DNA of 34,582 nucleotides from the UHGV virus genome UHGV-0129090. One strand, 5' to 3'. Source of the stretch: a virus. The number at the start of each line of letters is the position of its first letter. The first letter of the stretch is position 1. Position numbers and translations under genes: made by a program. The notes under the pieces were generated by a model. The model saw only the letters and a list, made by a program, of their open reading frames with translations. It had not been told where the DNA came from and did not search any database. Positions 1 to 34,582 of this stretch are shown here, piece after piece.

Positions 1-12809: not shown

Positions 12810-15800
12810 TTATTTATTCTGTGCAATTAGTAATTGAGTTACTACAGCACGTAGTTCATCTAGTTGTAGCTGTTGGTCTGCAATTTGTGCTTTTAGAGTA
12901 TCATTTTCTTTAGATAGTTCTTGGATTGCCGCAAGTCCGTCTAATAGCATTGGGGTTTGATCTAGATGATACAATTCACCAATTTTATTAACGTACTGTG
13001 GATCAATAGTCCTAATCTGTTGGCTAATTACACCGCGACGGGCTTTATCAGGGGTATCATTGAATGTAAAATCCTTAAATTCCATTCTATTGATATTTGA
13101 TAGAGCTACCTTAGTGTCTAAATCACTCTGGATAGTTTTAACAGACTGGTCAGATACTGCCGACATGGTTATTTGGTTCCATGCACTCCATGAGCTGTTG
13201 TTAGTCTGGATACGTGAGAATATACGGTTTGACGTATCATAGAAACGTTGTTGATACCATTGACCAGATACACCAGTTGCAGCACTAGGACCAGCATCTA
13301 GACCCTGCGTACATTGAGTGAATAGAGAGCCGTAAACACTACCCGACGTTGGGGCGTTAGACATAACACCGCCAGTATTTTTCCATCCTTGATACTGAAT
13401 GTTAAAATCATTACCAGACCCACCGTCTGTACTGTTACCGTTTGGTGCTAGGCCGCCATTATAGCCGACATACATCACTGTATTTGCCGATGGTTTGGCA
13501 AAACGTATAGTTTTACGGTTGGTAGTTGATGTATGACCATCCATAAAGAGATATAGACCATCCTCACCATTATTTTCAAAATATACACGTTTCCCAATAG
13601 TACCGTCGCCTACTCGGTTAGAGATAAGATAAACTCCGGGATAGTTGGCTTGTGCAACCAGTTTACTAGAAGAAATAATATCACCACTTGCCGTAACAGT
13701 ACCGGTAGATATTGATCCAGACGTTACAGTACCTGTTGTAGTCAATGATGCAGCATTAATACTATCAGTTGCTACAATAGATTCAGCATTTACACTACCT
13801 GTTGTAGTTAGTGATGCGGCGTTCAAACTACCTGTTGTAGTCAATGTACCCGTACTGGATAGATTACCCGTAACAGATAGATTTTTTAGAGTGGTATTTG
13901 CTGCTGCTGTACTAAGTGTATCCGTACTAGCTGTATATTTAATTACATCAAATGTATCATTTTTAGATAATGTAATATTACCAGCCGTTCCAATTAGTGA
14001 ATATTTTGTAGCACCTGTTCCCGTTTGATTGAGAATAAATGCAGGTGATCCACCTTCAATTGTAATTGGTGATGTTACTTTACCAGTGATTGATAGATTA
14101 CCATTAAATGATTGAGTACCTGCCCATGTATTAGCTAGATTCAGTGCTGGAATCTGATTCCATGTTCCATGTGTGCCAGCTTCGATAGTACGGAAGAATG
14201 CTTTATTCTGTCGGCCTACAATCTGGAAACCATAATTACCACTAAAGCCAGTATGAGTACCACCATAAACGTTAGCACCGTCTGGACCATTCACACTACC
14301 AGCCAGAAATCTACTACGGTTAATAATGGACGTTTGACCGTTCCAGTCCTGACCAGTTGAAGATAAAAATCCATTTGGTGAACTAAATGTACCATCGCTA
14401 TTAAAGTTGAAGAATTGAGTAGTATCACTTGAAGTAACGCCACGCCATACTAATTGAATTGCACCGTCGCTAGTTCTAAATTCTGATTGAGATTTAGTAG
14501 TTTTATCTGCATTCAATTGTTTTGATACAAAGGTAAAATCATTTACACCAGTACCGGAAGCAATAAAACCGTTACCCGCTTCAATATTACCACTAAAGGT
14601 TAATTTAGGAGATGTAATTGTTAGGTTATCGCCAATATTCATCCCATTTGAAAGTACAGCACGACCGCCACCACCGATATAATAGTTTGGTGTAGTAGTA
14701 GAACTATTGGACATATAAAAGCCAGGACGAGCTTGTCTAAAATCGAATAATGCACGTGTTCCGTTTGCTACTGCGGTACTCATTGGATCTTCTACGCCCC
14801 ACGGATAAACTACATCAGTCCCAGCGGTATATGATGCCGTTGGTGCAAATGCGGTACAGAATGCGGGTATCCTCATACGTACTGGGAACGCTCGACCCTC
14901 TACATATACTGCCATCTTATCTTCTGCAATCTTCGCACTAACTAGAATACAGTTAAGTGCTTTTTCAGTTGGTGCATAGCAGTTATAGTAACCATAGCCA
15001 GCATCACCGCGATCTGTCCATCCACCAGCACGTACGAAGCCGTTAAACTGTGCGGAGTTCATTGGATCACCACCAGAAGACGATTTAGTATATAGGTCGA
15101 TATGTGCACCAGTAGAAGAAATATTTTCATAGGATAGATCAATAATTACTGGATAGTATTTGTCTGCTTCCACTCCCGGAGGTGCCGGAATTGCGATTAT
15201 TTGACCACTACCAACGGTAGGGGCTTTAATATTATTTCTAGCAGTAGTAACGTCTGCTACATCACTTAGATTACTTGCAATTTTCAATTGTGCATCATTG
15301 GTTACATTACTTAGTCCTACATCACCTTTAGTGATTGAGATATTACCAGTAAGTGCTTTGCCATTAATAGTAGTAGTTTTTGGTACATATAGATTACTAA
15401 CTTCGGAAGAAGAAAGAATACCTAAGTTTGTTCTCGCCTGTGCTGCCGTACTTGCACCAGTACCGCCCTGTAGAATTGGTAATGCGTATGGTGCGTTGGC
15501 TGTGCCGTTCCATACTCCCCAGGTGCCATCGTTCTTAACAAATAAACGCATATTACCATCACCGGATACTACGCGAGTTTCTCCAACTGGATTAGCGTAT
15601 TCTTGGAAACGGCTTAAACCTAAGTTAGTACGGGCAACTGATTTATCAGCCACATCAGCAAGGTTACTTGCAATTTTCAACTGTGCATCATTGGTTACAT
15701 TACTTAGTCCTACATCACCTTTAGTGATTGAGATATTTGTAGTAAGTGGTCTACCGTTAATAGTACGGGATAATGGCACATACTGATCACTAATCTGAGT

Positions 15801-16511
15801 TGCAGTAAGTATACGCGTCCATGCTGTATTCTGGTTCTTTGCATAGATTGCCAATGTACCGGATTTAGTCATTGCAATACTGGAGAATGTACCGGAATCG
15901 ATAAGACCAATACCCATTAGATCCGCACTAGCTGGGTTATCATTGCGTGCTGCTGGTACTTTGATAAAACTGTTGCCATTTGGTAACTGTGGTTCGTACT
16001 GTGGTACGTCTACGCCGTTACTACCTACGCCATATGATCCTACAACTAGTCCGGTACTCAATGGTGCTTGACCATCACGTACTAGAACGTCGGTAGGGGT
16101 AAAGGTATATGATTTAGTAACTACTGAGTCTTTATCACCAGCAAGGCGAGCGGAACTAATCATACCATTCACCATACTATAGGAGATGATACCATCAGTT
16201 ACGGCGTACTGTAGTGTTAGCTGGAACTCGGTCTGATCTTCGGTCGCTTGGTCTAAAAATGCGTGAGCGGTGCAATCTGGTACGTAGTTAACAACAATAT
16301 CAATATCGTTTACGTTCTGTTCTGCGAGTAGTTTCTCTGAAAATTCACTGTTATATACTTCAATAGATTGTACTTGGCTATCAATACCGAATGAAGGCAT
16401 CGCCGCCAATTCATTTACTAGTTCATTCCCTGCGTTATCGGGGATACGGTTTGCGGTGTCGTCATTATAGAATAATTTAAAACCACTCCCTGTAAAAATT
16501 TGATCTGCCAT
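12810..16511 (-). CDS. Tail fibre protein with N-terminal major-tail-protein-like domain, tandem fibre repeats and C-terminal intramolecular-chaperone (peptidase S74-like) region
   Basis: 1233 aa; residues about 1-150 align with the 152-aa major tail protein; duplicated ITKGDVGLSNVTNDAQLKIASNL motif; Gly/Ser/Thr-rich shaft; C-terminal coiled coil. Confidence 0.7.
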   Translation of the reverse strand: MADQIFTGSGFKLFYNDDTANRIPDNAGNELVNELAAMPSFGIDSQVQSIEVYNSEFSEKLLAEQNVNDIDIVVNYVPDCTAHAFLDQATEDQTEFQLTLQYAVTDGIISYSMVNGMISSARLAGDKDSVVTKSYTFTPTDVLVRDGQAPLSTGLVVGSYGVGSNGVDVPQYEPQLPNGNSFIKVPAARNDNPASADLMGIGLIDSGTFSSIAMTKSGTLAIYAKNQNTAWTRILTATQISDQYVPLSRTINGRPLTTNISITKGDVGLSNVTNDAQLKIASNLADVADKSVARTNLGLSRFQEYANPVGETRVVSGDGNMRLFVKNDGTWGVWNGTANAPYALPILQGGTGASTAAQARTNLGILSSSEVSNLYVPKTTTINGKALTGNISITKGDVGLSNVTNDAQLKIASNLSDVADVTTARNNIKAPTVGSGQIIAIPAPPGVEADKYYPVIIDLSYENISSTGAHIDLYTKSSSGGDPMNSAQFNGFVRAGGWTDRGDAGYGYYNCYAPTEKALNCILVSAKIAEDKMAVYVEGRAFPVRMRIPAFCTAFAPTASYTAGTDVVYPWGVEDPMSTAVANGTRALFDFRQARPGFYMSNSSTTTPNYYIGGGGRAVLSNGMNIGDNLTITSPKLTFSGNIEAGNGFIASGTGVNDFTFVSKQLNADKTTKSQSEFRTSDGAIQLVWRGVTSSDTTQFFNFNSDGTFSSPNGFLSSTGQDWNGQTSIINRSRFLAGSVNGPDGANVYGGTHTGFSGNYGFQIVGRQNKAFFRTIEAGTHGTWNQIPALNLANTWAGTQSFNGNLSITGKVTSPITIEGGSPAFILNQTGTGATKYSLIGTAGNITLSKNDTFDVIKYTASTDTLSTAAANTTLKNLSVTGNLSSTGTLTTTGSLNAASLTTTGSVNAESIVATDSINAASLTTTGTVTSGSISTGTVTASGDIISSSKLVAQANYPGVYLISNRVGDGTIGKRVYFENNGEDGLYLFMDGHTSTTNRKTIRFAKPSANTVMYVGYNGGLAPNGNSTDGGSGNDFNIQYQGWKNTGGVMSNAPTSGSVYGSLFTQCTQGLDAGPSAATGVSGQWYQQRFYDTSNRIFSRIQTNNSSWSAWNQITMSAVSDQSVKTIQSDLDTKVALSNINRMEFKDFTFNDTPDKARRGVISQQIRTIDPQYVNKIGELYHLDQTPMLLDGLAAIQELSKENDTLKAQIADQQLQLDELRAVVTQLLIAQNK

Positions 16512-16524
16512 CTTTTAATTCCTT

Positions 16525-16974
16525 TTATTTTAAAGTTGCTACAATATTTATTGCAAAAGATAGCGATTGATAACCAGTTGACGGATCTGTTACTAGTTCA
16601 CTGTCGGCTACGTCATAGCTATGGAGTTGTACGCCATTATTACCAAATTCCATAATAGTATTAGTACGGAAGTAATCAAAAATAGTACCGAAGGTGTCAG
16701 CGGGTAAATTGATTGAAGGTTCTGGTACTAATAGGAATTGAAAGGTAAAATTACCCATTTGATTTTGATTATTATAGTTTACTGATTGGTATGTTTGATT
16801 GGTTGAAACAAGAATAAAGATATCTCGACCTGCTGCAATATTCATTGCCTTTCGAATTGGAATGATATTATTTAAACTGTCTCTAATAGTTTTCTGTACT
16901 TGTGTTAGTAGATTCATATTACCACCCGTAATTATTAATTGTTGATGGTCTAATGTAAACTTCACTAACACCAC
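16525..16974 (-). CDS. Head-tail connector / tail completion protein candidate
   Basis: Positional only: between capsid gene and tail genes. Confidence 0.35.
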   Translation of the reverse strand: MVLVKFTLDHQQLIITGGNMNLLTQVQKTIRDSLNNIIPIRKAMNIAAGRDIFILVSTNQTYQSVNYNNQNQMGNFTFQFLLVPEPSINLPADTFGTIFDYFRTNTIMEFGNNGVQLHSYDVADSELVTDPSTGYQSLSFAINIVATLK

Positions 16975-17239
16975 TTAAATCATTATAGATATTGAATACA
17001 GTGTAGTTAGTACCCTGTACGCCTACTACGGAATCAATAGCGATACTGTAAGTAGATAGATCATCAGTCTTTACTGATAGAAATGTTTCTGTACTCTCTA
17101 CTAGTCCTTCAGTCCCGCTATCAATGACAACGGGGCGATTATCTACAATTGCTGTAAACGTCGCCCCGTTAATTGTGATAGGTTCACCAAAGGCATTTAG
17201 GAAAGTAGAATCAATTTGATTGCTAGTAAAATGCCTCAT
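16919..17239 (-). CDS. Head-tail adaptor protein candidate
   Basis: Positional only: directly downstream of the major capsid gene. Confidence 0.35.
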   Translation of the reverse strand: MRHFTSNQIDSTFLNAFGEPITINGATFTAIVDNRPVVIDSGTEGLVESTETFLSVKTDDLSTYSIAIDSVVGVQGTNYTVFNIYNDLSGVSEVYIRPSTINNYGW

Positions 17240-17252
17240 AGTGGTTTTATCC

Positions 17253-19115
17253 TTATGGTTTTAGTTGTAGTTGTACAAATGCTTCTTCGTGTGCAATTGC
17301 TACGTCTAGGTACTGGAAGCTACGAATTGCGATAGTCTGAGCTGCACGGTAGGTAGTATCATCAAAATCTAGTTCTTGGCCTTCGTTCCAGTTAGCAAAG
17401 ATTAGTTCGGAAAAATCACCGATGAGAATAGTATCTGCTGCTACAAATGTGCTCTCCAAAACGCGGATCTCGTCGTTCAACCACATATCATAACGATGGC
17501 CTGCTACCATTGCGACGGCTGCGGTGTTATTCAATACTGCGGTTTGACGTAGTTTAGCGAGCATAGAAGGATGGACAATAGCTACACAACGATTGATATC
17601 TACGTTTTTAGCGGAGATAACTTCGATAGCTTTCTGTACGTCTGCTTCGGATACTTGACCAGATACTGCGGTTTGTTGTACTGGAACGGTAGTAGCGATT
17701 TGTGCAAATACTGCTGATTCTAGACCGTTAGAACATTGGCGTAGTAGCTCGTCGGTAACATAACGTTCGGTTGCTGCGTTGCTTAGTAGCATTGCTTTAG
17801 TGATCTTGATACCTGCTGCGAACATGCGAGGCTTTAGAGTGATCTTATCAAAGGTTTCGAAGCCGTCGGTTACTGCTTCATCTTCGTTATAGAATTTAGC
17901 TGCTGGGTTCATACCTTTAGCACGCGGGATAGAGAAGTTGCCACGACCAGCAAGGCCACCAAATACAGTCACTGGTAGTTGACCTAGTACGGTTTGTGCT
18001 AGTAGTTGGCGAATATACGCGTCGGATAGTTCTTCTTTTACTAGACCTGCCGCAGTTACGGTAGAAGTGGTATCAGCGGTGCTACGTACCATTGCGTTTA
18101 GGTCTGCATTATAACCGCGAGCACCTTTTTCGAAAGTTTCTAGATCGTGTGCTTCACCTTTTAGACTGCGTAGACCTTCGTTAATTAGAGATTTCTTTTC
18201 CATTTTTTTGATATCCTTATCAATTGATTTATTATCTGTATTTAGTGAGCGTTTAAAGTCTTCTACGCTTACACCGTTTTTAATTGCTTCTTCTGTACTA
18301 ACACCTAGTACCGAAGAGATAGATTGAAGTTCGCGAATACGATTTGCTTCTACTTCTTTATTTATACTTTCTTGAATATCAGTTACTGCAATAGAACGTT
18401 CTTCTACTAATTCCGGTTGTACTTCTTCTTGTACTTCCTCGATCACTTCGGGTTCTTCTACTACTTCTACTGATTCTTCACTTTCGACTACTACGGATTC
18501 TTCAATTACTTCTGGTTGCACTTCTTCTACTGGTGCTTCTTCAATAATTTCTACTTCCGGTACTAGTTCTTCTTTTTGTTCTGGTTCCATTTGGGGTTGA
18601 TCCTCTAAAGTAATTTCATCATTACTATTTAGTGATCTTCCAACACCAACACTATTATCTGCGGGAGTGGATACGCTAGATACTTCATATGGTTGCCATT
18701 TGGAAACAATGAGATCATTACCATCTAGATAATAGTCTAGGATGTTATAACCTACGGACACTTTAGGGCGAATACCTTCTACGATCATTCCGAAGATAGT
18801 ATTTGCGGTTCCTAGTGCACTAAAACGTACAGTAGCACGACATACCTTATCCATATCTACGCGAGCATTTTCTACTATACCAACCTGACGCATAGCATCA
18901 TGTTCTACTAGTACAGGTGCACCGTCATTGAGGCGGCTTAAGTCTACGTTTTCAGGACTGCATAAAAGGATCTCATTATAGAGAGTTCCTTTAATATCGC
19001 GTACTACTGGAATCTCGGAGGCAAAAGAGAGTTCTACTGTTCTATCGGTTTCATCAATTGCATTATTGATTTGCGTTAGATTGATCGCCCTCGTCTGGTT
19101 CTTGTTTAATTCCAT
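17253..19115 (-). CDS. Prohead protease - acidic scaffold linker - major capsid protein fusion (HK97-like)
   Basis: N-terminal APVLVEHD...VGIVEN and KVSVGY motifs resemble HK97-family prohead protease His/Ser regions; central acidic Glu/Val/Pro repeat region; C-terminal about 300 aa in the capsid position. Confidence 0.6.
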   Translation of the reverse strand: MELNKNQTRAINLTQINNAIDETDRTVELSFASEIPVVRDIKGTLYNEILLCSPENVDLSRLNDGAPVLVEHDAMRQVGIVENARVDMDKVCRATVRFSALGTANTIFGMIVEGIRPKVSVGYNILDYYLDGNDLIVSKWQPYEVSSVSTPADNSVGVGRSLNSNDEITLEDQPQMEPEQKEELVPEVEIIEEAPVEEVQPEVIEESVVVESEESVEVVEEPEVIEEVQEEVQPELVEERSIAVTDIQESINKEVEANRIRELQSISSVLGVSTEEAIKNGVSVEDFKRSLNTDNKSIDKDIKKMEKKSLINEGLRSLKGEAHDLETFEKGARGYNADLNAMVRSTADTTSTVTAAGLVKEELSDAYIRQLLAQTVLGQLPVTVFGGLAGRGNFSIPRAKGMNPAAKFYNEDEAVTDGFETFDKITLKPRMFAAGIKITKAMLLSNAATERYVTDELLRQCSNGLESAVFAQIATTVPVQQTAVSGQVSEADVQKAIEVISAKNVDINRCVAIVHPSMLAKLRQTAVLNNTAAVAMVAGHRYDMWLNDEIRVLESTFVAADTILIGDFSELIFANWNEGQELDFDDTTYRAAQTIAIRSFQYLDVAIAHEEAFVQLQLKP

Positions 19116-20559
19116 TTTCCTTATCTTCCTTGTTGATTTCTTCCATGACGATAACCGGATCGTATCCCATCTCCGAAATTACCATTGCCTTACTCTTTAA
19201 ACCGTTCTCAATTGCTAATACTTCGGTTTGAAGGTCTTTATATGGATCTAGGGAGATTTGACGCGTCTGTACATATTGTGCATGAGTCAATTTATTAAAA
19301 TCACTAAAATTTAAATTGCTTAATGTACTACTATTTAGCATTGCAGATTTTAGCCATGCAATATAAAGAGGTTTCAGTACAGATACAATTAAAGCATTAG
19401 TACGGCTTTTAAATGTTGATTGCTGTAATTTATCAGTTAACTTTGCAGCACTGAATGAAGCATTACTAGTATCAGAAGTTAGAGATTGTTTTGTAATATC
19501 TAATCCCATTGCAATCATCATCATTTGGTTATCAATAAACTCCTGAATACCGTCGGTAGTTTGAGATGGGTTTACTGTTTTAATATCCTGACCTGCCTGT
19601 AGTTCTACGATTGCAGCCGGATTTAGATAGTCCTGATCATAATAAGATACACTGTCATCAGTTAGTAACTGTACGTCATCACTATCAGGATTGGTAATGA
19701 AGGCCATTGCAGACGCTGCAACCTTACGGGAAGTAATTGCTGCCGCCATAAATTCCTCTAACTCTTTTAACTTTTCAGTACCGGAATGAACATCTGGTAT
19801 CCCGCGTTGCTGCGTTGGATAGTCCTGTTGAAACAGGTGTAGGATCTCGTCTGCTGGTACGCGTTCACGCTCACCAATCATATAGTTGTACATGATGGGG
19901 TTATAACGTGTTACCCAATAAGCTACAGGACGGTTATTATTAATATCAAATTCAATACCATTACTAATATAGTTACCACTTGGTAGTAATTGGTTCTCAT
20001 AGGTCGAGATACGCATTGAATCGATAATCTCAATCTGTGGTAGCTCTCCTGGCTTACTGTGAACGCGAATGAAACAATCACCATCTACTGATCGAGTACG
20101 TTCTACCAGACGTTGGAAGGTACTGATATCTAGAGTACCGCAACGTGAGAAGGCTTTAGGATCTTCGGCCCATGCGTAAAAAGCATCTTCAATCTGTTTA
20201 TCGATTGACTGATTAACTTGCTCGTCGTCGGAGCTATGGGTACAAGGGCGAATATATAGGCCATCTGCACCCGTTACGCCTGCACTATTCGTACTGACAT
20301 ATTTCTTTACAATACCGTTCTTAATTGAGAGTTCACGACTTACTGCAACCATTACGGGTAGAGTACGGTTAATAATGGCGTTAATATTACCAGCCTGATT
20401 ACCACCAGTGAATCCAAATGAGATAACAGGACTAGATGATCCCAAATTGAGGGAAGTCATCGCTCGTTTCATTGGGTTGTTTTTCATTAGCTTTACTGGC
20501 TTCTGTACTAATACCTTCTGTTTTGGTTCTTCTACTTTCTTTTTATTCCATCCGAACAT
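19063..20559 (-). CDS. Portal protein
   Basis: 498 aa directly downstream of terminase large subunit and upstream of the protease/capsid gene; acidic C-terminal tail. Confidence 0.6.
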   Translation of the reverse strand: MFGWNKKKVEEPKQKVLVQKPVKLMKNNPMKRAMTSLNLGSSSPVISFGFTGGNQAGNINAIINRTLPVMVAVSRELSIKNGIVKKYVSTNSAGVTGADGLYIRPCTHSSDDEQVNQSIDKQIEDAFYAWAEDPKAFSRCGTLDISTFQRLVERTRSVDGDCFIRVHSKPGELPQIEIIDSMRISTYENQLLPSGNYISNGIEFDINNNRPVAYWVTRYNPIMYNYMIGERERVPADEILHLFQQDYPTQQRGIPDVHSGTEKLKELEEFMAAAITSRKVAASAMAFITNPDSDDVQLLTDDSVSYYDQDYLNPAAIVELQAGQDIKTVNPSQTTDGIQEFIDNQMMMIAMGLDITKQSLTSDTSNASFSAAKLTDKLQQSTFKSRTNALIVSVLKPLYIAWLKSAMLNSSTLSNLNFSDFNKLTHAQYVQTRQISLDPYKDLQTEVLAIENGLKSKAMVISEMGYDPVIVMEEINKEDKENGIKQEPDEGDQSNANQ

Positions 20560-21083
20560 TATCGTGATCTCCTAAATGTAGTAATTGATTTAATAGGACA
20601 ACCAGTATTGAAGCCTTTCATATCCGAAAGTAAATCATTTGCACGACTGACATATACGGGGCGTAGTTTCATAAGTATTTCGCTACTTTCATATGTTAAT
20701 GATTTATTCTGGATTGATTGACTTAATACACCACCGCCCTTAATTCGATCCATGATGATTTGATCAATATCTTTGATGATTTGCATCAGGTCATTGTATT
20801 CTGACGCCTTTGAGGTTGGATCTACTACTTCGAATTGCTGTACTCCATATGCTACGGTACTGTTAATAATTGCAGTCCATACACCCGCTACCCAATTGCT
20901 AGTATCAATATCGGGGAAGGGATATGTATATGAGGTCTTTACCCCGTTTGGATCAATCAAGTCTACTTCTGATCCTGCGGGGTAATCGAAAGTAATAGTT
21001 TCGCCTTTAAAGATATCGCCTTTTAAAGTTACTTTGCGAACTATTGCCATTTTATTTTTTTCCTTATTTAAAGAATCCACCAC
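20559..21083 (-). CDS. Hypothetical head-associated protein (lambda gpW position)
   Basis: Positional: between terminase and portal. Confidence 0.3.
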   Translation of the reverse strand: MVDSLNKEKNKMAIVRKVTLKGDIFKGETITFDYPAGSEVDLIDPNGVKTSYTYPFPDIDTSNWVAGVWTAIINSTVAYGVQQFEVVDPTSKASEYNDLMQIIKDIDQIIMDRIKGGGVLSQSIQNKSLTYESSEILMKLRPVYVSRANDLLSDMKGFNTGCPIKSITTFRRSR

Positions 21084-22977
21084 CTTTACGCGGCCTTATT
21101 ACTCGTTTTGGAGTTGGCTTAGTTGGTGCTTCTTCTGTATTTACTTCTTTATTTAGTCCTGCTTTCTCTTTTTGTTTCGCGTTGTATTCCCTTAGTTGTC
21201 GGAATGGTTGACTACCTAACTTAGATAGATACCACTGGAAACATATAAGCGAGTAATTAAGACAATCGAGAGTTTCATTCCTCGCACTACTAACCTTTTT
21301 CACCCATACCCAGGCACCAGCCTTTATCACTCGTTTCTCGGATGTAATCTGAATAAAGTAATCATCTGGTAATGAATGGCTGAAATGTATTTGTACTTCC
21401 TTACTATTTTCACTATCGGATACAGCACGGTTTAACAATTGTCTAACGTTCGTTTTACCTAAGTTTACATTAAGGTTAATCAGGGAGTGACCACCAGCGG
21501 TACTACCTTTGAATAGTGGGTTTGAGTTAGACGTACCACCCTTAATAGGTTTAAAGATAGTAGAGTTACTGCAATAACGATATACGGTACTGGTTGCGTT
21601 GCCATTACTACTATCGACGAATCCAGCTAATACTTTAAGTGGTTTACCCGAATGTGTTTTCAATGGGGAATTGGCAAAGGCCGTTAGTTTATTCCATGCT
21701 GGGGCTTCGATTTTAGTACAGTCAATTGCGTATATACTGCGATGATCTAAAACATAGAGATTCTTCTCACTTACTCCTAGTGTAGTTACCTCCAACCTGT
21801 CGAGCTGCTGATCGACGCCGTATACCACCCCTAGTACATCGTCGGGTATATTATTAATATCTATTTCACTATCTCTTAGGTTCTCTAACAGTACCAAATC
21901 ATGGTCGGTATTCTCTTTATCAATATATGGTAGTCCTAAGACGTTGTTATAGAATGATGCTAGGTCAAAGGTATAATGTGCTTCGGCAAAGTCTGCCACA
22001 ATTGATTTTATGGAATTGATGGGGGAATAGAGTCTAGATATGTGATAGCCCATTATATCGGTTACTTCTGGTGCTGTTACTATCCATTCACCTTTACGGA
22101 TCATTCGTACGCGTTCTGCTTCGGTGATTACATTATTACACTTAGGACATTCTAGTCTTGCAGTGTCTGCATCAGGTATACGACGGCGACCGCCTTCAAT
22201 AATTTTCCATTCGAATTTAACATTCTCAAATACCATTTCGTGAGAGTGGTTACAGTGAGGGCAAGGTACATAAAACTTTTGTTTATTACTTTGTTCGTAC
22301 TGTTGGGTAATCAGGTCATGTTCATCAAGTGGAGTAGAACAGCACATAATAAGGGGGTTACTAAATGCCTTAGTACGCTGTTCGGCGAGTTTTAAGGGGT
22401 TGCCTTCTTCGCCTAAAGCGTCAACGTTCGAAATTTCATCCAAAAATACGCGAGGGGCCGTTAGACCACGTAGTGAAGCACTACTACCCAATGACAGGAA
22501 GTAGGTAAACGTACCATCTAAATTTTGTTGTGTCTTATCGTTATTAGTATAGTTCTTGTCGTTCTTATTACTAACGAGATTCTTTAGTACCGGACACGCT
22601 TCTATCACTGCCTGCCATTTACCAGTACGGAACTTACTAGTAGTACCACCAGTAGCACCGCCAAATATCATGTTACTTGGATCATTGGCTAGGAAGTAGT
22701 ACATACTATTCTGTAGTACCGTTGTCTTGAGAAGTTGAGCACTGCTCATGAGGACCACTTTGCGGACGCGTGGATTCACGATATCGTTAATGGGTTTATG
22801 CTGGAAGGCGAATAATTTAACACGCTGCCCCTGTAGTTCGCCGTCCGGGAAGACTAGATTACTCTCTACCCAATCCGCTGGTAGTTGTTTCTTCGGAGGT
22901 AGGATTGACTTCGCCGCCCTCGTTAGGATCTTCATCATCTTCTGGTAGTTGTTCTTCATATGTTCCCTCATATTCAT
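21064..22977 (-). CDS. Terminase large subunit (lambda GpA-like); true start probably at an internal Met
   Basis: 637 aa; Cys pairs CPHC...CPKC as in GpA-type terminases; follows the small-subunit gene; 5' end overlaps upstream ORF. Confidence 0.75.
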   Translation of the reverse strand: MNMREHMKNNYQKMMKILTRAAKSILPPKKQLPADWVESNLVFPDGELQGQRVKLFAFQHKPINDIVNPRVRKVVLMSSAQLLKTTVLQNSMYYFLANDPSNMIFGGATGGTTSKFRTGKWQAVIEACPVLKNLVSNKNDKNYTNNDKTQQNLDGTFTYFLSLGSSASLRGLTAPRVFLDEISNVDALGEEGNPLKLAEQRTKAFSNPLIMCCSTPLDEHDLITQQYEQSNKQKFYVPCPHCNHSHEMVFENVKFEWKIIEGGRRRIPDADTARLECPKCNNVITEAERVRMIRKGEWIVTAPEVTDIMGYHISRLYSPINSIKSIVADFAEAHYTFDLASFYNNVLGLPYIDKENTDHDLVLLENLRDSEIDINNIPDDVLGVVYGVDQQLDRLEVTTLGVSEKNLYVLDHRSIYAIDCTKIEAPAWNKLTAFANSPLKTHSGKPLKVLAGFVDSSNGNATSTVYRYCSNSTIFKPIKGGTSNSNPLFKGSTAGGHSLINLNVNLGKTNVRQLLNRAVSDSENSKEVQIHFSHSLPDDYFIQITSEKRVIKAGAWVWVKKVSSARNETLDCLNYSLICFQWYLSKLGSQPFRQLREYNAKQKEKAGLNKEVNTEEAPTKPTPKRVIRPRKGGGFFK

Positions 22978-23455
22978 AACCGCCGATTTCTTCTAACTGG
23001 CGGTCTATCTTGTCCTGTAATTTAATTTTTAGTTCTAGAGCGTCCTGTGATTCAAATAGTTCTACATAACTTGCCGCCGGAATACTTCTTAGTACCTGAC
23101 GTAGTTGATAGAAATATTGTGATAATGTTTGCTGTACTACTGCTACCGGAATTAGTTCTCCAGATTGCTGGCGTAGTTCTAATTCTTTTAGGTCTGCTTC
23201 TGCTTCCAGTTTGCGTAGGGTTGCTTTATGAATCATTCCCTTTACATCACCATTACGCATGGGTTCGATTACGTTCGCCAATAGCCAGTCGTCTACTAAT
23301 TTCTTAGGCCAGCTAATATCCAGTCCTTTACCAGACCAGATACGGGATACTGTGGAATGTTCTACCCCGAATCTGTCGGCAATTTCTTGCCATGAATAGC
23401 GGGTTCCATCGTCTTTATTTTTTGCCATGTGATTTCCTATGCATATTTTATTCAC
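22859..23455 (-). CDS. Terminase small subunit (helix-turn-helix DNA-binding)
   Basis: N-terminal YSWQEIADRFGVEHSTVSRIW helix-turn-helix, acidic C-terminus; first gene of the late operon after a 290-bp non-coding region. Confidence 0.55.
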   Translation of the reverse strand: MNKICIGNHMAKNKDDGTRYSWQEIADRFGVEHSTVSRIWSGKGLDISWPKKLVDDWLLANVIEPMRNGDVKGMIHKATLRKLEAEADLKELELRQQSGELIPVAVVQQTLSQYFYQLRQVLRSIPAASYVELFESQDALELKIKLQDKIDRQLEEIGGYEYEGTYEEQLPEDDEDPNEGGEVNPTSEETTTSGLGRE

Positions 23456-23743
23456 TTTTGATTGATTGGTATTTTCTATCTATTTCGGTACTGATAGATT
23501 TTATCTATAGATTTGTTTGTTTTATGTAAAATTTCTCACGTATTTTTATTATAACTCGCGGCCAAACTTCGCATAGTTTGGCCTATTCAGGAGAACCTAC
23601 CTAAAGTCAAGGGAGTGATTCCATTTTTTTATCTTTTATTTAATATAAAGCACAAATTGCACAAAATCTTGATAGCTTTTACATATCAGTACCGAAGTAT
23701 ACCATCATTCTATTATTCACTGTTTATGCATTGTCTATGCAAT

Positions 23744-24130
23744 CTACTTGAGTATCACCATATTACTAACGATTACATCACAACGATAAGAGATAGGCAG
23801 ACCATCTACGGTACGGTACTGTAAGATCTCGTCGCGTAGTTCCCTTAGTCGGGTTAAGTGTGGTAGCTCACTACCGCTGAATGTATCTAGTGCATTGATA
23901 GGGTAATTAGTACGGCCTATGGTGAAGCGTGAGTAGTTTAATGTAATGTATTTATACTTAAGCGTTAGTGTATAGGTATCTATGAATAGCTCGTAACCGT
24001 CCTGTGTGATGATATGAGCGGTTATTAGCTTATCCTTGCGTGATGGTATGTATCCTGATTCCTGTCGGCCTGTGGTGCTTTCTATGGCCTTATACGTTCC
24101 ATCAGGGAAGTGTAGGTAGATTGTATTCAT
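23744..24130 (-). CDS. Hypothetical protein
   Basis: 128-aa ORF, minus-strand early region. Confidence 0.4.
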   Translation of the reverse strand: MNTIYLHFPDGTYKAIESTTGRQESGYIPSRKDKLITAHIITQDGYELFIDTYTLTLKYKYITLNYSRFTIGRTNYPINALDTFSGSELPHLTRLRELRDEILQYRTVDGLPISYRCDVIVSNMVILK

Positions 24131-24176
24131 GGTGTGATACTCCTATAGCATGTATAGGAGTATTTAGGGGATGGGA

Positions 24177-24833
24177 TTACTTGAAGTGGCGTTTACCAGT
24201 ATAGCTAGTTACGTATTCAGTATAGCCAGGTATATGTACTGGTGATTGATCTTGTAGCTGTTCTGCCGTTCCATCTGTGAATACTACACGATTTGGATGT
24301 GGGGCACATGGTTTATAGTGTTGTAGGATAAATTCTTTATTATCACTATATTGTAATGAGTCATAAGCTACTACACGTTTGCGATCTTTTAGATATACAT
24401 CATACTTCATTTCTTCCTGTACATCTGGCGGTAGATCTTTGAACAATAAGTTTTCATCAGTAGATATAGTTACGGTTATCTTTGATTTTAGTTCTAATGC
24501 GTAGTGAACTAATACACCGCCAAAATAACGATTAGTACAGCCATGATAATCACCATATAGAGAAGAATAGATAATTGAATCTAGTGCCTCTATTGGATCG
24601 TCTAACCGTTCTGATACTATTTTACGATGTTCATGACGTAAGCGGGATAGATTATCACGGATTTCTACGCAGTCTTCGCTGAGATAGAAACGATAACCTT
24701 TACCTAAATTGAAATGACCTACCCCGATTAGTTCGAATCCCGGCTTACTGGAAGGACGAATATCAATAGTACATGTAAGTCCTTTGCGGTGATCGTGCAT
24801 AATAAATTCTTCAAATAGTTCTTTACCTGTCAT
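24177..24833 (-). CDS. Hypothetical protein
   Basis: 218-aa ORF; no recognisable motif. Confidence 0.45.
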   Translation of the reverse strand: MTGKELFEEFIMHDHRKGLTCTIDIRPSSKPGFELIGVGHFNLGKGYRFYLSEDCVEIRDNLSRLRHEHRKIVSERLDDPIEALDSIIYSSLYGDYHGCTNRYFGGVLVHYALELKSKITVTISTDENLLFKDLPPDVQEEMKYDVYLKDRKRVVAYDSLQYSDNKEFILQHYKPCAPHPNRVVFTDGTAEQLQDQSPVHIPGYTEYVTSYTGKRHFK

Positions 24834-24886
24834 TATATTTTTCCTCGTTAGATTGAATAGCCCACTGTGAGTAGTGGGCTAGATTA

Positions 24887-25360
24887 TTAGTTGGTTACTG
24901 TCATTGATAGAAGGCGAACTATAATTTCTGCTGCATCGCCTGTAATAGTGGTTGGTGGGTTATTATTTGGATCATATACCGTCACACTATTATAATCAGT
25001 GGGTACTACACGACCTATACCGGATAACCTTGCAGCATGGTAATCAGTGTTTTCAAATACACGATCTTCTTCTAATACATTATGAAAGCAAAACGTACCT
25101 AATGCTAAATCACTAATTTGATCTGGTTTAGTAGTGGGATTAGTACAGCGATTCTGTGCGAAGCTATGAAAAGCTGCTGCATCATCGATATGATCACCCC
25201 AATGTGATTTTTTATCGGTGTTTCCCTCATACCATGAATCATTATTCTCTACTACTGTATGACCAGTTTTAGTATTGTGTACTAATACAATTTCATTAGT
25301 ACGGCTACTTAGTGTCACTTCTACATCTGGAAGTGAAGGAATGTTTTTTATAATTTTCAT
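24887..25360 (-). CDS. Hypothetical protein
   Basis: 157-aa ORF; stop followed by conserved hairpin module. Confidence 0.45.
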   Translation of the reverse strand: MKIIKNIPSLPDVEVTLSSRTNEIVLVHNTKTGHTVVENNDSWYEGNTDKKSHWGDHIDDAAAFHSFAQNRCTNPTTKPDQISDLALGTFCFHNVLEEDRVFENTDYHAARLSGIGRVVPTDYNSVTVYDPNNNPPTTITGDAAEIIVRLLSMTVTN

Positions 25361-25411
25361 TTACTTTCCTTATTAGATTAAAAAGCCCACTAATAAAAGT
25401 GGGCTATATTA

Positions 25412-25621
25412 TTAGTTAGTATCGAATAATGGCGGTATTTGTGGTATTTCTACTTCCCCTTCAATTGGTTTGCCGTATTGGTCTGCTACCTTTATTACAG
25501 TTTCCTTATAAGGATTAATACTATAATAGTGTTGATGGTCTTCGGTACTAACAATGATACGCTCAATACTCATATTATATTCCGTGATATTACGGATTGC
25601 TTTAATTAGTTTCTCTGACAT
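25412..25621 (-). CDS. Hypothetical small protein
   Basis: 69-aa ORF; stop followed by the same hairpin module as 24887-25360. Confidence 0.4.
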   Translation of the reverse strand: MSEKLIKAIRNITEYNMSIERIIVSTEDHQHYYSINPYKETVIKVADQYGKPIEGEVEIPQIPPLFDTN

Positions 25622-25630
25622 ATATATCCC

Positions 25631-26017
25631 TTATTTTATTTTAACGCAGTTTTGAAAGTAGTAATTACGAGTATCAGATCTCAATAAGAAGATAAAAGTA
25701 ATATCGTTTTGCTCTTTACTTCCCATTGTTGCAAGGAAGTATCGCTGCCTATCATTATCATAAGCCATTGTCATTGAATCATTAGATTCTATTGGTCCGG
25801 TGGCGTGAGTCATTGCACCGAAGTTAAGGATAAAACCATCACTATTAACTTTAGCGTGACCTGCACCAGAATAAGAAGATTTTTCTACTGGAGTATCACC
25901 CAGCATTTCAACTACTTTCACATCACATTGATACAATCCCTGCTCTGGTAGAGAGTGAGTGTTAGCCAGTACCGAAGGAGCTACTAACAGTAATGCAGAT
26001 ACGATAACCTTTTTCAT
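25631..26017 (-). CDS. Secreted/periplasmic protein with N-terminal signal peptide (paralog A)
   Basis: MKKVIVSALLLVAPSVLA signal sequence; two Cys; paralogous to 26027-26407. Confidence 0.55.
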   Translation of the reverse strand: MKKVIVSALLLVAPSVLANTHSLPEQGLYQCDVKVVEMLGDTPVEKSSYSGAGHAKVNSDGFILNFGAMTHATGPIESNDSMTMAYDNDRQRYFLATMGSKEQNDITFIFLLRSDTRNYYFQNCVKIK

Positions 26018-26026
26018 TTCTATTCC

Positions 26027-26407
26027 TTATTCAATAATACAATTGGAGAAGTTCAAAAATACGGGATTATTCTCATTGCTGACCATATACTGTGTTTTAC
26101 CATCGATTGCACTAATAATAATATCGTACTGGTCAGTATCTACGGCATAGGCCATCAGGCGACCGCTTTTAAGTTTTGAAACAGGGCTGAATGAAATATT
26201 CACATCCCTAAACTTCACACTAACAGCACGGTTATCAATACTCACATAACCAGTCATACCATAATAACCAGTCTTTACTACTCGCTTTCCTACCTGTTCC
26301 CACGATTCAACACCGCAACGATACAGACCATCATCAGGGAGTATTACATTTACTGCCAGTACCGAAGGGGCTACTAACAGTAATGCAGACAGTACAATCT
26401 TTTTCAT
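26027..26407 (-). CDS. Secreted/periplasmic protein with N-terminal signal peptide (paralog B; track ORF 26027-26419)
   Basis: MKKIVLSALLLVAPSVLA signal sequence nearly identical to paralog A at nucleotide level; shared LP-x-x-GLY-x-C and NC-[VI] motifs. Confidence 0.55.
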   Translation of the reverse strand: MKKIVLSALLLVAPSVLAVNVILPDDGLYRCGVESWEQVGKRVVKTGYYGMTGYVSIDNRAVSVKFRDVNISFSPVSKLKSGRLMAYAVDTDQYDIIISAIDGKTQYMVSNENNPVFLNFSNCIIE

Positions 26408-26586
26408 AAATTCATCCATTCGGGATTATCTACTTTATCAGAATCAATGGCATTGTTGATGCCAGATAATGACAGTGTTTTTGATTACGGCGACTGCAAT
26501 TTAATAAGTAGGGTTAATGTATTTTATTATATCATAGTAATATGCAGTCCCCATAACTAAAAGTACGGCAAATATTGTTTTCTTCA

Positions 26587-26967
26587 TCACAGATTATCGT
26601 CTATATAATTAGTTGGTTTCGAGAACTCAAATTCTGTACCGTAATTATTTGAACGATCAACTATCTTAGTGGTGTTTTTGTGGGGGCCGTGGGCTTTATG
26701 TTCTTCGAAGCTATGAATATTTGTAAGTCGGTCGGCGGCAATAATACAGCTACCAGTAGATGGGCGTTCTTCACCCAATAGCATAGGCTGACAATCACTA
26801 CTGAATTGTGGGCGATACTCTTTACCACCATTTACGGGGAATAATACTAGTGTACGACCGTTAATATCACCTACTACGGCTTCATTCATAAAAGCAGGCG
26901 TTATAGTAGTACAGCCAGTAGTGATTGTAGCCGTAGCGAGTACAGCTAGGGCAAAGAGATGTTTCAT
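26587..26967 (-). CDS. Putative lipoprotein
   Basis: MKHLFALAVLATATITTGC: signal peptide ending in a lipobox-like TTGC. Confidence 0.5.
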   Translation of the reverse strand: MKHLFALAVLATATITTGCTTITPAFMNEAVVGDINGRTLVLFPVNGGKEYRPQFSSDCQPMLLGEERPSTGSCIIAADRLTNIHSFEEHKAHGPHKNTTKIVDRSNNYGTEFEFSKPTNYIDDNL

Positions 26968-27075
26968 TAGTAAATCCTTGTAGTGATTGTGTGGAGTGAT
27001 GCTTGATGTGAATTATTATAGCTATGATATTTAGTAATAGCTACTACTTTATTTGTGTAGTAGCTATTATTATTC

Positions 27076-27759
27076 TTATACTACCTTATAGGCTTTAGTA
27101 ACAAGCTCTTTGAAGTCTTGCTCGTCGGCCTGTTTAGGATACTGCTGCTTGTACTCGGCGTAGTATTCTTGTGCTTTCGCGTTCATCTTCCCTTTCTGGT
27201 TTAGATGGAACTCATGACCGTTCCACTTCGCATTAAGCGGGTATTTTTTGCGATAGTCCTCACTATACGCCCGTAAAAACTCGTCAACGTCCGATAGTTC
27301 GGGATTCTTCTTAACCAACTGAATGTATACTTCATCCTTGAGTAATGCCGCTGGTAACTTCTTATTGATTACATTATAGGTTCTTCTTTCGTCCTTCTTG
27401 CTATCAACTATGACTACTTCGAATATCTTATTACCGTTTGGCTTCGATGCTTTTTGTGGTATGGAAGCAGGAGAAGATACGGCAAGTGTAGAAAGCAGTT
27501 CCTCTACACTAGAGAAGCTACCAGACTCTTGTACAAGTGATTCTAATAGCTTCTTAGCTTCGTTTAGTCGCTCGGTACGTAGTGTGCTTACATAGTCCTT
27601 CACTTCGCCCAGGCGTTGAATAAGTGTATCTATATCTTCTTCGTTGACGTTTGCCAGTGCATTGCGGCCTGTTGCGTCGGCAGTCAACATACCTACATTA
27701 AAATCATCATTCAGAATCGTACTGATCATTTTTGCGGTAATGCTTTTAATGCTTCCCAT
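27076..27759 (-). CDS. Hypothetical protein (227 aa)
   Basis: Largest ORF of the early region; Lys/Glu-rich C-terminus; no confident motif. Confidence 0.45.
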   Translation of the reverse strand: MGSIKSITAKMISTILNDDFNVGMLTADATGRNALANVNEEDIDTLIQRLGEVKDYVSTLRTERLNEAKKLLESLVQESGSFSSVEELLSTLAVSSPASIPQKASKPNGNKIFEVVIVDSKKDERRTYNVINKKLPAALLKDEVYIQLVKKNPELSDVDEFLRAYSEDYRKKYPLNAKWNGHEFHLNQKGKMNAKAQEYYAEYKQQYPKQADEQDFKELVTKAYKVV

Positions 27760-27947
27760 AATACAGCCTCATTTGGTTTTAACAGTAACTGAGTACAATC
27801 GGTTAGTTTATCTAGATTTGCAAGTGGGATCTCCTTCAAAGTGTTTATCATCTCACTGGTAAGACCAAATTCACTTAGTAGATCTTCTTCGGAAAGTTTC
27901 CGTACTGTATCTATATAGAGCACGTTTAGCTCATTAAGATCATTCAT
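27726..27947 (-). CDS. Hypothetical small protein
   Basis: 73-aa ORF overlapping neighbours at both ends. Confidence 0.35.
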   Translation of the reverse strand: MNDLNELNVLYIDTVRKLSEEDLLSEFGLTSEMINTLKEIPLANLDKLTDCTQLLLKPNEAVLWEALKALPQK

Positions 27948-28228
27948 AGCTTAATGTTCACGCGTTTTCTAGTTAGTAAGTTCAATAGTGCTTCGTTATA
28001 GGTAGTGTGCCACGTCTTACCATCACTAAAAGGCTTATTGATGTGTCGGGGATGCTTAGACATAGTGACCGCCCCTACCTTTCGGTTGTGATCGTCGAAA
28101 ACTTCGGTTATAAGTCCACCAGCAATACAACTAATACGCATGTAAAGATCCCAGCAATGAAGAAAAAGAAATTTGCAGCCGCAAGGTAAGTAAAGGTTAA
28201 TTTTTTCATAGAGTGTCCATATTAACAC
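27944..28228 (-). CDS. Hypothetical small protein (start uncertain)
   Basis: 94-aa track ORF with several internal Met. Confidence 0.3.
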   Translation of the reverse strand: MLIWTLYEKINLYLPCGCKFLFLHCWDLYMRISCIAGGLITEVFDDHNRKVGAVTMSKHPRHINKPFSDGKTWHTTYNEALLNLLTRKRVNIKL

Positions 28229-28264
28229 TACCAGTATATTTCCGGTACTAGTAGTGTAAATTGA

Positions 28265-28558
28265 TTAATGTACGTTAGTAATTTCTTCGGATACTACTTC
28301 TAGTAATGAAGCGAAAGCACGTTCACCATCGAATCGGGCAATAGTGATCTTATCGGTTACACTCTTAGGTAGATTGATGTTCTTTTCCCAATGGAACAAG
28401 CCACCAGACATAAGAAACATACTGAATAATTCACGCTCATTATGACGGGAACTAATTACTACATGAAACATTCCCGTTACACGATTATCAATCTCGTTAA
28501 TCTTGAATCCTAAATCATGTGCCTTAATGATCAAATCAGTAGATACACCCTTAGACAT
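28265..28558 (-). CDS. Hypothetical protein, divergent from 28800-28982
   Basis: 97-aa ORF; upstream region contains promoter/operator-like elements. Confidence 0.4.
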   Translation of the reverse strand: MSKGVSTDLIIKAHDLGFKINEIDNRVTGMFHVVISSRHNERELFSMFLMSGGLFHWEKNINLPKSVTDKITIARFDGERAFASLLEVVSEEITNVH

Positions 28559-28654
28559 TTTCGATACTCCCTACGATTAGTAACAAGGTTATGATGACTA
28601 CAAATAGTACATGCTCTTTAGTGATAGTGAACGTCATGTTGTGTCCTCGTTGTA

Positions 28655-28686
28655 TTGACACCACTGATACTAGGATCATTAGTATC
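28655..28686 (+). promoter_or_regulatory. Candidate sigma70-type promoter (TTGACA -35) overlapped by palindrome GATACTA-N7-TAGTATC (operator-like)
   Basis: ttgaca at about 28655-28660; perfect 7-bp inverted repeat at about 28666-28686; sits in the divergent intergenic region. Confidence 0.35.
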
Positions 28687-28799
28687 TAACGTCAACACTA
28701 GTTACTAAAATAATTTATTAGTAGAAAACGCTTGATAGTAACTAACGGTAGTGTATACTGTCTTTATTGAAGCAAAACACTACTACGAAGGGATATATA

Positions 28800-28982
28800 A
28801 TGAATACAGTAACTTACTTAGAACGCGGTAACATCACTGATATCATGGTTAACGATGTATATATGGGGGCGGTAGTAAAAGGTGACGATAACAAATATCG
28901 TACCGTACATAAGAACAATGCAGAATCTGGTACGTTTACTGCTTTCCACTTCGCAGCGTACCATGTAGAAAAAGCAGTATGA
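28800..28982 (+). CDS. Hypothetical small protein (track ORF from alternative start at 28767; ATG at 28800 has a better ribosome-binding site)
   Basis: gaaggg about 8 nt upstream of ATG at 28800; one of only a few plus-strand genes; followed by terminator. Confidence 0.4.
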   Translation: MNTVTYLERGNITDIMVNDVYMGAVVKGDDNKYRTVHKNNAESGTFTAFHFAAYHVEKAV

Positions 28983-28993
28983 TAGAAACGATG

Positions 28994-29018
28994 AAGCCCA
29001 CATTAAGTGGGCTTTTTT
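28994..29018. terminator. Rho-independent terminator (bidirectional, between convergent genes)
   Basis: Stem aagcccac / gtgggctt with loop attaa, then tttttt. Confidence 0.65.
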
Positions 29019-29527
29019 GTCTTGTGTGGTTTCTTAGTCTTCGGTACTGGTACTGCTTCTTCCTCTGTAACGTCCTGTACGCCCCTTAGAATGCGTTCTA
29101 CTTCCTCGGCGTTGCGTTGTACGTCTGTATAGATTCCTTCTGCTACGTAGCGTTCTAGACCCTCTACGTTGGGGATTCCGTGGCTGGCGACCACACCATC
29201 CACATGATGAATATGTAGGTCCAGTCCACCATTGATACGGGCACGGAAGTTATACGGGTTATTATTCAGTATTTCGATTTGCATTATTTTTACTCCATTG
29301 ATTATACAGTCTGACATAAAGATTATTTCATCCAGATCATCCATGACTACGGACAACTGGAAGTATTCTGCCTCATTCAGTCCTAGATAGTAATCAGGGG
29401 GATGATCGTACTTGATAGTATTATTTAGTAGTATGCCTTTACGATTGACTGCATAACGTCTGGCTAACTTGTAGTCATTGAATATCAAGCCACGTGGGTT
29501 ATTGTATATTATTTTTAGTTTTCTCAT
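29003..29527 (-). CDS. Hypothetical protein
   Basis: 174-aa ORF; Lys/Pro/Thr-rich C-terminal tail. Confidence 0.4.
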   Translation of the reverse strand: MRKLKIIYNNPRGLIFNDYKLARRYAVNRKGILLNNTIKYDHPPDYYLGLNEAEYFQLSVVMDDLDEIIFMSDCIINGVKIMQIEILNNNPYNFRARINGGLDLHIHHVDGVVASHGIPNVEGLERYVAEGIYTDVQRNAEEVERILRGVQDVTEEEAVPVPKTKKPHKTKKPT

Positions 29528-29840
29528 TGGGTATCCATTGGTAAGTAATTTGTCCTTTGACGTGTTTTAGTATTTCTATCTGCACCTTCTGTACTAATTC
29601 TGCATCGTATAGAGTACATTCTTGAAAGAGCATTTCTTCCGTGTACTCCGTAAGTAGTTTTCGTGGTATTTCTTGCGTATATGTTCTTTCAGTCCACCTA
29701 TTGTTAATGTAGTCATACATGAAAGATAGTTCTCCACTTGCGAAGATGTATAGTCCTTGTGATGGGAAGTGATTCAGTACGGCATCATGATAGTTATGGG
29801 AGTATCCCCAATGCGTCTGTTTACTGCTTATGTATTTCAT
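29499..29840 (-). CDS. Hypothetical protein
   Basis: 113-aa ORF overlapping downstream gene. Confidence 0.4.
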   Translation of the reverse strand: MKYISSKQTHWGYSHNYHDAVLNHFPSQGLYIFASGELSFMYDYINNRWTERTYTQEIPRKLLTEYTEEMLFQECTLYDAELVQKVQIEILKHVKGQITYQWIPNEKTKNNIQ

Positions 29841-30149
29841 TTTTTCTTTTTCCTTATTGATAGTTAATTATTCGGTACTGTCGCCGCCCGTTCCACTCCG
29901 TCGCCGCGTCCAACTCACAAAATATATGAGGAAGCACTTTGATAGTAGTAATGAGAACTACACCTACTGGATCGAGCAAAGCGAAGGGAGAACGCTTGCG
30001 GGATTCCGTAGCGATAGCGAGGAAAACGCAATGTTAGGTGTAATAATTAAATAATTTCAAAGACTCGCTCTGTCGAGGCTTTCTAATTACTTAACTATTT
30101 CTTCCTGTTCTATTAAGACATACTAAAATGAAAAATTATATTATATTAA

Positions 30150-30320
30150 GGGGGGCTAATGCACCAATCGCCCATAAAATTTCAAATCCATTTCAGAAAA
30201 GCCTGTAATATCAAGGGTTTGCGGCCTATTTTGCGTGTGGGTTAATCCCATTAGCCCATACAAATCAATCCCAATAGCCCATAATTAGCATATATGTATG
30301 GGCTAATAGGGGCTAATGGT
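30150..30320. repeat. Cluster of short repeats (GGGCTAAT / ATTAGCCC and AATCCCAWTAGCCCATA) in a non-coding region
   Basis: GGGCTAAT at about 30153, 30300 and 30310; reverse-complement copies at about 30250 and 30274; 17-bp direct repeat at about 30244-30260 and 30267-30282. Confidence 0.5.
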
Positions 30321-30321
30321 A

Positions 30322-30804
30322 TCATAACAATCCCGATAGATATTTGATTAGATCATTAATCGGGATGTTAGAATCAATCTTCTGTACTAACACTTCTTTT
30401 TGTTTCTCGTCTAGTTGCTTTCCTGATACCTGGCTAACTACACGTTTCATTGAGTTTTTTAGCGGTATACCCTGAATGATTAGTAGTTCTAATGCCTCTG
30501 ATACTTTCTTACATACTGTTTTATACTTAGTTTCCTGTGAATCACCCTGCATCTGTGGTTTTCCATTATGTAGACTACGCATAGTATTGATCGTATGTAG
30601 TGTTAGTGATTTAGTGATGTAATCACATTTTCGTATAACTTCGAATATTTCCTCTGAATCTACTTTATTACGTCCTAAAGATTTACAATTTTGAATTGCA
30701 TTATTGATTGCCTGAGTAGCTTCTAATGATAGTTCTTTGAATTTTATTTTCTTTACTTCTTTGTACACAATACTGTTATTGTGTGGTTTTTCCATGTTAG
30801 CCAT
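30322..30804 (-). CDS. Hypothetical protein adjacent to repeat cluster
   Basis: 160-aa ORF. Confidence 0.4.
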   Translation of the reverse strand: MANMEKPHNNSIVYKEVKKIKFKELSLEATQAINNAIQNCKSLGRNKVDSEEIFEVIRKCDYITKSLTLHTINTMRSLHNGKPQMQGDSQETKYKTVCKKVSEALELLIIQGIPLKNSMKRVVSQVSGKQLDEKQKEVLVQKIDSNIPINDLIKYLSGLL

Positions 30805-30885
30805 GATGATAAATACTCCTATAAAATGTGTCTTGTTCCTTAATATGGCGTACTAGTGCTTCTCCTCACTAGTACGCCTTTTTTA

Positions 30886-31491
30886 TTATTTCTTGAATAG
30901 TGCCTGTACTTTGAATACTAAATCAGAAGGTACTTTTTGTAGTTCTTCTTGATAGGTTTTACCGCGAAGTAGTTCCATGTATACCTTACGACTAGTAGAA
31001 CGGTTGAATGTACTATTCAACGAGTAAGTTAGATCATCCAAAAGTACATTGCCATTAGTACCGAAGACGCTATACGCATGTAAGTAGATATCATGTATTA
31101 GTTCTACATCAAACTTATCTTGCATTGGTTTACGCTTACTAATACTGTATTTTACATTAGTGCTATGTGCCGTCCATTCGATGTTACTTACTTCGTTATT
31201 ATGCTTATCTTCATCAATATGATTGATAACTACATTTTTGTACTTCTTAGTAAGCCTTAAATATTCCTTACTATCAAATGTAGATCCCATCATGCGATGC
31301 ACTGCATGTTTATATGATTGATATTCATTATTAGTACGAAGATCAATCCATTTCTTTTTCTTTGAGTCGTATACTTCGGCATTCTTACTAATCCAGACAT
31401 CATCTACATAGTGTATAGTATTGTCGGTATTGTTATTGATCTTTGCTTTATATAAAGTAACTAGTACATTATTTTCATTTAGTTTTCTCAT
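30886..31491 (-). CDS. HNH endonuclease
   Basis: INHIDEDKHNNEVSNIEWTAHSTN matches the His...Asn...Asn-Leu/Ile-x-Trp core of HNH nucleases. Confidence 0.6.
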   Translation of the reverse strand: MRKLNENNVLVTLYKAKINNNTDNTIHYVDDVWISKNAEVYDSKKKKWIDLRTNNEYQSYKHAVHRMMGSTFDSKEYLRLTKKYKNVVINHIDEDKHNNEVSNIEWTAHSTNVKYSISKRKPMQDKFDVELIHDIYLHAYSVFGTNGNVLLDDLTYSLNSTFNRSTSRKVYMELLRGKTYQEELQKVPSDLVFKVQALFKK

Positions 31492-31561
31492 ATGTATTCT
31501 TCCTTGAATATATTGATATGTACTTTTTGCTAAAGTGAAAGTACATTTAAAACCTTTGATC

Positions 31562-31714
31562 TTAGTTAGAAGAAAGTACCGCGTGTTTATTGATTAGATA
31601 CTGTATTGCAGCACTACGCGTTTTCGCTTTTCCTTCGGTAATTAGTTTATCAAGTACATCGGCTTGGGCTTCAGATACTCGCACACCAATACTAATTGAT
31701 TTGTTTTCTTTCAT
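31562..31714 (-). CDS. Ribbon-helix-helix (Arc/CopG-like) DNA-binding protein; short ORF absent from the supplied track
   Basis: My translation: MKENKSISIGVRVSEAQADVLDKLITEGKAKTRSAAIQYLINKHAVLSSN; strand-helix-helix pattern; aaggaag ribosome-binding site about 6 nt upstream of ATG. Confidence 0.55.
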   Translation of the reverse strand: MKENKSISIGVRVSEAQADVLDKLITEGKAKTRSAAIQYLINKHAVLSSN

Positions 31715-31765
31715 ATAGCTTCCTTTTTTGTTGAACAAATTGCTAAAAATTAAATCCGAAAATAT

Positions 31766-31781
31766 CCCCGACGAATCGGGG
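31766..31781 (-). terminator. Terminator-like hairpin between small membrane protein gene and RHH gene
   Basis: ccccga / tcgggg stem with T-rich tract following on the minus strand. Confidence 0.35.
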
Positions 31782-31899
31782 AGTATTATTTCTTGGAGGA
31801 GATTACATAGTTATTTATCATTTTGGAATTGAAACGGCCTCAAATAACCGCCTACATGTACTATTATATCACTTTTTTTCATTTCATCTCAAAAATCAG

Positions 31900-32082
31900 C
31901 TAGATTTTTTTATAATTGATTGATTGGTATAGAAAAACTAATCCCTTCACTATATAAGCCAGTACCGCTACGCCTAGAAACATGAAAAAGCCTACATATA
32001 GTACCTTAATGAATCCAGATACCAGTACCACTACCCCTAAAACCATAATCAATGCCGTGTAGATCCAATCCATCATAATCAT
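31900..32082 (-). CDS. Small hydrophobic membrane protein (two predicted TM helices)
   Basis: 60 aa, almost entirely hydrophobic, ending in basic NYKKI. Confidence 0.4.
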   Translation of the reverse strand: MIMMDWIYTALIMVLGVVVLVSGFIKVLYVGFFMFLGVAVLAYIVKGLVFLYQSINYKKI

Positions 32083-32205
32083 TCTCCTTTCTTGTTATTG
32101 TCTTTTATTTAGTACAAAAACGAAAAAATCCCCCTTAATGCGACATCACGATTAAAGGGGAGAATAGATACTTGCTTTCTTGTTCTGACAACTACTATAG
32201 CTGCA

Positions 32206-33804
32206 TCACTTCCTACTGTCAATCATTGTAGTAGCTAATGCCATTGCACCATCTACTACATTCTTCCAATACTCTAAAGCATCATCATCAAGATCACCAG
32301 ACAACGTACCATCTAGACTAAGACTACTAACAGATCTTAGAGTAGTAGTTAGTGTATTAGTACCACCAGTACCAGTACGCTGTATATCTACATCAATAAT
32401 CACTAGATGGCTTAGTGCATCAGACCAATACTTGATAGTACAGTATATGGTGTACTTAGACTTGCTTACATCTTCCCGTACTATGTTTATGTGCTGTATT
32501 AGCTTCTTAATGCGGTTGTTTAGTTCGATGCGATAGTTAGTATCTAAATCTAACTTATCATCATCAAAGGTTAGCTGTATATCCTTCGGTACGTCTACTG
32601 ATTTTAGGCGTATAGTCAATTCTTCCTGTTCGCGGTTCATGATCTCTAATTCATCCAGTATCGCAAACTTTTCATGCCTACTAGCTTTATTAAGACGTTC
32701 ACGGAACGCGGCAATATCCCTTTCGTTCTGAATCCACTGATCACGCAATGTTAGTACGTTATTATCTTCATGTTTATATACTTCACTGAAATCTAATCCA
32801 CGAATCGCCGTTAGTAATGGGCGTTCTAATGCGTTATATGCAATGCTACGGGCTTCACACGTTTTATTAGTACGTTTACCTAAGCAGACTGTAAAAAGAT
32901 TACCGTGGCTGTTACGCTTCACTATAATTGATTGATTGCATACTGGACACCGTGACATACCCGAAAATATATTGAGCATGTTTTTTTGGTGAGTATTACC
33001 CTTTTTGTTGGTGCTGGCTTTTAATGCCTGTACGCGGTCGTATAGGTCTTTATCAATTATTGGTGGATAACGTGCATCATCGGCAACTCGTTTATCACTA
33101 AGAGCACGTAATACGGTTACTAGTGTCCACGGCTTACCATTATCAGTATTGCCATAAGTACGGACAATCTGAGCCGCACCAATGCCATTAATATAATCAT
33201 TATACATACGCTGGATCGCCTTTGCTGTATCATTTGTACGGTACTGTTTCACGCCGTCTAGCTCTACTACATCAAACCATCGAGGCCGCACCTTTGATAC
33301 TTTTCCGTAGCGGTTGGCGTGTGACTTCTGCATCATTATACTTTTGCGTTTTGACTCCCCGTTAGCACGGTTTATTTGTATTGTAAGCACACTTAAACTT
33401 TCTGGAATATAACGCGAATACGTCATTCCTGTCTCAATCTCTAGGATAGTAGTACCACGGTTAATTAGACCGGATATGATTTCTACTGCCTGAAATGGAT
33501 CAAGACGTGTAAGGCGGTCGATGTTCTCTACGATTAGTACAGAATCATTGATCACACCGTCCATAACCATCTTTCGGTACTTGCCTAAGAGTGTTTTTTC
33601 ATTCCAGTTCTTCCCACGGAACGCCGATTTACCCTCTGCTACCATCTGCGTTATGTTCTCGGTATCGAGCGTAAAAGGTAGTCGATGGTCTAATACAACA
33701 TACTGTAAAAACTGATTGATTGTGTTTACCTGCCTTTGAATACCAAAGCCGTCAACCTGCTTGAGCGTTGAGATACGGGCATAACACCATACGGGCACTT
33801 TCAT
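32206..33804 (-). CDS. Large serine recombinase (phage integrase)
   Basis: N-terminal resolvase-type catalytic region YARISTLKQ and VENIDRLTR, followed by a large C-terminal domain with a Cys cluster (CPVCN...C...C); GGAGGT ribosome-binding site; start about 40 bp from attR. Confidence 0.85.
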   Translation of the reverse strand: MKVPVWCYARISTLKQVDGFGIQRQVNTINQFLQYVVLDHRLPFTLDTENITQMVAEGKSAFRGKNWNEKTLLGKYRKMVMDGVINDSVLIVENIDRLTRLDPFQAVEIISGLINRGTTILEIETGMTYSRYIPESLSVLTIQINRANGESKRKSIMMQKSHANRYGKVSKVRPRWFDVVELDGVKQYRTNDTAKAIQRMYNDYINGIGAAQIVRTYGNTDNGKPWTLVTVLRALSDKRVADDARYPPIIDKDLYDRVQALKASTNKKGNTHQKNMLNIFSGMSRCPVCNQSIIVKRNSHGNLFTVCLGKRTNKTCEARSIAYNALERPLLTAIRGLDFSEVYKHEDNNVLTLRDQWIQNERDIAAFRERLNKASRHEKFAILDELEIMNREQEELTIRLKSVDVPKDIQLTFDDDKLDLDTNYRIELNNRIKKLIQHINIVREDVSKSKYTIYCTIKYWSDALSHLVIIDVDIQRTGTGGTNTLTTTLRSVSSLSLDGTLSGDLDDDALEYWKNVVDGAMALATTMIDSRK

Positions 33805-33844
33805 CTACTTACCTCCATTCACTGTGGTGTACATCCTATCACAA

Positions 33845-33850
33845 CTGTTC
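33845..33850. repeat. attR core (ctgttc) at right prophage/host junction
   Basis: Same hexamer as 667-672; host frame resumes here; phage arm gtggtgtacat (33824-33834) mirrors atgtacgccac (687-697) across the core. Confidence 0.7.
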
Positions 33851-34532
33851 ATTGCTGCTGATGGGGCCGCAGTGGCGTTCGCGTCTCGATCGTGAAGCCA
33901 GCCTGCTGGGTCACAGTGGTTGCCGTATTGGCGGTAACGATCTGGATATCGCGCTGGCGTTTAAAAACCTGATGCCGTTACTGGGCATGGGTGGCGAAAC
34001 CGAAAAAGGCATCGCCCTGCCGATTCTGCCGTGGTGGAATGCGGTTGCCATCAACGACGTTCCTGCACAGAGTGATTTCTACAGTAGTGCCAACGGTCGT
34101 CTGCTTAACGATCTGGTACGCGATGCCCGCGAACCGGAAAAAGTGGCCCTGTTACAGAAAGTCTGGCGTCAGCGTTTAAGCTATCGCCTGGTGCGTAGCG
34201 CAGAAGAGAGCAAAATCGCCCTTTCAAGCACTGCGGAAACCCGCGCCTCACTGCCGTTTATCAGCGATGAACTGGCTACGCTGATTAGCCAGCAAGGGCT
34301 GGAAAGCGCCCTCAGCCAGCCACTGGCGCGGATTCTGGAACAGGTGCAACTGGCGCTGGATAACGCCCAGGAAAAACCGGACGTTATCTACCTGACCGGC
34401 GGTAGCGCCCGTTCGCCGCTGATTAAAAAAGCGCTGGCAGAACAGTTGCCGGGCATTCCGATTGCAGGCGGCGATGACTTTGGCTCCGTCACCGCCGGGC
34501 TGGCACGCTGGGCAGAAGTGGTATTTCGTTAA
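33845..34532 (+). CDS. yegD: Host YegD, 3' fragment continuing the interrupted gene (track ORF 33768-34532 includes a phage-derived 5' extension)
   Basis: GC-rich; begins CSLLLMGPQW exactly where the left fragment ends; ends LTGGSARSPLIKKALAEQLPGIPIAGGDDFGSVTAGLARWAEVVFR. Confidence 0.85.
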
Positions 34533-34582
34533 AAGAAAATGGCTCAGCAGCGGCTTAAATCAGCCTGCGCCTGAGCCAGTTT

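Follow-up and report, generated by a model that had tools for sequence, protein, structure and literature searches.

To our knowledge, the way in which side fibres are fixed to flexible tails is understood in just a few phages, those with the T5 collar or with baseplates of the Dit/BppU type. In T5, the p140 gene is a duplicate of the gene for the tail tube protein (TTP), and its product forms a single ring that carries the fibre collar (PMC10038345); the N-termini of the fibres are woven into this external collar, which is dodecameric and Ig-like (PMC10713586). The authors of the T5 studies considered the pair of p140 and p132 to be restricted to T5-like phages, and concluded that anchoring elsewhere must differ. 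In T5 and DT57C, three separate proteins are involved: the p140 ring, the collar protein p132/LtfC and the fibre pb1/LtfA. Furthermore, p140 is a double-domain protein that assembles into a pseudo-hexameric trimer.

Several other systems share some of the features described below. Firstly, SPP1 gp17.1*, lambda gpV with its Ig domain and TpeX of the 936 group combine the tube fold with a C-terminal host-adhesion module located outside the tail. These extensions are single, small Ig, FN3 or CBM domains present on the major tube protein itself, and they are often produced via frameshifting. In phages of the 936 type, too, a gene for a fibre-like accessory adhesin is found after the neck genes and before that for the major tail protein. 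Secondly, the "evolved" Hcp proteins of type VI secretion consist of a tube subunit with a C-terminal effector and occur beside an unextended tube paralogue, which makes them similar to the fusion reported here. They differ in that they belong to another machine and carry a toxin cargo, and their extension presumably points into the lumen or is delivered, and is not displayed for adsorption. Thirdly, proteins of the lactococcal neck passage structure (NPS), to which the TP901-1 collar-whiskers are comparable, have a conserved N-terminal anchor of about 130-180 residues followed by variable distal modules, as is the case here, but this anchor, a BppU-like beta-sandwich for which an external 18-mer collar is predicted (PMC6669499), is not a tube-protein paralogue.

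Here we describe a fibre whose N-terminal domain is a paralogue of the tail tube protein of its own phage. In contrast to T5, the tube duplicate is a single domain and is covalently fused to the fibre; unlike in SPP1, lambda and the 936 group, it is a diverged paralogue gene that bears a fibre of about 1000 residues and a Peptidase_S74 (S74) domain, and the major TTP is undecorated. In our searches of the literature for tube-protein/fibre fusions, or for a "minor" or "second" tail tube protein, no description of such an architecture was found.

The tail module and the position of the fibre gene

The analysed DNA (the window; 34,582 nucleotides, UHGV virus genome UHGV-0129090) corresponds to a siphophage prophage of about 33 kb located within yegD of E. 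coli. The genes, protein domains and hairpin for which coordinates are given below are all on the minus strand. The fusion gene, encoding 1233 residues (12810-16511), is placed between the genes for the tail terminator and the TTP. Directly upstream of it lies the gene for the terminator (130 aa, 16525-16917), whose structure prediction was made with database homologues, and the head-tail joining protein or stopper is encoded at 16919-17239; it is lambda FII-like (Pfam Phage_attach, 9e-7; 29.8 bits, with the cut-off at 26). The major TTP of 152 aa, the co-resident paralogue of the fibre N-terminus, is encoded at 12293-12751 (Phage_tail_3, 1.3e-6; phrog_158, 1.6e-19), directly upstream of the genes for the tail assembly chaperones (11547-12229), which comprise G (11927-12229, matching phrog_344) and T (11547-11861). 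Within this chaperone region, the sequence A AAA AAA at 11930-11936 is a -1 slippery site, and the T frame is open from this site onward.

The adaptor, stopper, terminator, TTP, G/GT, Dit, hub and J proteins were all assigned by database match, and the 732-aa ORF between T and Dit was assigned as the tape measure by its position and size only. The window thus contains the full canonical set of neck and tail parts, to which the fusion is an additional component, and each ORF of the tail module is assigned a role other than that of a collar (the tape measure as stated). HildyBeyeler LtfC and residues 1-150 of its lateral tail fibre (LTF) gave nothing better than E=0.5 when compared with the window by tblastn. 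Hence, the T5-type arrangement of a separate p132/LtfC collar threaded by fibre N-termini is not present in the window; the other T5 element, a tube duplicate dedicated to the fibre, does exist, but it is joined to the fibre, and its assembly into a dedicated ring is what we infer. A search of NCBIfam with eight of the proteins yielded no matches, and searches of PDB sequences with the TTP, the whole fibre and the terminator profile gave no usable match.

The fibre N-terminus is a diverged copy of the tail tube subunit

The first-pass annotation, made from the DNA letters and ORF translations, had proposed that the start of the fibre is a paralogue of the adjacent 152-aa protein. Pairwise and profile alignments both bear this out: the N-domain matches the co-resident TTP with E=2e-21 (BLASTP), and fibre residues 1-144 match phrog_158, the PHROG family to which the TTP also belongs, with E=4.7e-20. 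Structure prediction of the monomer agrees, giving the N-domain a tube fold in which a beta-sandwich of two sheets is flanked by a single helix and the beta2-beta3 loop (E-loop) is long. The alignment of the two proteins is gap-free across the N-arm and the E-loop region; in solved tubes, the E-loop makes the contacts between rings (PMC12917162, PMC10038345). Eighteen columns are at least 80% conserved in both paralogue groups and have the same residue in each; these include S, LL and VNY around the E-loop as well as the GDKD.VVTK strand. Both proteins are acidic (pI of 4.1 for the N-domain and 4.5 for the TTP). Pfam Phage_tail_3 did not report the N-domain at E<=0.1, although it does report the 152-aa TTP.

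These results confirm that residues 1-145 of the fibre stem from an old duplication of the tail tube subunit of this phage and have since diverged from it. A chance similarity, an error of assembly or annotation behind the long ORF, or a pseudogene fusion in decay has next to no probability: the sole support for this view comes from family members in the databases that are fragmentary or frameshifted, and the view is refuted by the BLASTP E-value and by the intact fusions found in nine genera, in 69 IMG/VR contigs and across the clusters of the family described below.

The N-domain and the TTP share about 28% identity, and the N-domain diverges faster (median identity of 0.46, versus 0.62 for the TTP). 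The slot adjoining the G/GT genes belongs to the 152-aa TTP, which is also the more conserved of the two. Because of this gene position and its faster evolution, we regard the N-domain as a paralogue of the major tube protein and not as the major tube protein itself. Identity between the two groups does not exceed 0.39 and they form separate clades in the tree, which indicates that the duplication is old and that both copies have been retained.

From the anchor to the tip of the fibre

The tube-protein paralogue domain, which may be called a "minor TTP" or F-type domain, spans residues 1-145 (16077-16511). It is followed by a linker, G[SD]YGVGSNG.DVPQYEP, at residues 146-178 (15978-16076), the conservation of which is the highest in the whole family (column conservation of 0.76 for residues 161-170 among 94 members) and which the monomer model predicts to be disordered (pLDDT 36-48). 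Next comes a small conserved beta domain (GNSFIKVP...AIYAKNQNTAW) at residues 179-236 (15804-15977), predicted to have five strands (pLDDT 71-85) and present in about 106-117 of 117 family representatives. We propose that the tube domain together with the linker and the beta domain (146-240) would constitute the anchor.

The remaining part has the features of a fibre, as had been supposed initially. The first copy of a fibre repeat (YVPLSRTINGRPLTTNISITKGDVGLSNVTNDAQLKIASNLADVADKSVARTNLGLS) is located at residues 244-300 (15612-15782) and matches phrog_5481, a tail fibre family; the second, 74% identical to it, occupies residues 375-431 (15219-15389). Residues ~421-793 (14133-15251) form a shaft that shares homology with the lateral tail fibres of Seuratvirus and T5-like phages, matching phrog_6578 (1.1e-126) and residues 603-965 of the HildyBeyeler LTF (52.7% identity, E=1e-112, tblastn). 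In total, 787 phage records match portions of the fibre. Residues 794-1119 (13155-14132) are the distal, presumably receptor-binding part and form a variable cassette. Residues ~240-1119 would then make up the shaft and tip, recombined between phages and setting host recognition.

The first-pass annotation also described the C-terminus as resembling an auto-cleaving intramolecular chaperone. Residues 1120-1233 (12813-13154) indeed comprise a Peptidase_S74 intramolecular chaperone and a terminal coiled coil: PF13884 matches residues 1120-1174 with 26.4 bits, above the cut-off of 22, and the match starts with the motif SDQSVK (1120-1125), which on sequence grounds provides a putative cleavage serine, S1120, with K1125 five residues on. 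In endosialidase, the corresponding dyad is S911/K916, with the lysine likewise five residues downstream of the serine, so that, judged against this spacing, the fibre has the Ser/Lys dyad of S74 fibres. Chaperone domains of the S74 kind, examples of which are those of endosialidase and T5 pb1, act in trimeric fibres and spikes. The domain would promote trimerisation, followed by its own release through cleavage at S1120. An S74-like C-terminus is present in 63 of the 117 family members.

A conserved family with a swappable distal part

An exhaustive search found the N-terminal module in more than 100 protein clusters at 50% identity (about 115), in proteins of 340-1560 aa. Out of 148 matches, about 97 had E<1e-30, and nearly all of these are proteins of 600-1560 aa matched at residues 1-200. 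Thus, the architecture is unusual, as had been stated, but it is not singular. Intact fusions occur in E. coli, Pseudocitrobacter, Buttiauxella, Phytobacter, Enterobacter, Pluralibacter, Scandinavium, Pantoea and Yersinia. In 65 of 76 related loci, the fusion gene is accompanied by a separate TTP gene and lies upstream of it. The databases also contain some members that are incomplete or frameshifted (L003, L087).

Residues 1-300 are kept across the family and the distal part is a swappable cassette; fibre residues 450-1100 are common to only 1-7 of the 117 representatives. In E. coli WGI31CT, the equivalent slot holds a 1074-aa protein with pyocin-knob and S74 domains, and in distant family members it holds multi-protein fibres. 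Between otherwise similar prophages, the N-domain and the fibre are exchanged as a single cassette, the N-domain falling to 37% identity versus 82% for the TTP and 78% for the terminator. Spearman correlations of pairwise identities between the N-domain and the TTP (0.61), terminator (0.57) and G (0.59) are all alike, as are those obtained when FII and the MCP are included (0.54-0.61), and they do not discriminate between partners.

No record of a cultured phage has the module: in 50,697 phage records, neither tblastn (N-terminal 160 aa with E<=1e-5 and 250 aa with E<=1) nor DNA megablast gave any match. Escherichia phage DCP80, the only cultured phage with a TTP match, was considered as a precedent and rejected, as the 745-aa protein encoded upstream of its TTP does not represent a tube fusion.

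In prophages of Yersinia enterocolitica and Y. kristensenii (132 contigs), an intact, fibre-less copy of 153 aa occupies the slot equivalent to that of the fusion, ends at the domain boundary and nests among the fused forms in the tree. That this copy has been kept without a fibre suggests that the N-domain has a structural role of its own. On the other hand, it represents a single lineage and could be an inert remnant; the dN/dS comparison with a fused relative is saturated (dS >2). Another putative stand-alone copy, P0128/L087, was rejected because it is a frameshifted fusion, and P0091 and P0001 are truncated where their contigs end.

How the fibre may be mounted on the tail

The most plausible reading is that the fibre is anchored by insertion of its tube domain into the tail, as the first-pass annotation had suggested, because the N-arm and E-loop are full length, no collar or adaptor gene is present, p140 provides a precedent and a fibre-less copy exists in Yersinia. 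As to the collar that the same annotation had named as an alternative, a collar in the T5 or lactococcal sense of an external Ig-like ring is not suggested by the fold. We consider it rather probable that the protein is the lateral fibre of a temperate lambda/GTA-like siphophage and that its tube-like domain takes tube-subunit positions, probably as one dedicated hexameric ring. A hexamer would be expected since the tube domain is single, unlike the double-domain p140 of T5. In such a ring, six chains would give rise to two trimeric fibres, each of them a covalent part of the tube wall, and a single polypeptide would do the job that T5 divides among p140, p132 and pb1. With respect to the position of the ring, analogy with T5 favours the end adjoining the distal tail protein (Dit), and the gene order favours the end adjoining the terminator.

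A fuller version of this proposal, which we put forward tentatively and with somewhat less than even confidence, is that the fibre supplies its own tube ring, that six chains pass into two trimers via the G[SD]YGVGSNG..PQYEP linker with no collar, baseplate or adaptor, and that ring and fibre are swapped as a unit. This would make the domain a portable anchor able to insert itself, and the ring a required structural element that persists after loss of the fibre, as in Yersinia.

Several observations speak against tube-wall insertion in a ring. Among them, the low identity of the exchanged N-domains is surprising for a subunit that would sit between neighbours as conserved as the TTP and the terminator. 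Phage_tail_3 does not match the N-domain, and the passage from a six-fold ring to three-fold fibres requires a symmetry adaptation, of which the conserved linker is the sole hint. The low identity is a reason to ask whether the tube-like domain stays outside the tube wall, either as an external accessory ring or handle on the tail or neck, or mainly as a module recognised by G/GT during assembly. Fast evolution and exchange together with the fibre would suggest loose constraints from neighbours, and the fibre collars known from T5 (p132) and from lactococcal phages (NPS) are rings on the outside; nevertheless, we judge this arrangement to be improbable, and markedly so.

It is also possible, but in our opinion unlikely, that the fusion replaces the TTP at random along the tube, with expression setting the ratio, which would result in scattered fibres. 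There are precedents in SPP1, where gp17.1 and gp17.1* occur at 3:1 (PMC8718954), and in the TpeX extensions of lactococcal major tail proteins (PMC6669499), and the length and loops of the N-domain equal those of the TTP. Moreover, the fibre and TTP genes are separated by 58 nt that contain a GC-rich hairpin (12781-12803; RNAfold, -13.4 kcal/mol), which could set the ratio. A hairpin is present at the equivalent place in all 25 related spacers tested, with stems of 7-10 bp in 22 and weaker ones in three, and the stem sequences vary among loci. Between 11500 and 17500, promoter-like sites were not above those in shuffled sequence, and no coding-strand terminator was found between the two genes. 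However, the low identity between the N-domain and the TTP and their family-wide separation would be needless for a mere substitute, and the SPP1 and lactococcal cases involve the same TTP sequence extended by frameshifting. Random substitution also offers no obvious use for the fibre-less Yersinia paralogue, and a pre-formed trimer bearing three tube domains would suit adjacent positions better than random ones.

If the dedicated ring that we favour is correct, fibres equipped with a tube subunit of their own would represent a third and simpler solution to the mounting of side fibres, and a previously undescribed one for a non-contractile tail. They would also raise the structural question of how a six-fold ring feeds three-fold fibres. 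The family is widespread in prophages of Enterobacteriaceae (E. coli, Enterobacter, Pantoea, Yersinia and others), and its conserved module of residues 1-300 marks the boundary of a host-range cassette. This module could provide a compact handle by which receptor-binding fibres are grafted to the tails of siphophages or to tailocins. At present, proteins of the family are annotated only as "tail fiber domain-containing protein".

Results

The 1233-aa fibre protein encoded at 12810-16511 on the minus strand starts with a domain that is a paralogue of the tail tube protein (TTP), the 152-aa product of the neighboring gene (12293-12751, minus strand). Firstly, residues 1-160 of the fibre align end to end with the TTP at 31% identity (E=2e-21), and this alignment, which contains the motifs singled out in the first-pass annotation, bears out the relationship proposed there. 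Secondly, the N-domain and the TTP both match the same columns of the phrog_158 ("major tail protein") profile with E-values near 1e-20, and the 152-aa protein scores above the threshold of Pfam Phage_tail_3. Thirdly, the AlphaFold2 model of fibre residues 1-250 (mean pLDDT 71.6) has a tube fold. Confidence is low only at the N-arm (residues 1-9) and the loop 48-63: the 10-residue blocks of the beta-sandwich core mostly have pLDDT values of 77-91, dipping to 44-64 around this loop, whose counterpart is the ring-to-ring E-loop in assembled tubes (PMC12917162, PMC10038345). The figures listed with the tube-fold result are 11.9 for the Sf11 TTP, 11.7 for RcGTA, 11.4 for both SPP1 gp17.1* and R4C, and 11.1 for the T5 "minor tail protein" p140, and a Foldseek comparison with viral models agreed with this fold. 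Among the BFVD matches were uncultured-phage proteins of 450-650 aa that begin with a tube-like fold (A0A6J5NST7, 636 aa; A0A6J7WFB0, 651 aa; A0A6J5NYS7, 457 aa), so tube-fold proteins with long C-terminal extensions may not be limited to the family described here.

The remainder of the protein has the features of a fibre. The self-cleaving chaperone and the tandem repeats that had been noted earlier were both recovered: a Peptidase_S74 domain lies at residues 1120-1174, above the Pfam threshold, with a Ser-x4-Lys motif (S1120/K1125) and a terminal helical segment, and the repeats consist of two 57-aa units that share 74% identity and are separated by 74 residues. S74 chaperone domains are a feature of trimeric fibres in known systems. 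The shaft (residues ~421-793) shares 52.7% identity with a T5-like phage's lateral tail fibre, and Seuratvirus fibres gave similar matches.

The window holds an entire temperate siphophage of ~33 kb, integrated in the yegD gene of E. coli, which it splits into two halves at either end of the window (2-676 and 33768-34532, plus strand); a large serine recombinase gene (32206-33804, minus strand) is located at one prophage end. A relative occupies the same yegD site in two RefSeq E. coli genomes, and close relatives were found in only 2 of 5,426 complete E. coli genomes. The phage genes are all on the minus strand, and their lambda-like arrangement starts with TerS and TerL, followed by a head-tail joining protein of 174 aa (phrog_5774), the portal, a prohead protease-major capsid fusion of 620 aa (17253-19115; phrog_617 and phrog_4523), an FII-like stopper (16919-17239; Pfam Phage_attach), the 130-aa terminator protein (16525-16917), the fibre, the TTP, chaperones G and T, the tape measure (a 732-aa ORF at 9347-11545, assigned by position and size only), the distal tail protein (phrog_1302), two hub proteins and, last, a gpJ-type central fibre of 1100 aa (phrog_31). 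A canonical -1 slippery site, A AAA AAA (11930-11936), lies at the last codons of G and the T frame is open onward, giving the usual G/GT pair. The capsid protein carries a fused N-terminal prohead protease/scaffold region, and its relatives combine Peptidase_S78 and Phage_capsid in one ORF. A 149-aa GTG-start version of the terminator ORF (16525-16974, minus strand), which would overlap the FII-like gene, was rejected because homologues and RefSeq start at the internal ATG at 16917. All canonical neck and tail roles are thus filled by genes other than the tube-domain fibre, which is an addition between the terminator and tube genes.

When a profile of the N-terminal 200 residues was scored against 1.84 billion representative proteins, 148 matches were obtained (97 with E<1e-30), nearly all of them 600-1560 aa long and matching at their own residues 1-200. 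When separate HMMs for the fibre-type (F-type) and tube-type (T-type) paralogues were used for classification, 114 long proteins came out as F-type, and short ones were mostly T-type. Across 94 members the conserved part spans the first 300 or so residues, covering the tube domain, a linker, a small beta domain and the first fibre repeat. The linker, G[SD]YGVGSNG.DVPQYEP..GNSFIKVP, is the most conserved stretch of the family and is predicted to be disordered in the monomer. Similarity to the window fibre is rare past about residue 450, where it extends to just 1-7 of 117 representatives, and 63 of the 117 have an S74-like C-terminal domain. In E. coli WGI31CT the same slot encodes a 1074-aa protein with a pyocin-knob domain, whose N-terminus is 94% identical to that of the window. 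A conserved anchor joined to a host-range cassette that recombines is a usual pattern, and the family follows it.

The family is present in seven species genomes (Pseudocitrobacter, Buttiauxella, two Phytobacter, Enterobacter, Pluralibacter and Scandinavium) and in 69 IMG/VR contigs of 22-36 kb. The fusion gene is followed by a separate TTP gene in 65 of 76 loci, usually after a spacer of ~55 nt, the remaining loci being interrupted by contig ends. In some loci, one to three additional genes separate the fusion from the TTP, and in two distant members these encode further fibre proteins: in one, a 1209-aa fusion carrying a T4 gp36 domain precedes a 490-aa S74 protein, and in the other a 548-aa fusion precedes proteins of 1081 and 127 aa. 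The tube-like protein therefore makes up the proximal part of a fibre apparatus of one or more proteins.

Among 53 non-redundant pairs, median identity is 0.46 between F-type domains and 0.62 between TTPs; F-T identity does not exceed 0.39, with a median of 0.28 within a locus. In a neighbour-joining tree, built without bootstrap, all F-type domains form one clade, separate from the TTPs, which indicates a single old duplication after which both copies were retained. In 18 columns the same residue is at least 80% conserved in both groups, including the N-arm glycine, the E-loop flanks (S, LL, VNY) and the GDKD.VVTK strand, and both the F-domain and the TTP are acidic. Of the two copies, the F-type domain evolves faster, and it recombines together with the fibre as a single cassette. 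Thus, between Y. enterocolitica and Y. rohdei prophages (loci L082 and L088; fibre slots 6001-6600 and 6001-8250), the terminator proteins are 78% and the TTPs 82% identical, the F-domains only 37%, and DNA similarity ends precisely where the F gene begins and returns just upstream of the TTP gene. In an E. coli relative (NZ_CM151386, 1828787-1829536), N-domain DNA identity is 79%, versus 91.5% for the whole region.

Prophages of Y. enterocolitica and Y. kristensenii (132 contigs) carry in this slot an intact 153-aa F-type protein without a fibre (6001-6462 in the Y. enterocolitica loci L082-L084); this protein terminates where the domain does (…TDIQARGSAKIKLKN), and a normal TTP gene comes next. 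This copy nests among fused forms in the tree, beside a 673-aa Y. rohdei fusion, so the fibre was probably lost in this lineage. That one lineage has kept an intact remnant across species hints that the tube-like domain may be structurally important in itself.

The 58-nt spacer between the fibre and TTP genes (12752-12809) contains a GC-rich hairpin (12781-12803, minus strand). Related spacers (L004-L071) have such a GC-rich hairpin at the same place; its stem is 7-10 bp long in the window and in 22 of the 25 loci tested and weaker in three, counts that are biased towards pairing because the stems were defined by RNAfold. Stem sequences vary by locus, the loop usually contains GGA (AGGAA, TGGAC, CGGA), and a conserved ribosome-binding region, CTTATATAAGGA(A/T)ATAAAA, lies 3' of the hairpin. 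It is not an obvious terminator, since the coding strand has no U-run, and it may tune the fibre:TTP expression ratio. The GGA loop together with the GGA of the Shine-Dalgarno sequence resembles a CsrA-type binding site, which we mention as an idea only.

Discussion

How might the fibre be attached? The protein is a tube-fold paralogue that has kept its stacking elements and is covalently joined to a T5-like, S74-ended fibre; the anchor is conserved across the family, and no other adaptor gene was found in the window. From these features we infer that the tube-like domain would take subunit positions in the tail tube, and docking externally on the tail seems less likely. Random co-polymerisation of the fusion along the tube has precedents in SPP1 gp17.1* (PMC8718954) and the lactococcal TpeX extensions (PMC6669499); it too appears less likely than a dedicated ring. 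Such a hexameric ring would supply six chains, and hence two trimeric fibres, and the invariant linker of ~34 residues is an obvious candidate to bridge the symmetry mismatch or to grip the adjacent ring. Analogy with T5, together with function, would favor a ring beside the distal tail protein; the gene order (terminator, fibre, TTP) favors the head-proximal end. A co-evolution test of the F-domain with its neighbors singled out neither position.

The closest solved system is that of T5, in which a single ring of p140, a tube-protein duplicate, separates the tube from the distal tail protein (PMC10038345) and bears a collar of p132 with the fibres woven into it (PMC10038345, PMC10713586). Its authors pointed out that such genes do not extend beyond T5-like phages and that other phages must anchor their fibres differently (PMC10038345, PMC10713586). 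The window family looks like a fused, collar-less version: homologues of the T5 collar protein (LtfC/p132) and of the T5 fibre N-terminal anchor were both absent from the window.

Rings of tube-protein duplicates, tube proteins with small C-terminal adhesion domains, and anchored fibres with variable tips are all known already; T4 gp54, for instance, is a tube-protein duplicate serving as a special ring. What appears to be new is a diverged tube paralogue fused to an S74 fibre of ~1000 residues and encoded beside an undecorated TTP. No such fusion was present in 50,697 cultured phage records, and no description of one was found in full-text literature searches; in RefSeq the family proteins are labelled simply "tail fiber domain-containing protein" or else "S74 family peptidase". 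Finally, the record of Escherichia phage DCP80 (locus L080; PQ671644, 13211-16877) contains a siphophage-type TTP-G-T-tape measure block, with a TTP 45% identical to that of the window. This is odd for a 141-kb myovirus record filed under Straboviridae (T4-like), which may be a chimeric assembly.

Follow-up and report, generated by a model that had tools for sequence, protein, structure and literature searches.

In herpesvirus UL26/UL26.5, lambda C/Nu3, and Mu I/Z, a scaffold is preceded in the same chain by a protease that has the assemblin fold or is functionally equivalent. From a second in-frame start a protease-free product is made in abundance, and in this way the ratio of protease to scaffold is set; the capsid protein of these systems is a separate polypeptide, to which the scaffold is bound non-covalently. 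In phage HK97 the protease is itself a separate protein of 225 aa, sub-stoichiometric and targeted by its C-terminus, as known from the work of Duda, Hendrix, and co-workers. Fusion of protease and capsid protein is also already known and widespread among phages, and includes phrog_617 and phrog_4523 ("major head and protease protein") and the "major capsid protein and peptidase U35" of Pseudomonas phage PPpW-3, as well as proteins of Xanthomonas phage Murka, Rhodobacter RcC-cluster phages, Vibrio phage VP882, Halomonas phage phiHAP-1, and roseophage R4C. The "major capsid and protease fusion protein" of SEA-PHAGES Arthrobacter (AN, AU, AW) and Microbacterium (EE) phages represents the same concept, likened here by annotation name only. 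Literature searches on peptidase U35 fusions returned nothing relevant, and a CBASS preprint considered as a precedent was set aside, since it concerns a protease-scaffold fusion and not a capsid fusion.

The present analysis describes a stretch of 34,582 nucleotides (the window) in which, as judged from sequence, the head-maturation protease, scaffolding domain, and major capsid protein of an E. coli prophage are one 620-residue chain. We consider it highly probable that this ORF is a one-chain head-assembly cassette composed of an HK97-type prohead serine protease (MEROPS S78), a ~75-residue tether, a delta-type scaffold, and an HK97-fold capsid protein, self-maturing as the earlier note had proposed, with a nested start at Met176 as a probable refinement. 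The placement of protease, scaffold-like, and capsid parts in a single ORF was borne out, and the identities of the domains could be established along the chain:

17253..19115, minus strand: whole ORF with ATG start, 620 aa, 68.4 kDa, pI 4.5; protease, acidic tether, delta-like scaffold domain, and HK97-fold capsid protein, matched by phrog_617 over its full length
18621..19088, minus strand: prohead serine protease domain, residues ~10-165, of the S78/HK97 gp4 type with assemblin fold
18900..18902, minus strand: codon of His72, the predicted catalytic histidine, invariant in 101 diverse homologues and aligned with HK97 gp4 His65
18756..18758, minus strand: codon of Ser120, the predicted catalytic serine, invariant in the same homologues and aligned with HK97 gp4 Ser114 in GMSVGF
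18396..18620, minus strand: acidic disordered tether, residues 166-240, net charge -29 (from pLDDT of ~41, composition, and variability)
18084..18395, minus strand: helical delta-like scaffolding domain, residues 241-344 (from profile alignment to HK97 gp5 and model helices)
18081..18086, minus strand: Arg344-Ser345, candidate maturation cleavage site at the scaffold/mature capsid boundary (from conservation and R4C mapping)
17256..18083, minus strand: mature HK97-fold major capsid protein, residues ~345-620, 30.0 kDa, or 29.0 kDa if it starts at 356 (from Pfam, profile, and Foldseek)

The portal gene (19063-20559) overlaps the start of the ORF by 53 nt, and the gene at 16919-17239 (Phage_attach/head closure) begins 14 nt past its stop, so that there is no room for a separate protease, scaffold, or capsid gene; the absence of such genes between portal and connector genes had been claimed previously and is hereby confirmed. 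Terminase and portal of the window belong to the lambda-type gpA/gpB families and are not of the HK97 type. Four relatives and roughly twelve sequenced phages show the same gene order. Scanning of 29 ORFs against PHROG and Pfam, with the 620-aa ORF among them and several ORFs of <110 aa lying outside the scan, detected neither a second protease nor a separate scaffold gene. Megablast of window positions 16500-23500 against 50,697 phage records gave zero matches, which indicates a prophage without a close sequenced phage relative, and the 620-aa protein shares 30-47% identity at most with any sequenced phage protein.

The phrog_617 profile matches residues 5-616 (E 3e-90) and phrog_4523 residues 17-290 (E 4e-40), and this end-to-end profile match together with the position between portal and connector genes assigns the protein to the protease-capsid fusion family. 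A search for related loci in species-representative genomes yielded one locus, and DNA relatives were obtained from exact-protein look-ups and GenBank phage records, giving ~20 loci in all. The possibility that the fusion is artefactual, produced by a sequencing error, a frameshift error, or the junction of a pseudogene, and that the real phage has separate protease and capsid genes as HK97 does, could draw on the existence of unfused relatives (FP_Epona gp38/gp39) and on the 20 of the top 150 representatives of 50%-identity clusters that are <300 aa. However, 117 of these 150 are at least 500 aa, several independent assemblies contain the identical 620-aa protein, and proteins of 585-621 aa that are identical or nearly so (~120 close variants) are found in many independent assemblies from E. 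coli, Shigella, Citrobacter, and Salmonella; moreover, the ORF is uninterrupted in six enterobacterial sequences (the window and L003-L007) and in about a dozen sequenced phages. Because the fused ORF recurs in this manner, the artefact explanation is effectively refuted and its probability is negligible.

Motifs resembling an HK97-family prohead protease had been pointed out at the N-terminus; they were located at residues 68-73 (VLVEHD, with His72), 78-83 (VGIVEN), and 118-123 (KVSVGY, with Ser120), and the HK97/S78-type assignment was upheld. The fold predicted for this region is that of an assemblin, common to T4 gp21 and the herpesvirus proteases. Profile alignment to HK97 gp4 placed an E-[IV]-S...PAD motif in register with EISVCTFPAN of gp4, alongside His65 and Ser114, which we take to be its catalytic pair. 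The 620-aa protein scores below the 21-bit cutoff of Pfam S78 (PF04586; E 0.013, 16.1 bits) and residues 1-168 alone gave no PF04586 match at E<=0.01; 37 of 38 aligned homologues (41-60% identity) match PF04586, with a best E of 7e-14, and S78 homology is thereby established transitively. Since direct comparisons with gp4 were in register and non-significant (BLASTP E 0.2; hhalign E 0.11, probability 0.5), the protease assignment leans on transitive homology, conserved residues, and predicted fold. Comparison of the N-domain profile with PDB sequences returned spurious eL19 matches only, and reached no S78 protease structure.

The segment that follows consists for 39% of Asp/Glu, 20% of Val, and 9% of Pro, and is modelled without secondary structure. 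It had been described as an acidic Glu/Val/Pro repeat, of which the acidic bias stands and the repeat does not: Tandem Repeats Finder reported one weak 9-bp array (score 31), and a tandem-repeat linker was thus dismissed. No other segment varies as much among 118 close relatives (52 variants, 44-75 aa): its majority-residue frequency is 0.58 versus ~0.90 for the folded domains. Among 101 family members, 94% have a net negative linker, and that of the enterobacterial clade is unusually long and acidic (net -23 to -34, versus a family median of -5). These properties are those of a disordered hypervariable tether rather than of the scaffold-like part that the acidic linker was thought to be, and the scaffold homologue was found instead in the helical domain at ~241-344, which aligns to the HK97 delta domain.

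Positions 239-605 of the family profile align with residues 6-379 of HK97 gp5 (3qpr, E 4e-23), the delta domain included, and the profile also aligns with the full-length capsid proteins of D3, RcGTA, and phiXacJX1. This alignment makes the helical N-terminal extension of the capsid protein a homologue of the HK97 delta domain; the predicted model has helices at residues 247-270, 275-280, 284-294, 299-305, and 310-318. The capsid-sized C-terminal domain noticed earlier proved to be an HK97-fold capsid protein: Pfam Phage_capsid (PF05065) covers residues 357-617 (E 8e-17, 62 bits, cutoff 24.2), the family profile finds 8gta as the best PDB capsid protein (E 2e-73), and Foldseek with the model, in which this domain has a predicted pLDDT of ~90-98, retrieved the R4C capsid (E 3e-15), followed by phiXacJX1, D3, and HK97, as well as GTA capsids (E range 3e-15 to 1e-10). 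The candidate cleavage site Arg344-Ser345, which we liken to HK97 Lys103/Ser104, falls inside a low-confidence segment of the predicted model (342-364); Arg344 is shared by 95 of 101 family members, and all 118 close relatives have Arg-Ser.

The homologue gp6 of roseophage R4C (629 aa) shares 35% identity with the 620-aa protein in the protease domain (E 3e-19) and 22% in the capsid domain (E 9e-12). PDB entry 8GTA represents T=7 virions with 415 copies of a chain that is exactly residues 362-629 of gp6, the N-terminal 361 residues being absent from the virion shell model. Residue 362 maps to ~356 of the 620-aa protein, with an Arg-Ser of R4C 11 residues upstream; the 8GTA start may be the true N-terminus or instead the first ordered residue. 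Removal of the scaffold domain at maturation is implied by analogy with this chain. The R4C cryo-EM paper mentions neither protease nor cleavage and is silent on the derivation of a 268-residue capsid protein from a 629-residue protease-bearing precursor, and the chain length of 268 residues is its one usable datum on cleavage. The same structure bears on the idea that the N-terminal region is an inactive remnant of a protease, retained only as additional scaffold or as cargo inside the head, with maturation by a host protease or without cleavage, for which the sub-threshold Pfam S78 score could be cited. Such a remnant would not be expected to keep His72, Ser120, and seven further positions (Glu48, Leu50, Gly79, Tyr123, Glu144, Asp153, and Arg160) invariant across 101 homologues that are only 24-54% identical to the query; His72 and Ser120 are also invariant in a set of 38 homologues. 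Conservation among close relatives is the same for this domain as for the capsid domain (0.90 versus 0.895), and the corresponding part of R4C is missing from the virion shell model; we regard a dead protease as very unlikely.

In the mechanism proposed for an active protease, scaffold and capsid parts would build a procapsid together, starting on the lambda-type portal and probably with the T=7 geometry of R4C, and the protease would be carried inside; because it would be covalently tethered to the inward-facing scaffold domain, it would need no separate targeting signal. Crowded in the shell, the His72/Ser120 sites would cut at or near Arg344/Ser345 and within tether and scaffold, after which the fragments would exit and a capsid protein of ~29-30 kDa would stay and expand around the DNA. 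We infer cleavage site, activation, and processing from homology and the R4C virion structure. An in-frame ribosome binding site and ATG at Met176 would probably also yield a protease-free tether-scaffold-capsid protein, by which the protease dose would be set below one per subunit. The signals concerned are:

18588..18590, minus strand: ATG of Met176, candidate nested in-frame start of a 445-aa (49.1 kDa) tether, scaffold, and capsid product without protease (from conservation and Shine-Dalgarno motif)
18601..18605, minus strand: GAGGA, Shine-Dalgarno-like (SD-like) motif 10 nt upstream of the Met176 ATG, anti-SD dG -5.8
18201..18218, minus strand: second internal AAGGA-N10-ATG (Met305), dG -6.0, conserved only within the enterobacterial clade (window and L003-L007)

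The signal at Met305 could merely reflect a conserved DK[DE][IV]K.M protein motif. Frameshifting at the A7 run before Met305 was also considered and found no support, either shift meeting a stop after 6-8 codons.

At the ATG with which the ORF itself begins, the anti-SD duplex has a dG of -5.4, and the median over 20 gene starts of the window is -4.85; in strength and spacing, the Met176 signal is thus comparable to real starts of the same genome. Met176 is invariant in 118 of 118 close relatives although it lies within the hypervariable linker, and a Met occurs 8-25 residues past the protease GVGR motif in 66% of 127 diverse relatives versus ~27% expected. SD and ATG recur in 10 of 12 independent lineages, whereas cyanophage S-LBS1 and Murka have no convincing internal SD motif. 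Combined over the 12 lineages by Fisher's method, p amounts to 0.002 against a local null and to 4e-6 against a gene-wide one. FP_Epona has a stop and GAGGT-N8-ATG at the position equivalent to Met176, which divide the gene in two. Nested CDSs are annotated in none of 14 GenBank phage records inspected, and the searchable literature yielded no description of a nested start of this kind; a 2026 archaeal-virus ribosome-profiling preprint mentions in-frame internal translation, protease, and scaffold.

From these sequence signals the large protease-capsid fusion family may consist of dual-output genes, the arguments being about evenly balanced, in which an internal ribosome binding site and ATG past the protease would produce a protease-free protein beside the full-length chain; procapsids would then be mixed and the ratio of initiation rates would set the protease dose. 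Alternatively, though somewhat doubtfully, Met176 and GAGGA are not a start, all subunits have 620 aa, and the signal is what gene fusion has left of an ancestral capsid-gene start, part of a motif for protease recognition or tether anchoring (the conserved SLNSN.EI.L...M), or an SD-like pause during which the protease domain can fold ahead of the rest of the chain. The segment from GVGR to Met176 is indeed fairly conserved as protein in the enterobacterial clade, roughly a third of the family lacks a Met between +8 and +25, and SD-like strings are common in the linker because it is purine-rich, with a local-null p of only 0.07-0.15 per lineage. Nevertheless, the SD-like motif persists when the encoded residues change (LED, LKD, LKE, SEGEQ), it spends a rare GAG codon (7 of the 68 Glu codons of the ORF), and with its ATG it recurs at +14 to +36 in phages that are ~30-45% identical and have unalignable linkers; a neutral relic is unlikely to last through such divergence in the fastest-evolving part of the gene. 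The single-polyprotein reading of the earlier note may therefore be incomplete, because the conserved in-frame start at Met176 may give a protease-free product.

At NCBI the 620-aa protein and hundreds of relatives go by just "phage major capsid protein", and the protease of this clade escapes Pfam, so that annotation can be improved. A nested start, if real, would account for the way in which phages of this kind avoid ~415 proteases per T=7 procapsid, or an estimated ~16 MDa of removable cargo (415 x 38.4 kDa). Furthermore, the compact single-gene cassette could suit engineered self-maturing capsids or encapsulin-like containers.

Compared with HK97, the ORF has a protease of the same family as gp4 (His/Ser in register, assemblin fold), a scaffold domain homologous to the delta domain of gp5, the same capsid fold, and the same gene order of portal, protease, and (scaffold)capsid; unlike the separate HK97 protease, that of the ORF is joined in frame to the capsid protein by the ~75-aa acidic tether. 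With the phrog_617-type fusions it shares the four-part architecture and the synteny of gpA terminase, small gene, lambda-type portal, and fusion, and differs in its longer, more acidic tether and in a protease divergent enough to miss the Pfam threshold. An in-frame ATG with ribosome binding site past the protease domain, the arrangement of nested expression in UL26/UL26.5 and lambda C/Nu3, was found at the level of sequence signals, and would copy the dosing logic of these systems and of Mu I/Z. If true, protease dosing by alternative initiation, as in herpesviruses and lambda, would extend to a very large phage group, and the dual-output gene would be the phage equivalent of UL26/UL26.5, with the capsid protein as the C-terminal part of both products.

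The 620-codon ORF lies on the minus strand of a prophage of approximately 33 kb with a GC content of 32-43% and flanks of higher GC. The structural genes follow the minus-strand order small terminase, gpA-type large terminase, gpW-like gene, lambda-type portal and 620-aa ORF, after which a Phage_attach/head-closure gene begins 14 nt past the stop codon and precedes the tail genes. The features referred to below are:

12293-12751, minus strand, major tail (tube) protein, 152 aa
12810-16511, minus strand, 'tail fibre', 1,233 aa
17253-19115, minus strand, 620-codon ORF
19063-20559, minus strand, lambda-type portal gene, overlapping the start of the 620-aa ORF by 53 nt
23744-29527, minus strand, eight consecutive early-region ORFs (126-227 aa) without PHROG or Pfam match
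30886-31491, minus strand, early-region HNH endonuclease gene, distant from the terminase genes
32206-33804, large serine recombinase, 532 aa

The earlier note had seen no separate protease, scaffold or capsid gene between portal and connector genes. No separate protease or scaffold gene was detected among the 29 ORFs scanned with PHROGs or Pfam, and the same gene order, lacking a separate protease, was found in four relatives retrieved via an exact-protein match. The window ends (1-1000 and 32206-34582) have a GC content of 0.45-0.48 vs 0.32-0.43 inside and are likely the prophage boundaries; the element is unusually AT-rich for E. coli. E. coli entries with 100% identity to the protein are named 'phage major capsid protein' by NCBI, and assemblies of E. 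coli, Shigella, Citrobacter, and Salmonella contain about 120 close variants of 585-621 aa; among 5,426 complete genomes of E. coli, only 2 carry the gene. No DNA match of window 16500-23500 was found in 50,697 phage records, and local identity of the protein to sequenced phages did not exceed 47%.

The motifs on which the earlier note had based its N-terminal prohead protease, VLVEHD (containing His72), VGIVEN, and KVSVGY (containing Ser120), are all present. Direct evidence from the protein itself was weak, with a Pfam Peptidase_S78 match at E 0.013 (16.1 bits; cutoff 21) and non-significant comparisons with HK97 gp4 (E 0.2 and 0.11). An exhaustive search with residues 1-175 retrieved 5,062 clusters at the 50% identity level (E<=1e-3), and 117 of the best 150 were at least 500 aa long and thus represent fused proteins. 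Moreover, of 38 aligned homologues with 41-60% identity to the protease domain, 37 individually matched Peptidase_S78 (best E 7e-14). Nine positions (Glu48, Leu50, His72, Gly79, Ser120, Tyr123, Glu144, Asp153, and Arg160) are invariant in 101 full-length relatives, whose identity to the query is only 24-54%. In the HK97 gp4 alignments, His72 corresponds to His65, Ser120 to Ser114 (GMSVGF), and EVSSVSTPAD to EISVCTFPAN. On basis of family size and shape, transitive homology, and conserved catalytic residues, sequence comparison identifies the N-terminal domain as a prohead protease.

The full-length structure model is modular (pLDDT 81.8):

Segments of the 620-aa protein in the structure model
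residues 10-160: protease domain, pLDDT 95-98
residues 166-244: without secondary structure, pLDDT about 41
residues 247-318: helices, pLDDT mostly high
residues 342-364: unstructured, pLDDT low
residues 365-620: HK97 fold, pLDDT about 90-98

The C-terminal capsid domain anticipated in the earlier note is corroborated by Pfam Phage_capsid at residues 357-617 (E 8e-17), and a Foldseek search with the full model returned the capsids of R4C, phiXacJX1, D3, and HK97 (E 3e-15 to 1e-13). The Glu/Val/Pro 'repeat' proposed in between is indeed strongly acidic, with residues 166-240 containing 39% Asp/Glu, 20% Val, and 9% Pro at a net charge of -29, but Tandem Repeats Finder yielded a single weak 9-bp array (score 31), so that the stretch is better described as biased composition than as a repeat. 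Neither is it the scaffold: the family profile spans full-length HK97 gp5 (3qpr, chain residues 6-379) and likewise the full-length capsid proteins of D3, RcGTA, and phiXacJX1, so that segment 241-344, which is helical, corresponds by homology to the scaffolding (delta) domain of HK97, and the disordered acidic stretch upstream of it is an additional tether. Among 118 close relatives, no other part varies nearly as much as this tether, of which there are 52 variants, 44-75 aa long (majority-residue frequency 0.58 vs about 0.90 in the protease and capsid domains); it is acidic throughout, and in the wider family it measures 12-113 aa and is net negative in 94% of the members.

The nearest solved structure is that of the roseophage R4C capsid (8GTA), the gene for which (L002, the R4C genome, 3995-5884) encodes 629 aa in the same four-part layout. 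The R4C structure paper describes a T=7 shell built from 415 copies, with no mention of a protease, scaffold removal or cleavage. The deposited chain comprises exactly residues 362-629 of the precursor, i.e., the C-terminal capsid domain only, and its start maps to about residue 356 of the 620-aa protein, 11-12 residues downstream of Arg344-Ser345. The arginine is conserved in 95 of 101 family members, and the Arg-Ser pair in all 118 close relatives as well as at the corresponding position of R4C. By analogy with Lys103/Ser104 of HK97, Arg344-Ser345 is proposed as candidate maturation site, predicting a mature capsid protein of 29-30 kDa.

That a single ORF encodes protease, scaffold, and capsid protein was borne out, while the conclusion that it yields a single product may need revision, because a candidate nested start could give two. 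Met176, 16 residues past GVGR (a motif of the protease), is invariant in 118 of 118 close relatives despite its location in the hypervariable tether. GAGGA precedes its ATG by ten nt, with an anti-Shine-Dalgarno (SD) duplex energy (dG) of -5.8 kcal/mol; genuine starts in the window are alike (AAGGA or AGGAG, N8-10, ATG; median -4.85), including the ORF's own start (-5.4). When the window gene was compared with five relatives (52-100% identity), the only in-frame internal ATGs reaching -5 were the equivalents of Met176 (apart from that of the enterobacterial relative L007, at -4.4) and Met305, nearly all other in-frame Met codons being weaker than -3.5 (exception, L007 Met493, -4.0). The SD-like motif at Met176 includes GAG, a codon used for just 7 of the gene's 68 Glu residues, and is retained although the encoded residues differ (LED, LKD, LKE, SEGEQ). 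Moreover, 66% of 127 diverse cluster representatives have a Met 8-25 residues past GVGR, vs about 27% expected from how often Met occurs in later parts of these linkers, and 10 of 12 independent lineages, the exceptions being a cyanophage and Murka, have an in-frame ATG with SD-like motif 14-36 codons past the protease domain (Fisher's combined p, 4e-6 under a gene-wide null and 0.002 under a conservative one sampled from the purine-rich linker itself).

Internal ATGs with SD-like motif (codons after GVGR; dG in kcal/mol)
R4C (GGAGGA): +18; -9.5
PBb002: +25; -7.8
VP882: +14; -7.1
DCP80: +15; -6.2
Persinger: +36; -6.1
PPpW-3: +36; -6.1
ECO1230-10: +34; -6.0
Mica: +32; -4.6
window gene: +16; -5.8
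L007, relative of the window gene: +15; -4.4

The motif also occurs in phiHAP-1 (+16, -5.9) and RcRhea (+20, -6.0), which were left out of the count as members of the VP882 and R4C genera. A natural unfused version is found in Faecalibacterium phage FP_Epona (L017, 2183-4319), where a 176-aa protease ends 25 residues past GVGR and is followed, after 13 nt including GAGGT (GAGGT-N8-ATG), by a 530-aa capsid gene. The RefSeq product names, 'major head and protease protein' for the protease and 'head maturation protease' for the capsid protein, look swapped or misleading. The simplest reading would be that the capsid gene's own start was retained inside the fusion and still works, which we consider about as probable as its opposite. 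Judged from sequence, initiation at Met176 would yield a protease-free product of 445 aa (49.1 kDa); such a product was annotated in none of 14 GenBank records inspected, and no paper describing one was found.

The Met305 signal (AAGGA-N10-ATG, 18201-18218, minus strand; dG -6.0) lies within the scaffold domain and is shared by the six enterobacterial sequences (the window and L003-L007) and absent from distant phages; it may direct a 316-aa product or just reflect the conserved DK[DE][IV]K.M motif. An A7 run (18203-18209, minus strand) lies directly 5' of this ATG, where slippage, if it occurred, would in either direction reach a stop after 6-8 codons and leave a protease-tether-partial-scaffold fragment.

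The 1,233-aa 'tail fibre' adjoining the tube gene has an N-terminal domain of about 155 residues paralogous to the tube protein (31% identity, E 6e-19), the remainder being a long fibre with a Peptidase_S74 chaperone domain at its end, and may be a tube subunit with side fibre. Relatives L004-L006 have a comparably large gene at this position (829-1,438 aa, Peptidase_S74 or Phage_tail_C_2).

In the proposed mechanism, the chain would co-assemble on the portal and point its N-terminal 344 residues inward; in the crowded interior, the proteases on their tethers would cleave the Arg344/Ser345 site or its vicinity as well as other positions in tether and scaffold, releasing fragments that would leave the shell. 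The acidic tether might provide reach, interior solubility, and nucleic acid exclusion. With a protease on every subunit, a T=7 procapsid would have approximately 415 x 38.4 kDa, or about 16 MDa, of cargo to remove, which a protease-free second product, if made, would roughly halve while setting the protease dose. The observation made in the earlier note holds, with self-processing probable, and its interpretation is supported with two corrections, concerning the tether and, perhaps, the number of products.

The sole element that might be new is the conserved internal start. The fusion itself was known before: PHROGs contains full-length families for it (phrog_617, E 3e-90, and phrog_4523, 'major head and protease protein'), GenBank labels read 'major capsid protein and peptidase U35' or 'major capsid protein and protease', and SEA-PHAGES annotations routinely use 'Major capsid and protease fusion protein'. 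The 620-aa prophage protein is therefore a further, divergent example of this architecture.

Follow-up and report, generated by a model that had tools for sequence, protein, structure and literature searches.

The DNA analysed here is a stretch of 34,582 nucleotides from the virus genome UHGV-0129090 (the window), and it raises the question of what is encoded in the non-coding region that separates its terminase genes from the gene upstream. The original prediction, made from the letters of the sequence, had proposed a candidate packaging or late-control site in this gap and had drawn attention to an inverted repeat with 9-bp arms and to a 10-bp palindrome within it. Comparison of the window with 32 relatives suggests that the gap, 23429–23743, probably holds the cos-type packaging site of a prophage of about 33 kb with a GpA terminase. 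The functional units are most likely three short blocks of sequence, termed Box A, Box B and the A-block, as judged by their conservation, rather than the hairpin or the palindrome.

The prophage and the bounds of the gap

The element is a prophage of about 33 kb that occupies positions ~700 to 33800 of the window and interrupts yegD in E. coli, with flanks at window 1–700 and 33768–34582. A large serine recombinase gene (32206–33804) marks one prophage end, and an HNH endonuclease is encoded at 30886–31491. No replication or repressor gene was recognised among the roughly 15 small early ORFs, and a literature search on a prophage in yegD returned nothing relevant. The sizeable ORFs of the window, barring a few, lie on the minus strand, and the order of transcription runs from ORF128 through the gap to terS, terL and the portal, capsid and tail genes.

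The small terminase gene, terS (22859–23428, minus strand), encodes a protein of 189 aa with an N-terminal helix-turn-helix. The start peptide MAKNKDDG is kept in all relatives, and terS therefore begins at the ATG at 23428 and not at the GTG at 23455. On the other side, the gap is bounded by ORF128 (23744–24130, minus strand), a gene that PGAP leaves unannotated in two complete E. coli genomes and that has no Pfam, PHROG or NCBIfam match. In tblastn searches, ORF128 is found at full length with 52–63% identity in diverged relatives and with 30% identity in distant ones and is, judged by this conservation, a real conserved gene. With the terS start at 23428 and ORF128 as a genuine gene, the non-coding gap spans 23429–23743. 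It lies directly upstream of terS and terL, both on the minus strand. A position before terminase is as had been described, but the length is 315 bp and not 290.

The large terminase gene, terL (21064–22977, minus strand), encodes a lambda-type protein matching the Pfam families GpA_ATPase (1.3e-50) and GpA_nuclease (1.5e-41). The last 119 nt of terS (22859–22977) also belong to the longest terL ORF, and the PGAP call in E. coli is identical; the lambda counterpart of this overlap is 26 nt. TerS is more divergent from known proteins: it gives a weak HTH_23 match, its helix-turn-helix most resembles the TerS-like domain of RppC (E 0.027), and an hhalign comparison with lambda Nu1 is collinear (E 0.009) with a low probability. 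It is not a Pfam Nu1 protein. A single-sequence structure model of TerS, with a pLDDT of 62.7 too poor to be informative, had no Foldseek match below E 0.5, and tblastn of TerS against sequenced phages gave no match.

Similarly, neither the gap nor the consensus core had a related sequence among 50,697 phage records searched with blastn, and no match was found in the plasmid collection. In the phage collection, the nearest TerL reaches 37% identity. The phage that carries it, DCP80, was considered as a cos relative and set aside, as its upstream region is unrelated. The DCP80 record itself (L046, PQ671644.1, ‘Escherichia phage DCP80’) is 141 kb long and labelled Straboviridae; positions 1–3716 begin with 1.3 kb of non-coding DNA rich in repeats, after which comes a GpA-type terminase, an unusual arrangement for Straboviridae.

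The 32 relatives compared have TerL proteins 45–100% identical to that of the window and come from several enterobacterial genera. They comprise 21 distinct close relatives (TerS 59–98%) obtained by protein-guided scans of genome, viral and metagenome collections, two further relatives from complete E. coli genomes (94% and 91% DNA identity), and nine distant relatives (TerL 45–67%) obtained by TerL search and contig look-ups, whose sources are Pluralibacter, Edwardsiella, Pantoea, Klebsiella, Salmonella, Yersinia and metagenomes. The prophage family occurs in Escherichia, Citrobacter, Salmonella, Klebsiella, Edwardsiella, Pantoea and Yersinia.

Conserved blocks upstream of terS

Alignment of the relatives revealed short conserved islands in a variable background. 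Box B, the more extensive of these (GAAGTTTGGCCGCGAG in the window, 23555–23570, minus strand; family consensus GAGTTTYCGCCGCGAA), has a mean pairwise identity of ~0.89 among the 21 close relatives, and the spacer adjoining it has an identity of ~0.25–0.5. In the same 21 relatives, codon positions 1, 2 and 3 of terS have identities of 0.85, 0.93 and 0.59, respectively. Box B is conserved to the same degree as terS codon positions 1 and 2, indicating purifying selection on the DNA. Indeed, the core is conserved beyond the neutral expectation and is kept in relatives with only 45–67% TerL identity, where Box A is followed by ~20 nt of unrelated spacer, the sequence AGTTTYCG and a G+C-rich run.

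Box A (TAGGTTCTCC, 23590–23599, minus strand) is the second island and a candidate equivalent of cosQ, as Box B is a candidate cosN. The distance from Box A to the start of Box B is 28–32 bp in 30 relatives, and that from Box B to the terS ATG is 126–141 nt. One lineage (L007, L008, L044) carries the Box A variant ATGATTCTT. Within Box B, the sequence forms an odd dyad, TTCGC-N-GCGAA, in which 88.6% of alignment cells are paired, compared with 15–71% when the partner columns are slid. The centre of the dyad is C, T or A according to lineage and the arms are fixed, a pattern that suggests a symmetric protein site on DNA and not an RNA stem. In the window itself, the dyad is degenerate (TTGGC-C-GCGAG).

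On the terS side, Box B is followed by an AT-rich segment (23530–23554, minus strand) that in ~12 of the 21 close relatives forms a terminator-like hairpin, CCGCGAATT..AATTCGTGG, with a T-run, and that is degenerate in the window. Beyond it lies the A-block, AAAACAAACAAA (23512–23523, minus strand), at +46 to +57 from Box B, which is near-invariant in the 21 relatives, is found at the same offset in L067, and constitutes a candidate TerS site. The A-block is followed by two tandem 13-nt repeats, AAATCTATAGATA and AAATCTATCAGTA (23489–23514, minus strand), which are specific to the lineage, as cosB accessory sites are; other lineages have different short repeat pairs at this position.

Upstream of Box A, two further elements were found. 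The first is TTGACT (23605–23610, minus strand), a −35-like hexamer with no matching −10. The second is an optional dyad, GATAT-N7-CTATC in the window (23671–23687; consensus GATAG-N7-CTATC), which is present in 12 of the 32 relatives, representing about five or six lineages that include the distant L062/L065 and L071, at a variable distance. The flank of this dyad, GTACTGATA, is the distal arm of a 16-nt inverted repeat of 94% identity that pairs 23684–23699 with 23481–23496. The word GGTACTGATAG, allowing at most one mismatch, occurs seven times in the window (at 6707, 16378, 16724, 20119, 21885, 23487 and 23683) against 0.56 expected, and five of these copies lie inside structural genes.

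An exact-pattern scan of viral contigs with GAGTTTYCGCCGCGAA recovered members of the family along with chance matches inside unrelated genes. The viral scans, one metagenome scan and 12 contig look-ups revealed no contig that ends at Box B, which counts against the packaging reading. Three contigs (L038, L042 and L075) end 56–165 nt upstream of it, in a hexamer array or in variable DNA. The hexamer array, (TACCCT)n, is located ~150 nt upstream of Box B in L014 (5630–5900) and L042 (1–60), and the end of the L042 contig falls inside it.

Two relatives have altered versions of the locus. In L039 (metagenome contig PPYF01375696.1), the Box A–Box B segment is missing ~60–110 nt upstream of the terS at 1281; the joint falls at a 10-bp direct repeat, GTATATTAAA, which in L007, a close relative, lies on both sides of the Box A–Box B segment. 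The arrangement resembles loss of the putative cos core by deletion, with the remainder of the terminase locus intact. In L044 (OGJN01000019.1, 2784–3100), Box B, which differs by one substitution, is retained along with the blocks downstream of it, and terS is readable for 27 codons before stops appear; by its sequence, L044 is a decayed remnant that has retained the non-coding site.

The inverted repeat and the palindrome

The inverted repeat that had been noted in the gap is present as described: GGCCAAACT-N6-AGTTTGGCC has perfect 9-bp arms at 23560–23568 and 23575–23583 separated by a 6-nt loop, and it is G+C-rich relative to its surroundings (13 of 24 positions, with 23–35% G+C in 100-nt windows of the gap). 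The palindrome ATCTATAGAT is likewise found at 23503–23512. Neither, however, is supported as the functional element of the gap. The palindrome is part of the lineage-specific tandem 13-nt repeats and is at chance level, since 40% of gap shuffles contain a 10-bp palindrome and the window has 18 against ~44 expected. The hairpin is not conserved: across the 21-sequence alignment, its arms pair in 47.6% of cells, equal to slid partner columns. It was also considered as a conserved structure in a second register, which was again no better than controls and was rejected.

These results raise the possibility that the 9-bp repeat has no function of its own and arose by replacement or drift of the spacer adjoining Box B. 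The repeat is absent in L035 and L074. E. coli prophages of 94% and 91% DNA identity lack it even though they match the window without a difference over ~100 nt next to Box B, towards terS. The terS-proximal arm of the repeat, AGTTTGGCC, is the left part of the conserved Box B, and its distal arm (23575–23583) sits in the unconserved spacer, among the least conserved columns (0.25–0.56).

The statistics of such repeats point both ways. In dinucleotide shuffles, perfect inverted repeats with arms of at least 9 bp and loops of 3–10 nt are expected 1.6 times by chance in the whole window, which contains six distinct ones, most of the others resembling intergenic hairpins; yet within the gap, only 1.6% of shuffles have one. 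Moreover, the nearest relatives retain a weaker dyad, GGCAAA..TTTTCGCC, L035 has AGC..GCT where others have GGC..GCC, a possible compensatory change, and the perfect dyad of the window required changes in both arms. We therefore hold an incidental origin of the repeat to be a serious possibility that falls somewhat short of probable. It is compatible with any interpretation of the region. Judged by the comparison of relatives, the 9-bp-arm repeat is a strain-specific dyad that only overlaps the conserved core; it may adjust the local symmetry of that core, or it may be neutral.

Mosaic joints at Box B

Certain pairs of relatives are nearly identical on the terS side of Box B (2–6 mismatches in 110 positions) and unrelated on the other side (35–43 mismatches in 70). 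Such joints are found between the window and both L074 and L035, between L009 and both L037 and L040, between L012 and L041, and between L010 and L075. Two of the genomes are reciprocal chimeras, with L041 combining the left side of L001 with the right side of L010 and L075 combining the left side of L040 with the same L010 right side. Relative to the GCGAR of Box B, every switch lies at −14 to +7, that of the window at 23563/23562, and Box B contains five or more joints of this kind between lineages.

Joints at this place are expected under the cos reading, because Box B would then be the site at which chromosome ends are cut and rejoined, and they are the trace to be expected where the ends of heterologous chromosomes are joined at a cos site. 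The same trace would result if packaging started at one cos and ended at a different one downstream, which has been shown experimentally for lambda and N15 (Feiss et al., PMC4669245). The joints are not proof of a cos site, because a conserved island between stretches of variable DNA is a natural crossover point.

Terminator and late-control readings of the core

The conserved core might alternatively be an intrinsic terminator or attenuator that isolates the late (terminase–head–tail) operon from the accessory genes lying upstream, with the hairpin of the window as an RNA stem-loop that replaces or competes with the terminator. In ~12 of the 21 close relatives, the minimum free energy fold contains CCGCGAAUU..AAUUCGUGG followed by a U-run, a consensus scan calls a terminator in L012 and L013, and the helix pairs 75% of alignment cells compared with 35–46% for slid controls. 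One of its pairs, G57–T78, is a G-U wobble, which is tolerated by RNA only, and L015 and L062 keep a hairpin and T-run made from different stems. The hairpin of the window and the terminator share GCC/GGCC bases in the manner of an antiterminator and terminator, the 61-nt segment containing the window hairpin folds as RNA with a minimum free energy of −16.2 kcal/mol, and the upstream accessory genes have terminators of their own.

However, the helix displays no covariation: the one pair changed on both sides is no better than shuffles, RNAalifold predicts 0 pairs and no consensus structure, and the 3' half of the helix changes without compensation, its 5' half being invariant. The hairpin is absent in the window, L002, L035, L004/5 and L007 as well as in the distant relatives that retain Box A and Box B. 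The window hairpin is followed by GCGAGUUAUAAU and has no U-tract, and no terminator was called on either strand in 22800–24400. Furthermore, a terminator leaves unexplained both the presence of Box A at a fixed 30 bp and a dyad whose centre is free to vary. We consider a terminator or attenuator improbable as an account of the core. With respect to the packaging reading, the whole window has no match in Rfam 15 at gathering score and the core has no consensus RNA structure, which favours a site acting as DNA, and the terminator-like hairpin and T-run directly past Box B in many relatives count against it.

Further upstream, the hairpins at 24858–24881 and 25384–25405 have a common stem, AGCCCACT/AGTGGGCT. 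The latter is a canonical coding-strand terminator and the former has no T-run; together they are a repeated hairpin element between accessory genes.

The remaining reading assigns the blocks to late transcription, with Box A, Box B, the dyad GATAG-N7-CTATC and TTGACA as regulator and RNA polymerase sites of an activator-dependent late promoter for terS. With terminators upstream, terS needs a promoter of its own or antitermination. TTGACA or TTGACT (TTGACW) is located 39–51 nt upstream of Box B in about six lineages, an operator-like dyad lies 54–128 nt upstream in about six lineages, distant ones included, and TATAAT-like hexamers follow Box B in several lineages. In contrast, a consensus scan of the gap found no coding-strand sigma-70-type promoter. 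Of the original prediction, it is the idea of a packaging site in this gap that is supported. The distance between TTGACA and Box A varies from 3 to 14 nt with no −10 hexamer 16–18 nt after, and a −10 would have to lie within the spacer of lowest conservation. In addition, the dyad and TTGACA are missing from more than half of the lineages, which nevertheless keep Box A and Box B, and neither a late activator nor a Q-like gene could be recognised. Late control is therefore unlikely to be the function of the core, and TTGACA together with the dyad hints at a promoter or operator next to the cos site. A sigma-54 or sigma-70 promoter within the spacer was also considered and dismissed, as inspection revealed no consistent hexamers.

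A model for a probable packaging site

The sequences of the blocks, their conservation and spacing, and the mosaic joints are observed directly in the genomes compared. They have led us to propose a model in which packaging would proceed in the direction of transcription, along the minus strand. Box A (23599–23590) would act as a cosQ-like signal for the end of packaging. Box B (23570–23555), 30 bp further on, would be the cosN-like site nicked by TerL into the chromosome ends, and the A-block, AAAACAAACAAA, would together with the lineage-specific repeats form a cosB-like site at which the TerS helix-turn-helix is anchored. We infer from the sequences which partners bind, that Box B is nicked and that the ends are cohesive.

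A more far-reaching proposal, which we regard as speculative and doubtful, is that Box A–spacer–Box B represents an undescribed class of cos site, shared by a widespread family of ~33-kb enterobacterial prophages with a serine recombinase (here in yegD). Its core would serve as the point of exchange between right-arm cargo and left-arm terminase-head modules, and the 9-bp dyad of the window would shift or sharpen the symmetry seen by TerL, giving ends unlike those of its relatives.

If the packaging model is correct, it would provide a map of the packaging signals for a prophage family none of whose members has been sequenced as a phage isolate. The short pair of motifs would locate cos in such prophages, allow their genome ends to be set in annotation and make cos-dependent mobilisation predictable. 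The joints at Box B would then illustrate a cos site as a module boundary in phage mosaicism. The understanding of terminases is left unchanged by the finding.

Comparison with known systems

Rho-independent terminators, such as would separate accessory or moron genes from a late operon, are resembled by the G+C-rich stem and T-run found after Box B in many relatives. They differ from the locus described here in that the stem and T-run are lacking in the window, do not covary, and have disappeared from distant relatives in which both boxes persist.

The simple cos site of N15 contains a single critical R3 and an accessory rR2. As in N15, the gap has one invariant candidate TerS site, at ~+46 to +57, with a repeat motif rich in G/T or A/C. 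In both lambda and N15, the critical TerS site R3 is at about bp 48–59 (PMC4669245). The N15 sequence at bp 48–59 is GAGGTTGTTGTT and the corresponding one here is AAACAAACAA (PMC4669245), so that the likeness is one of position only; unlike in N15, the motif has the opposite orientation and is not identical, and the cohesive-end sequence is unrelated.

Lambda provides the closest parallel in layout, and it also displays clear differences in sequence. Box B has no identity to the 12-nt cohesive end of lambda, GGGCGGCGACCT, and the consensus GAGTTTYCGCCGCGAA falls outside the cohesive-end group of Feiss et al., which is defined by 12-nt 5' ends similar to GGGCGGCGACCT (PMC4669245). The words that Box B and lambda do share, GTTTTCGC (to the right of lambda cosN) and TCGCCGC (on the other strand), are at chance level. 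The TerS described here has weak similarity to Nu1 and lies outside that Pfam family, and an extra optional dyad and a TTGACA hexamer are found upstream. No match to the IHF consensus lies between the core and terS; the lone match, at 23662–23674, is upstream and is not conserved.

The layout of the locus resembles that of lambda cos. The site lies directly upstream of terS–terL genes encoding a GpA-family TerL, a position confirmed for the window; in the lambda record, nu1 starts at bp 191, placing cosN 190 bp before it. The same record has GGGTCCT at 48473–48479, 30 bp before the first base of the cohesive end, and this heptamer we take to be cosQ, a highly conserved element of 7 bp. In both systems, a short conserved box (the candidate Box A here, cosQ in lambda) precedes the core by ~30 bp. 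Box A matches GGGTCCT at 7 of 7 positions in L042 but at only 5 of 7 in most lineages, a likeness with a chance of ~5% given the allowed offsets; this and the different box of the L007, L008 and L044 lineage count against the parallel. In both, the core is rich in G+C, partly twofold symmetric and best conserved on its left, and a conserved block, the candidate A-block here and R3 in lambda, lies ~50 bp past it.

The likeness extends to the segment before terS, which is variable and bears repeats and which covaries with TerS in distant relatives. Lambda and phage 21 have cosQ and cosN in common and differ in cosB and TerS (PMC4669245). Here, L062 and L065 are identical to ~45 nt past Box B and then diverge, along with the N-terminus of TerS. 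Finally, the lambda cos site, composed of cosQ, cosN and cosB, spans ~200 bp (Feiss et al., PMC4669245), and the total size of the site proposed here is likewise ~200 bp.

What the first reader, a model, noticed from the sequence alone, without database searches (positions are those of the whole stretch)
24859..25421. Repeated 40-bp hairpin module at gene ends
The sequence agcccact-N6-agtgggcta(g/t)attattagtt(g/a)gt occurs twice (about 24859-24896 and 25384-25421), each time overlapping the stop codon of a minus-strand gene. A third hairpin with the same stem (aagcccac...gtgggctt) forms the terminator at 28994-29018. Reuse of an identical stem suggests a mobile or duplicated terminator cassette, or a site for a stem-specific RNA-binding or processing factor.
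Basis: seen in the sequence. Interest (0 to 1): 0.4.

Follow-up and report, generated by a model that had tools for sequence, protein, structure and literature searches.

The report
Duplicated terminator hairpin flanking an optional prophage gene
The repeated hairpin is this E. coli prophage's own ordinary transcription-terminator unit, now present on both sides of an inserted gene of unknown function at a spot where related phages gain and lose genes, so it is a tidy example of phage mosaic evolution and not a new kind of element.

Summary
A 56-nt direct repeat (24840-24895 and 25365-25420, 80% identical) brackets the 157-aa ORF. On the sense (minus) strand each copy reads: last two codons, TAA TAA, AGCCCACT-N6-AGTGGGCT hairpin, U-rich tail, Shine-Dalgarno of the next gene.

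The window is a ~33-kb prophage inserted in E. coli yegD. In relatives whose neighbouring gene is only 51-68% identical in protein, a hairpin plus T-run sits at the same place. It lies just upstream of a conserved SD-sequestering hairpin, a 128-aa gene and the terminase genes. Its stem is often AGCCCAC but sometimes differs while still pairing, so it behaves as an intrinsic terminator.

Close relatives show four gene arrangements, and their breakpoints fall at the module edges. ORFs or other DNA are inserted after this terminator in several lineages.

The third hairpin (28993-29015) is a separate plus-strand terminator between convergent genes. Its stem differs, with compensating changes, in relatives.

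AGCCCACT-N6-AGTGGGCT occurs in at least 119 unrelated viral contigs as a generic terminator stem. A stem-specific factor and a dispersed mobile element are therefore not supported. The module resembles T4-type PeSL cassettes but has no promoter.

Verdict: ordinary, low interest.

The parts
25365..25420 (-). Module H2. Sense strand: ACT AAC TAA TAA TAT - AGCCCACT TTTATT AGTGGGCT - TTTTAATCTAATAAGGAAA. It comprises the end of the 69-aa ORF with a double stop, the hairpin at 25384-25405, a U-rich tail, and the SD of the 157-aa ORF.
   Evidence: D7; -14 kcal/mol. It is the counterpart of the conserved terminator upstream of the 128-aa gene in relatives.
24840..24895 (-). Module H1. Sense strand: ACC AAC TAA TAA TCT - AGCCCACT ACTCAC AGTGGGCT - ATTCAATCTAACGAGGAAA. 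It comprises the end of the 157-aa ORF with a double stop, the hairpin at 24858-24881 (9 bp including an extra U-A pair), a degraded U-tract, and the SD of the 218-aa ORF.
   Evidence: (-15 kcal/mol). The orthologous module in L157 still has TTTTCAAT.
24887..25360 (-). 157-aa ORFan bracketed by H2 and H1. It is an optional gene, absent in arrangement types C and E.
   Evidence: (only 3 homologue clusters).
24177..24833 (-). 218-aa ORFan downstream of H1. In every arrangement that has this gene, the hairpin module precedes it.
25412..25621 (-). 69-aa ORF whose stop codon lies in H2. H2 follows this gene in both types A and C.
24169..25376 (.). 1,208-bp segment (157-aa ORF + H1 + 218-aa ORF) that is absent from type C relatives. 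It lies between the T-run of H2 and the conserved palindrome.
24137..24163 (-). Conserved hairpin ATACTCCTATA-N5-TATAGGAGTAT whose 3' arm contains the AGGAG Shine-Dalgarno of the 128-aa gene. It forms the right-hand border of the insertion hot spot.
   Evidence: -12.9 kcal/mol, z -4.9; I16.
23744..24130 (-). Conserved 128-aa gene, used as the anchor to find relatives. It is followed by a non-coding region and the terminase small and large subunit genes.
28993..29019 (+). Third hairpin, GAAGCCCAC ATTAA GTGGGCTTT followed by TTTG. It is the intrinsic terminator of the plus-strand 60-aa gene, lies between convergent genes, and holds the stop codon of ORF 29003-29527 in its loop.
   Evidence: (-17.9 kcal/mol).
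28800..28982 (+). 60-aa plus-strand gene that the third hairpin terminates. It is annotated in RefSeq and conserved in relatives.

Best explanation
The two modules are paralogous copies of the phage's own intrinsic-terminator unit: double stop codon, 8-9-bp GC-rich hairpin, U-rich tail, then the ribosome-binding site of the next gene.

In this family of yegD-type serine-integrase prophages, one such terminator closes the string of small accessory genes. It sits just upstream of a conserved SD-sequestering hairpin, a 128-aa gene and the terminase block. The few bases between the terminator's T-run and that hairpin are an insertion hot spot.

In the window's lineage two ORFans (157 aa and 218 aa) sit there, and the terminator unit now lies on both sides of the 157-aa ORF.

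- H2 keeps CUUUUUAAUCU and probably still terminates or attenuates sense transcription.
- H1 has AUUCAAUCU and is more likely leaky, or acts as a 3'-end stabiliser.
- The third hairpin is an independent terminator for the antisense 60-aa gene and shares the stem only because AAGCCC..GGGCTT stems are generic.

Shown: the repeat, the folds, conservation of position, compensatory stem changes, and indel breakpoints at module edges. Inferred: termination activity, and the order of the insertion events.
For: - **Repeat and folds:**
- **Host and element:** E. coli prophage in yegD with serine recombinase, terminase, portal, capsid and tail genes.
- **Conserved position:** a hairpin plus 5-8 T lies directly upstream of the palindrome and 128-aa gene in L012/L162, L139-L142, L159-L161, L134, L156, L158, L138 and L173. 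Stems are AGCCCACT, AGCCCAC, AGCCCC/GGGGCT, AGCCUC/GGGGCU and CCAGC/GCUGG. Pair 6 is A-U, G-U or C-G.
- **Sense-strand pairing:** L152 carries A>G in the 5' arm of H2, which gives G-U in the sense RNA only.
- **Four arrangements among close relatives:**
  - A: 69-H2-157-H1-218
  - B: 152-157-H1-218
  - C: 69-H2-palindrome
  - E: 152-H-218
- **Breakpoints and identity jump:** breakpoints fall at window 24168/9, 24890/1, 25372/3 and 25376/7. Identity to L012 is 88.8% on one side and 97.5% on the other.
- **Insertion into the T-run:** in L157 a remnant of the ancestral T-run and spacer (TTTATTCCTGCC) lies downstream of the 218-aa gene, so that gene went into the T-run.
- **Other lineages also carry inserts after the terminator:** a 92-aa ORF in L175, a 76-aa ORF in L132, and non-coding inverted repeats in L142 and L134.
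- **Third hairpin:** compensatory changes in L065 and L132. In L010 a G>A change keeps pairing only in the plus-strand RNA, the strand that carries the T-run.
Against: - No transcript data, so termination is inferred from sequence alone.
- H1 lacks a proper U-tract.
- Both modules lie inside a co-directional gene string, where a strong terminator would cut off downstream genes unless it is read through.
- The origin of the second copy is not resolved.
- The similar 3' flanks (AATCTAA..AGGAAA) and the 8-nt direct repeat CAATCTAG around the hairpin in L157 are not explained by simple insertion into a T-run.
- The AGCCCAC stem and even the loop AATCAC are better conserved across diverged relatives than a plain terminator needs. 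This could reflect an additional constraint or recent exchange.
Confidence: 0.7

Rival explanations
1. PeSL-like shuffling cassette. The two 56-nt modules act as portable homology. Recombination between them, or with the same module in a co-infecting relative, inserts, excises or swaps the ORFans they flank, as T4-type promoter-early stem-loop cassettes do.
For: - A 56-nt, 80% identical direct repeat brackets an ORFan.
- Three of the breakpoints between arrangement types lie at module edges.
- The H2 3' flank resembles the H1 3' flank, as expected if the H2-157 junction arose by a crossover within a module.
- The AGCCCAC hairpin is an island of conservation in otherwise diverged relatives.
- The PeSL precedent is described in PMC2839356 and PMC4122927.
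Against: - The predicted H2xH1 deletion product (69-H-218) was not seen in the distinct contexts returned for the 69-aa and 218-aa proteins.
- In type B the 157-aa ORF has no module upstream. Types B and E differ by an insertion between a stop codon and the hairpin, with no module duplication.
- The 218-aa gene appears to have been inserted into the T-run, not exchanged through homology.
- No sigma-70 promoter reaches 9 of 12 in either module.
- There are only two copies.
Confidence: 0.25
2. One reading: the identical stem is the recognition site of a stem-specific RNA-binding or RNA-processing factor that acts at all three hairpins.
For: The identical 7-bp stem occurs three times in one prophage against none in shuffles. 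The AGCCCAC stem persists in relatives whose neighbouring protein is only 51-63% identical.
Against: - The third hairpin's stem differs, with compensating changes, in L065, L132 and L134.
- At the H2 position other lineages use AGCCCC, AGCCUC, CCAGC or ATACCCTCAT stems.
- The stem with an N6 loop is found in at least 119 unrelated IMG/VR contigs, almost always with A-run or T-run flanks.
- There is no Rfam family hit.
- The loops differ among the three hairpins, and the H2 loop is found in both orientations.
Confidence: 0.05
3. An autonomous miniature mobile element (MITE- or REP-like 'terminator cassette') that inserts itself at gene ends.
For: In L157 the hairpin is flanked by a perfect 8-nt direct repeat, CAATCTAG ... 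CAATCTAG. The same repeat matches at 6 of 8 positions around H1 and H2 in the window, which resembles a target-site duplication.
Against: - The module is not dispersed. In 5,426 E. coli genomes it was found only inside the one other prophage copy this search detected.
- It gave no hit in GenBank phages or JGI metagenomes.
- In IMG/VR it occurs only in L011 and L012, which are the same prophage.
- At 22-23 nt it is far smaller than known MITEs.
- Type C and all distant relatives have the hairpin without the direct repeat.
- No transposase or RAYT-like gene was noticed in the window; only some of its ORFs were scanned against family libraries.
Confidence: 0.04
4. A DNA-level operator: the inverted repeat TAGCCCA..TGGGCTA binds the phage protein that recognises the TATGGGCTAAT repeats clustered at 30160-30330.
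For: TAGCCCA occurs 8 times against 3.3 expected. Six of those lie in the H1 and H2 hairpins or in the 30250-30305 repeat cluster.
Against: In L134 the cluster motif is TATGAGGCTAAT and in L065 it is GTTCCGATTGTTG, yet both keep an AGCCCAC hairpin, so there is no co-variation. The flanking T/A of the 7-mer is absent in L139 and L159. The enrichment is weak: 3 of 100 shuffles reach 8.
Confidence: 0.03

Closest known systems
Rho-independent (intrinsic) transcription terminators, including bidirectional ones between convergent genes
   Same: A GC-rich 8-9-bp stem with a 5-6-nt loop and a U-rich tail (H2 on the sense strand, the third hairpin on the plus strand). The position is right after stop codons. 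In homologues the structure is kept through compensatory changes. The same AAGCCCAC..GTGGGCTT shape is seen in many unrelated phages.
   Different: H1 has lost most of its U-tract. H1 and H2 lie inside a co-directional gene string rather than at an operon end. The unit is duplicated together with its flanks.
PeSL (promoter-early stem-loop) cassettes of T4-type phages (PMC2839356, PMC4122927)
   Same: Repeated intergenic units containing a terminator-like stem-loop and ending in the SD of the next gene. They flank ORFans in a hyperplastic region, and indels between close relatives end at the units (searches compared).
   Different: There is no sigma-70 promoter or AT-rich UP element in the module. 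It is 56 nt rather than about 100. There are two copies rather than dozens. The host is a temperate siphovirus-like prophage, not a T4-like myovirus. No product of recombination between the two copies was found.
Morons of lambdoid phages (PMC3594210)
   Same: Extra ORFs present in some relatives and absent in others, lying between genes that are adjacent elsewhere, with a terminator-like hairpin next to them.
   Different: No own promoter is detectable. GC content does not differ from the neighbourhood, at 0.36-0.38. The hairpin appears to be the resident terminator rather than one brought in by the insert.
Short conserved 'boundary' or 'linker' sequences at module junctions in lambdoid phages (Clark et al. 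2001 and Susskind & Botstein 1978, as cited in PMC3029335)
   Same: A short conserved sequence at a gene boundary in otherwise diverged relatives, coinciding with mosaic junctions.
   Different: Here the conserved sequence has an obvious function of its own as a terminator. At least some of the junctions look illegitimate rather than homologous.

Membership tests
Intrinsic (Rho-independent) terminator | Stable GC-rich stem-loop in the transcript | tested here: met
   Folding energies are -14.0 (H2), -15.0 (H1) and -17.9 (third hairpin) kcal/mol, with z-scores from -2.2 to -4.6. All three were also flagged by the terminator scan.
Intrinsic (Rho-independent) terminator | U-rich tract immediately 3' of the stem on the transcribed strand | tested here: inconclusive
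   H2 has CUUUUUAAUCU on the sense strand, and the third hairpin has CUUUUUUG on the plus strand, so both meet the criterion. H1 has CUAUUCAAUCU, a poor tract; its orthologue in L157 has UUUUCAAU.
Intrinsic (Rho-independent) terminator | Structure maintained by compensatory change in homologues | tested here: met
   At the H2 position, pair 6 is A-U, G-U or C-G, and whole stems are replaced in L138, L156, L158 and L175. At the third hairpin the top pairs are AC/GT, CG/CG or CT/AG.
Intrinsic (Rho-independent) terminator | RNA 3' ends map to the U-tract | not testable with these tools
   No transcriptome data are available here. Term-seq or 3' RACE is needed.
PeSL cassette (T4-type phages) | Strong sigma-70 consensus promoter within the unit | tested here: not met
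   No minus-strand promoter-like site reaching 9 of 12 lies in either module. The total number of promoter-like sites equals the shuffle expectation, 45 against 47.3.
PeSL cassette (T4-type phages) | Stem-loop plus the SD and start codon of the downstream gene at the 3' end | tested here: met
   Each hairpin is followed by AAGGAAA or GAGGAAA and an ATG within 27-29 nt.
PeSL cassette (T4-type phages) | Indels and replacements between close relatives end in the units | tested here: met
   Breakpoints at 24890/1, 25372/3 and 25376/7 lie at module edges.
PeSL cassette (T4-type phages) | Recombination between flanking units (deletion products, mini-circles) | tested here: inconclusive
   No 69-H-218 product appeared among the contexts returned. 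Circles cannot be tested in silico.
Moron | Own promoter and terminator, and GC content different from neighbours | tested here: not met
   There is no promoter. GC is 0.357-0.382 across 24-26 kb, like the rest of the prophage. A hairpin is present, but it is the resident one.
Moron | Extra DNA between genes that are adjacent in related phages | tested here: met
   Window 24169-25376 is absent from L012 and NZ_CM151386.1.
MITE/REP-like mobile element | Multiple dispersed copies in host or related genomes | tested here: not met
   copies occur only inside this prophage lineage.
MITE/REP-like mobile element | Target-site duplication | tested here: inconclusive
   An 8-nt direct repeat, CAATCTAG, flanks the hairpin in L157 and matches at 6 of 8 in the window. 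It is absent in type C and in distant relatives.
Lambdoid boundary/linker sequence | Short sequence conserved at a gene boundary among otherwise diverged phages, coinciding with mosaic junctions | tested here: met
   An AGCCCAC hairpin plus T-run is kept in L173, L134, L159 and L139, where the neighbouring protein is 51-63% identical. Junctions map to it.

The most novel reading that the evidence does not exclude
The conserved terminator hairpin is more than a passive landmark: it is the landing pad, or the portable homology, that drives ORFan gain and loss in this family of temperate phages. That would make it a promoter-less counterpart of T4-type PeSL cassettes. The 8-nt direct repeat around the hairpin and the in-place loop inversion would then be traces of hairpin-provoked DNA breakage or template switching.
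Probability: 0.2. Interest if true: 0.45.

Novelty: new member of a known kind. Interest (0 to 1): 0.2.

Why it matters
This locus gives a clean, base-pair-resolved example of how accessory ORFans accumulate next to a conserved terminator in a little-studied group of E. coli and enterobacterial prophages. Four arrangements and their junctions can be read directly from the sequences.

If recombination at the hairpin were shown experimentally, PeSL-style modular shuffling would extend from virulent T4-like phages to temperate siphovirus-like prophages.

As it stands, the finding mainly shows that reuse of one stem sequence in a genome does not imply a stem-specific factor. AAGCCCAC..GTGGGCTT is a generic terminator shape.

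Tried and rejected
- **Tandem gene duplication:** the 157-aa, 218-aa and 69-aa proteins show no similarity to one another.
- **Known RNA family:** Rfam gave no hit at gathering threshold over the whole window, nor at E <= 1 over 23300-29300.
- **Function of the flanking ORFs:** no Pfam, PHROG, NCBIfam or PADLOC hit for any of them.
- **Known phage:** megablast of 23000-30000 against 50,697 GenBank phages found nothing.
- **Dispersed repeat:** blastn of the modules against E. coli genomes and phages found only the prophage itself. The scan of JGI metagenomes for the module with its 3' flank gave 0. The scan for the 5' flank in IMG/VR gave only the same prophage plus three unrelated chance hits.
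- **Relatives in the one-genome-per-species collection:** the 128-aa profile found none. A profile scan of IMG/VR added nothing beyond the single-sequence scan.
- **Link between the stems and the TATGGGCTAAT repeat cluster at 30160-30330:** rejected because the two do not co-vary in L134 and L065.
- **Formal covariation count:** the MAFFT alignment of the short hairpins (A3) misaligned the three divergent stems, so pairs were tallied from individual folds instead.
- **Predicted H2xH1 deletion product (69-H-218):** not found among the contexts returned.

Full report
**1. The observation**

The stem pattern AGCCCAC-N(3-12)-GTGGGCT occurs three times in the window: 24859-24880, 25384-25405 and 28995-29013. 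It never occurred in 100 dinucleotide-preserving shuffles.

It is 56 nt long (24840-24895 and 25365-25420), 80% identical, with 525 bp between starts (family D7).

All genes here are on the minus strand. Read on that strand, the two modules are:

- H1: ACC AAC TAA TAA TCT AGCCCACT-ACTCAC-AGTGGGCT ATTCAATCTAACGAGGAAA..ATG
- H2: ACT AAC TAA TAA TAT AGCCCACT-TTTATT-AGTGGGCT TTTTAATCTAATAAGGAAA..ATG

Each module therefore contains the last two codons and a double stop of the upstream ORF (157 aa or 69 aa), the hairpin, a tail, and the Shine-Dalgarno of the next ORF (218 aa or 157 aa). The 3' flank motif occurs nowhere else in the window. All three hairpins fold as expected, at -15.0, -14.0 and -17.9 kcal/mol.

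**2. Context**

The window is a prophage of about 33 kb with about 38% GC. It encodes a serine recombinase, terminase, portal, capsid, tape-measure and tail-fibre proteins. It is inserted in E. coli yegD.

It is rare among complete E. coli genomes: a 2.4-kb query from this region matched 2 of 5,426. It does recur in many draft assemblies and metagenomes.

The ORFs around the modules have no hit in Pfam, PHROGs, NCBIfam or PADLOC. The 157-aa protein has only three homologue clusters in 5.8 billion sequences. The 157-aa, 218-aa and 69-aa proteins are unrelated to one another, so the repeat is not a remnant of a tandem gene duplication.

**3. The third hairpin is a different object**

Its T-run is on the plus strand, and it follows the plus-strand 60-aa gene (28800-28982). 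That gene is annotated in RefSeq and conserved in relatives. The stop codon of the convergent minus-strand ORF 29003-29527 lies in its loop.

In relatives, the base of the stem (AAGCCC/GGGCTT) is constant but the upper pairs change in a compensating way:

| Source | Upper stem |
|---|---|
| Window | AC/GT |
| L065 | CG/CG |
| L132 | CT/AG |
| L134 | shorter GCCCC/GGGGC stem |

L010 carries a G>A change that keeps pairing (U-G) only in the plus-strand RNA. The identity of this stem with H1 and H2 is therefore specific to this lineage. Beyond the generic AGCCC/GGGCT base it amounts to two extra base pairs.

**4. The stem is generic**

Nearly all have an A-run on one side or a T-run on the other, which is the usual look of intrinsic terminators. 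Rfam has no family that matches.

**5. H2 is the resident, conserved terminator of this phage family**

I used the 128-aa gene (23744-24130) as an anchor and collected relatives whose protein is 51-91% identical.

In most of them a hairpin with 5-8 T lies just upstream of a second conserved hairpin, (A)AATACTCCTATA..TATAGGAGTA, which holds the SD of the 128-aa gene. The terminator stems are:

| Stem | Loop | Loci |
|---|---|---|
| AGCCCACT | AATCAC | L139-L142, L159-L161 |
| AGCCCAC | AATCAC | L134 |
| AGCCCAC | TTAACC | L173 |
| AGCCCACT | AATAAA | L012, NZ_CM151386.1 |
| AGCCCC/GGGGCT | GGTTA | L156 |
| AGCCUC/GGGGCU | CTAAC | L158 |
| CCAGC/GCUGG | CTAAAC | L138 |
| ATACCCTCAT/ATGAGGGTAT | | L175, and L132 (stem one base shorter at its 3' end) |

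Position, stability and T-run are conserved while the sequence can change. That is what an intrinsic terminator predicts, and it is not what a sequence-specific recognition site predicts. One polymorphism, L152 A>G in the 5' arm of H2, gives G-U in the sense RNA only.

**6. The modules sit at mosaic junctions**

Close relatives (86-97% nucleotide identity) show four arrangements:

- A: 69-H2-157-H1-218-palindrome-128. This is the window and most loci.
- B: 152-157-H1-218. No hairpin precedes the 157-aa ORF (L006, L008/L013, L147, L150, L151).
- C: 69-H2-palindrome-128 (L012, NZ_CM151386.1).
- E: 152-H-218-128 (L157).

The breakpoints in window coordinates are:

- 24168/24169, at the edge of the palindrome;
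- 25376/25377, in the T-run of H2;
- 25372/25373, at the SD after H2;
- 24890/24891, at the 5' edge of H1.

Identity to L012 changes from 88.8% to 97.5% across the indel.

In L157 the 218-aa gene is followed by TACCCCCTCC-TTTATTCCTGCC-TAAATACTC. The remnant of the ancestral T-run and spacer therefore lies downstream of the gene, which means the gene was inserted into the T-run of the resident terminator.

Other lineages also carry inserts between terminator and palindrome:

- a 92-aa ORF in L175;
- a 76-aa ORF in L132;
- long non-coding inverted repeats in L142 and L134.

 This point is an insertion hot spot.

**7. How the duplication arose is not settled**

The similar 3' flanks of H1 and H2 would fit a crossover within a module in a donor that had X-H-157-H1-218. 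That would be PeSL-like.

Other facts point the other way. Type B has the 157-aa ORF with no module upstream. Types B and E differ by an insertion between a stop codon and the hairpin, without module duplication. The predicted H2xH1 deletion product (69-H-218) was not recovered.

One detail remains unexplained. In L157 the hairpin is flanked by a perfect 8-nt direct repeat, CAATCTAG, which matches at 6 of 8 positions around H1 and H2 in the window. This looks like a target-site duplication or a microhomology junction.

**8. Likely function**

H2 (8-bp stem, CUUUUUAAUCU) looks like a working, moderate terminator or attenuator for sense transcription. H1 has gained one pair (U-A) but lost the U-tract (AUUCAAUCU), so it is more likely leaky or a 3'-end stabiliser. 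The third hairpin terminates the antisense 60-aa gene. None of this can be verified without transcript 3'-end data.

**9. Rejected readings**

- A stem-specific factor: see sections 3-5.
- A dispersed mobile element. The module with its flanks is found only in this prophage lineage.
- An operator related to the TATGGGCTAAT repeat cluster at 30160-30330. There is no co-variation in L134 or L065.

**10. Comparison with known systems**

- The hairpins meet the sequence criteria of intrinsic terminators, except for the U-tract of H1.
- They resemble PeSL cassettes of T4-type phages in being repeated stem-loop plus SD units that flank ORFans at indel junctions (PMC2839356, PMC4122927). They lack the defining sigma-70 promoter, so they are not PeSLs.
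- They do not meet the moron definition of own promoter plus deviant GC (PMC3594210).
- They fit the older idea of short conserved boundary sequences at lambdoid module junctions (as cited in PMC3029335).

**11. Verdict**

The element is a new member of a known kind, of low general interest. It gives a clear local picture of ORFan insertion next to a conserved terminator.

Noticed in passing
window 25392-25397 (H2 loop); L011 3162-3167; L012 3921-3926: The loop of H2 exists in both orientations with identical stems and flanks. On the sense strand it reads TTTATT in the window and 25 other loci, and AATAAA in L011/L136 (type A), L012/L137 and NZ_CM151386.1 (type C). Four coordinated changes give the exact reverse complement, so this is an in-place inversion of the hairpin loop. 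AATAAA matches the orientation of the ancestral AATCAC loop.
   Followed up: partly
window 24137-24163 (minus strand): The hairpin ATACTCCTATA-N5-TATAGGAGTAT lies immediately before the 128-aa gene, and the AGGAG Shine-Dalgarno sits in its 3' arm. It is conserved in most relatives examined (not in L132). L157 and L134 carry C>U changes that keep pairing only as G-U, which favours an RNA structure (translational control) over a DNA operator.
   Followed up: partly
L157 2230-2285: A perfect 8-nt direct repeat, CAATCTAG, flanks the hairpin with 23 nt between the copies. It is degenerate (6 of 8) around H1 and H2 in the window and absent in type C and in distant relatives. It is either TSD-like or a microhomology junction, and remains unexplained.
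   Followed up: partly
window 30160-30330: A non-coding cluster of direct and inverted repeats of TATGGGCTAAT / ATTAGCCCATA, iteron- or operator-like. The equivalent region in relatives has different repeats (L134 TATGAGGCTAAT, L065 GTTCCGATTGTTG, L132 CTCGCAAGATGGTGCG). This looks like a specificity determinant for a regulator or replication initiator.
   Followed up: partly
window 25631-26419 and 26587-26967; L006 9533-9991: A run of small ORFs lies here. The 126-aa ORF (26587-26967) and the 152-aa gene of type B begin with lipoprotein-type signal peptides. The neighbouring 128-aa (25631-26017) and 130-aa (26027-26419) ORFs share a 53-nt repeat covering their first codons (25965-26017 and 26355-26407, 89% identical). 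Type B relatives replace 25373-26188 with other genes, so the whole stretch is a hyperplastic accessory region.
   Followed up: no
window 23456-23743: A conserved non-coding region between the 128-aa gene and the terminase small subunit gene. It carries the motif TAGGTTCTCC (also present in L134, L132 and L162) and the hairpin GGCCAAACT..AGTTTGGCC. It is possibly the cos site or a late regulatory region.
   Followed up: no
L142 ~1200-1310; L134 ~9340-9440: Non-coding inserts with long inverted repeats (AAAGATGACAAAT..ATTTGTCATCTTT and CTAAAAGTGCATCTTT..AAAGATGCACTTTTAG) lie between the conserved terminator and the SD hairpin. This is the same spot where the window carries ORFans.
   Followed up: no
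L132 ~8488-8520; L175 ~2650-2685: A second terminator 'allele', ATACCCTCAT..ATGAGGGTAT (the L132 copy ends one base short) plus seven T, is shared by two otherwise diverged relatives. In L132 it follows the homologue of the 157-aa gene, and in both an ORF starts directly after the T-run.
   Followed up: no
window 15253-15421 and 15646-15814: A 169-nt direct repeat, 80% identical, inside the 1,233-aa tail-fibre gene (S74 peptidase type).
   Followed up: no
window ~700 and ~33800 (prophage ends): The prophage splits yegD and uses a large serine recombinase. The 2.4-kb query from this region (24100-26500) matched only 2 of 5,426 complete E. coli genomes, but the prophage recurs in many draft assemblies and gut metagenomes.
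   Followed up: partly

Follow-up and report, generated by a model that had tools for sequence, protein, structure and literature searches.

Prophages encode a wealth of exported proteins, for the most part uncharacterised, that form a reservoir of functions in superinfection exclusion and lysogenic conversion. The cor and llp genes, which adjoin receptor-binding tail genes, are known from phi80, N15 and T1-like phages and from T5, respectively; they encode superinfection-exclusion lipoproteins that block the phage receptor and prevent adsorption or DNA entry. The lambdoid morons bor and lom, located near the late and packaging genes, also encode exported accessory proteins, which act in lysogenic conversion. 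In T4, Spackle (Sp) is a helical periplasmic inhibitor of the gp5 tail lysozyme. At the level of whole loci, the old, tin and fun loci of P2 and the hotspots of P2/P4 are prophage defence hotspots.

The window analyzed here (34,582 nucleotides, UHGV-0129090) is a complete, ~33 kb low-GC siphovirus prophage. Its integration site is the E. coli gene yegD, and its integrase is a serine recombinase. The region is present in 2 of 5426 complete E. coli genomes, and human gut and stool isolates are among the carriers. One lysogen is isolate 02B21CPO003B (NZ_CM151386). Megablast of the region and tblastn of the product of gene A gave no match in 50,697 phage records, and a literature search on a yegD prophage found nothing relevant. 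Three genes in the window, here called C, A and B, encode proteins with predicted export signals. Tentatively, and with less than even confidence, we read them as proteins that act as a block in the envelope and thereby protect the lysogen or the infected cell, most probably by superinfection exclusion.

Layout of the C-A-B block

The block and its signals, in the order in which they would be transcribed, are as follows.

27035..27069, minus strand: 13-bp hairpin between the 227-aa gene and C (TAATAGCTACTAC / GTAGTAGCTATTA), RNA fold -16.5 kcal/mol, z = -6.0 against shuffles
27015..27020, minus strand: perfect TATAAT hexamer, candidate -10 with a poor -35, 48 nt upstream of the C ATG, read from the sequence
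26587..26967, minus strand: gene C, 126-aa predicted prolipoprotein, lipobox ITTG before Cys19, AAGGA Shine-Dalgarno sequence 9 nt upstream
26501..26587, minus strand: 28-codon hydrophobic ORF (MKKTIFAVLLVMGTAYYYDIIKYINPTY) between C and A, its start overlapping the C stop (TGATG)
26448..26464, minus strand: small hairpin within the C-A gap, -12.4 kcal/mol, z = -3.0
26027..26407, minus strand: gene A, 126-aa precursor with a predicted 18-aa Sec signal peptide and a 108-aa mature part; an alternative upstream ATG at 26419 adds MDEF
25631..26017, minus strand: gene B, 128-aa precursor, paralogous to A and sharing its signal peptide and cysteine pattern, AAGGA Shine-Dalgarno sequence
25412..25621, minus strand: 69-aa ORF without export signal, 9 nt after B, accompanying B in relatives, last gene before the terminator
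25384..25405, minus strand: terminator-like hairpin (AGCCCACT...AGTGGGCT) followed by UUUUU, -14 kcal/mol, z = -3.7

The three genes named in the original prediction were recovered at exactly the coordinates given there, all on the minus strand. C, the 28-codon ORF, A, B and the 69-codon ORF are a single co-directional accessory-gene block, which is closed by the hairpin at 25384..25405. The hairpin at 27035..27069 has no U-run after it and may therefore be a weak terminator or a regulatory site. The TATAAT hexamer is weak evidence of a promoter because it was absent from the consensus scan, in which predicted promoters in the window showed no excess over shuffled expectation. The block is housed in the non-structural arm of the prophage, a variable region of 9 kb that is nearly devoid of recognisable genes. 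The original prediction had assigned the genes to a prophage early region; the prophage was borne out, with the genes in its non-structural arm, and the term "early" was not.

Base composition does not set the block apart. GC is 0.32-0.40 over 25.2-27.0 kb compared to about 0.39 for the whole phage, and the GC shift associated with morons was not seen. The block is coded on the strand of all lytic and structural genes, with 9-nt gaps and good Shine-Dalgarno sequences. Because its GC equals that of the rest of the phage and its strand is shared with the lytic genes, the block may simply belong to a lytic operon, which counts against exclusion. The proteins would then serve the lytic cycle and be made from an operon running into the packaging genes. 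They could act in periplasmic lysis regulation (a sensor of the T4 RI antiholin type), C could be an o-spanin-like protein, or the proteins could mask receptors on debris and so protect progeny, which is the late role of T5 Llp. The short gaps and the ribosome-binding sites on the structural-gene strand fit this explanation. C is also the only lipoprotein of the phage (the sole genuine lipobox ORF in the 34.6 kb window), and the only Rz-like candidate (2867-3133, with an N-terminal membrane segment and a coiled coil; PHROG Rz-like E = 0.008) stands without a lipoprotein partner in its vicinity. In addition, the gene of the barrel family to which A and B belong is found in the same position down to relatives with about 40% TerL identity.

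The gene map and the relatives argue against a lytic role. Lysis genes lie at 0.7-3.1 kb, 23 kb from C, and the holin-like and endolysin genes are at the opposite end of the prophage. The endolysin is of the GH24 type and is encoded at 2387-2839. O-spanin genes reportedly adjoin or sit inside the i-spanin gene and encode short, proline-rich proteins. C, despite its lipobox, is neither within, overlapping nor beside an i-spanin gene in the lysis cassette, and its mature part of ~108 aa has only 7 prolines. Neither C nor the barrel is universal among the relatives: C occurs without a barrel in L006, and a barrel gene occurs without C in L008 and L010. In L006 the lipoprotein gene stands alone behind a divergent gene, with its own predicted promoter (10/12 sigma-70-like) and a terminator (GC hairpin and T8). 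A lytic function seems quite unlikely.

Predicted products of A, B and C

Export signals were identified by sequence rules on all three products, as anticipated. The N-terminus of A is MKKIVLSALLLVAPSVLA followed by VNV, and that of B is MKKVIVSALLLVAPSVLA followed by NTH. Each combines a KK n-region with a hydrophobic core of ~10 residues and V-L-A at positions -3 to -1 (MKK, IVLSALLLVA and PSVLA in turn), with mean Kyte-Doolittle values over residues 4-18 of 2.55-2.58. These tripartite signals predict that A and B are secreted through Sec and cleaved by SPase I. For A, the MKK codon at 26407 is a more likely start than the ATG at 26419. The near-identity of the two signal peptides held up (15/18 residues and 47/54 nt identical), whereas only 25/54 of the following nucleotides agree. 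By BLASTP, A and B are 32% identical over their full length (E = 6e-19), and their diverged mature parts alone are 25% identical (E = 2e-9); on this sequence evidence they are true paralogues. The shared cysteine motifs are also real: GLY[RQ]C[GD]V, close to the start of the mature protein, and F.NC, at its C-terminal end, are invariant across the family, and they place the invariant cysteines of A at mature positions 13 and 105. The region coding for the signal peptide forms a direct repeat.

26355..26407, minus strand: signal-peptide-coding direct repeat, copy 1 (in A), 53 nt at 88.7% to copy 2 by blastn
25965..26017, minus strand: signal-peptide-coding direct repeat, copy 2 (in B), 390 nt from copy 1

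These copies are a likely substrate for unequal crossing-over.

Structure prediction gave a confident result for A, a small up-and-down beta-barrel (AlphaFold pLDDT 91.9, pTM 0.84). Its two cysteines fall on the first strand (residues 9-21) and the last strand (96-107). A and B are each probably a small up-and-down barrel closed by a DsbA-made disulfide between these strands. The modelled architecture is that of the MliC/PliC, Neisseria ACP and Brucella PhiA periplasmic inhibitors, although the fold match is generic. Like A and B as predicted here, those proteins are periplasmic or lipid-anchored, have about 85-110 residues, and form an antiparallel up-and-down barrel with cysteines on the first and last strands. 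E. coli MliC (EYQC...NNC) further shares with A and B a YxC near the start and an NC near the end. The A model agrees with the eight-stranded antiparallel periplasmic barrel of the MliC type, but it has nine strands itself and is about 20 residues longer; A and B also differ from MliC/PliC in being prophage-encoded, hypervariable and sometimes tandem. The inhibitory motifs of MliC/PliC are SxSGAxY in the beta4-beta5 loop and YxxxTKG in beta6 (PMC5507604), and neither is conserved at the corresponding positions of the A/B family alignment. B carries SYSGAGH, but in the beta2-beta3 loop, and A does not have it. None of 7 family members matched any Pfam profile up to E 10, the MliC/PliC profile PF09864 included. 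Homology to MliC was rejected by hhalign against the E. coli sequence (matched to PDB 2f09), which returned a probability of 0.7%, so the likeness is a fold analogy only.

In another explanation the genes are host-fitness or lysogenic-conversion factors in the manner of lambda Bor and Lom, with no part in phage exclusion. The envelope of the lysogen would be modified to resist serum or lysozyme, to adhere, or to tolerate toxins that target it (host lysozyme, T6SS or colicin muramidases), and A and B would be peptidoglycan hydrolase inhibitors like MliC and ACP. There is a precedent for a barrel that inhibits lysozyme without the motifs, since ACP does so despite <20% sequence similarity to MliC/PliC (PMC5507604), and carriage by human gut and stool isolates is consistent with such a benefit. 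The missing motifs, the lack of any HMM or hhalign signal and the generic nature of the fold match speak against it; the variation described in the next section also bears on it.

Database searches yielded few relatives. A, B and C have no match in Pfam, PHROGs, NCBIfam or PADLOC. The A/B profile found 6 representatives among 1.84 billion proteins, all from the same prophage lineage and the same slot, and homologues of B were confined to its own cluster. Against PDB sequences, the profile returned no MliC or PliC. Its sole match was botulinum HA33 (E = 0.0015, per-domain 0.045), which was discarded as spurious: the alignment crosses from one beta-trefoil domain of HA33 into the other and cannot be reconciled with the barrel model. 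Matches in BFVD were limited to uncharacterised proteins of phages, some of which carry a lipoprotein annotation. In the distant members P0016 and P0017 an N-terminal membrane anchor replaces the cleavable signal, and with this anchor the barrel would still be periplasmic. Two other exported proteins of the slot were considered as hidden family members, a lipoprotein of 152 aa from L002 and a secreted protein of 113 aa from L010; hhalign was negative for both.

The lipobox attributed to the third gene was confirmed. The N-terminus of C is MKHLFALAVLATATITTG followed by C and satisfies PROSITE PS51257, which requires [LIVMFWSTAG]2-[LIVMFYSTAGCQ]-[AGS]-C within residues 15-35, a basic residue among the first 7, and an uncharged stretch of 6 residues immediately ahead of the box. 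G18 and C19 do not vary across all C homologues, which form 6 clusters in 5.8 billion proteins. By the Lol rule, lipoproteins without Asp at +2 are sorted to the outer membrane. The +2 residue is Thr in C (Ser in P0011 and P0012), which predicts an outer-membrane lipoprotein. Beyond Cys19, C has two conserved cysteines, C59 and C74. Its C-terminal tail is His-rich and probably disordered, with AlphaFold pLDDT <40; the model as a whole is poor (pLDDT 55), and no structural match to it was found. The position of the gene, the size of C and its lack of homology led us to reject identification as a spanin, Bor or colicin-lysis-protein.

Exchange at the variable slot

Comparison of related prophages places A and B in a segment whose content differs between them.

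24169..26310, minus strand: variable prophage segment, with breakpoints at 26310, 26189, 25372-25377 and 24168

The segment holds most of A, all of B, and genes of 69, 157 and 218 aa. Between prophages, the flanking 227-aa, 128-aa and TerL genes are 95-100% identical, while identity in the A slot is 49-55% and B is absent. Recombination breakpoints lie inside A and at the terminator hairpin, which coincides with the breakpoint at 25372-25377. The allele P0004 is chimeric, joining the N-terminus of A to the C-terminus of P0005. Individual prophages carry 0, 1 or 2 barrel genes. Other contents of the slot include a different lipoprotein (152 aa) in L002, other small secreted two-cysteine proteins in L010 and L021, and a DNA methyltransferase with a frameshifted C homologue in L021. 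In L022, the slot is occupied by an anti-phage nuclease of the Old family (PADLOC Old, E = 1.4e-74) together with a lipoprotein and a multi-pass membrane protein. The slot as a whole is a hotspot of recombination. C, A and B are present in some close relatives and absent from others, as morons are, and are accessory, exchangeable genes.

Such moron-like behavior is equally expected of exclusion genes and of host-fitness factors. Hypervariable alleles and intragenic mosaics are more readily explained by an arms race against diverse phage targets than by inhibition of a conserved host lysozyme, and the restriction of the family to one prophage lineage also argues against host-fitness factors. 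A host-fitness role seems rather unlikely.

Some decay is visible in the slot: the counterpart of the 28-codon ORF in L003 has 55 aa and the window copy is shortened by a stop codon, and the L021 homologue of C is frameshifted. The genes could accordingly be decaying accessory ORFs with no current function, or they could encode secreted effectors or toxins released at lysis. Stx, for example, stays periplasmic until phage lysis, and here two signal-peptide proteins are encoded just upstream of late genes. Both variants appear highly improbable. Intact copies of A and B occur in about 25 independent assemblies, with B 100% conserved and structural residues invariant. The confidently predicted, compact fold of A has no similarity to any toxin, and no enzymatic domain was found.

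Proposed function and comparison with known systems

Under superinfection exclusion, C would mask an outer-membrane receptor from the periplasmic side, and A and B would bind a part of the incoming phage that has to cross the periplasm, for example its tail muramidase or its ejection proteins. Recombination in the signal-peptide-coding repeat and its surroundings may keep the signal constant while making the mature domain hypervariable and duplicating it in tandem; such recombination would swap binding specificities. For this reading we infer expression in the lysogen and its timing, the targets, the mechanism and the exclusion phenotype. The superinfection exclusion or receptor masking suggested by the original prediction is consistent with the export signals, the exchangeability of the genes and the Old nuclease in a relative's slot. 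Set against it are the lack of similarity to known exclusion proteins (Cor, Llp, Sp, Imm and Sie in PHROGs, Pfam and PADLOC) and the position of C away from receptor-binding tail genes. Nor was sequence or HMM similarity to known defence or inhibitor families detected for A, B or C. A more specific version of this reading is unlikely: A and B would form a previously unrecognised, sequence-orphan family of phage periplasmic barrels with MliC/PliC architecture that neutralises a component of rival phages that crosses the periplasm (the tail muramidase, the tape-measure protein or ejection proteins). The invariant signal-peptide-coding segment would serve as a recombination handle for swapping or duplicating "specificity cassettes," and A and B with C would make up a modular, multi-layer envelope exclusion system.

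The locus is a compact test case, as it combines a confidently modelled barrel family with natural alleles, chimeras, copy-number variants and a hotspot containing a known defence gene. Should A, B or C prove to block the entry of phages, specificity determinants could be mapped directly from the natural alleles; if they have no phage-related phenotype, they are ordinary hypothetical exported proteins. The host element, a rare low-GC E. coli prophage lineage, is notable as well.

Among the described systems, Llp and Cor differ from C in having no PHROG or Pfam family similarity to it, and Llp is about 60 aa compared to about 108 aa for mature C. Unlike cor and llp, the C gene (26.6-27.0 kb) is not beside a receptor-binding tail gene: the J-like central tail fibre gene is at 4.4-7.7 kb, about 19 kb away, and the side fibre gene is at 12.8-16.5 kb. 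T4 Spackle is unrelated to A and B in sequence and fold. Conceptually it matches the mechanism proposed for A and B, as a periplasmic protein encoded by a phage that keeps superinfecting phages from penetrating the cell wall. C, A and B resemble lambdoid bor and lom in being exported accessory genes between regulatory and late regions that are present or absent among close prophages, and the L006 lipoprotein gene with its own predicted promoter and terminator is similarly organized. They differ in having no homology to Bor (C has no Pfam match to PF06291) or Lom, in their unremarkable GC, and in being several genes chained together rather than one per unit. The contents of the slot are mostly small exported or membrane proteins, not the cytoplasmic nucleases of the P2/P4 hotspots. 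The slot is like those hotspots in being a fixed site whose content is swapped between near-identical prophages, and in L022 that content includes an Old-family nuclease.

Three exported-protein genes in a yegD prophage

Two adjacent genes (A and B) for paralogous signal-peptide proteins and an upstream gene (C) for a lipobox protein had been predicted, and all three ORFs were found at exactly the predicted positions on the minus strand.

26967-26587, minus strand: C, N-terminus MKHLFALAVLATATITTG followed by C
26407-26027, minus strand: A, N-terminus MKKIVLSALLLVAPSVLA followed by VNV
26017-25631, minus strand: B, N-terminus MKKVIVSALLLVAPSVLA followed by NTH

C conforms to the PROSITE lipobox rule, and no other ORF of the window has a genuine lipobox; Thr at +2 predicts sorting to the outer membrane. 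A and B have textbook Sec signal peptides, near-identical as proposed (47/54 nt match), and the sequences then diverge (only 25/54 in the next 54 nt). The MKK start of A is also used by RefSeq, and an upstream ATG at 26419 has no ribosome-binding site. The two proteins are paralogous (32% identity, E = 6e-19 at full length; 25%, E = 2e-9 for the mature parts), and the Cys motifs of the original prediction correspond to two cysteines, within GLY.C.V and F.NC, that are invariant in all family members. A 28-codon hydrophobic ORF (26587-26501, minus strand) overlaps the C stop codon (TGATG) and is translationally coupled to C. The short form of this ORF, the usual allele, is conserved across 12 loci; one relative (L003) has a 55-codon form, with Tyr in place of the window's TAA.

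The window ends are the two halves of E. coli yegD, and two complete E. coli genomes have the same element between yegD and yegI/mdtA. The window thus spans a single complete prophage of about 33 kb (677-33804) that a large serine recombinase inserted into yegD. Prophage GC is about 0.39, compared to 0.52-0.55 in the host flanks, and the minus strand holds nearly all long ORFs, with few exceptions.

32206-33804: large serine recombinase
Window: HNH-like gene
Window: small and large terminase subunits, lambda-type portal, HK97-type capsid
Window: tail tube, tape measure, J-like tip fibre
Window: long side fibre with S74 chaperone domain
Left end of window: GH24-type endolysin and holin-like genes

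The prophage is rare and divergent: the region is present in only 2 of 5426 complete E. coli genomes, megablast against 50,697 phage records gave no match, and the closest phage TerL is 37% identical. The non-structural arm of about 9 kb (23.5-32.2 kb) contains no recognisable replication, repressor or antirepressor gene, and nearly all of its ORFs are orphans; the "early region" label of the original prediction is not established.

Other genes have unusual arrangements. A 1233-aa protein (12810-16511, minus strand) resembles a fusion of a tube-like domain to a fibre, encoded upstream of the tube gene; its first ~144 residues match phrog_158, a major-tail-protein PHROG also matched by the adjoining 152-aa tube gene (12293-12751), and the remainder resembles a tail fibre and includes an S74 intramolecular chaperone domain. 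Plausible plus-strand genes are few; one is the GH24-type endolysin gene (2387-2839), which has a head-to-head overlap with an ORF on the minus strand (1909-2397) that matches a homing-endonuclease PHROG. Genes directly downstream of the integrase (31900-32082 and 31562-31738, minus strand) include one encoding 60 aa, for which two membrane segments are predicted, and one of ~50 aa; RefSeq annotates the L002 homologue of the latter as ribbon-helix-helix, so it may be a small regulator or a recombination directionality factor.

A, B and C have no match in Pfam, PHROGs, NCBIfam or PADLOC, and tblastn of A against all phage records found nothing. In a collection of 5.8 billion proteins, A and C each gave 6 clusters and B only its own. 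An exhaustive profile search with the mature A/B domain found 6 proteins among 1.84 billion representatives, all in prophages of the window's lineage and at the same position. The three proteins represent new families: outside that lineage, no sequence homologue is detectable.

A variable slot in related prophages

The window was compared with 22 related loci (labelled L002, L003 and so on). In most loci that carry it, the gene of the A/B (barrel) family lies after a 227-aa gene homologue and before a 128-aa gene homologue and TerS.

Table. Conservation in and around the slot (identities relative to the window protein)
227-aa gene: 97-100% between prophages
Lipoprotein C: 85-99% between prophages
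A slot (L002, L003, L004, L020): 49-55% to window
B: absent from L002, L003, L004, L020
128-aa gene: 95-100% between prophages
TerL: 96-100% between prophages

Nucleotide colinearity with the window is lost inside A, at 26189 (L002) or 26310 (L003-L005), and regained at 25372 or 24168. The number of barrel genes per prophage is 0, 1 or 2. Family protein P0004 is a chimeric allele with the N-terminus of A and the C-terminus of P0005, and the L016 allele has a P0005-like N-terminus (KEVKVD), yet is 95% identical to A overall. Comparison of these sequences shows the slot as a recombination hotspot, and the 53-nt signal-peptide-coding repeats, 390 nt apart, would be an obvious substrate for unequal crossing-over. 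In the most distant members, P0016 and P0017 (about 23% identity), the cleavable signal peptide is replaced by an N-terminal membrane anchor plus linker, which would still place the barrel in the periplasm. The host yegD of one shares only 79% identity with E. coli yegD, indicating carriage by a different enterobacterial genus.

Hairpins at 24859-24880, 25384-25405 and 28995-29013 have a common stem (AGCCCAC...GTGGGCT; chance expectation, none). Two are intergenic with near-identical flanks (CTAATAAT.TAGCCCAC...GTGGGCT.TT.AATCT), and mosaic breakpoints at 25372-25377 adjoin one. These hairpins may be terminators doubling as recombination linkers; the third is predicted to terminate a plus-strand gene (28767-28982).

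The slot carries other cargo in relatives, including a different lipoprotein (L002), small secreted two-cysteine proteins unrelated to A/B (L010, L021), a DNA methyltransferase (L021), and a 225-aa lipoprotein with a multi-pass membrane protein (L022). On the strand opposite to the latter pair, adjoining the barrel gene and upstream of TerS, L022 also has in this slot a gene for a 606-aa Old-family anti-phage nuclease (6795-8615, minus strand; AAA_15 and OLD TOPRIM; PADLOC Old, E = 1.4e-74). L001 has SAM-methyltransferase fragments further upstream. In L021, a more distant relative, the C homologue (6001-6362) is split into two overlapping frames (76 and 66 aa), which is a frameshift or sequencing error, and a different 109-aa secreted two-cysteine protein follows. 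L006 encodes a 947-aa early protein (3010-5853) with a weak DEAD-helicase signal that is not in the window phage, indicating that early-gene content varies widely within the lineage.

Proposed role at the envelope

We tentatively favor the block as encoding accessory envelope proteins that give envelope-level protection to the lysogen or infected cell, with superinfection exclusion as the leading candidate. C would act from the inner face of the outer membrane, and A and B would be soluble periplasmic binding or inhibitor barrels whose variable surfaces are exchanged by recombination. The analysis shows the export signals, paralogy, fold, rarity, variability and hotspot setting, whereas expression in the lysogen, targets and any phenotype are presumed. 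The superinfection exclusion or receptor masking suggested originally is plausible, with circumstantial support. That the genes encode a secreted effector or are decaying ORFs is very improbable.

Predicted promoters in the window did not exceed shuffled expectation. Upstream of C are a TATAAT hexamer and a strong hairpin (27069-27035), and past the 69-aa ORF the block ends in a hairpin that resembles a terminator and has a U-run (25405-25384). The L006 lipoprotein gene is by itself, after a divergently oriented gene, with a 10/12 sigma-70-like predicted promoter and a hairpin with T8 terminator, a classic moron layout. A periplasmic role in the lytic cycle (lysis regulation, spanin-like role or progeny protection) seems improbable. 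In favor of a spanin-like role, the phage encodes no lipoprotein other than C, and the sole Rz-like candidate (2867-3133) has no lipoprotein partner. Against it, C lies at a distance of 23 kb, some relatives retain the barrel but not C, and in L006 C has that predicted promoter and terminator of its own.

Barrel architecture and the MliC/PliC family

From only five sequences, AlphaFold modeled mature A confidently (pLDDT 91.9, pTM 0.84) as an up-and-down beta structure of nine strands, with one invariant cysteine in the first strand and the other in the last. The C model was poor (pLDDT 55) and matched nothing.

Table. Structural comparison of the A model
PliC-St (3oe3): 8.1, 2.7 A, 77/85
PhiA (7dpy): 8.0, 2.4 A, 76/90
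Brucella PliC (4mir): 7.6, 2.4 A, 75/97
Neisseria ACP (6gq4): 6.8, 2.9 A, 78/103

These four proteins are eight-stranded barrels, and a disulfide joining first and last strands is described in ACP and PhiA. ACP and PhiA are without MliC motifs, and ACP nonetheless inhibits lysozyme (PMC5507604; PMC8334348). Lysogenic conversion not directed at phages, such as inhibition of lysozyme or interbacterial muramidases, is a rather unlikely alternative to envelope protection. E. coli MliC has EYQC...NNC at the ends corresponding to the A/B cysteine motifs. No homology between A/B and MliC was detected by hhalign, and the MliC motifs SxSGAxY and YxxxTKG are absent from A/B; therefore, as modeled, A and B share the architecture of the MliC/PliC family and cannot be filed as members. 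A, B and C belong to a well-known kind, the exported accessory proteins encoded by prophages.

Follow-up and report, generated by a model that had tools for sequence, protein, structure and literature searches.

Positions 28559-28799 of the 34,582-nucleotide stretch of virus DNA analysed here (the window) probably form a genuine control region, the working parts of which are two back-to-back promoters and a repeated 9-bp box, TAGYTACTA, and not the palindrome to which an earlier note had drawn attention. That note had described the segment as a divergent control region. Back-to-back promoter-like sites overlapped by dyad boxes were indeed identified, and this layout recurs at ~46% protein identity; the segment is not intergenic throughout, however, as a 28-aa open reading frame (ORF) lies inside it. 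We regard it as a box-regulated divergent promoter region, for which the interpretation as an immunity switch is supported only in part. The sequence elements, their enrichment, their bias towards intergenic DNA and the conservation of their positions are observed, whereas we infer that the promoters are active, that a protein binds to the boxes and that it acts as a repressor.

Genomic setting

The window holds a prophage of ~33 kb with a GC content of 39%, which is inserted within the E. coli gene yegD (Table 1). Nearly all prophage genes are located on the minus strand, and the early proteins are almost all orphans. No DNA match to the window was found in 50,697 phage records by near and distant search modes, and the identity of its large terminase to these records does not exceed 37%. 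The prophage is rare: of 5,426 complete E. coli genomes, two have a closely related one, likewise located in yegD. Nothing relevant to a prophage in yegD was found in the literature.

Searches of the phage proteins against Pfam, PHROGs and NCBIfam revealed no recognisable CI. Matches of a DNA-binding type were limited to a weak one to RHH and one to an HTH, the latter in the small terminase subunit, so the earlier characterisation of the phage as lacking an obvious CI holds true. LexA boxes are absent: one-mismatch matches numbered four, versus 11.9 expected, and none was located in the divergent region. No Rfam family was matched at gathering score; the divergent region gave a sub-threshold Trp-leader match (E 0.85).

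Table 1. Positions of the features discussed in the text, given in window coordinates
Feature	Position	Strand	Remarks
yegD, two halves	2-676 and 33768-34532		Split by the prophage
Box pair, TAGTTACTA twice	3161-3189		Exact; 20 bp apart; adjoins -10-like TAAAAT, upstream of a holin-like 88-aa gene
Inverted box pair, TAGCTACTA / TAGTAGCTA	27038-27066		Exact; starts 20 bp apart; between the p227 gene and the 126-aa gene
p227 gene	27076-27759	-	227-aa orphan; predicted coiled-coil N-terminal part (weak coiled-coil PDB match)
p97 gene	28265-28558	-	97 aa; second gene of the leftward unit; orphan; alpha-beta4-alpha fold
28-aa hydrophobic peptide ORF (MTFTITKEHVLFVVIITLLLIVGSIENV)	28551-28637	-	Unannotated; RBS GAGGA at 28648-28644
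TTGACA	28655-28660	+	About +1 to +6 of the predicted leftward transcript
Palindrome GATACTA-N7-TAGTATC	28666-28686		Arms 28666-28672 and 28680-28686; GATC at the centre
P_L (predicted)	28667-28695	-	TTGACG (28695-28690)-17-TAGTAT (28672-28667); 9 of 12 consensus matches
Box 1, TAGTATCTA	28680-28688		1 mismatch; within the P_L spacer; exact TAGTTACTA here in L008 and L013
Box 2, TAGTTACTA	28699-28707		Exact; directly upstream of the P_L -35
Box 3, TAGTAGAAA	28719-28727		2 mismatches, weak; holds the ~19-20 bp register
Box 4, TAGTAACTA	28736-28744		Exact; overlaps the -35 and spacer of P_R
P_R (predicted)	28732-28759	+	TTGATA-16-TATACT; 10 of 12 consensus matches; best site in the 3.5 kb scanned
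p60 gene	28800-28982	+	60 aa; no other plus-strand gene nearby in the prophage; orphan
Bidirectional intrinsic terminator	28993-29015		Ends both the p60 cassette and the minus-strand operon upstream
Small RHH protein gene	31562-31738		Weak RHH_1 match; 2.8 kb away, behind its own promoter
Large serine recombinase gene	32206-33804	-	Right end of the prophage

The yegD junctions (660-700 and 33800-33860) have the common core ACTGTTC (GACTGTTCG on the left and AACTGTTCA on the right), which fits a short crossover site for the adjoining large serine recombinase. Relatives L007 and L008-L011 are also inserted in yegD. The Enterobacter relative L005 adjoins a PHP-domain gene, and its recombinase, of 597 aa, differs.

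Two putative homing-endonuclease genes occur in the 33-kb prophage, at 1909-2397 (-) and 30886-31491 (-); one product is SegE-like GIY-YIG (Pfam E 2.6e-16) and the other is HNH-like (PHROG HNH E 1e-10). Split genes for a SAM-dependent methyltransferase take their place in the early region of L002. Adjacent paralogues of 128 and 130 aa with near-identical signal peptides (SALLLVAPSVLA) are encoded at 25631-26419 (-) and are followed by a gene for a 126-aa lipoprotein (26587-26967); the three proteins resemble prophage cargo that is secreted or destined for the envelope.

Additional repeats were detected in intergenic DNA. The 480-bp gap at 29841-30321 contains iteron-like words in both orientations (GGGCTAAT, CCCATTAGCCCATA, CCCAATAGCCCATAAT and ATGGGCTAATAGGGGCTAATGG; 30150-30320), which could be a replication origin or some other protein-binding array. 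A second repeated word, TTCGGTACTG (with close variants), is present at 23485, 23690 (reverse complement), 28241, 29040 and 29875, in or near several intergenic regions. One copy lies upstream of the small terminase gene, where it is surrounded by GATAGAT/CTATCTAT repeats (23470-23520); these are reminiscent of terminase-binding or cos-type repeats.

Predicted divergent promoters and leftward transcription unit

The non-coding part of the region comprises the 162 bp between the start of the small-peptide ORF (28637) and that of the 60-aa gene (28800), while the left third of the flagged segment is coding. The two promoter-like sites, P_L and P_R, are consensus matches, and the scan that returned them gave 11 sites in total versus 10.9 in shuffled sequences. 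The P_L site recurs in relative L008 and, by eye, reads TTGACT-17-TAGTAT in L013. The P_L block is the best-conserved non-coding stretch between the window and L008 (76% identity, versus 40% for the P_R core). Equivalents of P_R were recognised by eye in L003 (TTGCAC-16-TATAAT) and L005 (TTGCAT-16-TATACT). Hairpins equivalent to the terminator at 28993-29015 follow p60 in L003, L007, L008 and L016.

The leftward unit begins with the 28-aa peptide, the stop codon of which overlaps the ATG of p97. The ORF is retained as a peptide in L001, L002, L003, L005 and L008, and its comparison between the window and L008 gave pN 0.047 and pS 0.40. In L008-type and Enterobacter prophages, the peptide is 22 aa long (MTFTITKEHV... 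versus MAITITKEHV...). Relative L045 encodes a 17-aa analogue behind a similar promoter. Both flanking ORFs, p97 and p60, have homologues and are under purifying selection, and both are annotated as coding sequences in a 96% identical RefSeq prophage.

A small hydrophobic ORF of 33 aa (28209..28108, minus strand) is located directly downstream of p97. It is preceded by the promoter-like TTTACA-16-TATACT (28260-28233) and by an inverted repeat with 16-bp arms, rich in CTACTA/TAGTAG (28221-28236 / 28246-28261). This arrangement suggests another promoter plus membrane-peptide module at 28108-28261. Further along, the listed 94-aa GTG-start ORF at 27944-28141 (-) is probably a 65-aa gene starting at MRISCIAGGLITEV, of which L046 has a clear 67-aa homologue (MRLNIIAGGLITEVYDD...). 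Neither this ORF nor a 73-aa ORF at 27726-27947 is called in the RefSeq annotation of L001.

The flagged palindrome

All sequence elements singled out in the earlier note are present. The perfect palindrome is not above chance. With perfect 7-bp arms and spacers of 3-12 nt, 51 palindromes were counted in the window (0.36 in every 241 bp on average), and one or more arose in 17% of the shuffled versions of the 241-bp region. The left arm of the flagged palindrome is the leftward -10 (ATACTA, complementary to TAGTAT of the minus strand), and the right one is the degenerate box 1. In L008 and L013, the right arm has turned into the consensus box TAGTTACTA and the palindrome is gone.

The TTGACA hexamer has no properly spaced -10 (TAGTAT is 19 nt off and ATTAGT 17 nt off), is not among the sites reported by the promoter scan, and reads ATGACA in L008 and L013. 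A TTGACA promoter overlapped by the palindrome, as had been proposed, is not the conserved unit. The second inverted pair reported further downstream does exist, as boxes 2 and 4, but each of its members is a copy of one and the same 9-bp box. The palindrome bears a loose likeness to a Fur-like or other host-factor site; this candidate was rejected because the spacing does not fit.

The TAGYTACTA box

The box is near-palindromic, and both TAGTTACTA and TAGTAACTA are copies of it. The window contains nine exact copies, a number not attained in any of 100 shuffles (expectation 1.58 ± 1.26); these counts should be read in the light of an AT-rich genome in which TA-rich words are common. Intergenic DNA makes up 7.3% of the window but contains six of the nine (binomial p=1e-5), arranged in pairs at 3161/3181, 27038/27058, and 28699/28736. 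The same core emerged from an unbiased k-mer count in the divergent regions of five distinct relatives: CTACTA occurred 18 times versus 2.06 expected and was present in all five loci, and AGTAGCTA occurred 11 times versus 0.22 expected.

The centres of the four boxes in the divergent region are spaced by 19, 20, and 17 bp. Since this is about two helical turns, all four should lie on one face of the DNA. Boxes 1 and 4 are inside the promoter spacers of P_L and P_R, respectively, and boxes 2 and 3 are between the two -35 hexamers. The pair at 27038/27058 is located upstream of a TATAAT (27020-27015, minus strand). A role of the boxes as RNA hairpins was rejected, as they are too short, with the exception of the inverted pair at 27038/27058.

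The position of the boxes relative to the predicted -10 differs by site, being about -17/-37, -24/-43, and -34/-54, and this variable distance matches occlusion of the promoters only loosely. Also, some box-associated promoters combine a good -10 with a poor -35, which looks like an activator-dependent pattern. The boxes might accordingly be activator sites or promoter elements. An early protein, e.g. p97, which would be the first product of appreciable size from P_L, would bind boxes situated at or close to the -35 and turn on promoters with a good -10 but a poor -35, in the manner of T4 MotA at middle promoters, the divergent region being a positive autoregulatory node. The 27038/27058 boxes cover the -35 position (TAGCTA, 3/6) upstream of a perfect TATAAT; a box of the 3161/3181 pair abuts TAAAAT with a poor -35, as judged by eye; and relatives L021, L023, L029, and L030 have a single box directly against TATAAT or TAAAAT. 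At the divergent region itself, however, P_L and P_R have reasonable -35s of their own, and boxes within spacers would be an unusual place for an activator. Nor does p97 fit the part well. Its resemblance to MotA is weak and ranked under generic RWD-fold matches, Foldseek returned nothing for its structure, the protein is acidic, and the 8.7 kb retrieved for the box-bearing L045 encode no homologue of p97. Activation through the boxes, the main rival to repression, is rather unlikely in our judgement.

Conservation of the box array in related prophages

The most informative relatives are L003 and L005, prophages of Enterobacter kobei and E. hormaechei, whose flanking proteins share 45-49% identity with those of the window. 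Both have three boxes 19 bp apart (centres 50/69/88) and, one step on, a two-mismatch fourth box in the P_R spacer. The latter, TAGCTAGTT, is the counterpart of box 4, and a box TAGTAGTAG is found at the register matching box 3. The inverted box pair recurs, too, at the equivalent intergenic site (7353/7376), flanked by the genes homologous to those for p227 and the 126-aa protein. Otherwise, the non-coding sequence around the Enterobacter boxes cannot be aligned with that of the window. The strongest case for a function of the boxes is that their positions have been conserved over such divergence.

Other relatives retain parts of this arrangement. The L008/L013 lineage has an exact box in the P_L spacer alone. 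L045 and L046 were located by a profile search with the 227-aa protein. The former has a box pair overlapping TTTACA-17-TATGAT ahead of the ORF for its 17-aa membrane peptide, and the latter has a 12-bp palindrome, TAGTAGCTACTA, between two genes. Boxes at the 3161/3181 site occur in few relatives (two in L018 and one each in L021 and L023); the majority of relatives have a short, box-free spacer there. L001, L002, and L012 are nearly identical to the window in the divergent region through recent common descent and, being too close, are uninformative with regard to constraint.

These comparisons bear on the view that there is no dedicated regulation at all, the palindrome and boxes being by-products of AT-/TA-rich sequence or of ancestry, and the promoters being constitutive, one of them a moron's. 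Such a view accommodates a palindrome at chance level, promoter-like sites no commoner than in shuffles, and the near-identity of the three closest relatives. It does not accommodate the six-fold over-representation of exact boxes and their concentration in intergenic DNA, the pairing of boxes 19-20 bp apart at three sites, or the recurrence of both the array and the second pair at matching positions in the Enterobacter prophages, where the non-coding surroundings are unalignable. We consider it highly improbable.

The 60-aa gene

Among its relatives, p60 displays 78-88% identity, versus 35-67% for the neighbouring proteins and 37-45% for the terminase. Its dN/dS values are 0.08-0.15 and its synonymous sites are near-saturated, with the window and L008 differing at 52% of them. 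High protein identity together with saturated synonymous sites points to long-term constraint and not to recent transfer. The AF2 model of p60 is an all-beta meander (pLDDT 68), and the net charge from a sequence count is about -1. The search for similar folds gave no significant match; OspA-type single-layer sheets were the only structures retrieved (E>0.3), which is uninformative. No match was obtained in Pfam, PHROG, NCBIfam or PADLOC. An exhaustive HMMER search of 1.84 billion representatives revealed two real relatives, P0002 and P0009; two long repeat proteins also retrieved were rejected as spurious, since they match via a 'GEKNQYRTVNWNN' repeat. A scan of one genome per species yielded no p60.

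The gene is present in L003-L015. In L045 and L046, the early DNA retrieved ahead of the p227 homologue encodes neither p60 nor any other protein in reverse orientation, and all early genes are co-directional. L016 and L017 encode p60 homologues of 61% identity, which are co-directional with their neighbours in a different phage background. The unit there consists of a terminator, the promoter-like TTGACT-17-TATATT, the gene, and a second terminator, and contains no boxes. The presence of boxes without p60 in L045 and L046, and the reverse in L016 and L017, indicate that the boxes, the leftward promoter, and the membrane peptide form a module independent of p60. In its organisation, p60 behaves as a presumptive mobile accessory cassette of promoter, gene and terminator.

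In L016 (2940-3000) and L017 (1281-1341), the -10 region of the strong promoter-like site TTGACT-17-TATATT is overlapped by GGTATA-N7-TATACC, which may be an operator of different specificity.

If the region were an immunity switch proper, p60 would be an all-beta repressor made in the lysogen, which shuts P_L and the other box promoters and autoregulates P_R, and the leftward genes would start the lytic programme. The divergent layout and the failure to find a CI-like repressor speak for the earlier proposal of a candidate immunity region. p60 is the sole reverse gene here, has its own promoter and terminator with a box inside the promoter spacer, and is the most conserved protein of the region, its dN/dS of about 0.1 being what a tie to a conserved DNA motif would fit. 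This picture is countered by the phyletic pattern, which weakens p60 as a box binder: boxes occur without p60 in L045 and L046, and p60 without boxes in L016 and L017. Moreover, boxes are also present elsewhere in the genome, neither flanking protein has a DNA-binding fold, p60 itself is a flat, slightly acidic beta-meander with no DNA-binding match, and the HMMER search left a tiny family besides the spurious repeat proteins. p60 is unlikely to be the box-binding protein, and a switch of this kind appears quite improbable.

Candidate box-binding proteins

Seven proteins (p60, p97, p73, p227, p174, p113, and p160) were examined and gave nothing significant in Pfam, PHROGs, NCBIfam, and PADLOC. 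Matches at E<=0.01 in this set were limited to those of p97 to phrog_6147 and of p113 to phrog_12674, both marginal and to families whose function is not known, and a sub-threshold Pfam match of p160 to a baculovirus family. A PDB sequence search returned spurious matches to designed armadillo and repeat proteins, along with a very weak resemblance of p73 to FlhD. No DNA-binding fold or family match was obtained for p60 and p97, the model of the latter being RWD-like and devoid of an HTH.

The small RHH protein was rejected as the box binder because its recognition strand varies between L003 (HQVGTKL) and L005 (ARISLRL) despite nearly identical box arrays. There is also no box upstream of its gene.

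In its phyletic pattern alone, the 227-aa orphan p227 follows the boxes: each distinct lineage with boxes encodes it, as far as the retrieved DNA extends to its locus, and L016, which has no boxes, lacks it. Family and PDB searches gave no match for p227 other than the weak coiled-coil one. By eye, we take its N-terminus to resemble the H-NS oligomerisation region, a likeness that no tool supported. The C-terminal part is very conserved and Lys-rich (KNPEL...YSEDYR...P(I/L)NAKW..EFH).

Possibly, this low-GC, yegD-integrating lineage without an HTH repressor is ruled by a DNA-binding protein of a new kind, to which the dispersed boxes, two helical turns apart, would serve as cooperative pairs of sites. 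p227 or, less likely, p60 would then be that protein, and the array at 28680-28744 its main operator. We regard this proposal as unlikely. If true, it would make p227 or p60 a new class of phage repressor or regulator.

Proposed regulation

On balance, we lean towards a phage regulator that binds the array cooperatively, occludes both promoters, and governs a small regulon including the sites at 27038 and 3161. P_L is predicted to drive the 28-aa membrane peptide, p97, and genes further on in the leftward direction, and P_R to drive p60 rightward, up to the bidirectional terminator. A dimeric or oligomeric phage protein would bind the boxes cooperatively and block both promoters. Since paired boxes are also found at 27038/27058 and 3161/3181, such a protein would be a regulator of several transcription units and not a local switch. 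The p60 cassette would have been inserted against an older module of boxes, promoter, and membrane peptide and then wired into the same control.

The conserved box array offers a handle for finding the regulator and for mapping the transcription units of this phage. p60, as a tiny and strongly constrained cassette moving between phage backgrounds, is worth testing as a lysogen-expressed function.

Comparison with known systems

In temperate phages, divergent promoter regions rich in operators are usual. In lambda OR, the promoters PR and PRM share the operators OR1-3, of 17 bp, which are bound by CI and Cro. The region described here is similar in that predicted divergent promoters are contained in one short region and dyad sites about two helical turns apart overlap the promoter cores, two of them (boxes 1 and 4) within spacers. 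Unlike in lambda, the sites are 9-bp boxes, are four in number and are also dispersed elsewhere in the genome, and neither flanking gene encodes an HTH protein. The position of the divergent HTH repressor gene is occupied by p60, with its all-beta model and no family match, and the first products of the opposite unit are the 28-aa peptide and then p97 instead of a Cro-like HTH protein. The rightward gene is also not kept family-wide, as L045 and L046 are devoid of it.

Dispersed operators are known from the P1 C1 repressor, with many scattered sites, and from mycobacteriophage L5 gp71, with its 'stoperators'; the sites number 17-30. The TAGYTACTA box resembles these as a short motif that occurs above chance at several intergenic sites, at or just upstream of the starts of transcription units. 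The differences are that six exact sites in three clusters were found here and that the boxes, in pairs spaced by ~20 bp, are near-palindromic, whereas L5 stoperators are asymmetric, single, and orientation-dependent.

At immI of P22, the RHH repressors Arc and Mnt act at the overlapping divergent promoters Pant and Pmnt. The prophage in yegD shares with it a compact pair of predicted divergent promoters, short putative operators, and a small RHH protein. Here, however, the RHH gene is 2.8 kb off, with its own promoter and no box upstream, and no RHH repressor with a recognition strand matching the operator was identified.

Morons of lambdoid and other temperate phages are autonomous promoter-gene-terminator insertions. 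p60 likewise has its own predicted promoter and terminator, as is also the case in L016 and L017, runs opposite to the operons around it, and has a patchy distribution that includes the same cassette in another phage background. It differs from typical morons in being more conserved than any nearby core gene and in having a promoter overlapped by phage boxes where it is reversed. As judged from this organisation, p60 is a moron in the structural definition of the term. No current idea is overturned by the region as a whole, which adds a new example of a familiar type of element in an unstudied prophage lineage.

Follow-up and report, generated by a model that had tools for sequence, protein, structure and literature searches.

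The locus analyzed here raises the question of why a cluster of short repeated words lies in a non-coding gap among the early genes of an uncharacterised prophage, and which protein reads those words. The gap (29841-30321, 481 bp) is flanked by two minus-strand genes, gene X and a gene for a 113-aa protein, and agrees with the non-coding region of about 480 bp in which a first-pass annotation had described the cluster, proposing that it is either an origin with iterons or a control region with several operators.

The window (the whole stretch of DNA that was analyzed, 34.6 kb) contains a low-GC prophage of ~33 kb (39 per cent GC) integrated in yegD of Enterobacteriaceae. Nearly all of its genes are carried on the minus strand, and at the right end of the window the C-terminal part of yegD adjoins the gene for a large serine recombinase (Table 1). 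Members of the lineage occur in Escherichia, Enterobacter, Klebsiella, Citrobacter, Kluyvera, and Pantoea, and are characterized by low GC content and a serine integrase. The related loci L008, L023, and L024 are also inserted in yegD, as is a 95.7 per cent identical copy in E. coli WGI31CT (NZ_CM135810), in which all genes around the array are annotated as 'hypothetical'; the Klebsiella relative L021 is found at a different site. A DNA search of phage and plasmid collections with the array region gave no match, and searches of the literature on a yegD prophage and on the protein accessions yielded nothing relevant.

About 20 early genes of the lineage lack a recognisable function, and no known repressor or replication gene is among them. 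In the window, the early genes (23.5-32 kb) do not match any known replication or repressor family; their sole matches are a weak ribbon-helix-helix (RHH) match and an HNH-like endonuclease. The first-pass annotation had found no replication module outside the gap, and our Pfam and PHROGs searches of most open reading frames (ORFs) of at least 80 aa and of the entire early region likewise recognised no replication gene. The slot between the RHH gene and X is occupied by different genes among the relatives (HNH/NUMOD4 types, an unrelated family of 163-172 aa, and a 96-aa remnant). Two near-consensus sigma-70 promoter matches are located on the minus strand upstream of the RHH-HNH-X genes and of a gene for a 60-aa membrane protein: TTGACA-17-TATAGT at 32222-32194, and TTGAGA-18-TATAAT with a TG at 31892-31863, the latter with an 8-bp palindrome (TACATGTA) directly downstream. 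The plus-strand ORF at 29830-30054, already suspected of being spurious, is not a gene: L006 and L023 carry 1-nt indels that disrupt its frame, and it is absent from the PGAP annotation of the E. coli copy.

Table 1. Features of the window that are referred to in the text, from left to right.
Feature	Position	Strand	Remarks
yegD, N-terminal part (Hsp70-like)	2-676		at window end
GIY-YIG SegE-like (homing-endonuclease-like) gene	1909-2397		inside prophage
Lysozyme gene	2387-2839	+	one of two plus-strand exceptions
Structural and packaging genes	about 4.4-23.5 kb
60-aa gene	28800-28982	+	other plus-strand exception
113-aa gene	29499-29840	-	next gene downstream of gap
Conserved leader	29841-30034	-	outside swapped cassette; contains P1, TCGCTN boxes, and GC patch
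Hairpin P1	30031-29996	-	CTTGCG...CGCAAG; U-run/A-run inner stem
Exchangeable cassette	30035-30805	-	gene X, operator array, -10 box, and long hairpin
Long hairpin	30042-30099	-	GC-rich top, AU-rich base; module variable between relatives
Two overlapping TATAAT hexamers	30145-30140 and 30140-30135	-	candidate -10, read directly from sequence
Site 7, GGGCTAAT	30153-30160	+	C-run next, TATAAT 7 nt on
Site 6, GGGCGATT	30166-30173	-	occupies expected -35 position
Match (TATCAAGGGTTTG) to IHF consensus WATCAANNNNTTR	30209-30221	+	separates distal from proximal sites
Possible extra degenerate copy, GGGTTAAT	30239-30246	+	in relatives, a copy abuts site 5 here
Site 5, GGGCTAAT	30250-30257	-
Site 4, GGGCTATT	30273-30280	-
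Site 3, degenerate, ATGCTAAT	30284-30291	-	exact or one-mismatch word here in most window-type relatives
Site 2, GGGCTAAT	30300-30307	+	dyad with sites 3 and 4 around ACATAT
Site 1, GGGCTAAT	30310-30317	+	inverted relative to gene direction; few bp past X stop codon
Gene X (160-aa ORFan)	30322-30804	-	candidate sequence-specific DNA-binding protein
Hairpin followed by T6	30847-30884	+	upstream of X; pairing kept via compensatory changes in all relatives
HNH-like (homing-endonuclease-like) gene	30886-31491		inside prophage
RHH gene	31562-31738		weak match; 1.2 kb upstream of array; also annotated so in E. coli copy
Large serine recombinase gene	32206-33804
yegD, C-terminal part (Hsp70-like)	33768-34532		at window end

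Exact copies of GGGCTAAT number four in the whole window and all lie within 30153-30317 (30153 and, in the distal part, 30300 and 30310 on the plus strand; 30250 on the minus strand), so that a motif scan across the 34.6 kb finds the exact word nowhere else. Together with three or four degenerate copies, they bring the total in 30153-30320 to seven or eight, bearing out the earlier count of at least five within ~170 bp. The 12-mer ATGGGCTAATGG, with up to two mismatches allowed, has eight matches in the window, five of which fall within 30164-30319, and none of 100 shuffled sequences gave eight matches. A Poisson estimate for at least five matches in 168 bp is about 5e-12 (our own calculation from the scan numbers); the clustering of the sites is far beyond chance. 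Both the 17-bp direct repeat (30244-30260 and 30267-30283, 94 per cent identity) and the inverted pair (19-nt arms, 89 per cent identity) that had been noticed at first were recovered. On sequence evidence, the repeat cluster is real and functional.

To place the cluster in an evolutionary context, we compared the window with 20 related loci, which were mostly retrieved by exact-protein look-ups (genome and metagenome scans contributed only four of them). The cluster begins 2 bp past the stop codon of X, and its layout is nearly base-for-base constant in the 20 relatives, with copies at offsets of 8, 18, 34, 45, and 68 past that stop codon. Read in gene direction, two inverted copies are followed by a conserved ACATAT centre and by two direct copies spaced by one helical turn; some 12 bp beyond these there are one or two extra copies, then 60-80 bp with a match to the consensus of integration host factor (IHF), and finally a head-to-head pair, the last copy of which is followed by a C-run and TTAATATAAT. 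The window type has two adjacent direct copies, one or two more, and three inverted ones. The arrays of L023 and L025 consist of two inverted pairs only, and that of L027 of two sites only.

Within any one locus the copies change in concert, and the word differs between lineages. Specifically, the word is GGCTAAT in the window, L006, and L001; a mix of TGCTAAT and GGCTAAT in L011, L015, L016, and L019; TGGTTAT in L007, L008, and L017; GGGTAAT in L009; CATCTTTCC in L023 and L025; AACCGTA in L021 and L026; and GGTGCCG in L027. When the words are tabulated by locus, nearly all counts fall on the diagonal (at most two per locus lie off it), and no word is enriched elsewhere in the loci. Such concerted change of all copies is expected for sites fitting one protein. 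The word follows the allele of X: where X is 64-74 per cent identical to that of the window, the word differs at one or two positions; X proteins of the pairs P0077/P0054 and P0056/P0066, each 64-66 per cent identical, share their words; and X alleles with only 21-30 per cent identity are accompanied by unrelated words.

This co-variation is partly confounded by physical linkage of X and its sites, which is broken only by the swaps seen in L023, L027, and L019. L023 is 93.5 per cent identical to the window over 34582-30806, as far as the X start codon, and 96.1 per cent identical over 30034-25377, and nothing aligns between these segments; the replaced segment (30035-30805) encodes an X protein of about 22 per cent identity, accompanied by the word CATCTTTCCA. 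This swap rules out the integrase, the RHH protein, the HNH-like gene, and the genes downstream as the source of word specificity. In L027, a window-type X gene is cut after about 25 codons and is followed by a gene for a 183-aa protein with its own word; the ends of this gene resemble those of X-family proteins, as judged by eye. This locus (E. coli NZ_CM151386, 1900-2570, minus strand; GGTGCCG/CGGCACC) bears a visible scar of cassette replacement. The third recombinant, L019, has X and sites of the L015 type and L008-type sequence right after the -10 box, which places the end of the linked unit at the promoter. Based on these three recombinants, only X, its sites, and the -10 box are inherited as one unit. 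In L018 (one metagenome contig), about 20 tandem copies of TTATTCTTTTA occur directly after the -10 region of the cassette (about 3190-3400), which could be a genuine expansion or an assembly artefact.

Two other candidate binders were considered and rejected. L007 and L011 encode near-identical RHH proteins, with the RHH beta-strand in common, and have different words, and L023 has the RHH region of the window and an unrelated word. The HNH-like slot gene varies among loci that share a word, and it can be the same where the words differ; L007 and L011, with their different words, have near-identical copies.

The X protein itself gives few clues from its sequence. Its homologues were found only in Enterobacteriaceae prophages, and a tblastn search of phage and plasmid collections gave no match. 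No HTH family, no CI-type cleavage domain, and no DNA-binding domain of any known repressor family were recognised in it, a search of its profile against PDB sequences gave nothing meaningful, and no similarity to known initiators or Rep families was found. An AF2 model built from 16 close homologues was discarded (pLDDT 45); with distant alleles added, the model reached a pLDDT of 86 and a pTM of 0.70 and is all-helical, with eight helices. A Foldseek search of the PDB with this model returned no significant match, and the best of the weak ones were to SANT/Myb/homeodomain-type DNA-binding modules. In a viral structure library, its only significant matches are uncharacterised proteins of two lytic jumbo phages, Klebsiella phage RaK2 (H6X3N2) and Pseudomonas phage 98PfluR60PP; the fold is therefore distributed more widely than the prophage lineage and is not tied to lysogeny.

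If X reads the words, where on the DNA would it act? In each of five cassette groups, a TATAAT hexamer follows the end of one word at a distance of 1-7 nt: ATTAGCCC-CCCTTAA-TATAAT in the window, CATCTTTCCA-ACCTAT-TATAAT in L023, CATCTTTCCGAC-TTAA-TATAAT in L025, ATAACCGTA-ACTTAA-TATAAT in L021, GCCGTAAC-TTAA-TATAAT in L026, and CGGCACC-T-TATAAT in L027. The core CTTAATATAATA recurs across unrelated cassettes. We regard the TATAAT at 30135-30145 as the candidate -10 element of a putative promoter that would lead into the early genes. No -35 match was detected in any cassette, which is why a consensus promoter scan did not list this site. In L023 and L025 an inverted pair of words brackets the hexamer, at about -28 to -19 and +10 to +19, an arrangement that fits occlusion of RNA polymerase. 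A promoter-like site on the plus strand also overlaps the -10 region (TTTCCA-17-TATAAT in L023), but its conservation across alleles is not clear.

The interpretation that we favour, and consider somewhat probable, is that the repeats are an allele-specific operator array for X at an early promoter of this prophage lineage. Two marks of an operator module are present: clustered copies of the word overlap the promoter, itself predicted from sequence only, and regulator and operators co-vary and are swapped together (L023, L027, and the nearly diagonal table). We infer from these patterns that X binds the sites, that the TATAAT promoter is active, and that the control has a given sign and serves lysogenic immunity; X would most likely be a repressor and the module of an immunity type. 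Under the proposed mechanism, the distal set of about five sites (30239-30317: two inverted copies, the two direct copies completing the dyad, and one or two further copies) and the proximal pair (30153-30173) would have different roles. The proximal pair would cover the -35 and spacer region of the promoter, which would read the minus strand through the conserved leader into the early genes, and bound X would most likely shut this promoter. The distal set may help through cooperative binding or looping, probably assisted by bending of the DNA by IHF at 30209-30221; it could also stop transcription of the X operon from reading through. X and its sites would then form one specificity module that, like immunity modules, moves between prophages that are otherwise nearly identical. 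Repression is favoured because a protein at about -41 to -20, and at +10 to +19 in two alleles, normally excludes RNA polymerase. Against the immunity reading, X is co-directional with the genes that it supposedly represses and no strong terminator lies between them, an uncommon arrangement in immunity regions. A search for a LexA box (CTGT-N8-ACAG) gave none, and no induction route is suggested.

A promoter that lacks a -35 element could instead need an activator. On this alternative, which we consider unlikely, X would bind at the missing -35 and recruit RNA polymerase to a -10-only promoter, and the cassette would be a delayed-early switch instead of an immunity determinant. The promoter architecture speaks in its favour, as all five cassette types combine a good TATAAT with an X word in place of a -35 match; X also lies in an operon with near-consensus promoters upstream (31892-31863 and 32222-32194), and X-like folds are present in lytic jumbo phages. 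However, the proximal word, 1-7 nt from the -10, lies over the spacer and extended -10 zone, and L023 and L025 have a second copy at about +10 to +19, both being positions from which a bound protein normally excludes polymerase. Moreover, activation offers no obvious function for the large distal array.

Returning to the operator array, the IHF-consensus match lies between its distal and proximal sets. The consensus has five matches in the window versus 2.6 expected, and a single match is therefore weak; it is the positional conservation that gives it weight. The match is kept in position in 9 of 10 window-type relatives and in L021 (with one mismatch in L011 and inverted in L009) and is absent in L023 and L025. 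With both consensus and conserved position, 30209-30221 is a predicted IHF site. A resemblance of the overlapping CTTGATATTA (30208-30217) to the nick core of phiX174/pC194, which would indicate rolling-circle replication, was rejected: roughly half of the relatives lack CTTGATA, whereas the IHF consensus is preserved in both of its halves, and no HUH Rep was found.

Origins commonly contain IHF sites, and the origin proposal of the first-pass annotation has other observations on its side. Here the words would be iterons, X a new initiator, and the AT-rich DNA at 30050-30150 (26 per cent GC) the unwinding element, with X and ori swapped as a replicon-specificity module in the manner of lambda O/ori or SaPI rep/ori. 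None of the ORFs tested is recognisable as a replication gene, the sites lie directly 3' of the co-varying gene X, and the early region holds no better iteron cluster. Yet the region lacks a DnaA box (TTWTNCACA), the sole match in the window being at 12242; the AT-rich stretch has no counterpart in the L023 and L025 cassettes, which have two inverted pairs and not tandem direct iterons, and L027 has two sites. X is unlike known initiators, no conserved helicase-loader gene follows it, and in every cassette type a site is fixed against TATAAT, which an origin would not need. We therefore hold an origin to be improbable. The multi-operator half of the original proposal is upheld by the co-variation of word and X and by the TATAAT contact; the origin half gained no positive support.

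A cis role apart from promoter control, such as a centromere-like or roadblock array, or sites for the RHH protein, would accord with the binding of RHH proteins such as omega and ParR to arrays of direct or inverted short words at about 10-bp spacing, which this array resembles, and with the weakly matched RHH gene 1.2 kb upstream, but it is very unlikely, as RHH does not co-vary with the word (L007 versus L011; L023), the element is chromosomally integrated and has no partition ATPase, and the fixed TATAAT contact is left unexplained.

Downstream of the cassette, the leader has features of its own. The GC-rich patch that had been noted next to the repeats (29870-29910) is real, with 68 per cent GC versus 39 per cent for the window, a level reached by only 0.2 per cent of 41-nt windows; it is not part of the repeat module, however, and sits in the leader outside the cassette. 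It contains a direct repeat of GTCGCCGC (at 29880 and 29900). The TCGCTN boxes of the leader are pyrimidine-rich, and hairpin P1 shows some compensatory changes in its upper part and is directly followed by a U-tract in L007 and L019. The idea that the entire leader folds as one structured RNA was rejected, given fold z-scores of -1.3 for the minus and 0.0 for the plus strand; only local hairpins look real. At the gathering score, Rfam 15 has no match in the window, and a permissive search of 29700-30450 gave only chance-level hits (E >1); no tRNA or tmRNA was found in the window. The leader is kept even in relatives in which cargo genes on the opposite strand come next, and could be an attenuator or a Rho-loading region. 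In L001, L009, L011-L014, L019, and L021, unrelated cargo directly follows the leader, much of it on the opposite strand (for example, DUF3800 and 245-aa ORFans), which suggests that the region after the leader is an insertion hot spot for accessory genes.

Other hairpins and repeats were observed as well. The long hairpin inside the cassette includes G-U pairs that are workable on minus-sense RNA only. The hairpin with T6 upstream of X would terminate transcription running antisense through X, and no plus-strand gene accounts for the presence of this terminator-like element. Three terminator-like intergenic hairpins (24858-24881, 25384-25405, and 28994-29014) have a common stem, AGCCCAC/GTGGGCT. 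The likeness of this stem to the operator word (TAGCCCAT) was examined as a possible link between words and terminators and rejected: relatives with other words have unrelated stems, so the likeness looks coincidental. Lastly, at 26791-26990 and 27032-27072, GTAGTGATTGT occurs three times (once inverted) around the start of a gene for a lipoprotein-like 126-aa protein and adjoins a hairpin with a 16-bp stem. Its count in the window (3 versus 1.1 expected) is not significant, as 10 of 100 shuffles reach 3, and its clustering within 200 bp is the only notable feature.

How does the putative operator module compare with known systems? In lambdoid phages, immunity modules (cI / OR-OL / cro) are exchanged between heteroimmune phages. 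As in the X cassette, several operators overlap a promoter, there are many specificity alleles, and operators and regulator are swapped together between otherwise similar phages. Unlike CI, X is not of the HTH_3/S24 type, and no Cro partner or LexA/RecA route was identified. X is also co-directional with the genes that it would control, its sites lie 3' of its gene and not between divergent genes, and its words are 8-10 bp long and in mixed orientation, in contrast to the 17-bp dyads of lambdoid phages. The early operator region of Mu and D108 (O1-O2-O3, O1 and O2 being separated by an IHF site) is similar to the X array in that many short repressor words in both orientations occupy about 170 bp, with an IHF site among them, and related phages carry different words. 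Mu differs in having divergent Pe/Pc promoters and a repressor (Rep) to which X has no sequence or fold relation, and the IHF site of the X array is predicted from the consensus and not present in every cassette.

Iteron origins next to an initiator gene (lambda O/ori, P4 alpha with its 8-bp type I iterons, and SaPI rep-ori) also combine repeated words with a neighboring, co-evolving gene for the binding protein in allele-specific pairs and, as in the window, have AT-rich DNA beside the sites. They are set apart from X cassettes, which have no DnaA boxes or conserved unwinding region, in some cases consist only of inverted pairs, and hold one site in a fixed position at a -10 hexamer; X itself lacks initiator, helicase, and primase domains. 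T4 MotA and Mu Mor/C are activators of phage promoters without a -35 element. Like the candidate X promoter, these promoters have a good -10, no -35, and a site for a phage protein instead, whereas the X word lies closer to the -10, and in two alleles there is a second copy downstream of the start.

On the favoured reading, the X cassette is, in kind, a phage regulatory or immunity module, and its protein family and head-to-tail layout are new. A more far-reaching possibility, to which we assign a low probability, is that X founds a new family of sequence-specific DNA-binding proteins and works in a one-directional switch, in which the X gene, the operator array, and the -35-less promoter are arranged head to tail, or that it is also an origin-binding protein. 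In such a switch, the conserved antisense terminator upstream of X would suggest that a counter-transcript through X locks an 'X-off' state. If X also bound the origin, immunity and replicon specificity would be one module. X has a confidently modeled but unmatched fold, which makes its family a candidate new DNA-binding module. For the prophage lineage, the cassette is a first handle on its control logic, as it points to a candidate regulator with precisely mapped sites and comprises at least five natural alleles that differ in specificity, and the swaps in near-isogenic backgrounds make binding, immunity, and reporter tests easy to design.

Follow-up and report, generated by a model that had tools for sequence, protein, structure and literature searches.

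Genes and signals downstream of the integrase

The window, by which we mean the whole analysed stretch of 34,582 nucleotides, holds a low-GC siphovirus-type prophage of ~33 kb that carries a large serine integrase and is inserted at yegD of E. coli. The integrase gene (32206..33804, minus strand) encodes a large serine recombinase of 532 aa with the Pfam domains Resolvase, Recombinase and Zn_ribbon_recom, and it matches PHROG 95 (integrase) at E=4e-31. It forms the prophage edge, adjoining a 3' fragment of the host yegD, and when compared with deposited phages it reaches only 23-30% identity, to Burkholderia, Pseudomonas and Xanthomonas phages. The prophage is so far undescribed and its family is essentially uncharacterised. 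No DNA match to the prophage was found among 50,697 deposited phage records, the deposited phages showed no DNA or protein similarity to the region, to the ribbon-helix-helix (RHH) protein described below or to the 160-aa protein, and a literature search returned nothing relevant on this prophage family or on RHH-type recombination directionality factors (RDFs). The family is rare, being present in about 27 of 5,426 complete E. coli genomes, and almost all ORFs of its early region are ORFans. The window and about 25 related loci, which span at least eight enterobacterial genera (Escherichia, Kluyvera, Pectobacterium, Serratia, Mangrovibacter, Enterobacter, Phytobacter and Pantoea), keep the same gene order at many different integration sites: int, a small hydrophobic ORF, a strong promoter, a leader with a T-tailed hairpin, and the RHH gene.

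Following int there is a terminator-like hairpin, read from the sequence (32117..32161, minus strand; 10-bp stem, 11-nt loop, then a T tract), and equivalent GC hairpins also come after int in the relatives; a promoter-like site, TTGACA-17-TATAGT (32222-32194, minus strand), is situated just upstream of this hairpin. The next ORF (31900..32082, minus strand; 57-60 aa) is small and very hydrophobic, with a GRAVY of 1.65 and an uninterrupted hydrophobic run of about 45 residues, in which two transmembrane (TM) helices could be accommodated. Its Shine-Dalgarno (SD) sequence GGAG (32084-32087) leaves a spacer of just 1 nt to the first ATG, compared with 7 nt to the ATG at 32076 and 10 nt to that at 32073, and the true start is therefore probably one of the latter two, yielding a protein of 58 or 57 aa. 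Against the related locus L014 the ORF gave a dN/dS of 0.20 at dS 1.1, and in the relatives the slot after int is likewise taken by a small hydrophobic ORF, which belongs to at least three sequence types unrelated to one another; the membrane ORF had no family, PADLOC or PHROG match. With terminators on both sides and a conserved position after int, the membrane gene would constitute a separate unit, whose product could be a superinfection exclusion protein or a membrane factor expressed in the lysogen.

Beyond the membrane ORF we found a strong sigma-70 promoter-like site (31863..31892, minus strand) with an 11/12 match, consisting of TTGAGA, an 18-nt spacer, TATAAT and an extended -10 TG, which is followed by a leader or small-RNA-like unit of ~100 nt (31752..31856, minus strand). 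This unit comprises a 5' stem-loop, a CU-rich CTCCTCC motif (31796-31802), a GC hairpin with a 7-bp stem of which five pairs are GC (31765-31782), and a T-rich tail on the minus strand (31752-31764). A -10 element within one mismatch of TATAAT was present in 19/19 loci, 14 of them with the exact hexamer, at 21-142 nt before the hairpin, and in all 19 the T-tailed hairpin was separated from the RHH ATG by 34-68 nt, mostly by 46-54 nt. The leader contained the CU-rich motif in 17 of these loci, and its stem sequences varied from locus to locus with the pairing kept.

The RHH gene (31562..31714, minus strand) encodes 50 aa behind the SD sequence AAGGAAG, 4 nt upstream, and was absent from the ORF list because it is shorter than 60 aa; the identical ORF of strain WGI31CT is annotated by RefSeq/PGAP as an RHH-domain protein, WP_166697512.1. 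The profile search that had been suggested for this ORF did match Pfam RHH_1 (E=0.006), but with 16.9 bits it stayed below the gathering score of 20.5, and the N-terminal domain of NikR was matched at E=0.022. In the AF2 model (pLDDT 85) residues 1-14 are extended and residues 15-26 and 33-49 form helices, so that the predicted structure has the strand, helix A, Gly turn and helix B layout expected of the RHH superfamily over ~45 residues, and in the alignment G28 is invariant and the strand is built of alternating hydrophobic and polar residues. Foldseek searches with the model returned the RHH folds of TCP, ParD and NikR as top matches, but at E>1, which is not significant for so small a domain. 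The gene is under purifying selection, with dN/dS values of 0.03-0.37, the lowest obtained at saturated dS between the type B genes of E. coli and Mangrovibacter.

The last gene of the region (30886..31491, minus strand) encodes a 201-aa I-HmuI-like HNH_3 endonuclease of the free-standing homing-endonuclease type, as judged by profile, motif and model matches. It matched PHROG 959 (E=1.3e-10), the PADLOC HEase model (1e-5) and, below threshold, Pfam HNH_3 (E=0.0011; 19 bits versus a gathering score of 24.8), and its motif is intact, with H91, D93, N98, N99, N103 and N112 invariant across 18 sequences. In a Foldseek search of its model against the PDB the best and only meaningful match was 1u3e_M, the HNH homing endonuclease I-HmuI of an SPO1 intron (probability 1.00, E=0.02, 107 aligned columns), the others being noise; the two share the HNH_3 motif with its conserved His and Asn residues, the sequence match to 1u3e is weak, and for the C-terminal 80 residues the model is poor and homologues are few. 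This gene, too, is under purifying selection (dN/dS about 0.2). A 12-bp GC-rich hairpin follows it (30847..30878); its T run is on the plus strand, and therefore it would be only a weak terminator for the minus-strand genes. Thus, all three ORFs are genuine genes under purifying selection, and the earlier note had described the locus correctly in listing a two-TM hydrophobic protein, a hairpin upstream of the RHH gene, a 50-aa RHH ORF with a good ribosome-binding site (RBS) and an HNH endonuclease, all of them on the minus strand at the positions that we find.

Exchange of the RHH gene and candidate binding sites

Comparison of the window with the related locus L002 revealed about 97% identity from int across the TM ORF and the promoter to the leader and its hairpin; the two then diverge over a segment that opens right after the T tract and closes immediately before the RBS of HNH, and their RHH proteins are 48% identical. 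With L014, the RHH gene has a dS of 0.16 and the flanking TM and HNH genes have a dS of about 1. At the level of sequence, these alignments show that the RHH gene is exchanged as a cassette with its 5'UTR, independently of the flanking genes. The RHH proteins fall into discrete types, which differ in the DNA-facing residues of the beta-strand and conserve helices A and B, and these would represent specificity types exchanged between otherwise near-identical phages.

A candidate operator for the RHH protein is the palindrome TTGTTcAACAA (31728..31738), which lies 2 nt upstream of the RHH SD sequence and is the sole exact copy in the 34.6-kb window. TTGTTnAACAA was found once, at the same position, in the eight loci whose RHH strand reads SISIGVR, and nowhere else among 23 loci, so that it occurs only upstream of type-A RHH genes; the related variants TTGTTaAACAt and TTGTgaACAA accompany two similar RHH types. 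As a general operator rule for all RHH types the palindrome was rejected, being confined to type A and the close types, and at this 5'UTR position types B, C, D and E showed no consistent palindrome. The palindrome is situated between the terminator and the RBS, which it adjoins directly, and has no convincing promoter of its own; repression would therefore need a roadblock or the weak -10-like TTTAAT. A second operator candidate, or else an RNA hairpin, is the inverted repeat ATGTACTTT-N11-AAAGTACAT (31518..31546) in the gap between the RHH and HNH genes, for which zero occurrences are expected by chance and which falls within the stretch exchanged between the window and L002. Every locus with an intergenic gap after the RHH gene has some inverted repeat there, the sequence of which does not follow RHH type.

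Other sites did not behave as type-specific targets. The promoter +1 region was rejected since L014 (type A) resembles L002 (type B) there. The two targets put forward in the earlier note fail the same kind of comparison: the palindrome at 28655-28686 is identical in L002 despite the different RHH (48%) and belongs to a separate divergent promoter, independent of RHH type, and the repeats at 30150-30320 (GGGCTAAT type) are completely different in L014 though its RHH is 94% identical. These repeats co-vary with the adjacent 155-160-aa protein, changing with it while the RHH protein stays constant.

Early gene control and immunity

Taking these observations together, we are inclined, with rather more confidence than doubt, to regard the region as three independent units, namely an RHH regulator cassette heading the early operon, an HNH homing endonuclease and a separate membrane gene. 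The cassette, comprising the strong promoter, the terminator-ended leader, a 5'UTR of 45-50 nt and the 50-aa RHH gene, would head an early, probably replication, operon. The genes downstream of RHH encode SF2 helicase-like proteins of 458-958 aa, or the 155-160-aa protein followed by the iteron-like co-varying repeats, and on this account the RHH gene is placed at the head of a replication-type module; since the helicase assignments are below the Pfam gathering scores, the term replication operon is used provisionally. The RHH protein most likely regulates transcription in a sequence-specific manner, probably as an autorepressor like CopG, Arc or Cro, and would bind the DNA of its own cassette and so set the amount of transcription passing the promoter and terminator into the early genes. 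Binding at TTGTTcAACAA beside the RBS, and possibly at the inverted repeat after the stop codon, repression from there and the early-operon role are what we infer from the sequence comparisons. Indirect evidence for dimerisation and sequence-specific operator binding, as expected of an RHH protein, comes from the type-specific strand residues and from the type-A-specific palindrome.

CopG (RepA) of plasmid pMV158 is a 45-aa RHH autorepressor of the copG-repB operon. Like it, the protein described here is a very small RHH protein, apparently the first gene product of a replication operon, which by our proposal represses its own transcript through a short symmetric DNA element, and in the pMV158 operon, as would be the case for the RHH cassette, an RNA element also shares in control. 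Unlike CopG, to which it has no significant sequence similarity, the RHH protein is encoded by a prophage, its DNA binding is predicted only, and the RNA element is co-directional and upstream rather than a counter-transcript. Arc and Mnt of the phage P22 immI region, which are also small phage-encoded RHH regulators, recognise short palindromic operators through the N-terminal beta-strand, and immI also holds a small RNA (sar), as the leader may be here. In contrast to the P22 pair, the RHH gene has neither an antirepressor gene after it nor a divergent Mnt-like partner, and its match to Pfam RHH_1 is subthreshold. The conserved promoter-terminator-RHH cassette is the most tractable entry to early gene control in this family, and the cassette-swapped specificity types could yield a set of small orthogonal repressors.

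The most serious alternative is that the RHH protein is the master lysogeny repressor, an analogue of CI, which in the lysogen would be expressed through terminator read-through from the constitutive promoter and would block the early operon, its types defining immunity groups. No other DNA-binding protein could be recognised in the 8.6-kb early region, and no CI- or Cro-like HTH protein was found; LexA boxes were fewer than expected by chance, with none in regulatory regions, and discrete types that are cassette-swapped between near-identical phages are what immunity regions display. However, strain SI-NP020 carries two family prophages, in yegD and msyB, with the same RHH type, that is, with the same DNA-facing strand residues; the candidate operator is present only once in the phage, unlike in a multi-operator switch; and the divergent promoter with the palindrome at 28655-28686, being independent of RHH type, is another switch candidate. 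We consider a master repressor unlikely. Equally doubtful is the broader proposal that the promoter, the terminator-ended leader or small RNA and the type-variable RHH gene make up a lysis-lysogeny or immunity switch of an undescribed family, with the types as immunity groups, and we would put forward just as tentatively that such a switch consists of a single RHH protein and an attenuator, in enterobacterial siphovirus prophages with serine integrases and without GCGC or CI/Cro-type proteins.

Control might also be exerted mainly at the RNA level, with the RHH protein as a passenger and the promoter, leader and terminator acting as an antitermination gate, like lambda PR'-tR' with Q, or as an immunity RNA, like P4 CI or P1 c4. 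The leader resembles lambda PR'-tR' (6S RNA) and P4 CI/P1 c4 in having a constitutive-looking promoter with a terminator within about 50-150 nt at the head of a long co-directional operon, and the succession of a near-consensus promoter and a terminator at a constant distance from the first ORF in 19/19 loci, with stems that differ while pairing persists, is consistent with such a function. Against this, a Rfam scan of 27500-34582 at E<=1 gave no match, the C4 family included, no Q-like or N-like antiterminator was recognised, and no complementary target was found by RNAduplex. As an antisense or anti-SD regulator of TM, RHH or other starts the leader RNA was rejected, its RNAduplex scores being no better than background, and manual checks revealed only 4-7-bp SD/anti-SD pairing. 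Moreover, RNA-level control leaves the diversification of RHH types unexplained, and we judge it improbable.

Excision, toxin-antitoxin and homing readings

The RHH gene always lies 400-600 nt downstream of the large serine recombinase gene, and it had been suggested that it encodes an RDF (excisionase) for the adjoining integrase. TP901-1 Orf7 is likewise small and encoded near int. As with Bxb1 gp47, phiC31 gp3, SPbeta SprB and TP901-1 Orf7, we are dealing with a small protein of a serine-integrase phage; those RDFs, however, act by binding integrase, whereas the RHH protein has a DNA-binding fold. Serine-integrase RDFs have no common fold and may be moonlighting DNA-binding proteins, which would leave room for an RHH protein among them, and since they show no consistent synteny with their integrase (PMC12286644), adjacency of RHH and int is no evidence for such a role. 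RHH identity and integrase identity were uncorrelated across loci (Spearman 0.09): in three locus pairs the RHH proteins are 98-100% identical and the integrases only 24-27%, and integrases that are 95-98% identical are found with RHHs that are 40-52% identical. An RDF function is thus very unlikely, and the RHH protein should not be assumed to be an excisionase.

Least probable of the readings is a toxin-antitoxin or abortive-infection module, with the RHH protein as antitoxin or regulator of the membrane protein or nuclease, or with the hydrophobic ORF and the small RNA as a type I pair; RHH is a common antitoxin fold, with ParD among the fold matches, and the hydrophobic ORF and the promoter-terminator (sRNA-like) unit with its CU-rich, anti-SD-like motif are positionally conserved together, but PADLOC over the region gave only the homing-endonuclease model on HNH and nothing for the RHH or TM protein, the gene that follows RHH differs among loci, a single TM sequence type is found with four RHH types, the sRNA runs in the same direction as the ORF rather than antisense to it, and in RNAduplex the leader showed no preference for the translation-initiation regions of TM or RHH, that of TM not being among the best leader duplex partners and no score exceeding background. 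Of the suggestion in the earlier note that the region is an immunity or abortive-infection module, an immunity-like regulatory role for RHH stays plausible, but the PADLOC search provided no defence, toxin-antitoxin or abortive-infection signature.

A single functional module made up of the three genes is likewise unsupported, because RHH is not consistently accompanied by HNH. The slot after the RHH gene holds HNH_3, an unrelated AP2-type HNH (phrog_953) or a small basic ORF, or the helicase-like gene follows directly, and such an intergenic slot, variable among relatives, is also where free-standing phage HNH endonucleases reside. The HNH gene would encode an I-HmuI-like, free-standing homing endonuclease and have entered the space between RHH and the gene that follows in the early operon. 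The enzyme differs from I-HmuI in that it is not intron-encoded and that its target site and mobility are putative. Since none of the related loci offered an allele that lacks HNH and is otherwise identical in its flanks, it is only the variability of the slot that points to homing. A homing endonuclease with its regulator, as had been proposed, fits the HNH gene in its first half, but without a regulator dedicated to it. The value of these results is mostly corrective, in that the three genes are not to be annotated or tested as one defence, toxin-antitoxin or excision module. A separate oddity, stronger than the three-gene finding and meriting its own study, is that GCGC is completely absent across the whole phage family.

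Gene order beside the integrase in an uncharacterised prophage family

The window carries a prophage of ~33 kb and 36-41% GC within the E. coli chromosome, bordered by host DNA of ~48% GC at about 1-700 and from about 33,840, and inserted at yegD, the truncated 3' part of which lies beyond the integrase and is followed by yegI. Nearly all phage genes read from the minus strand. A terminase, portal, capsid protein with a protease-like part, tape measure and J-like tail fibre give the structural set a siphovirus-like character, and the early region of ~8.6 kb consists almost wholly of ORFans by Pfam and PHROGs. Deposited phages gave no DNA-level match to the region and matched the integrase at 23-30% identity only, and the family is rare in E. 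coli, with a member in about 27 of 5,426 complete genomes; it is uncharacterised. At 25631-26967 (minus strand) the window encodes a pair of ~130-aa paralogues whose signal peptides (MKK..SALLLVAPSVLA) are almost identical, along with a putative lipoprotein of 126 aa (lipobox TTGC); Pfam matched none of the three, which may be surface or periplasmic proteins made in the lysogen. Five relatives (L004, L006, L007, L008 and L012) carry, beyond the RHH and replication genes, opposite-strand early-region cargo resembling defence islands: OLD-type ATP-dependent nuclease, RipA-family membrane protein, 8xMP proteins, SMODS/SLATT, GIY-YIG nucleases and split SAM methyltransferases.

Read along the minus strand, the large serine recombinase gene (integrase, 32206-33804) is followed by a terminator-like hairpin and T tract (32161-32130), a 60-aa hydrophobic ORF (TM ORF, 31900-32082), a near-consensus promoter-like site (TTGAGA-18-TATAAT with TG, 31892-31863), a leader of ~100 nt ending in a 7-bp GC hairpin (31782-31765) and T-rich tail, a 50-aa ribbon-helix-helix (RHH) ORF with the SD AAGGAAG (31562-31714), a perfect 9-bp inverted repeat (31518-31546), a 201-aa HNH ORF (30886-31491) and a further GC hairpin (30847-30878). 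An earlier note had proposed that the membrane protein, RHH and HNH genes form one integrase-proximal module; its ORFs and folds proved real, since dN/dS indicated purifying selection on all three, and profiles, annotation and models supported the RHH and HNH assignments.

The TM ORF product is extremely hydrophobic (GRAVY 1.65; dN/dS 0.20 at dS 1.1), and SD spacing suggests that translation starts downstream of the first ATG, at the second (32076) or third (32073). A small, very hydrophobic ORF occupies the integrase-RHH interval in all loci compared, in at least three unrelated sequence types, one of which pairs with four RHH types. In L004 (5640-5872) and L007 (4741-4971) this ORF has a frameshift close to the C-terminal end and GTG is the start codon of RHH, which may represent decay.

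RHH types and their candidate operators

The RHH ORF matched the Pfam family RHH_1 below threshold (E=0.006), is annotated in RefSeq as an RHH-domain protein, and was modelled as an extended strand and two helices (pLDDT 85), for which the nearest PDB folds, without statistical significance, were the RHH proteins TCP, ParD and NikR. RHH sequences, with dN/dS of 0.03-0.37, fall into discrete types that differ in the residues of the predicted DNA-facing strand and have helices A and B in common. Type B is kept between E. coli and Mangrovibacter at a dN/dS of 0.03 with synonymous divergence saturated. The window (type A) and the near-identical relative L002 (type B) are about 97% identical through the integrase, TM ORF, promoter, leader and hairpin and diverge abruptly right past the T tract, with similarity resuming shortly ahead of the HNH RBS; the swapped unit comprises the RHH ORF together with about 45 nt of its 5'UTR and, on the 3' side, about 60 nt of flank. 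Compared with L014, another type A locus, the RHH dS is 0.16, whereas that of neighbouring genes is about 1.

For comparison we gathered about 25 related loci, namely E. coli prophages at yegD, ybhA, msyB and rimO, loci from Pectobacterium, Kluyvera-like and E. marmotae-type contigs, Serratia, Mangrovibacter, Enterobacter and Phytobacter, and one on a Pantoea megaplasmid. All of them have a large serine recombinase at the element edge and, 400-600 nt downstream of it, an RHH homologue; the hydrophobic ORF is followed by a promoter whose -10 is consensus-like and then by a GC hairpin and T tail. From the hairpin end to the RHH ATG downstream the distance is 34-68 nt (mostly 46-54 nt) in 19/19 loci analysed, a CU-rich motif precedes the hairpin in 17/19, and the stem varies in sequence by locus with pairing retained; leader RNA showed no preferential pairing with start regions. 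The palindrome TTGTTcAACAA (31728-31738), 2 nt from the SD in the RHH 5'UTR, has its sole exact copy in the window there, and among 23 loci it occurs, once and at the same position, in exactly the eight of the window's strand type. Close variants accompany two related RHH types, so that this predicted RHH operator would be limited to one group of types. The inverted repeat at 31518-31546 is a second candidate operator, and the corresponding elements of other loci do not correlate with RHH type.

From the swapped unit, the discrete types and the type-linked palindrome, we read the RHH protein as most likely a type-specific DNA-binding regulator, which would control its own transcription unit and the early, replication-type genes downstream, jointly with the promoter-terminator gate, a role resembling those of CopG, Arc and Cro. 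With lower probability it may be the master immunity repressor as well: in favour of this, it is the sole recognisable regulator; against it, there is a single candidate operator, and E. coli SI-NP020 harbours two family prophages, L007 (yegD) and L025 (msyB), with different integrases and the same RHH type. A regulator of this type, an HNH homing endonuclease and a small membrane protein are known kinds of protein, here in an uncharacterised family; interest would rise only if the promoter-terminator-RHH cassette turned out to act as a novel type of lysogeny switch.

The HNH gene and the variable slot after RHH

The HNH ORF (dN/dS about 0.2) matched PHROG HNH endonuclease families (1.3e-10), the PADLOC homing-endonuclease model and about 500 remote HNH_3 proteins; it contains H91, D93, N98, N99, N103 and N112, invariant in the alignment, and I-HmuI was the sole meaningful PDB match of its model. 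The slot 3' of RHH has four kinds of occupant: the HNH_3 protein (window, L001, L002, L014-16), an unrelated AP2-type HNH protein of phrog_953 (L004, L007, L012, L013, L019), a 77-101-aa ORF, basic in most loci having one, or directly an SF2 helicase-like protein of 458-958 aa, so assigned by sub-threshold profile matches. RHH thus has no conserved partner in the HNH gene, which speaks against the single module. The variability of this hot slot suggests that the HNH gene is a free-standing homing endonuclease, which fits that option of the earlier note but without a dedicated regulator. In L002 (about 6001-6157, against window 30730-30885), ~75 nt remaining from the 5' end of a window-type 160-aa gene lie 3' of HNH, beyond which a different gene, of 183 aa, takes over; this recombination joint fits transfer of HNH and its flank as one block. 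A defence, toxin-antitoxin or abortive-infection role found no support: PADLOC detected at the locus only the homing-endonuclease model, and the pairing of one TM sequence type with four RHH types and the leader RNA result given above also speak against it.

Integrase pairing, repeats and GCGC absence

A recombination directionality factor (RDF) role for RHH was not borne out, since pairwise RHH and integrase identities were uncorrelated (Spearman 0.09, 16 loci). RHHs 98-100% identical stand beside integrases only 24-27% identical in three locus pairs, and integrases 95-98% identical beside RHHs 40-52% identical. Adjacency to the integrase carries no weight here, because RDFs of large serine recombinases lack consistent synteny with their integrase (PMC12286644).

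Neither of the two RHH targets that had been suggested held. The repeats at 30150-30320 (6-7 copies of a GGGCTAAT-type motif in both orientations) directly follow the 160-aa ORFan gene (30322-30804, minus strand); L014 has a 94% identical RHH of the same type, yet entirely different repeats (CATCTTTCCA), and those of L012 and L023 differ again. The 155-160-aa homologues in these three loci are 19-35% identical, each with its own repeats 3' of the gene, so the repeats change with this divergent protein, not with RHH type; they are probably its iterons, which suggests an initiator-iteron (origin) pair. The 28655-28686 palindrome, where the inverted repeat GATACTA-N7-TAGTATC overlaps a minus-strand promoter-like TTGACG...TATCAG, is unchanged in L002, in which RHH is only 48% identical; 28640-28720 is a possible further regulatory switch that does not depend on RHH type. 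It faces a 60-aa gene (28800-28982, plus strand), among very few on that strand, with an ORF at 28551-28679 (minus strand) nearby, and a related GATACTATC element lies 3' of RHH in several relatives.

Finally, GCGC occurs 0 times in the prophage (535-33950, ~33 kb) versus 46.6 expected under a trinucleotide Markov model, and 17 times in ~1.4 kb of host flanks. It is likewise absent from the phage parts of 20/20 related loci checked (about 150 kb from six or more genera, with about 160 copies expected), which reflects either avoidance of a restriction site throughout the family or avoidance by the phage of its own nuclease's target.
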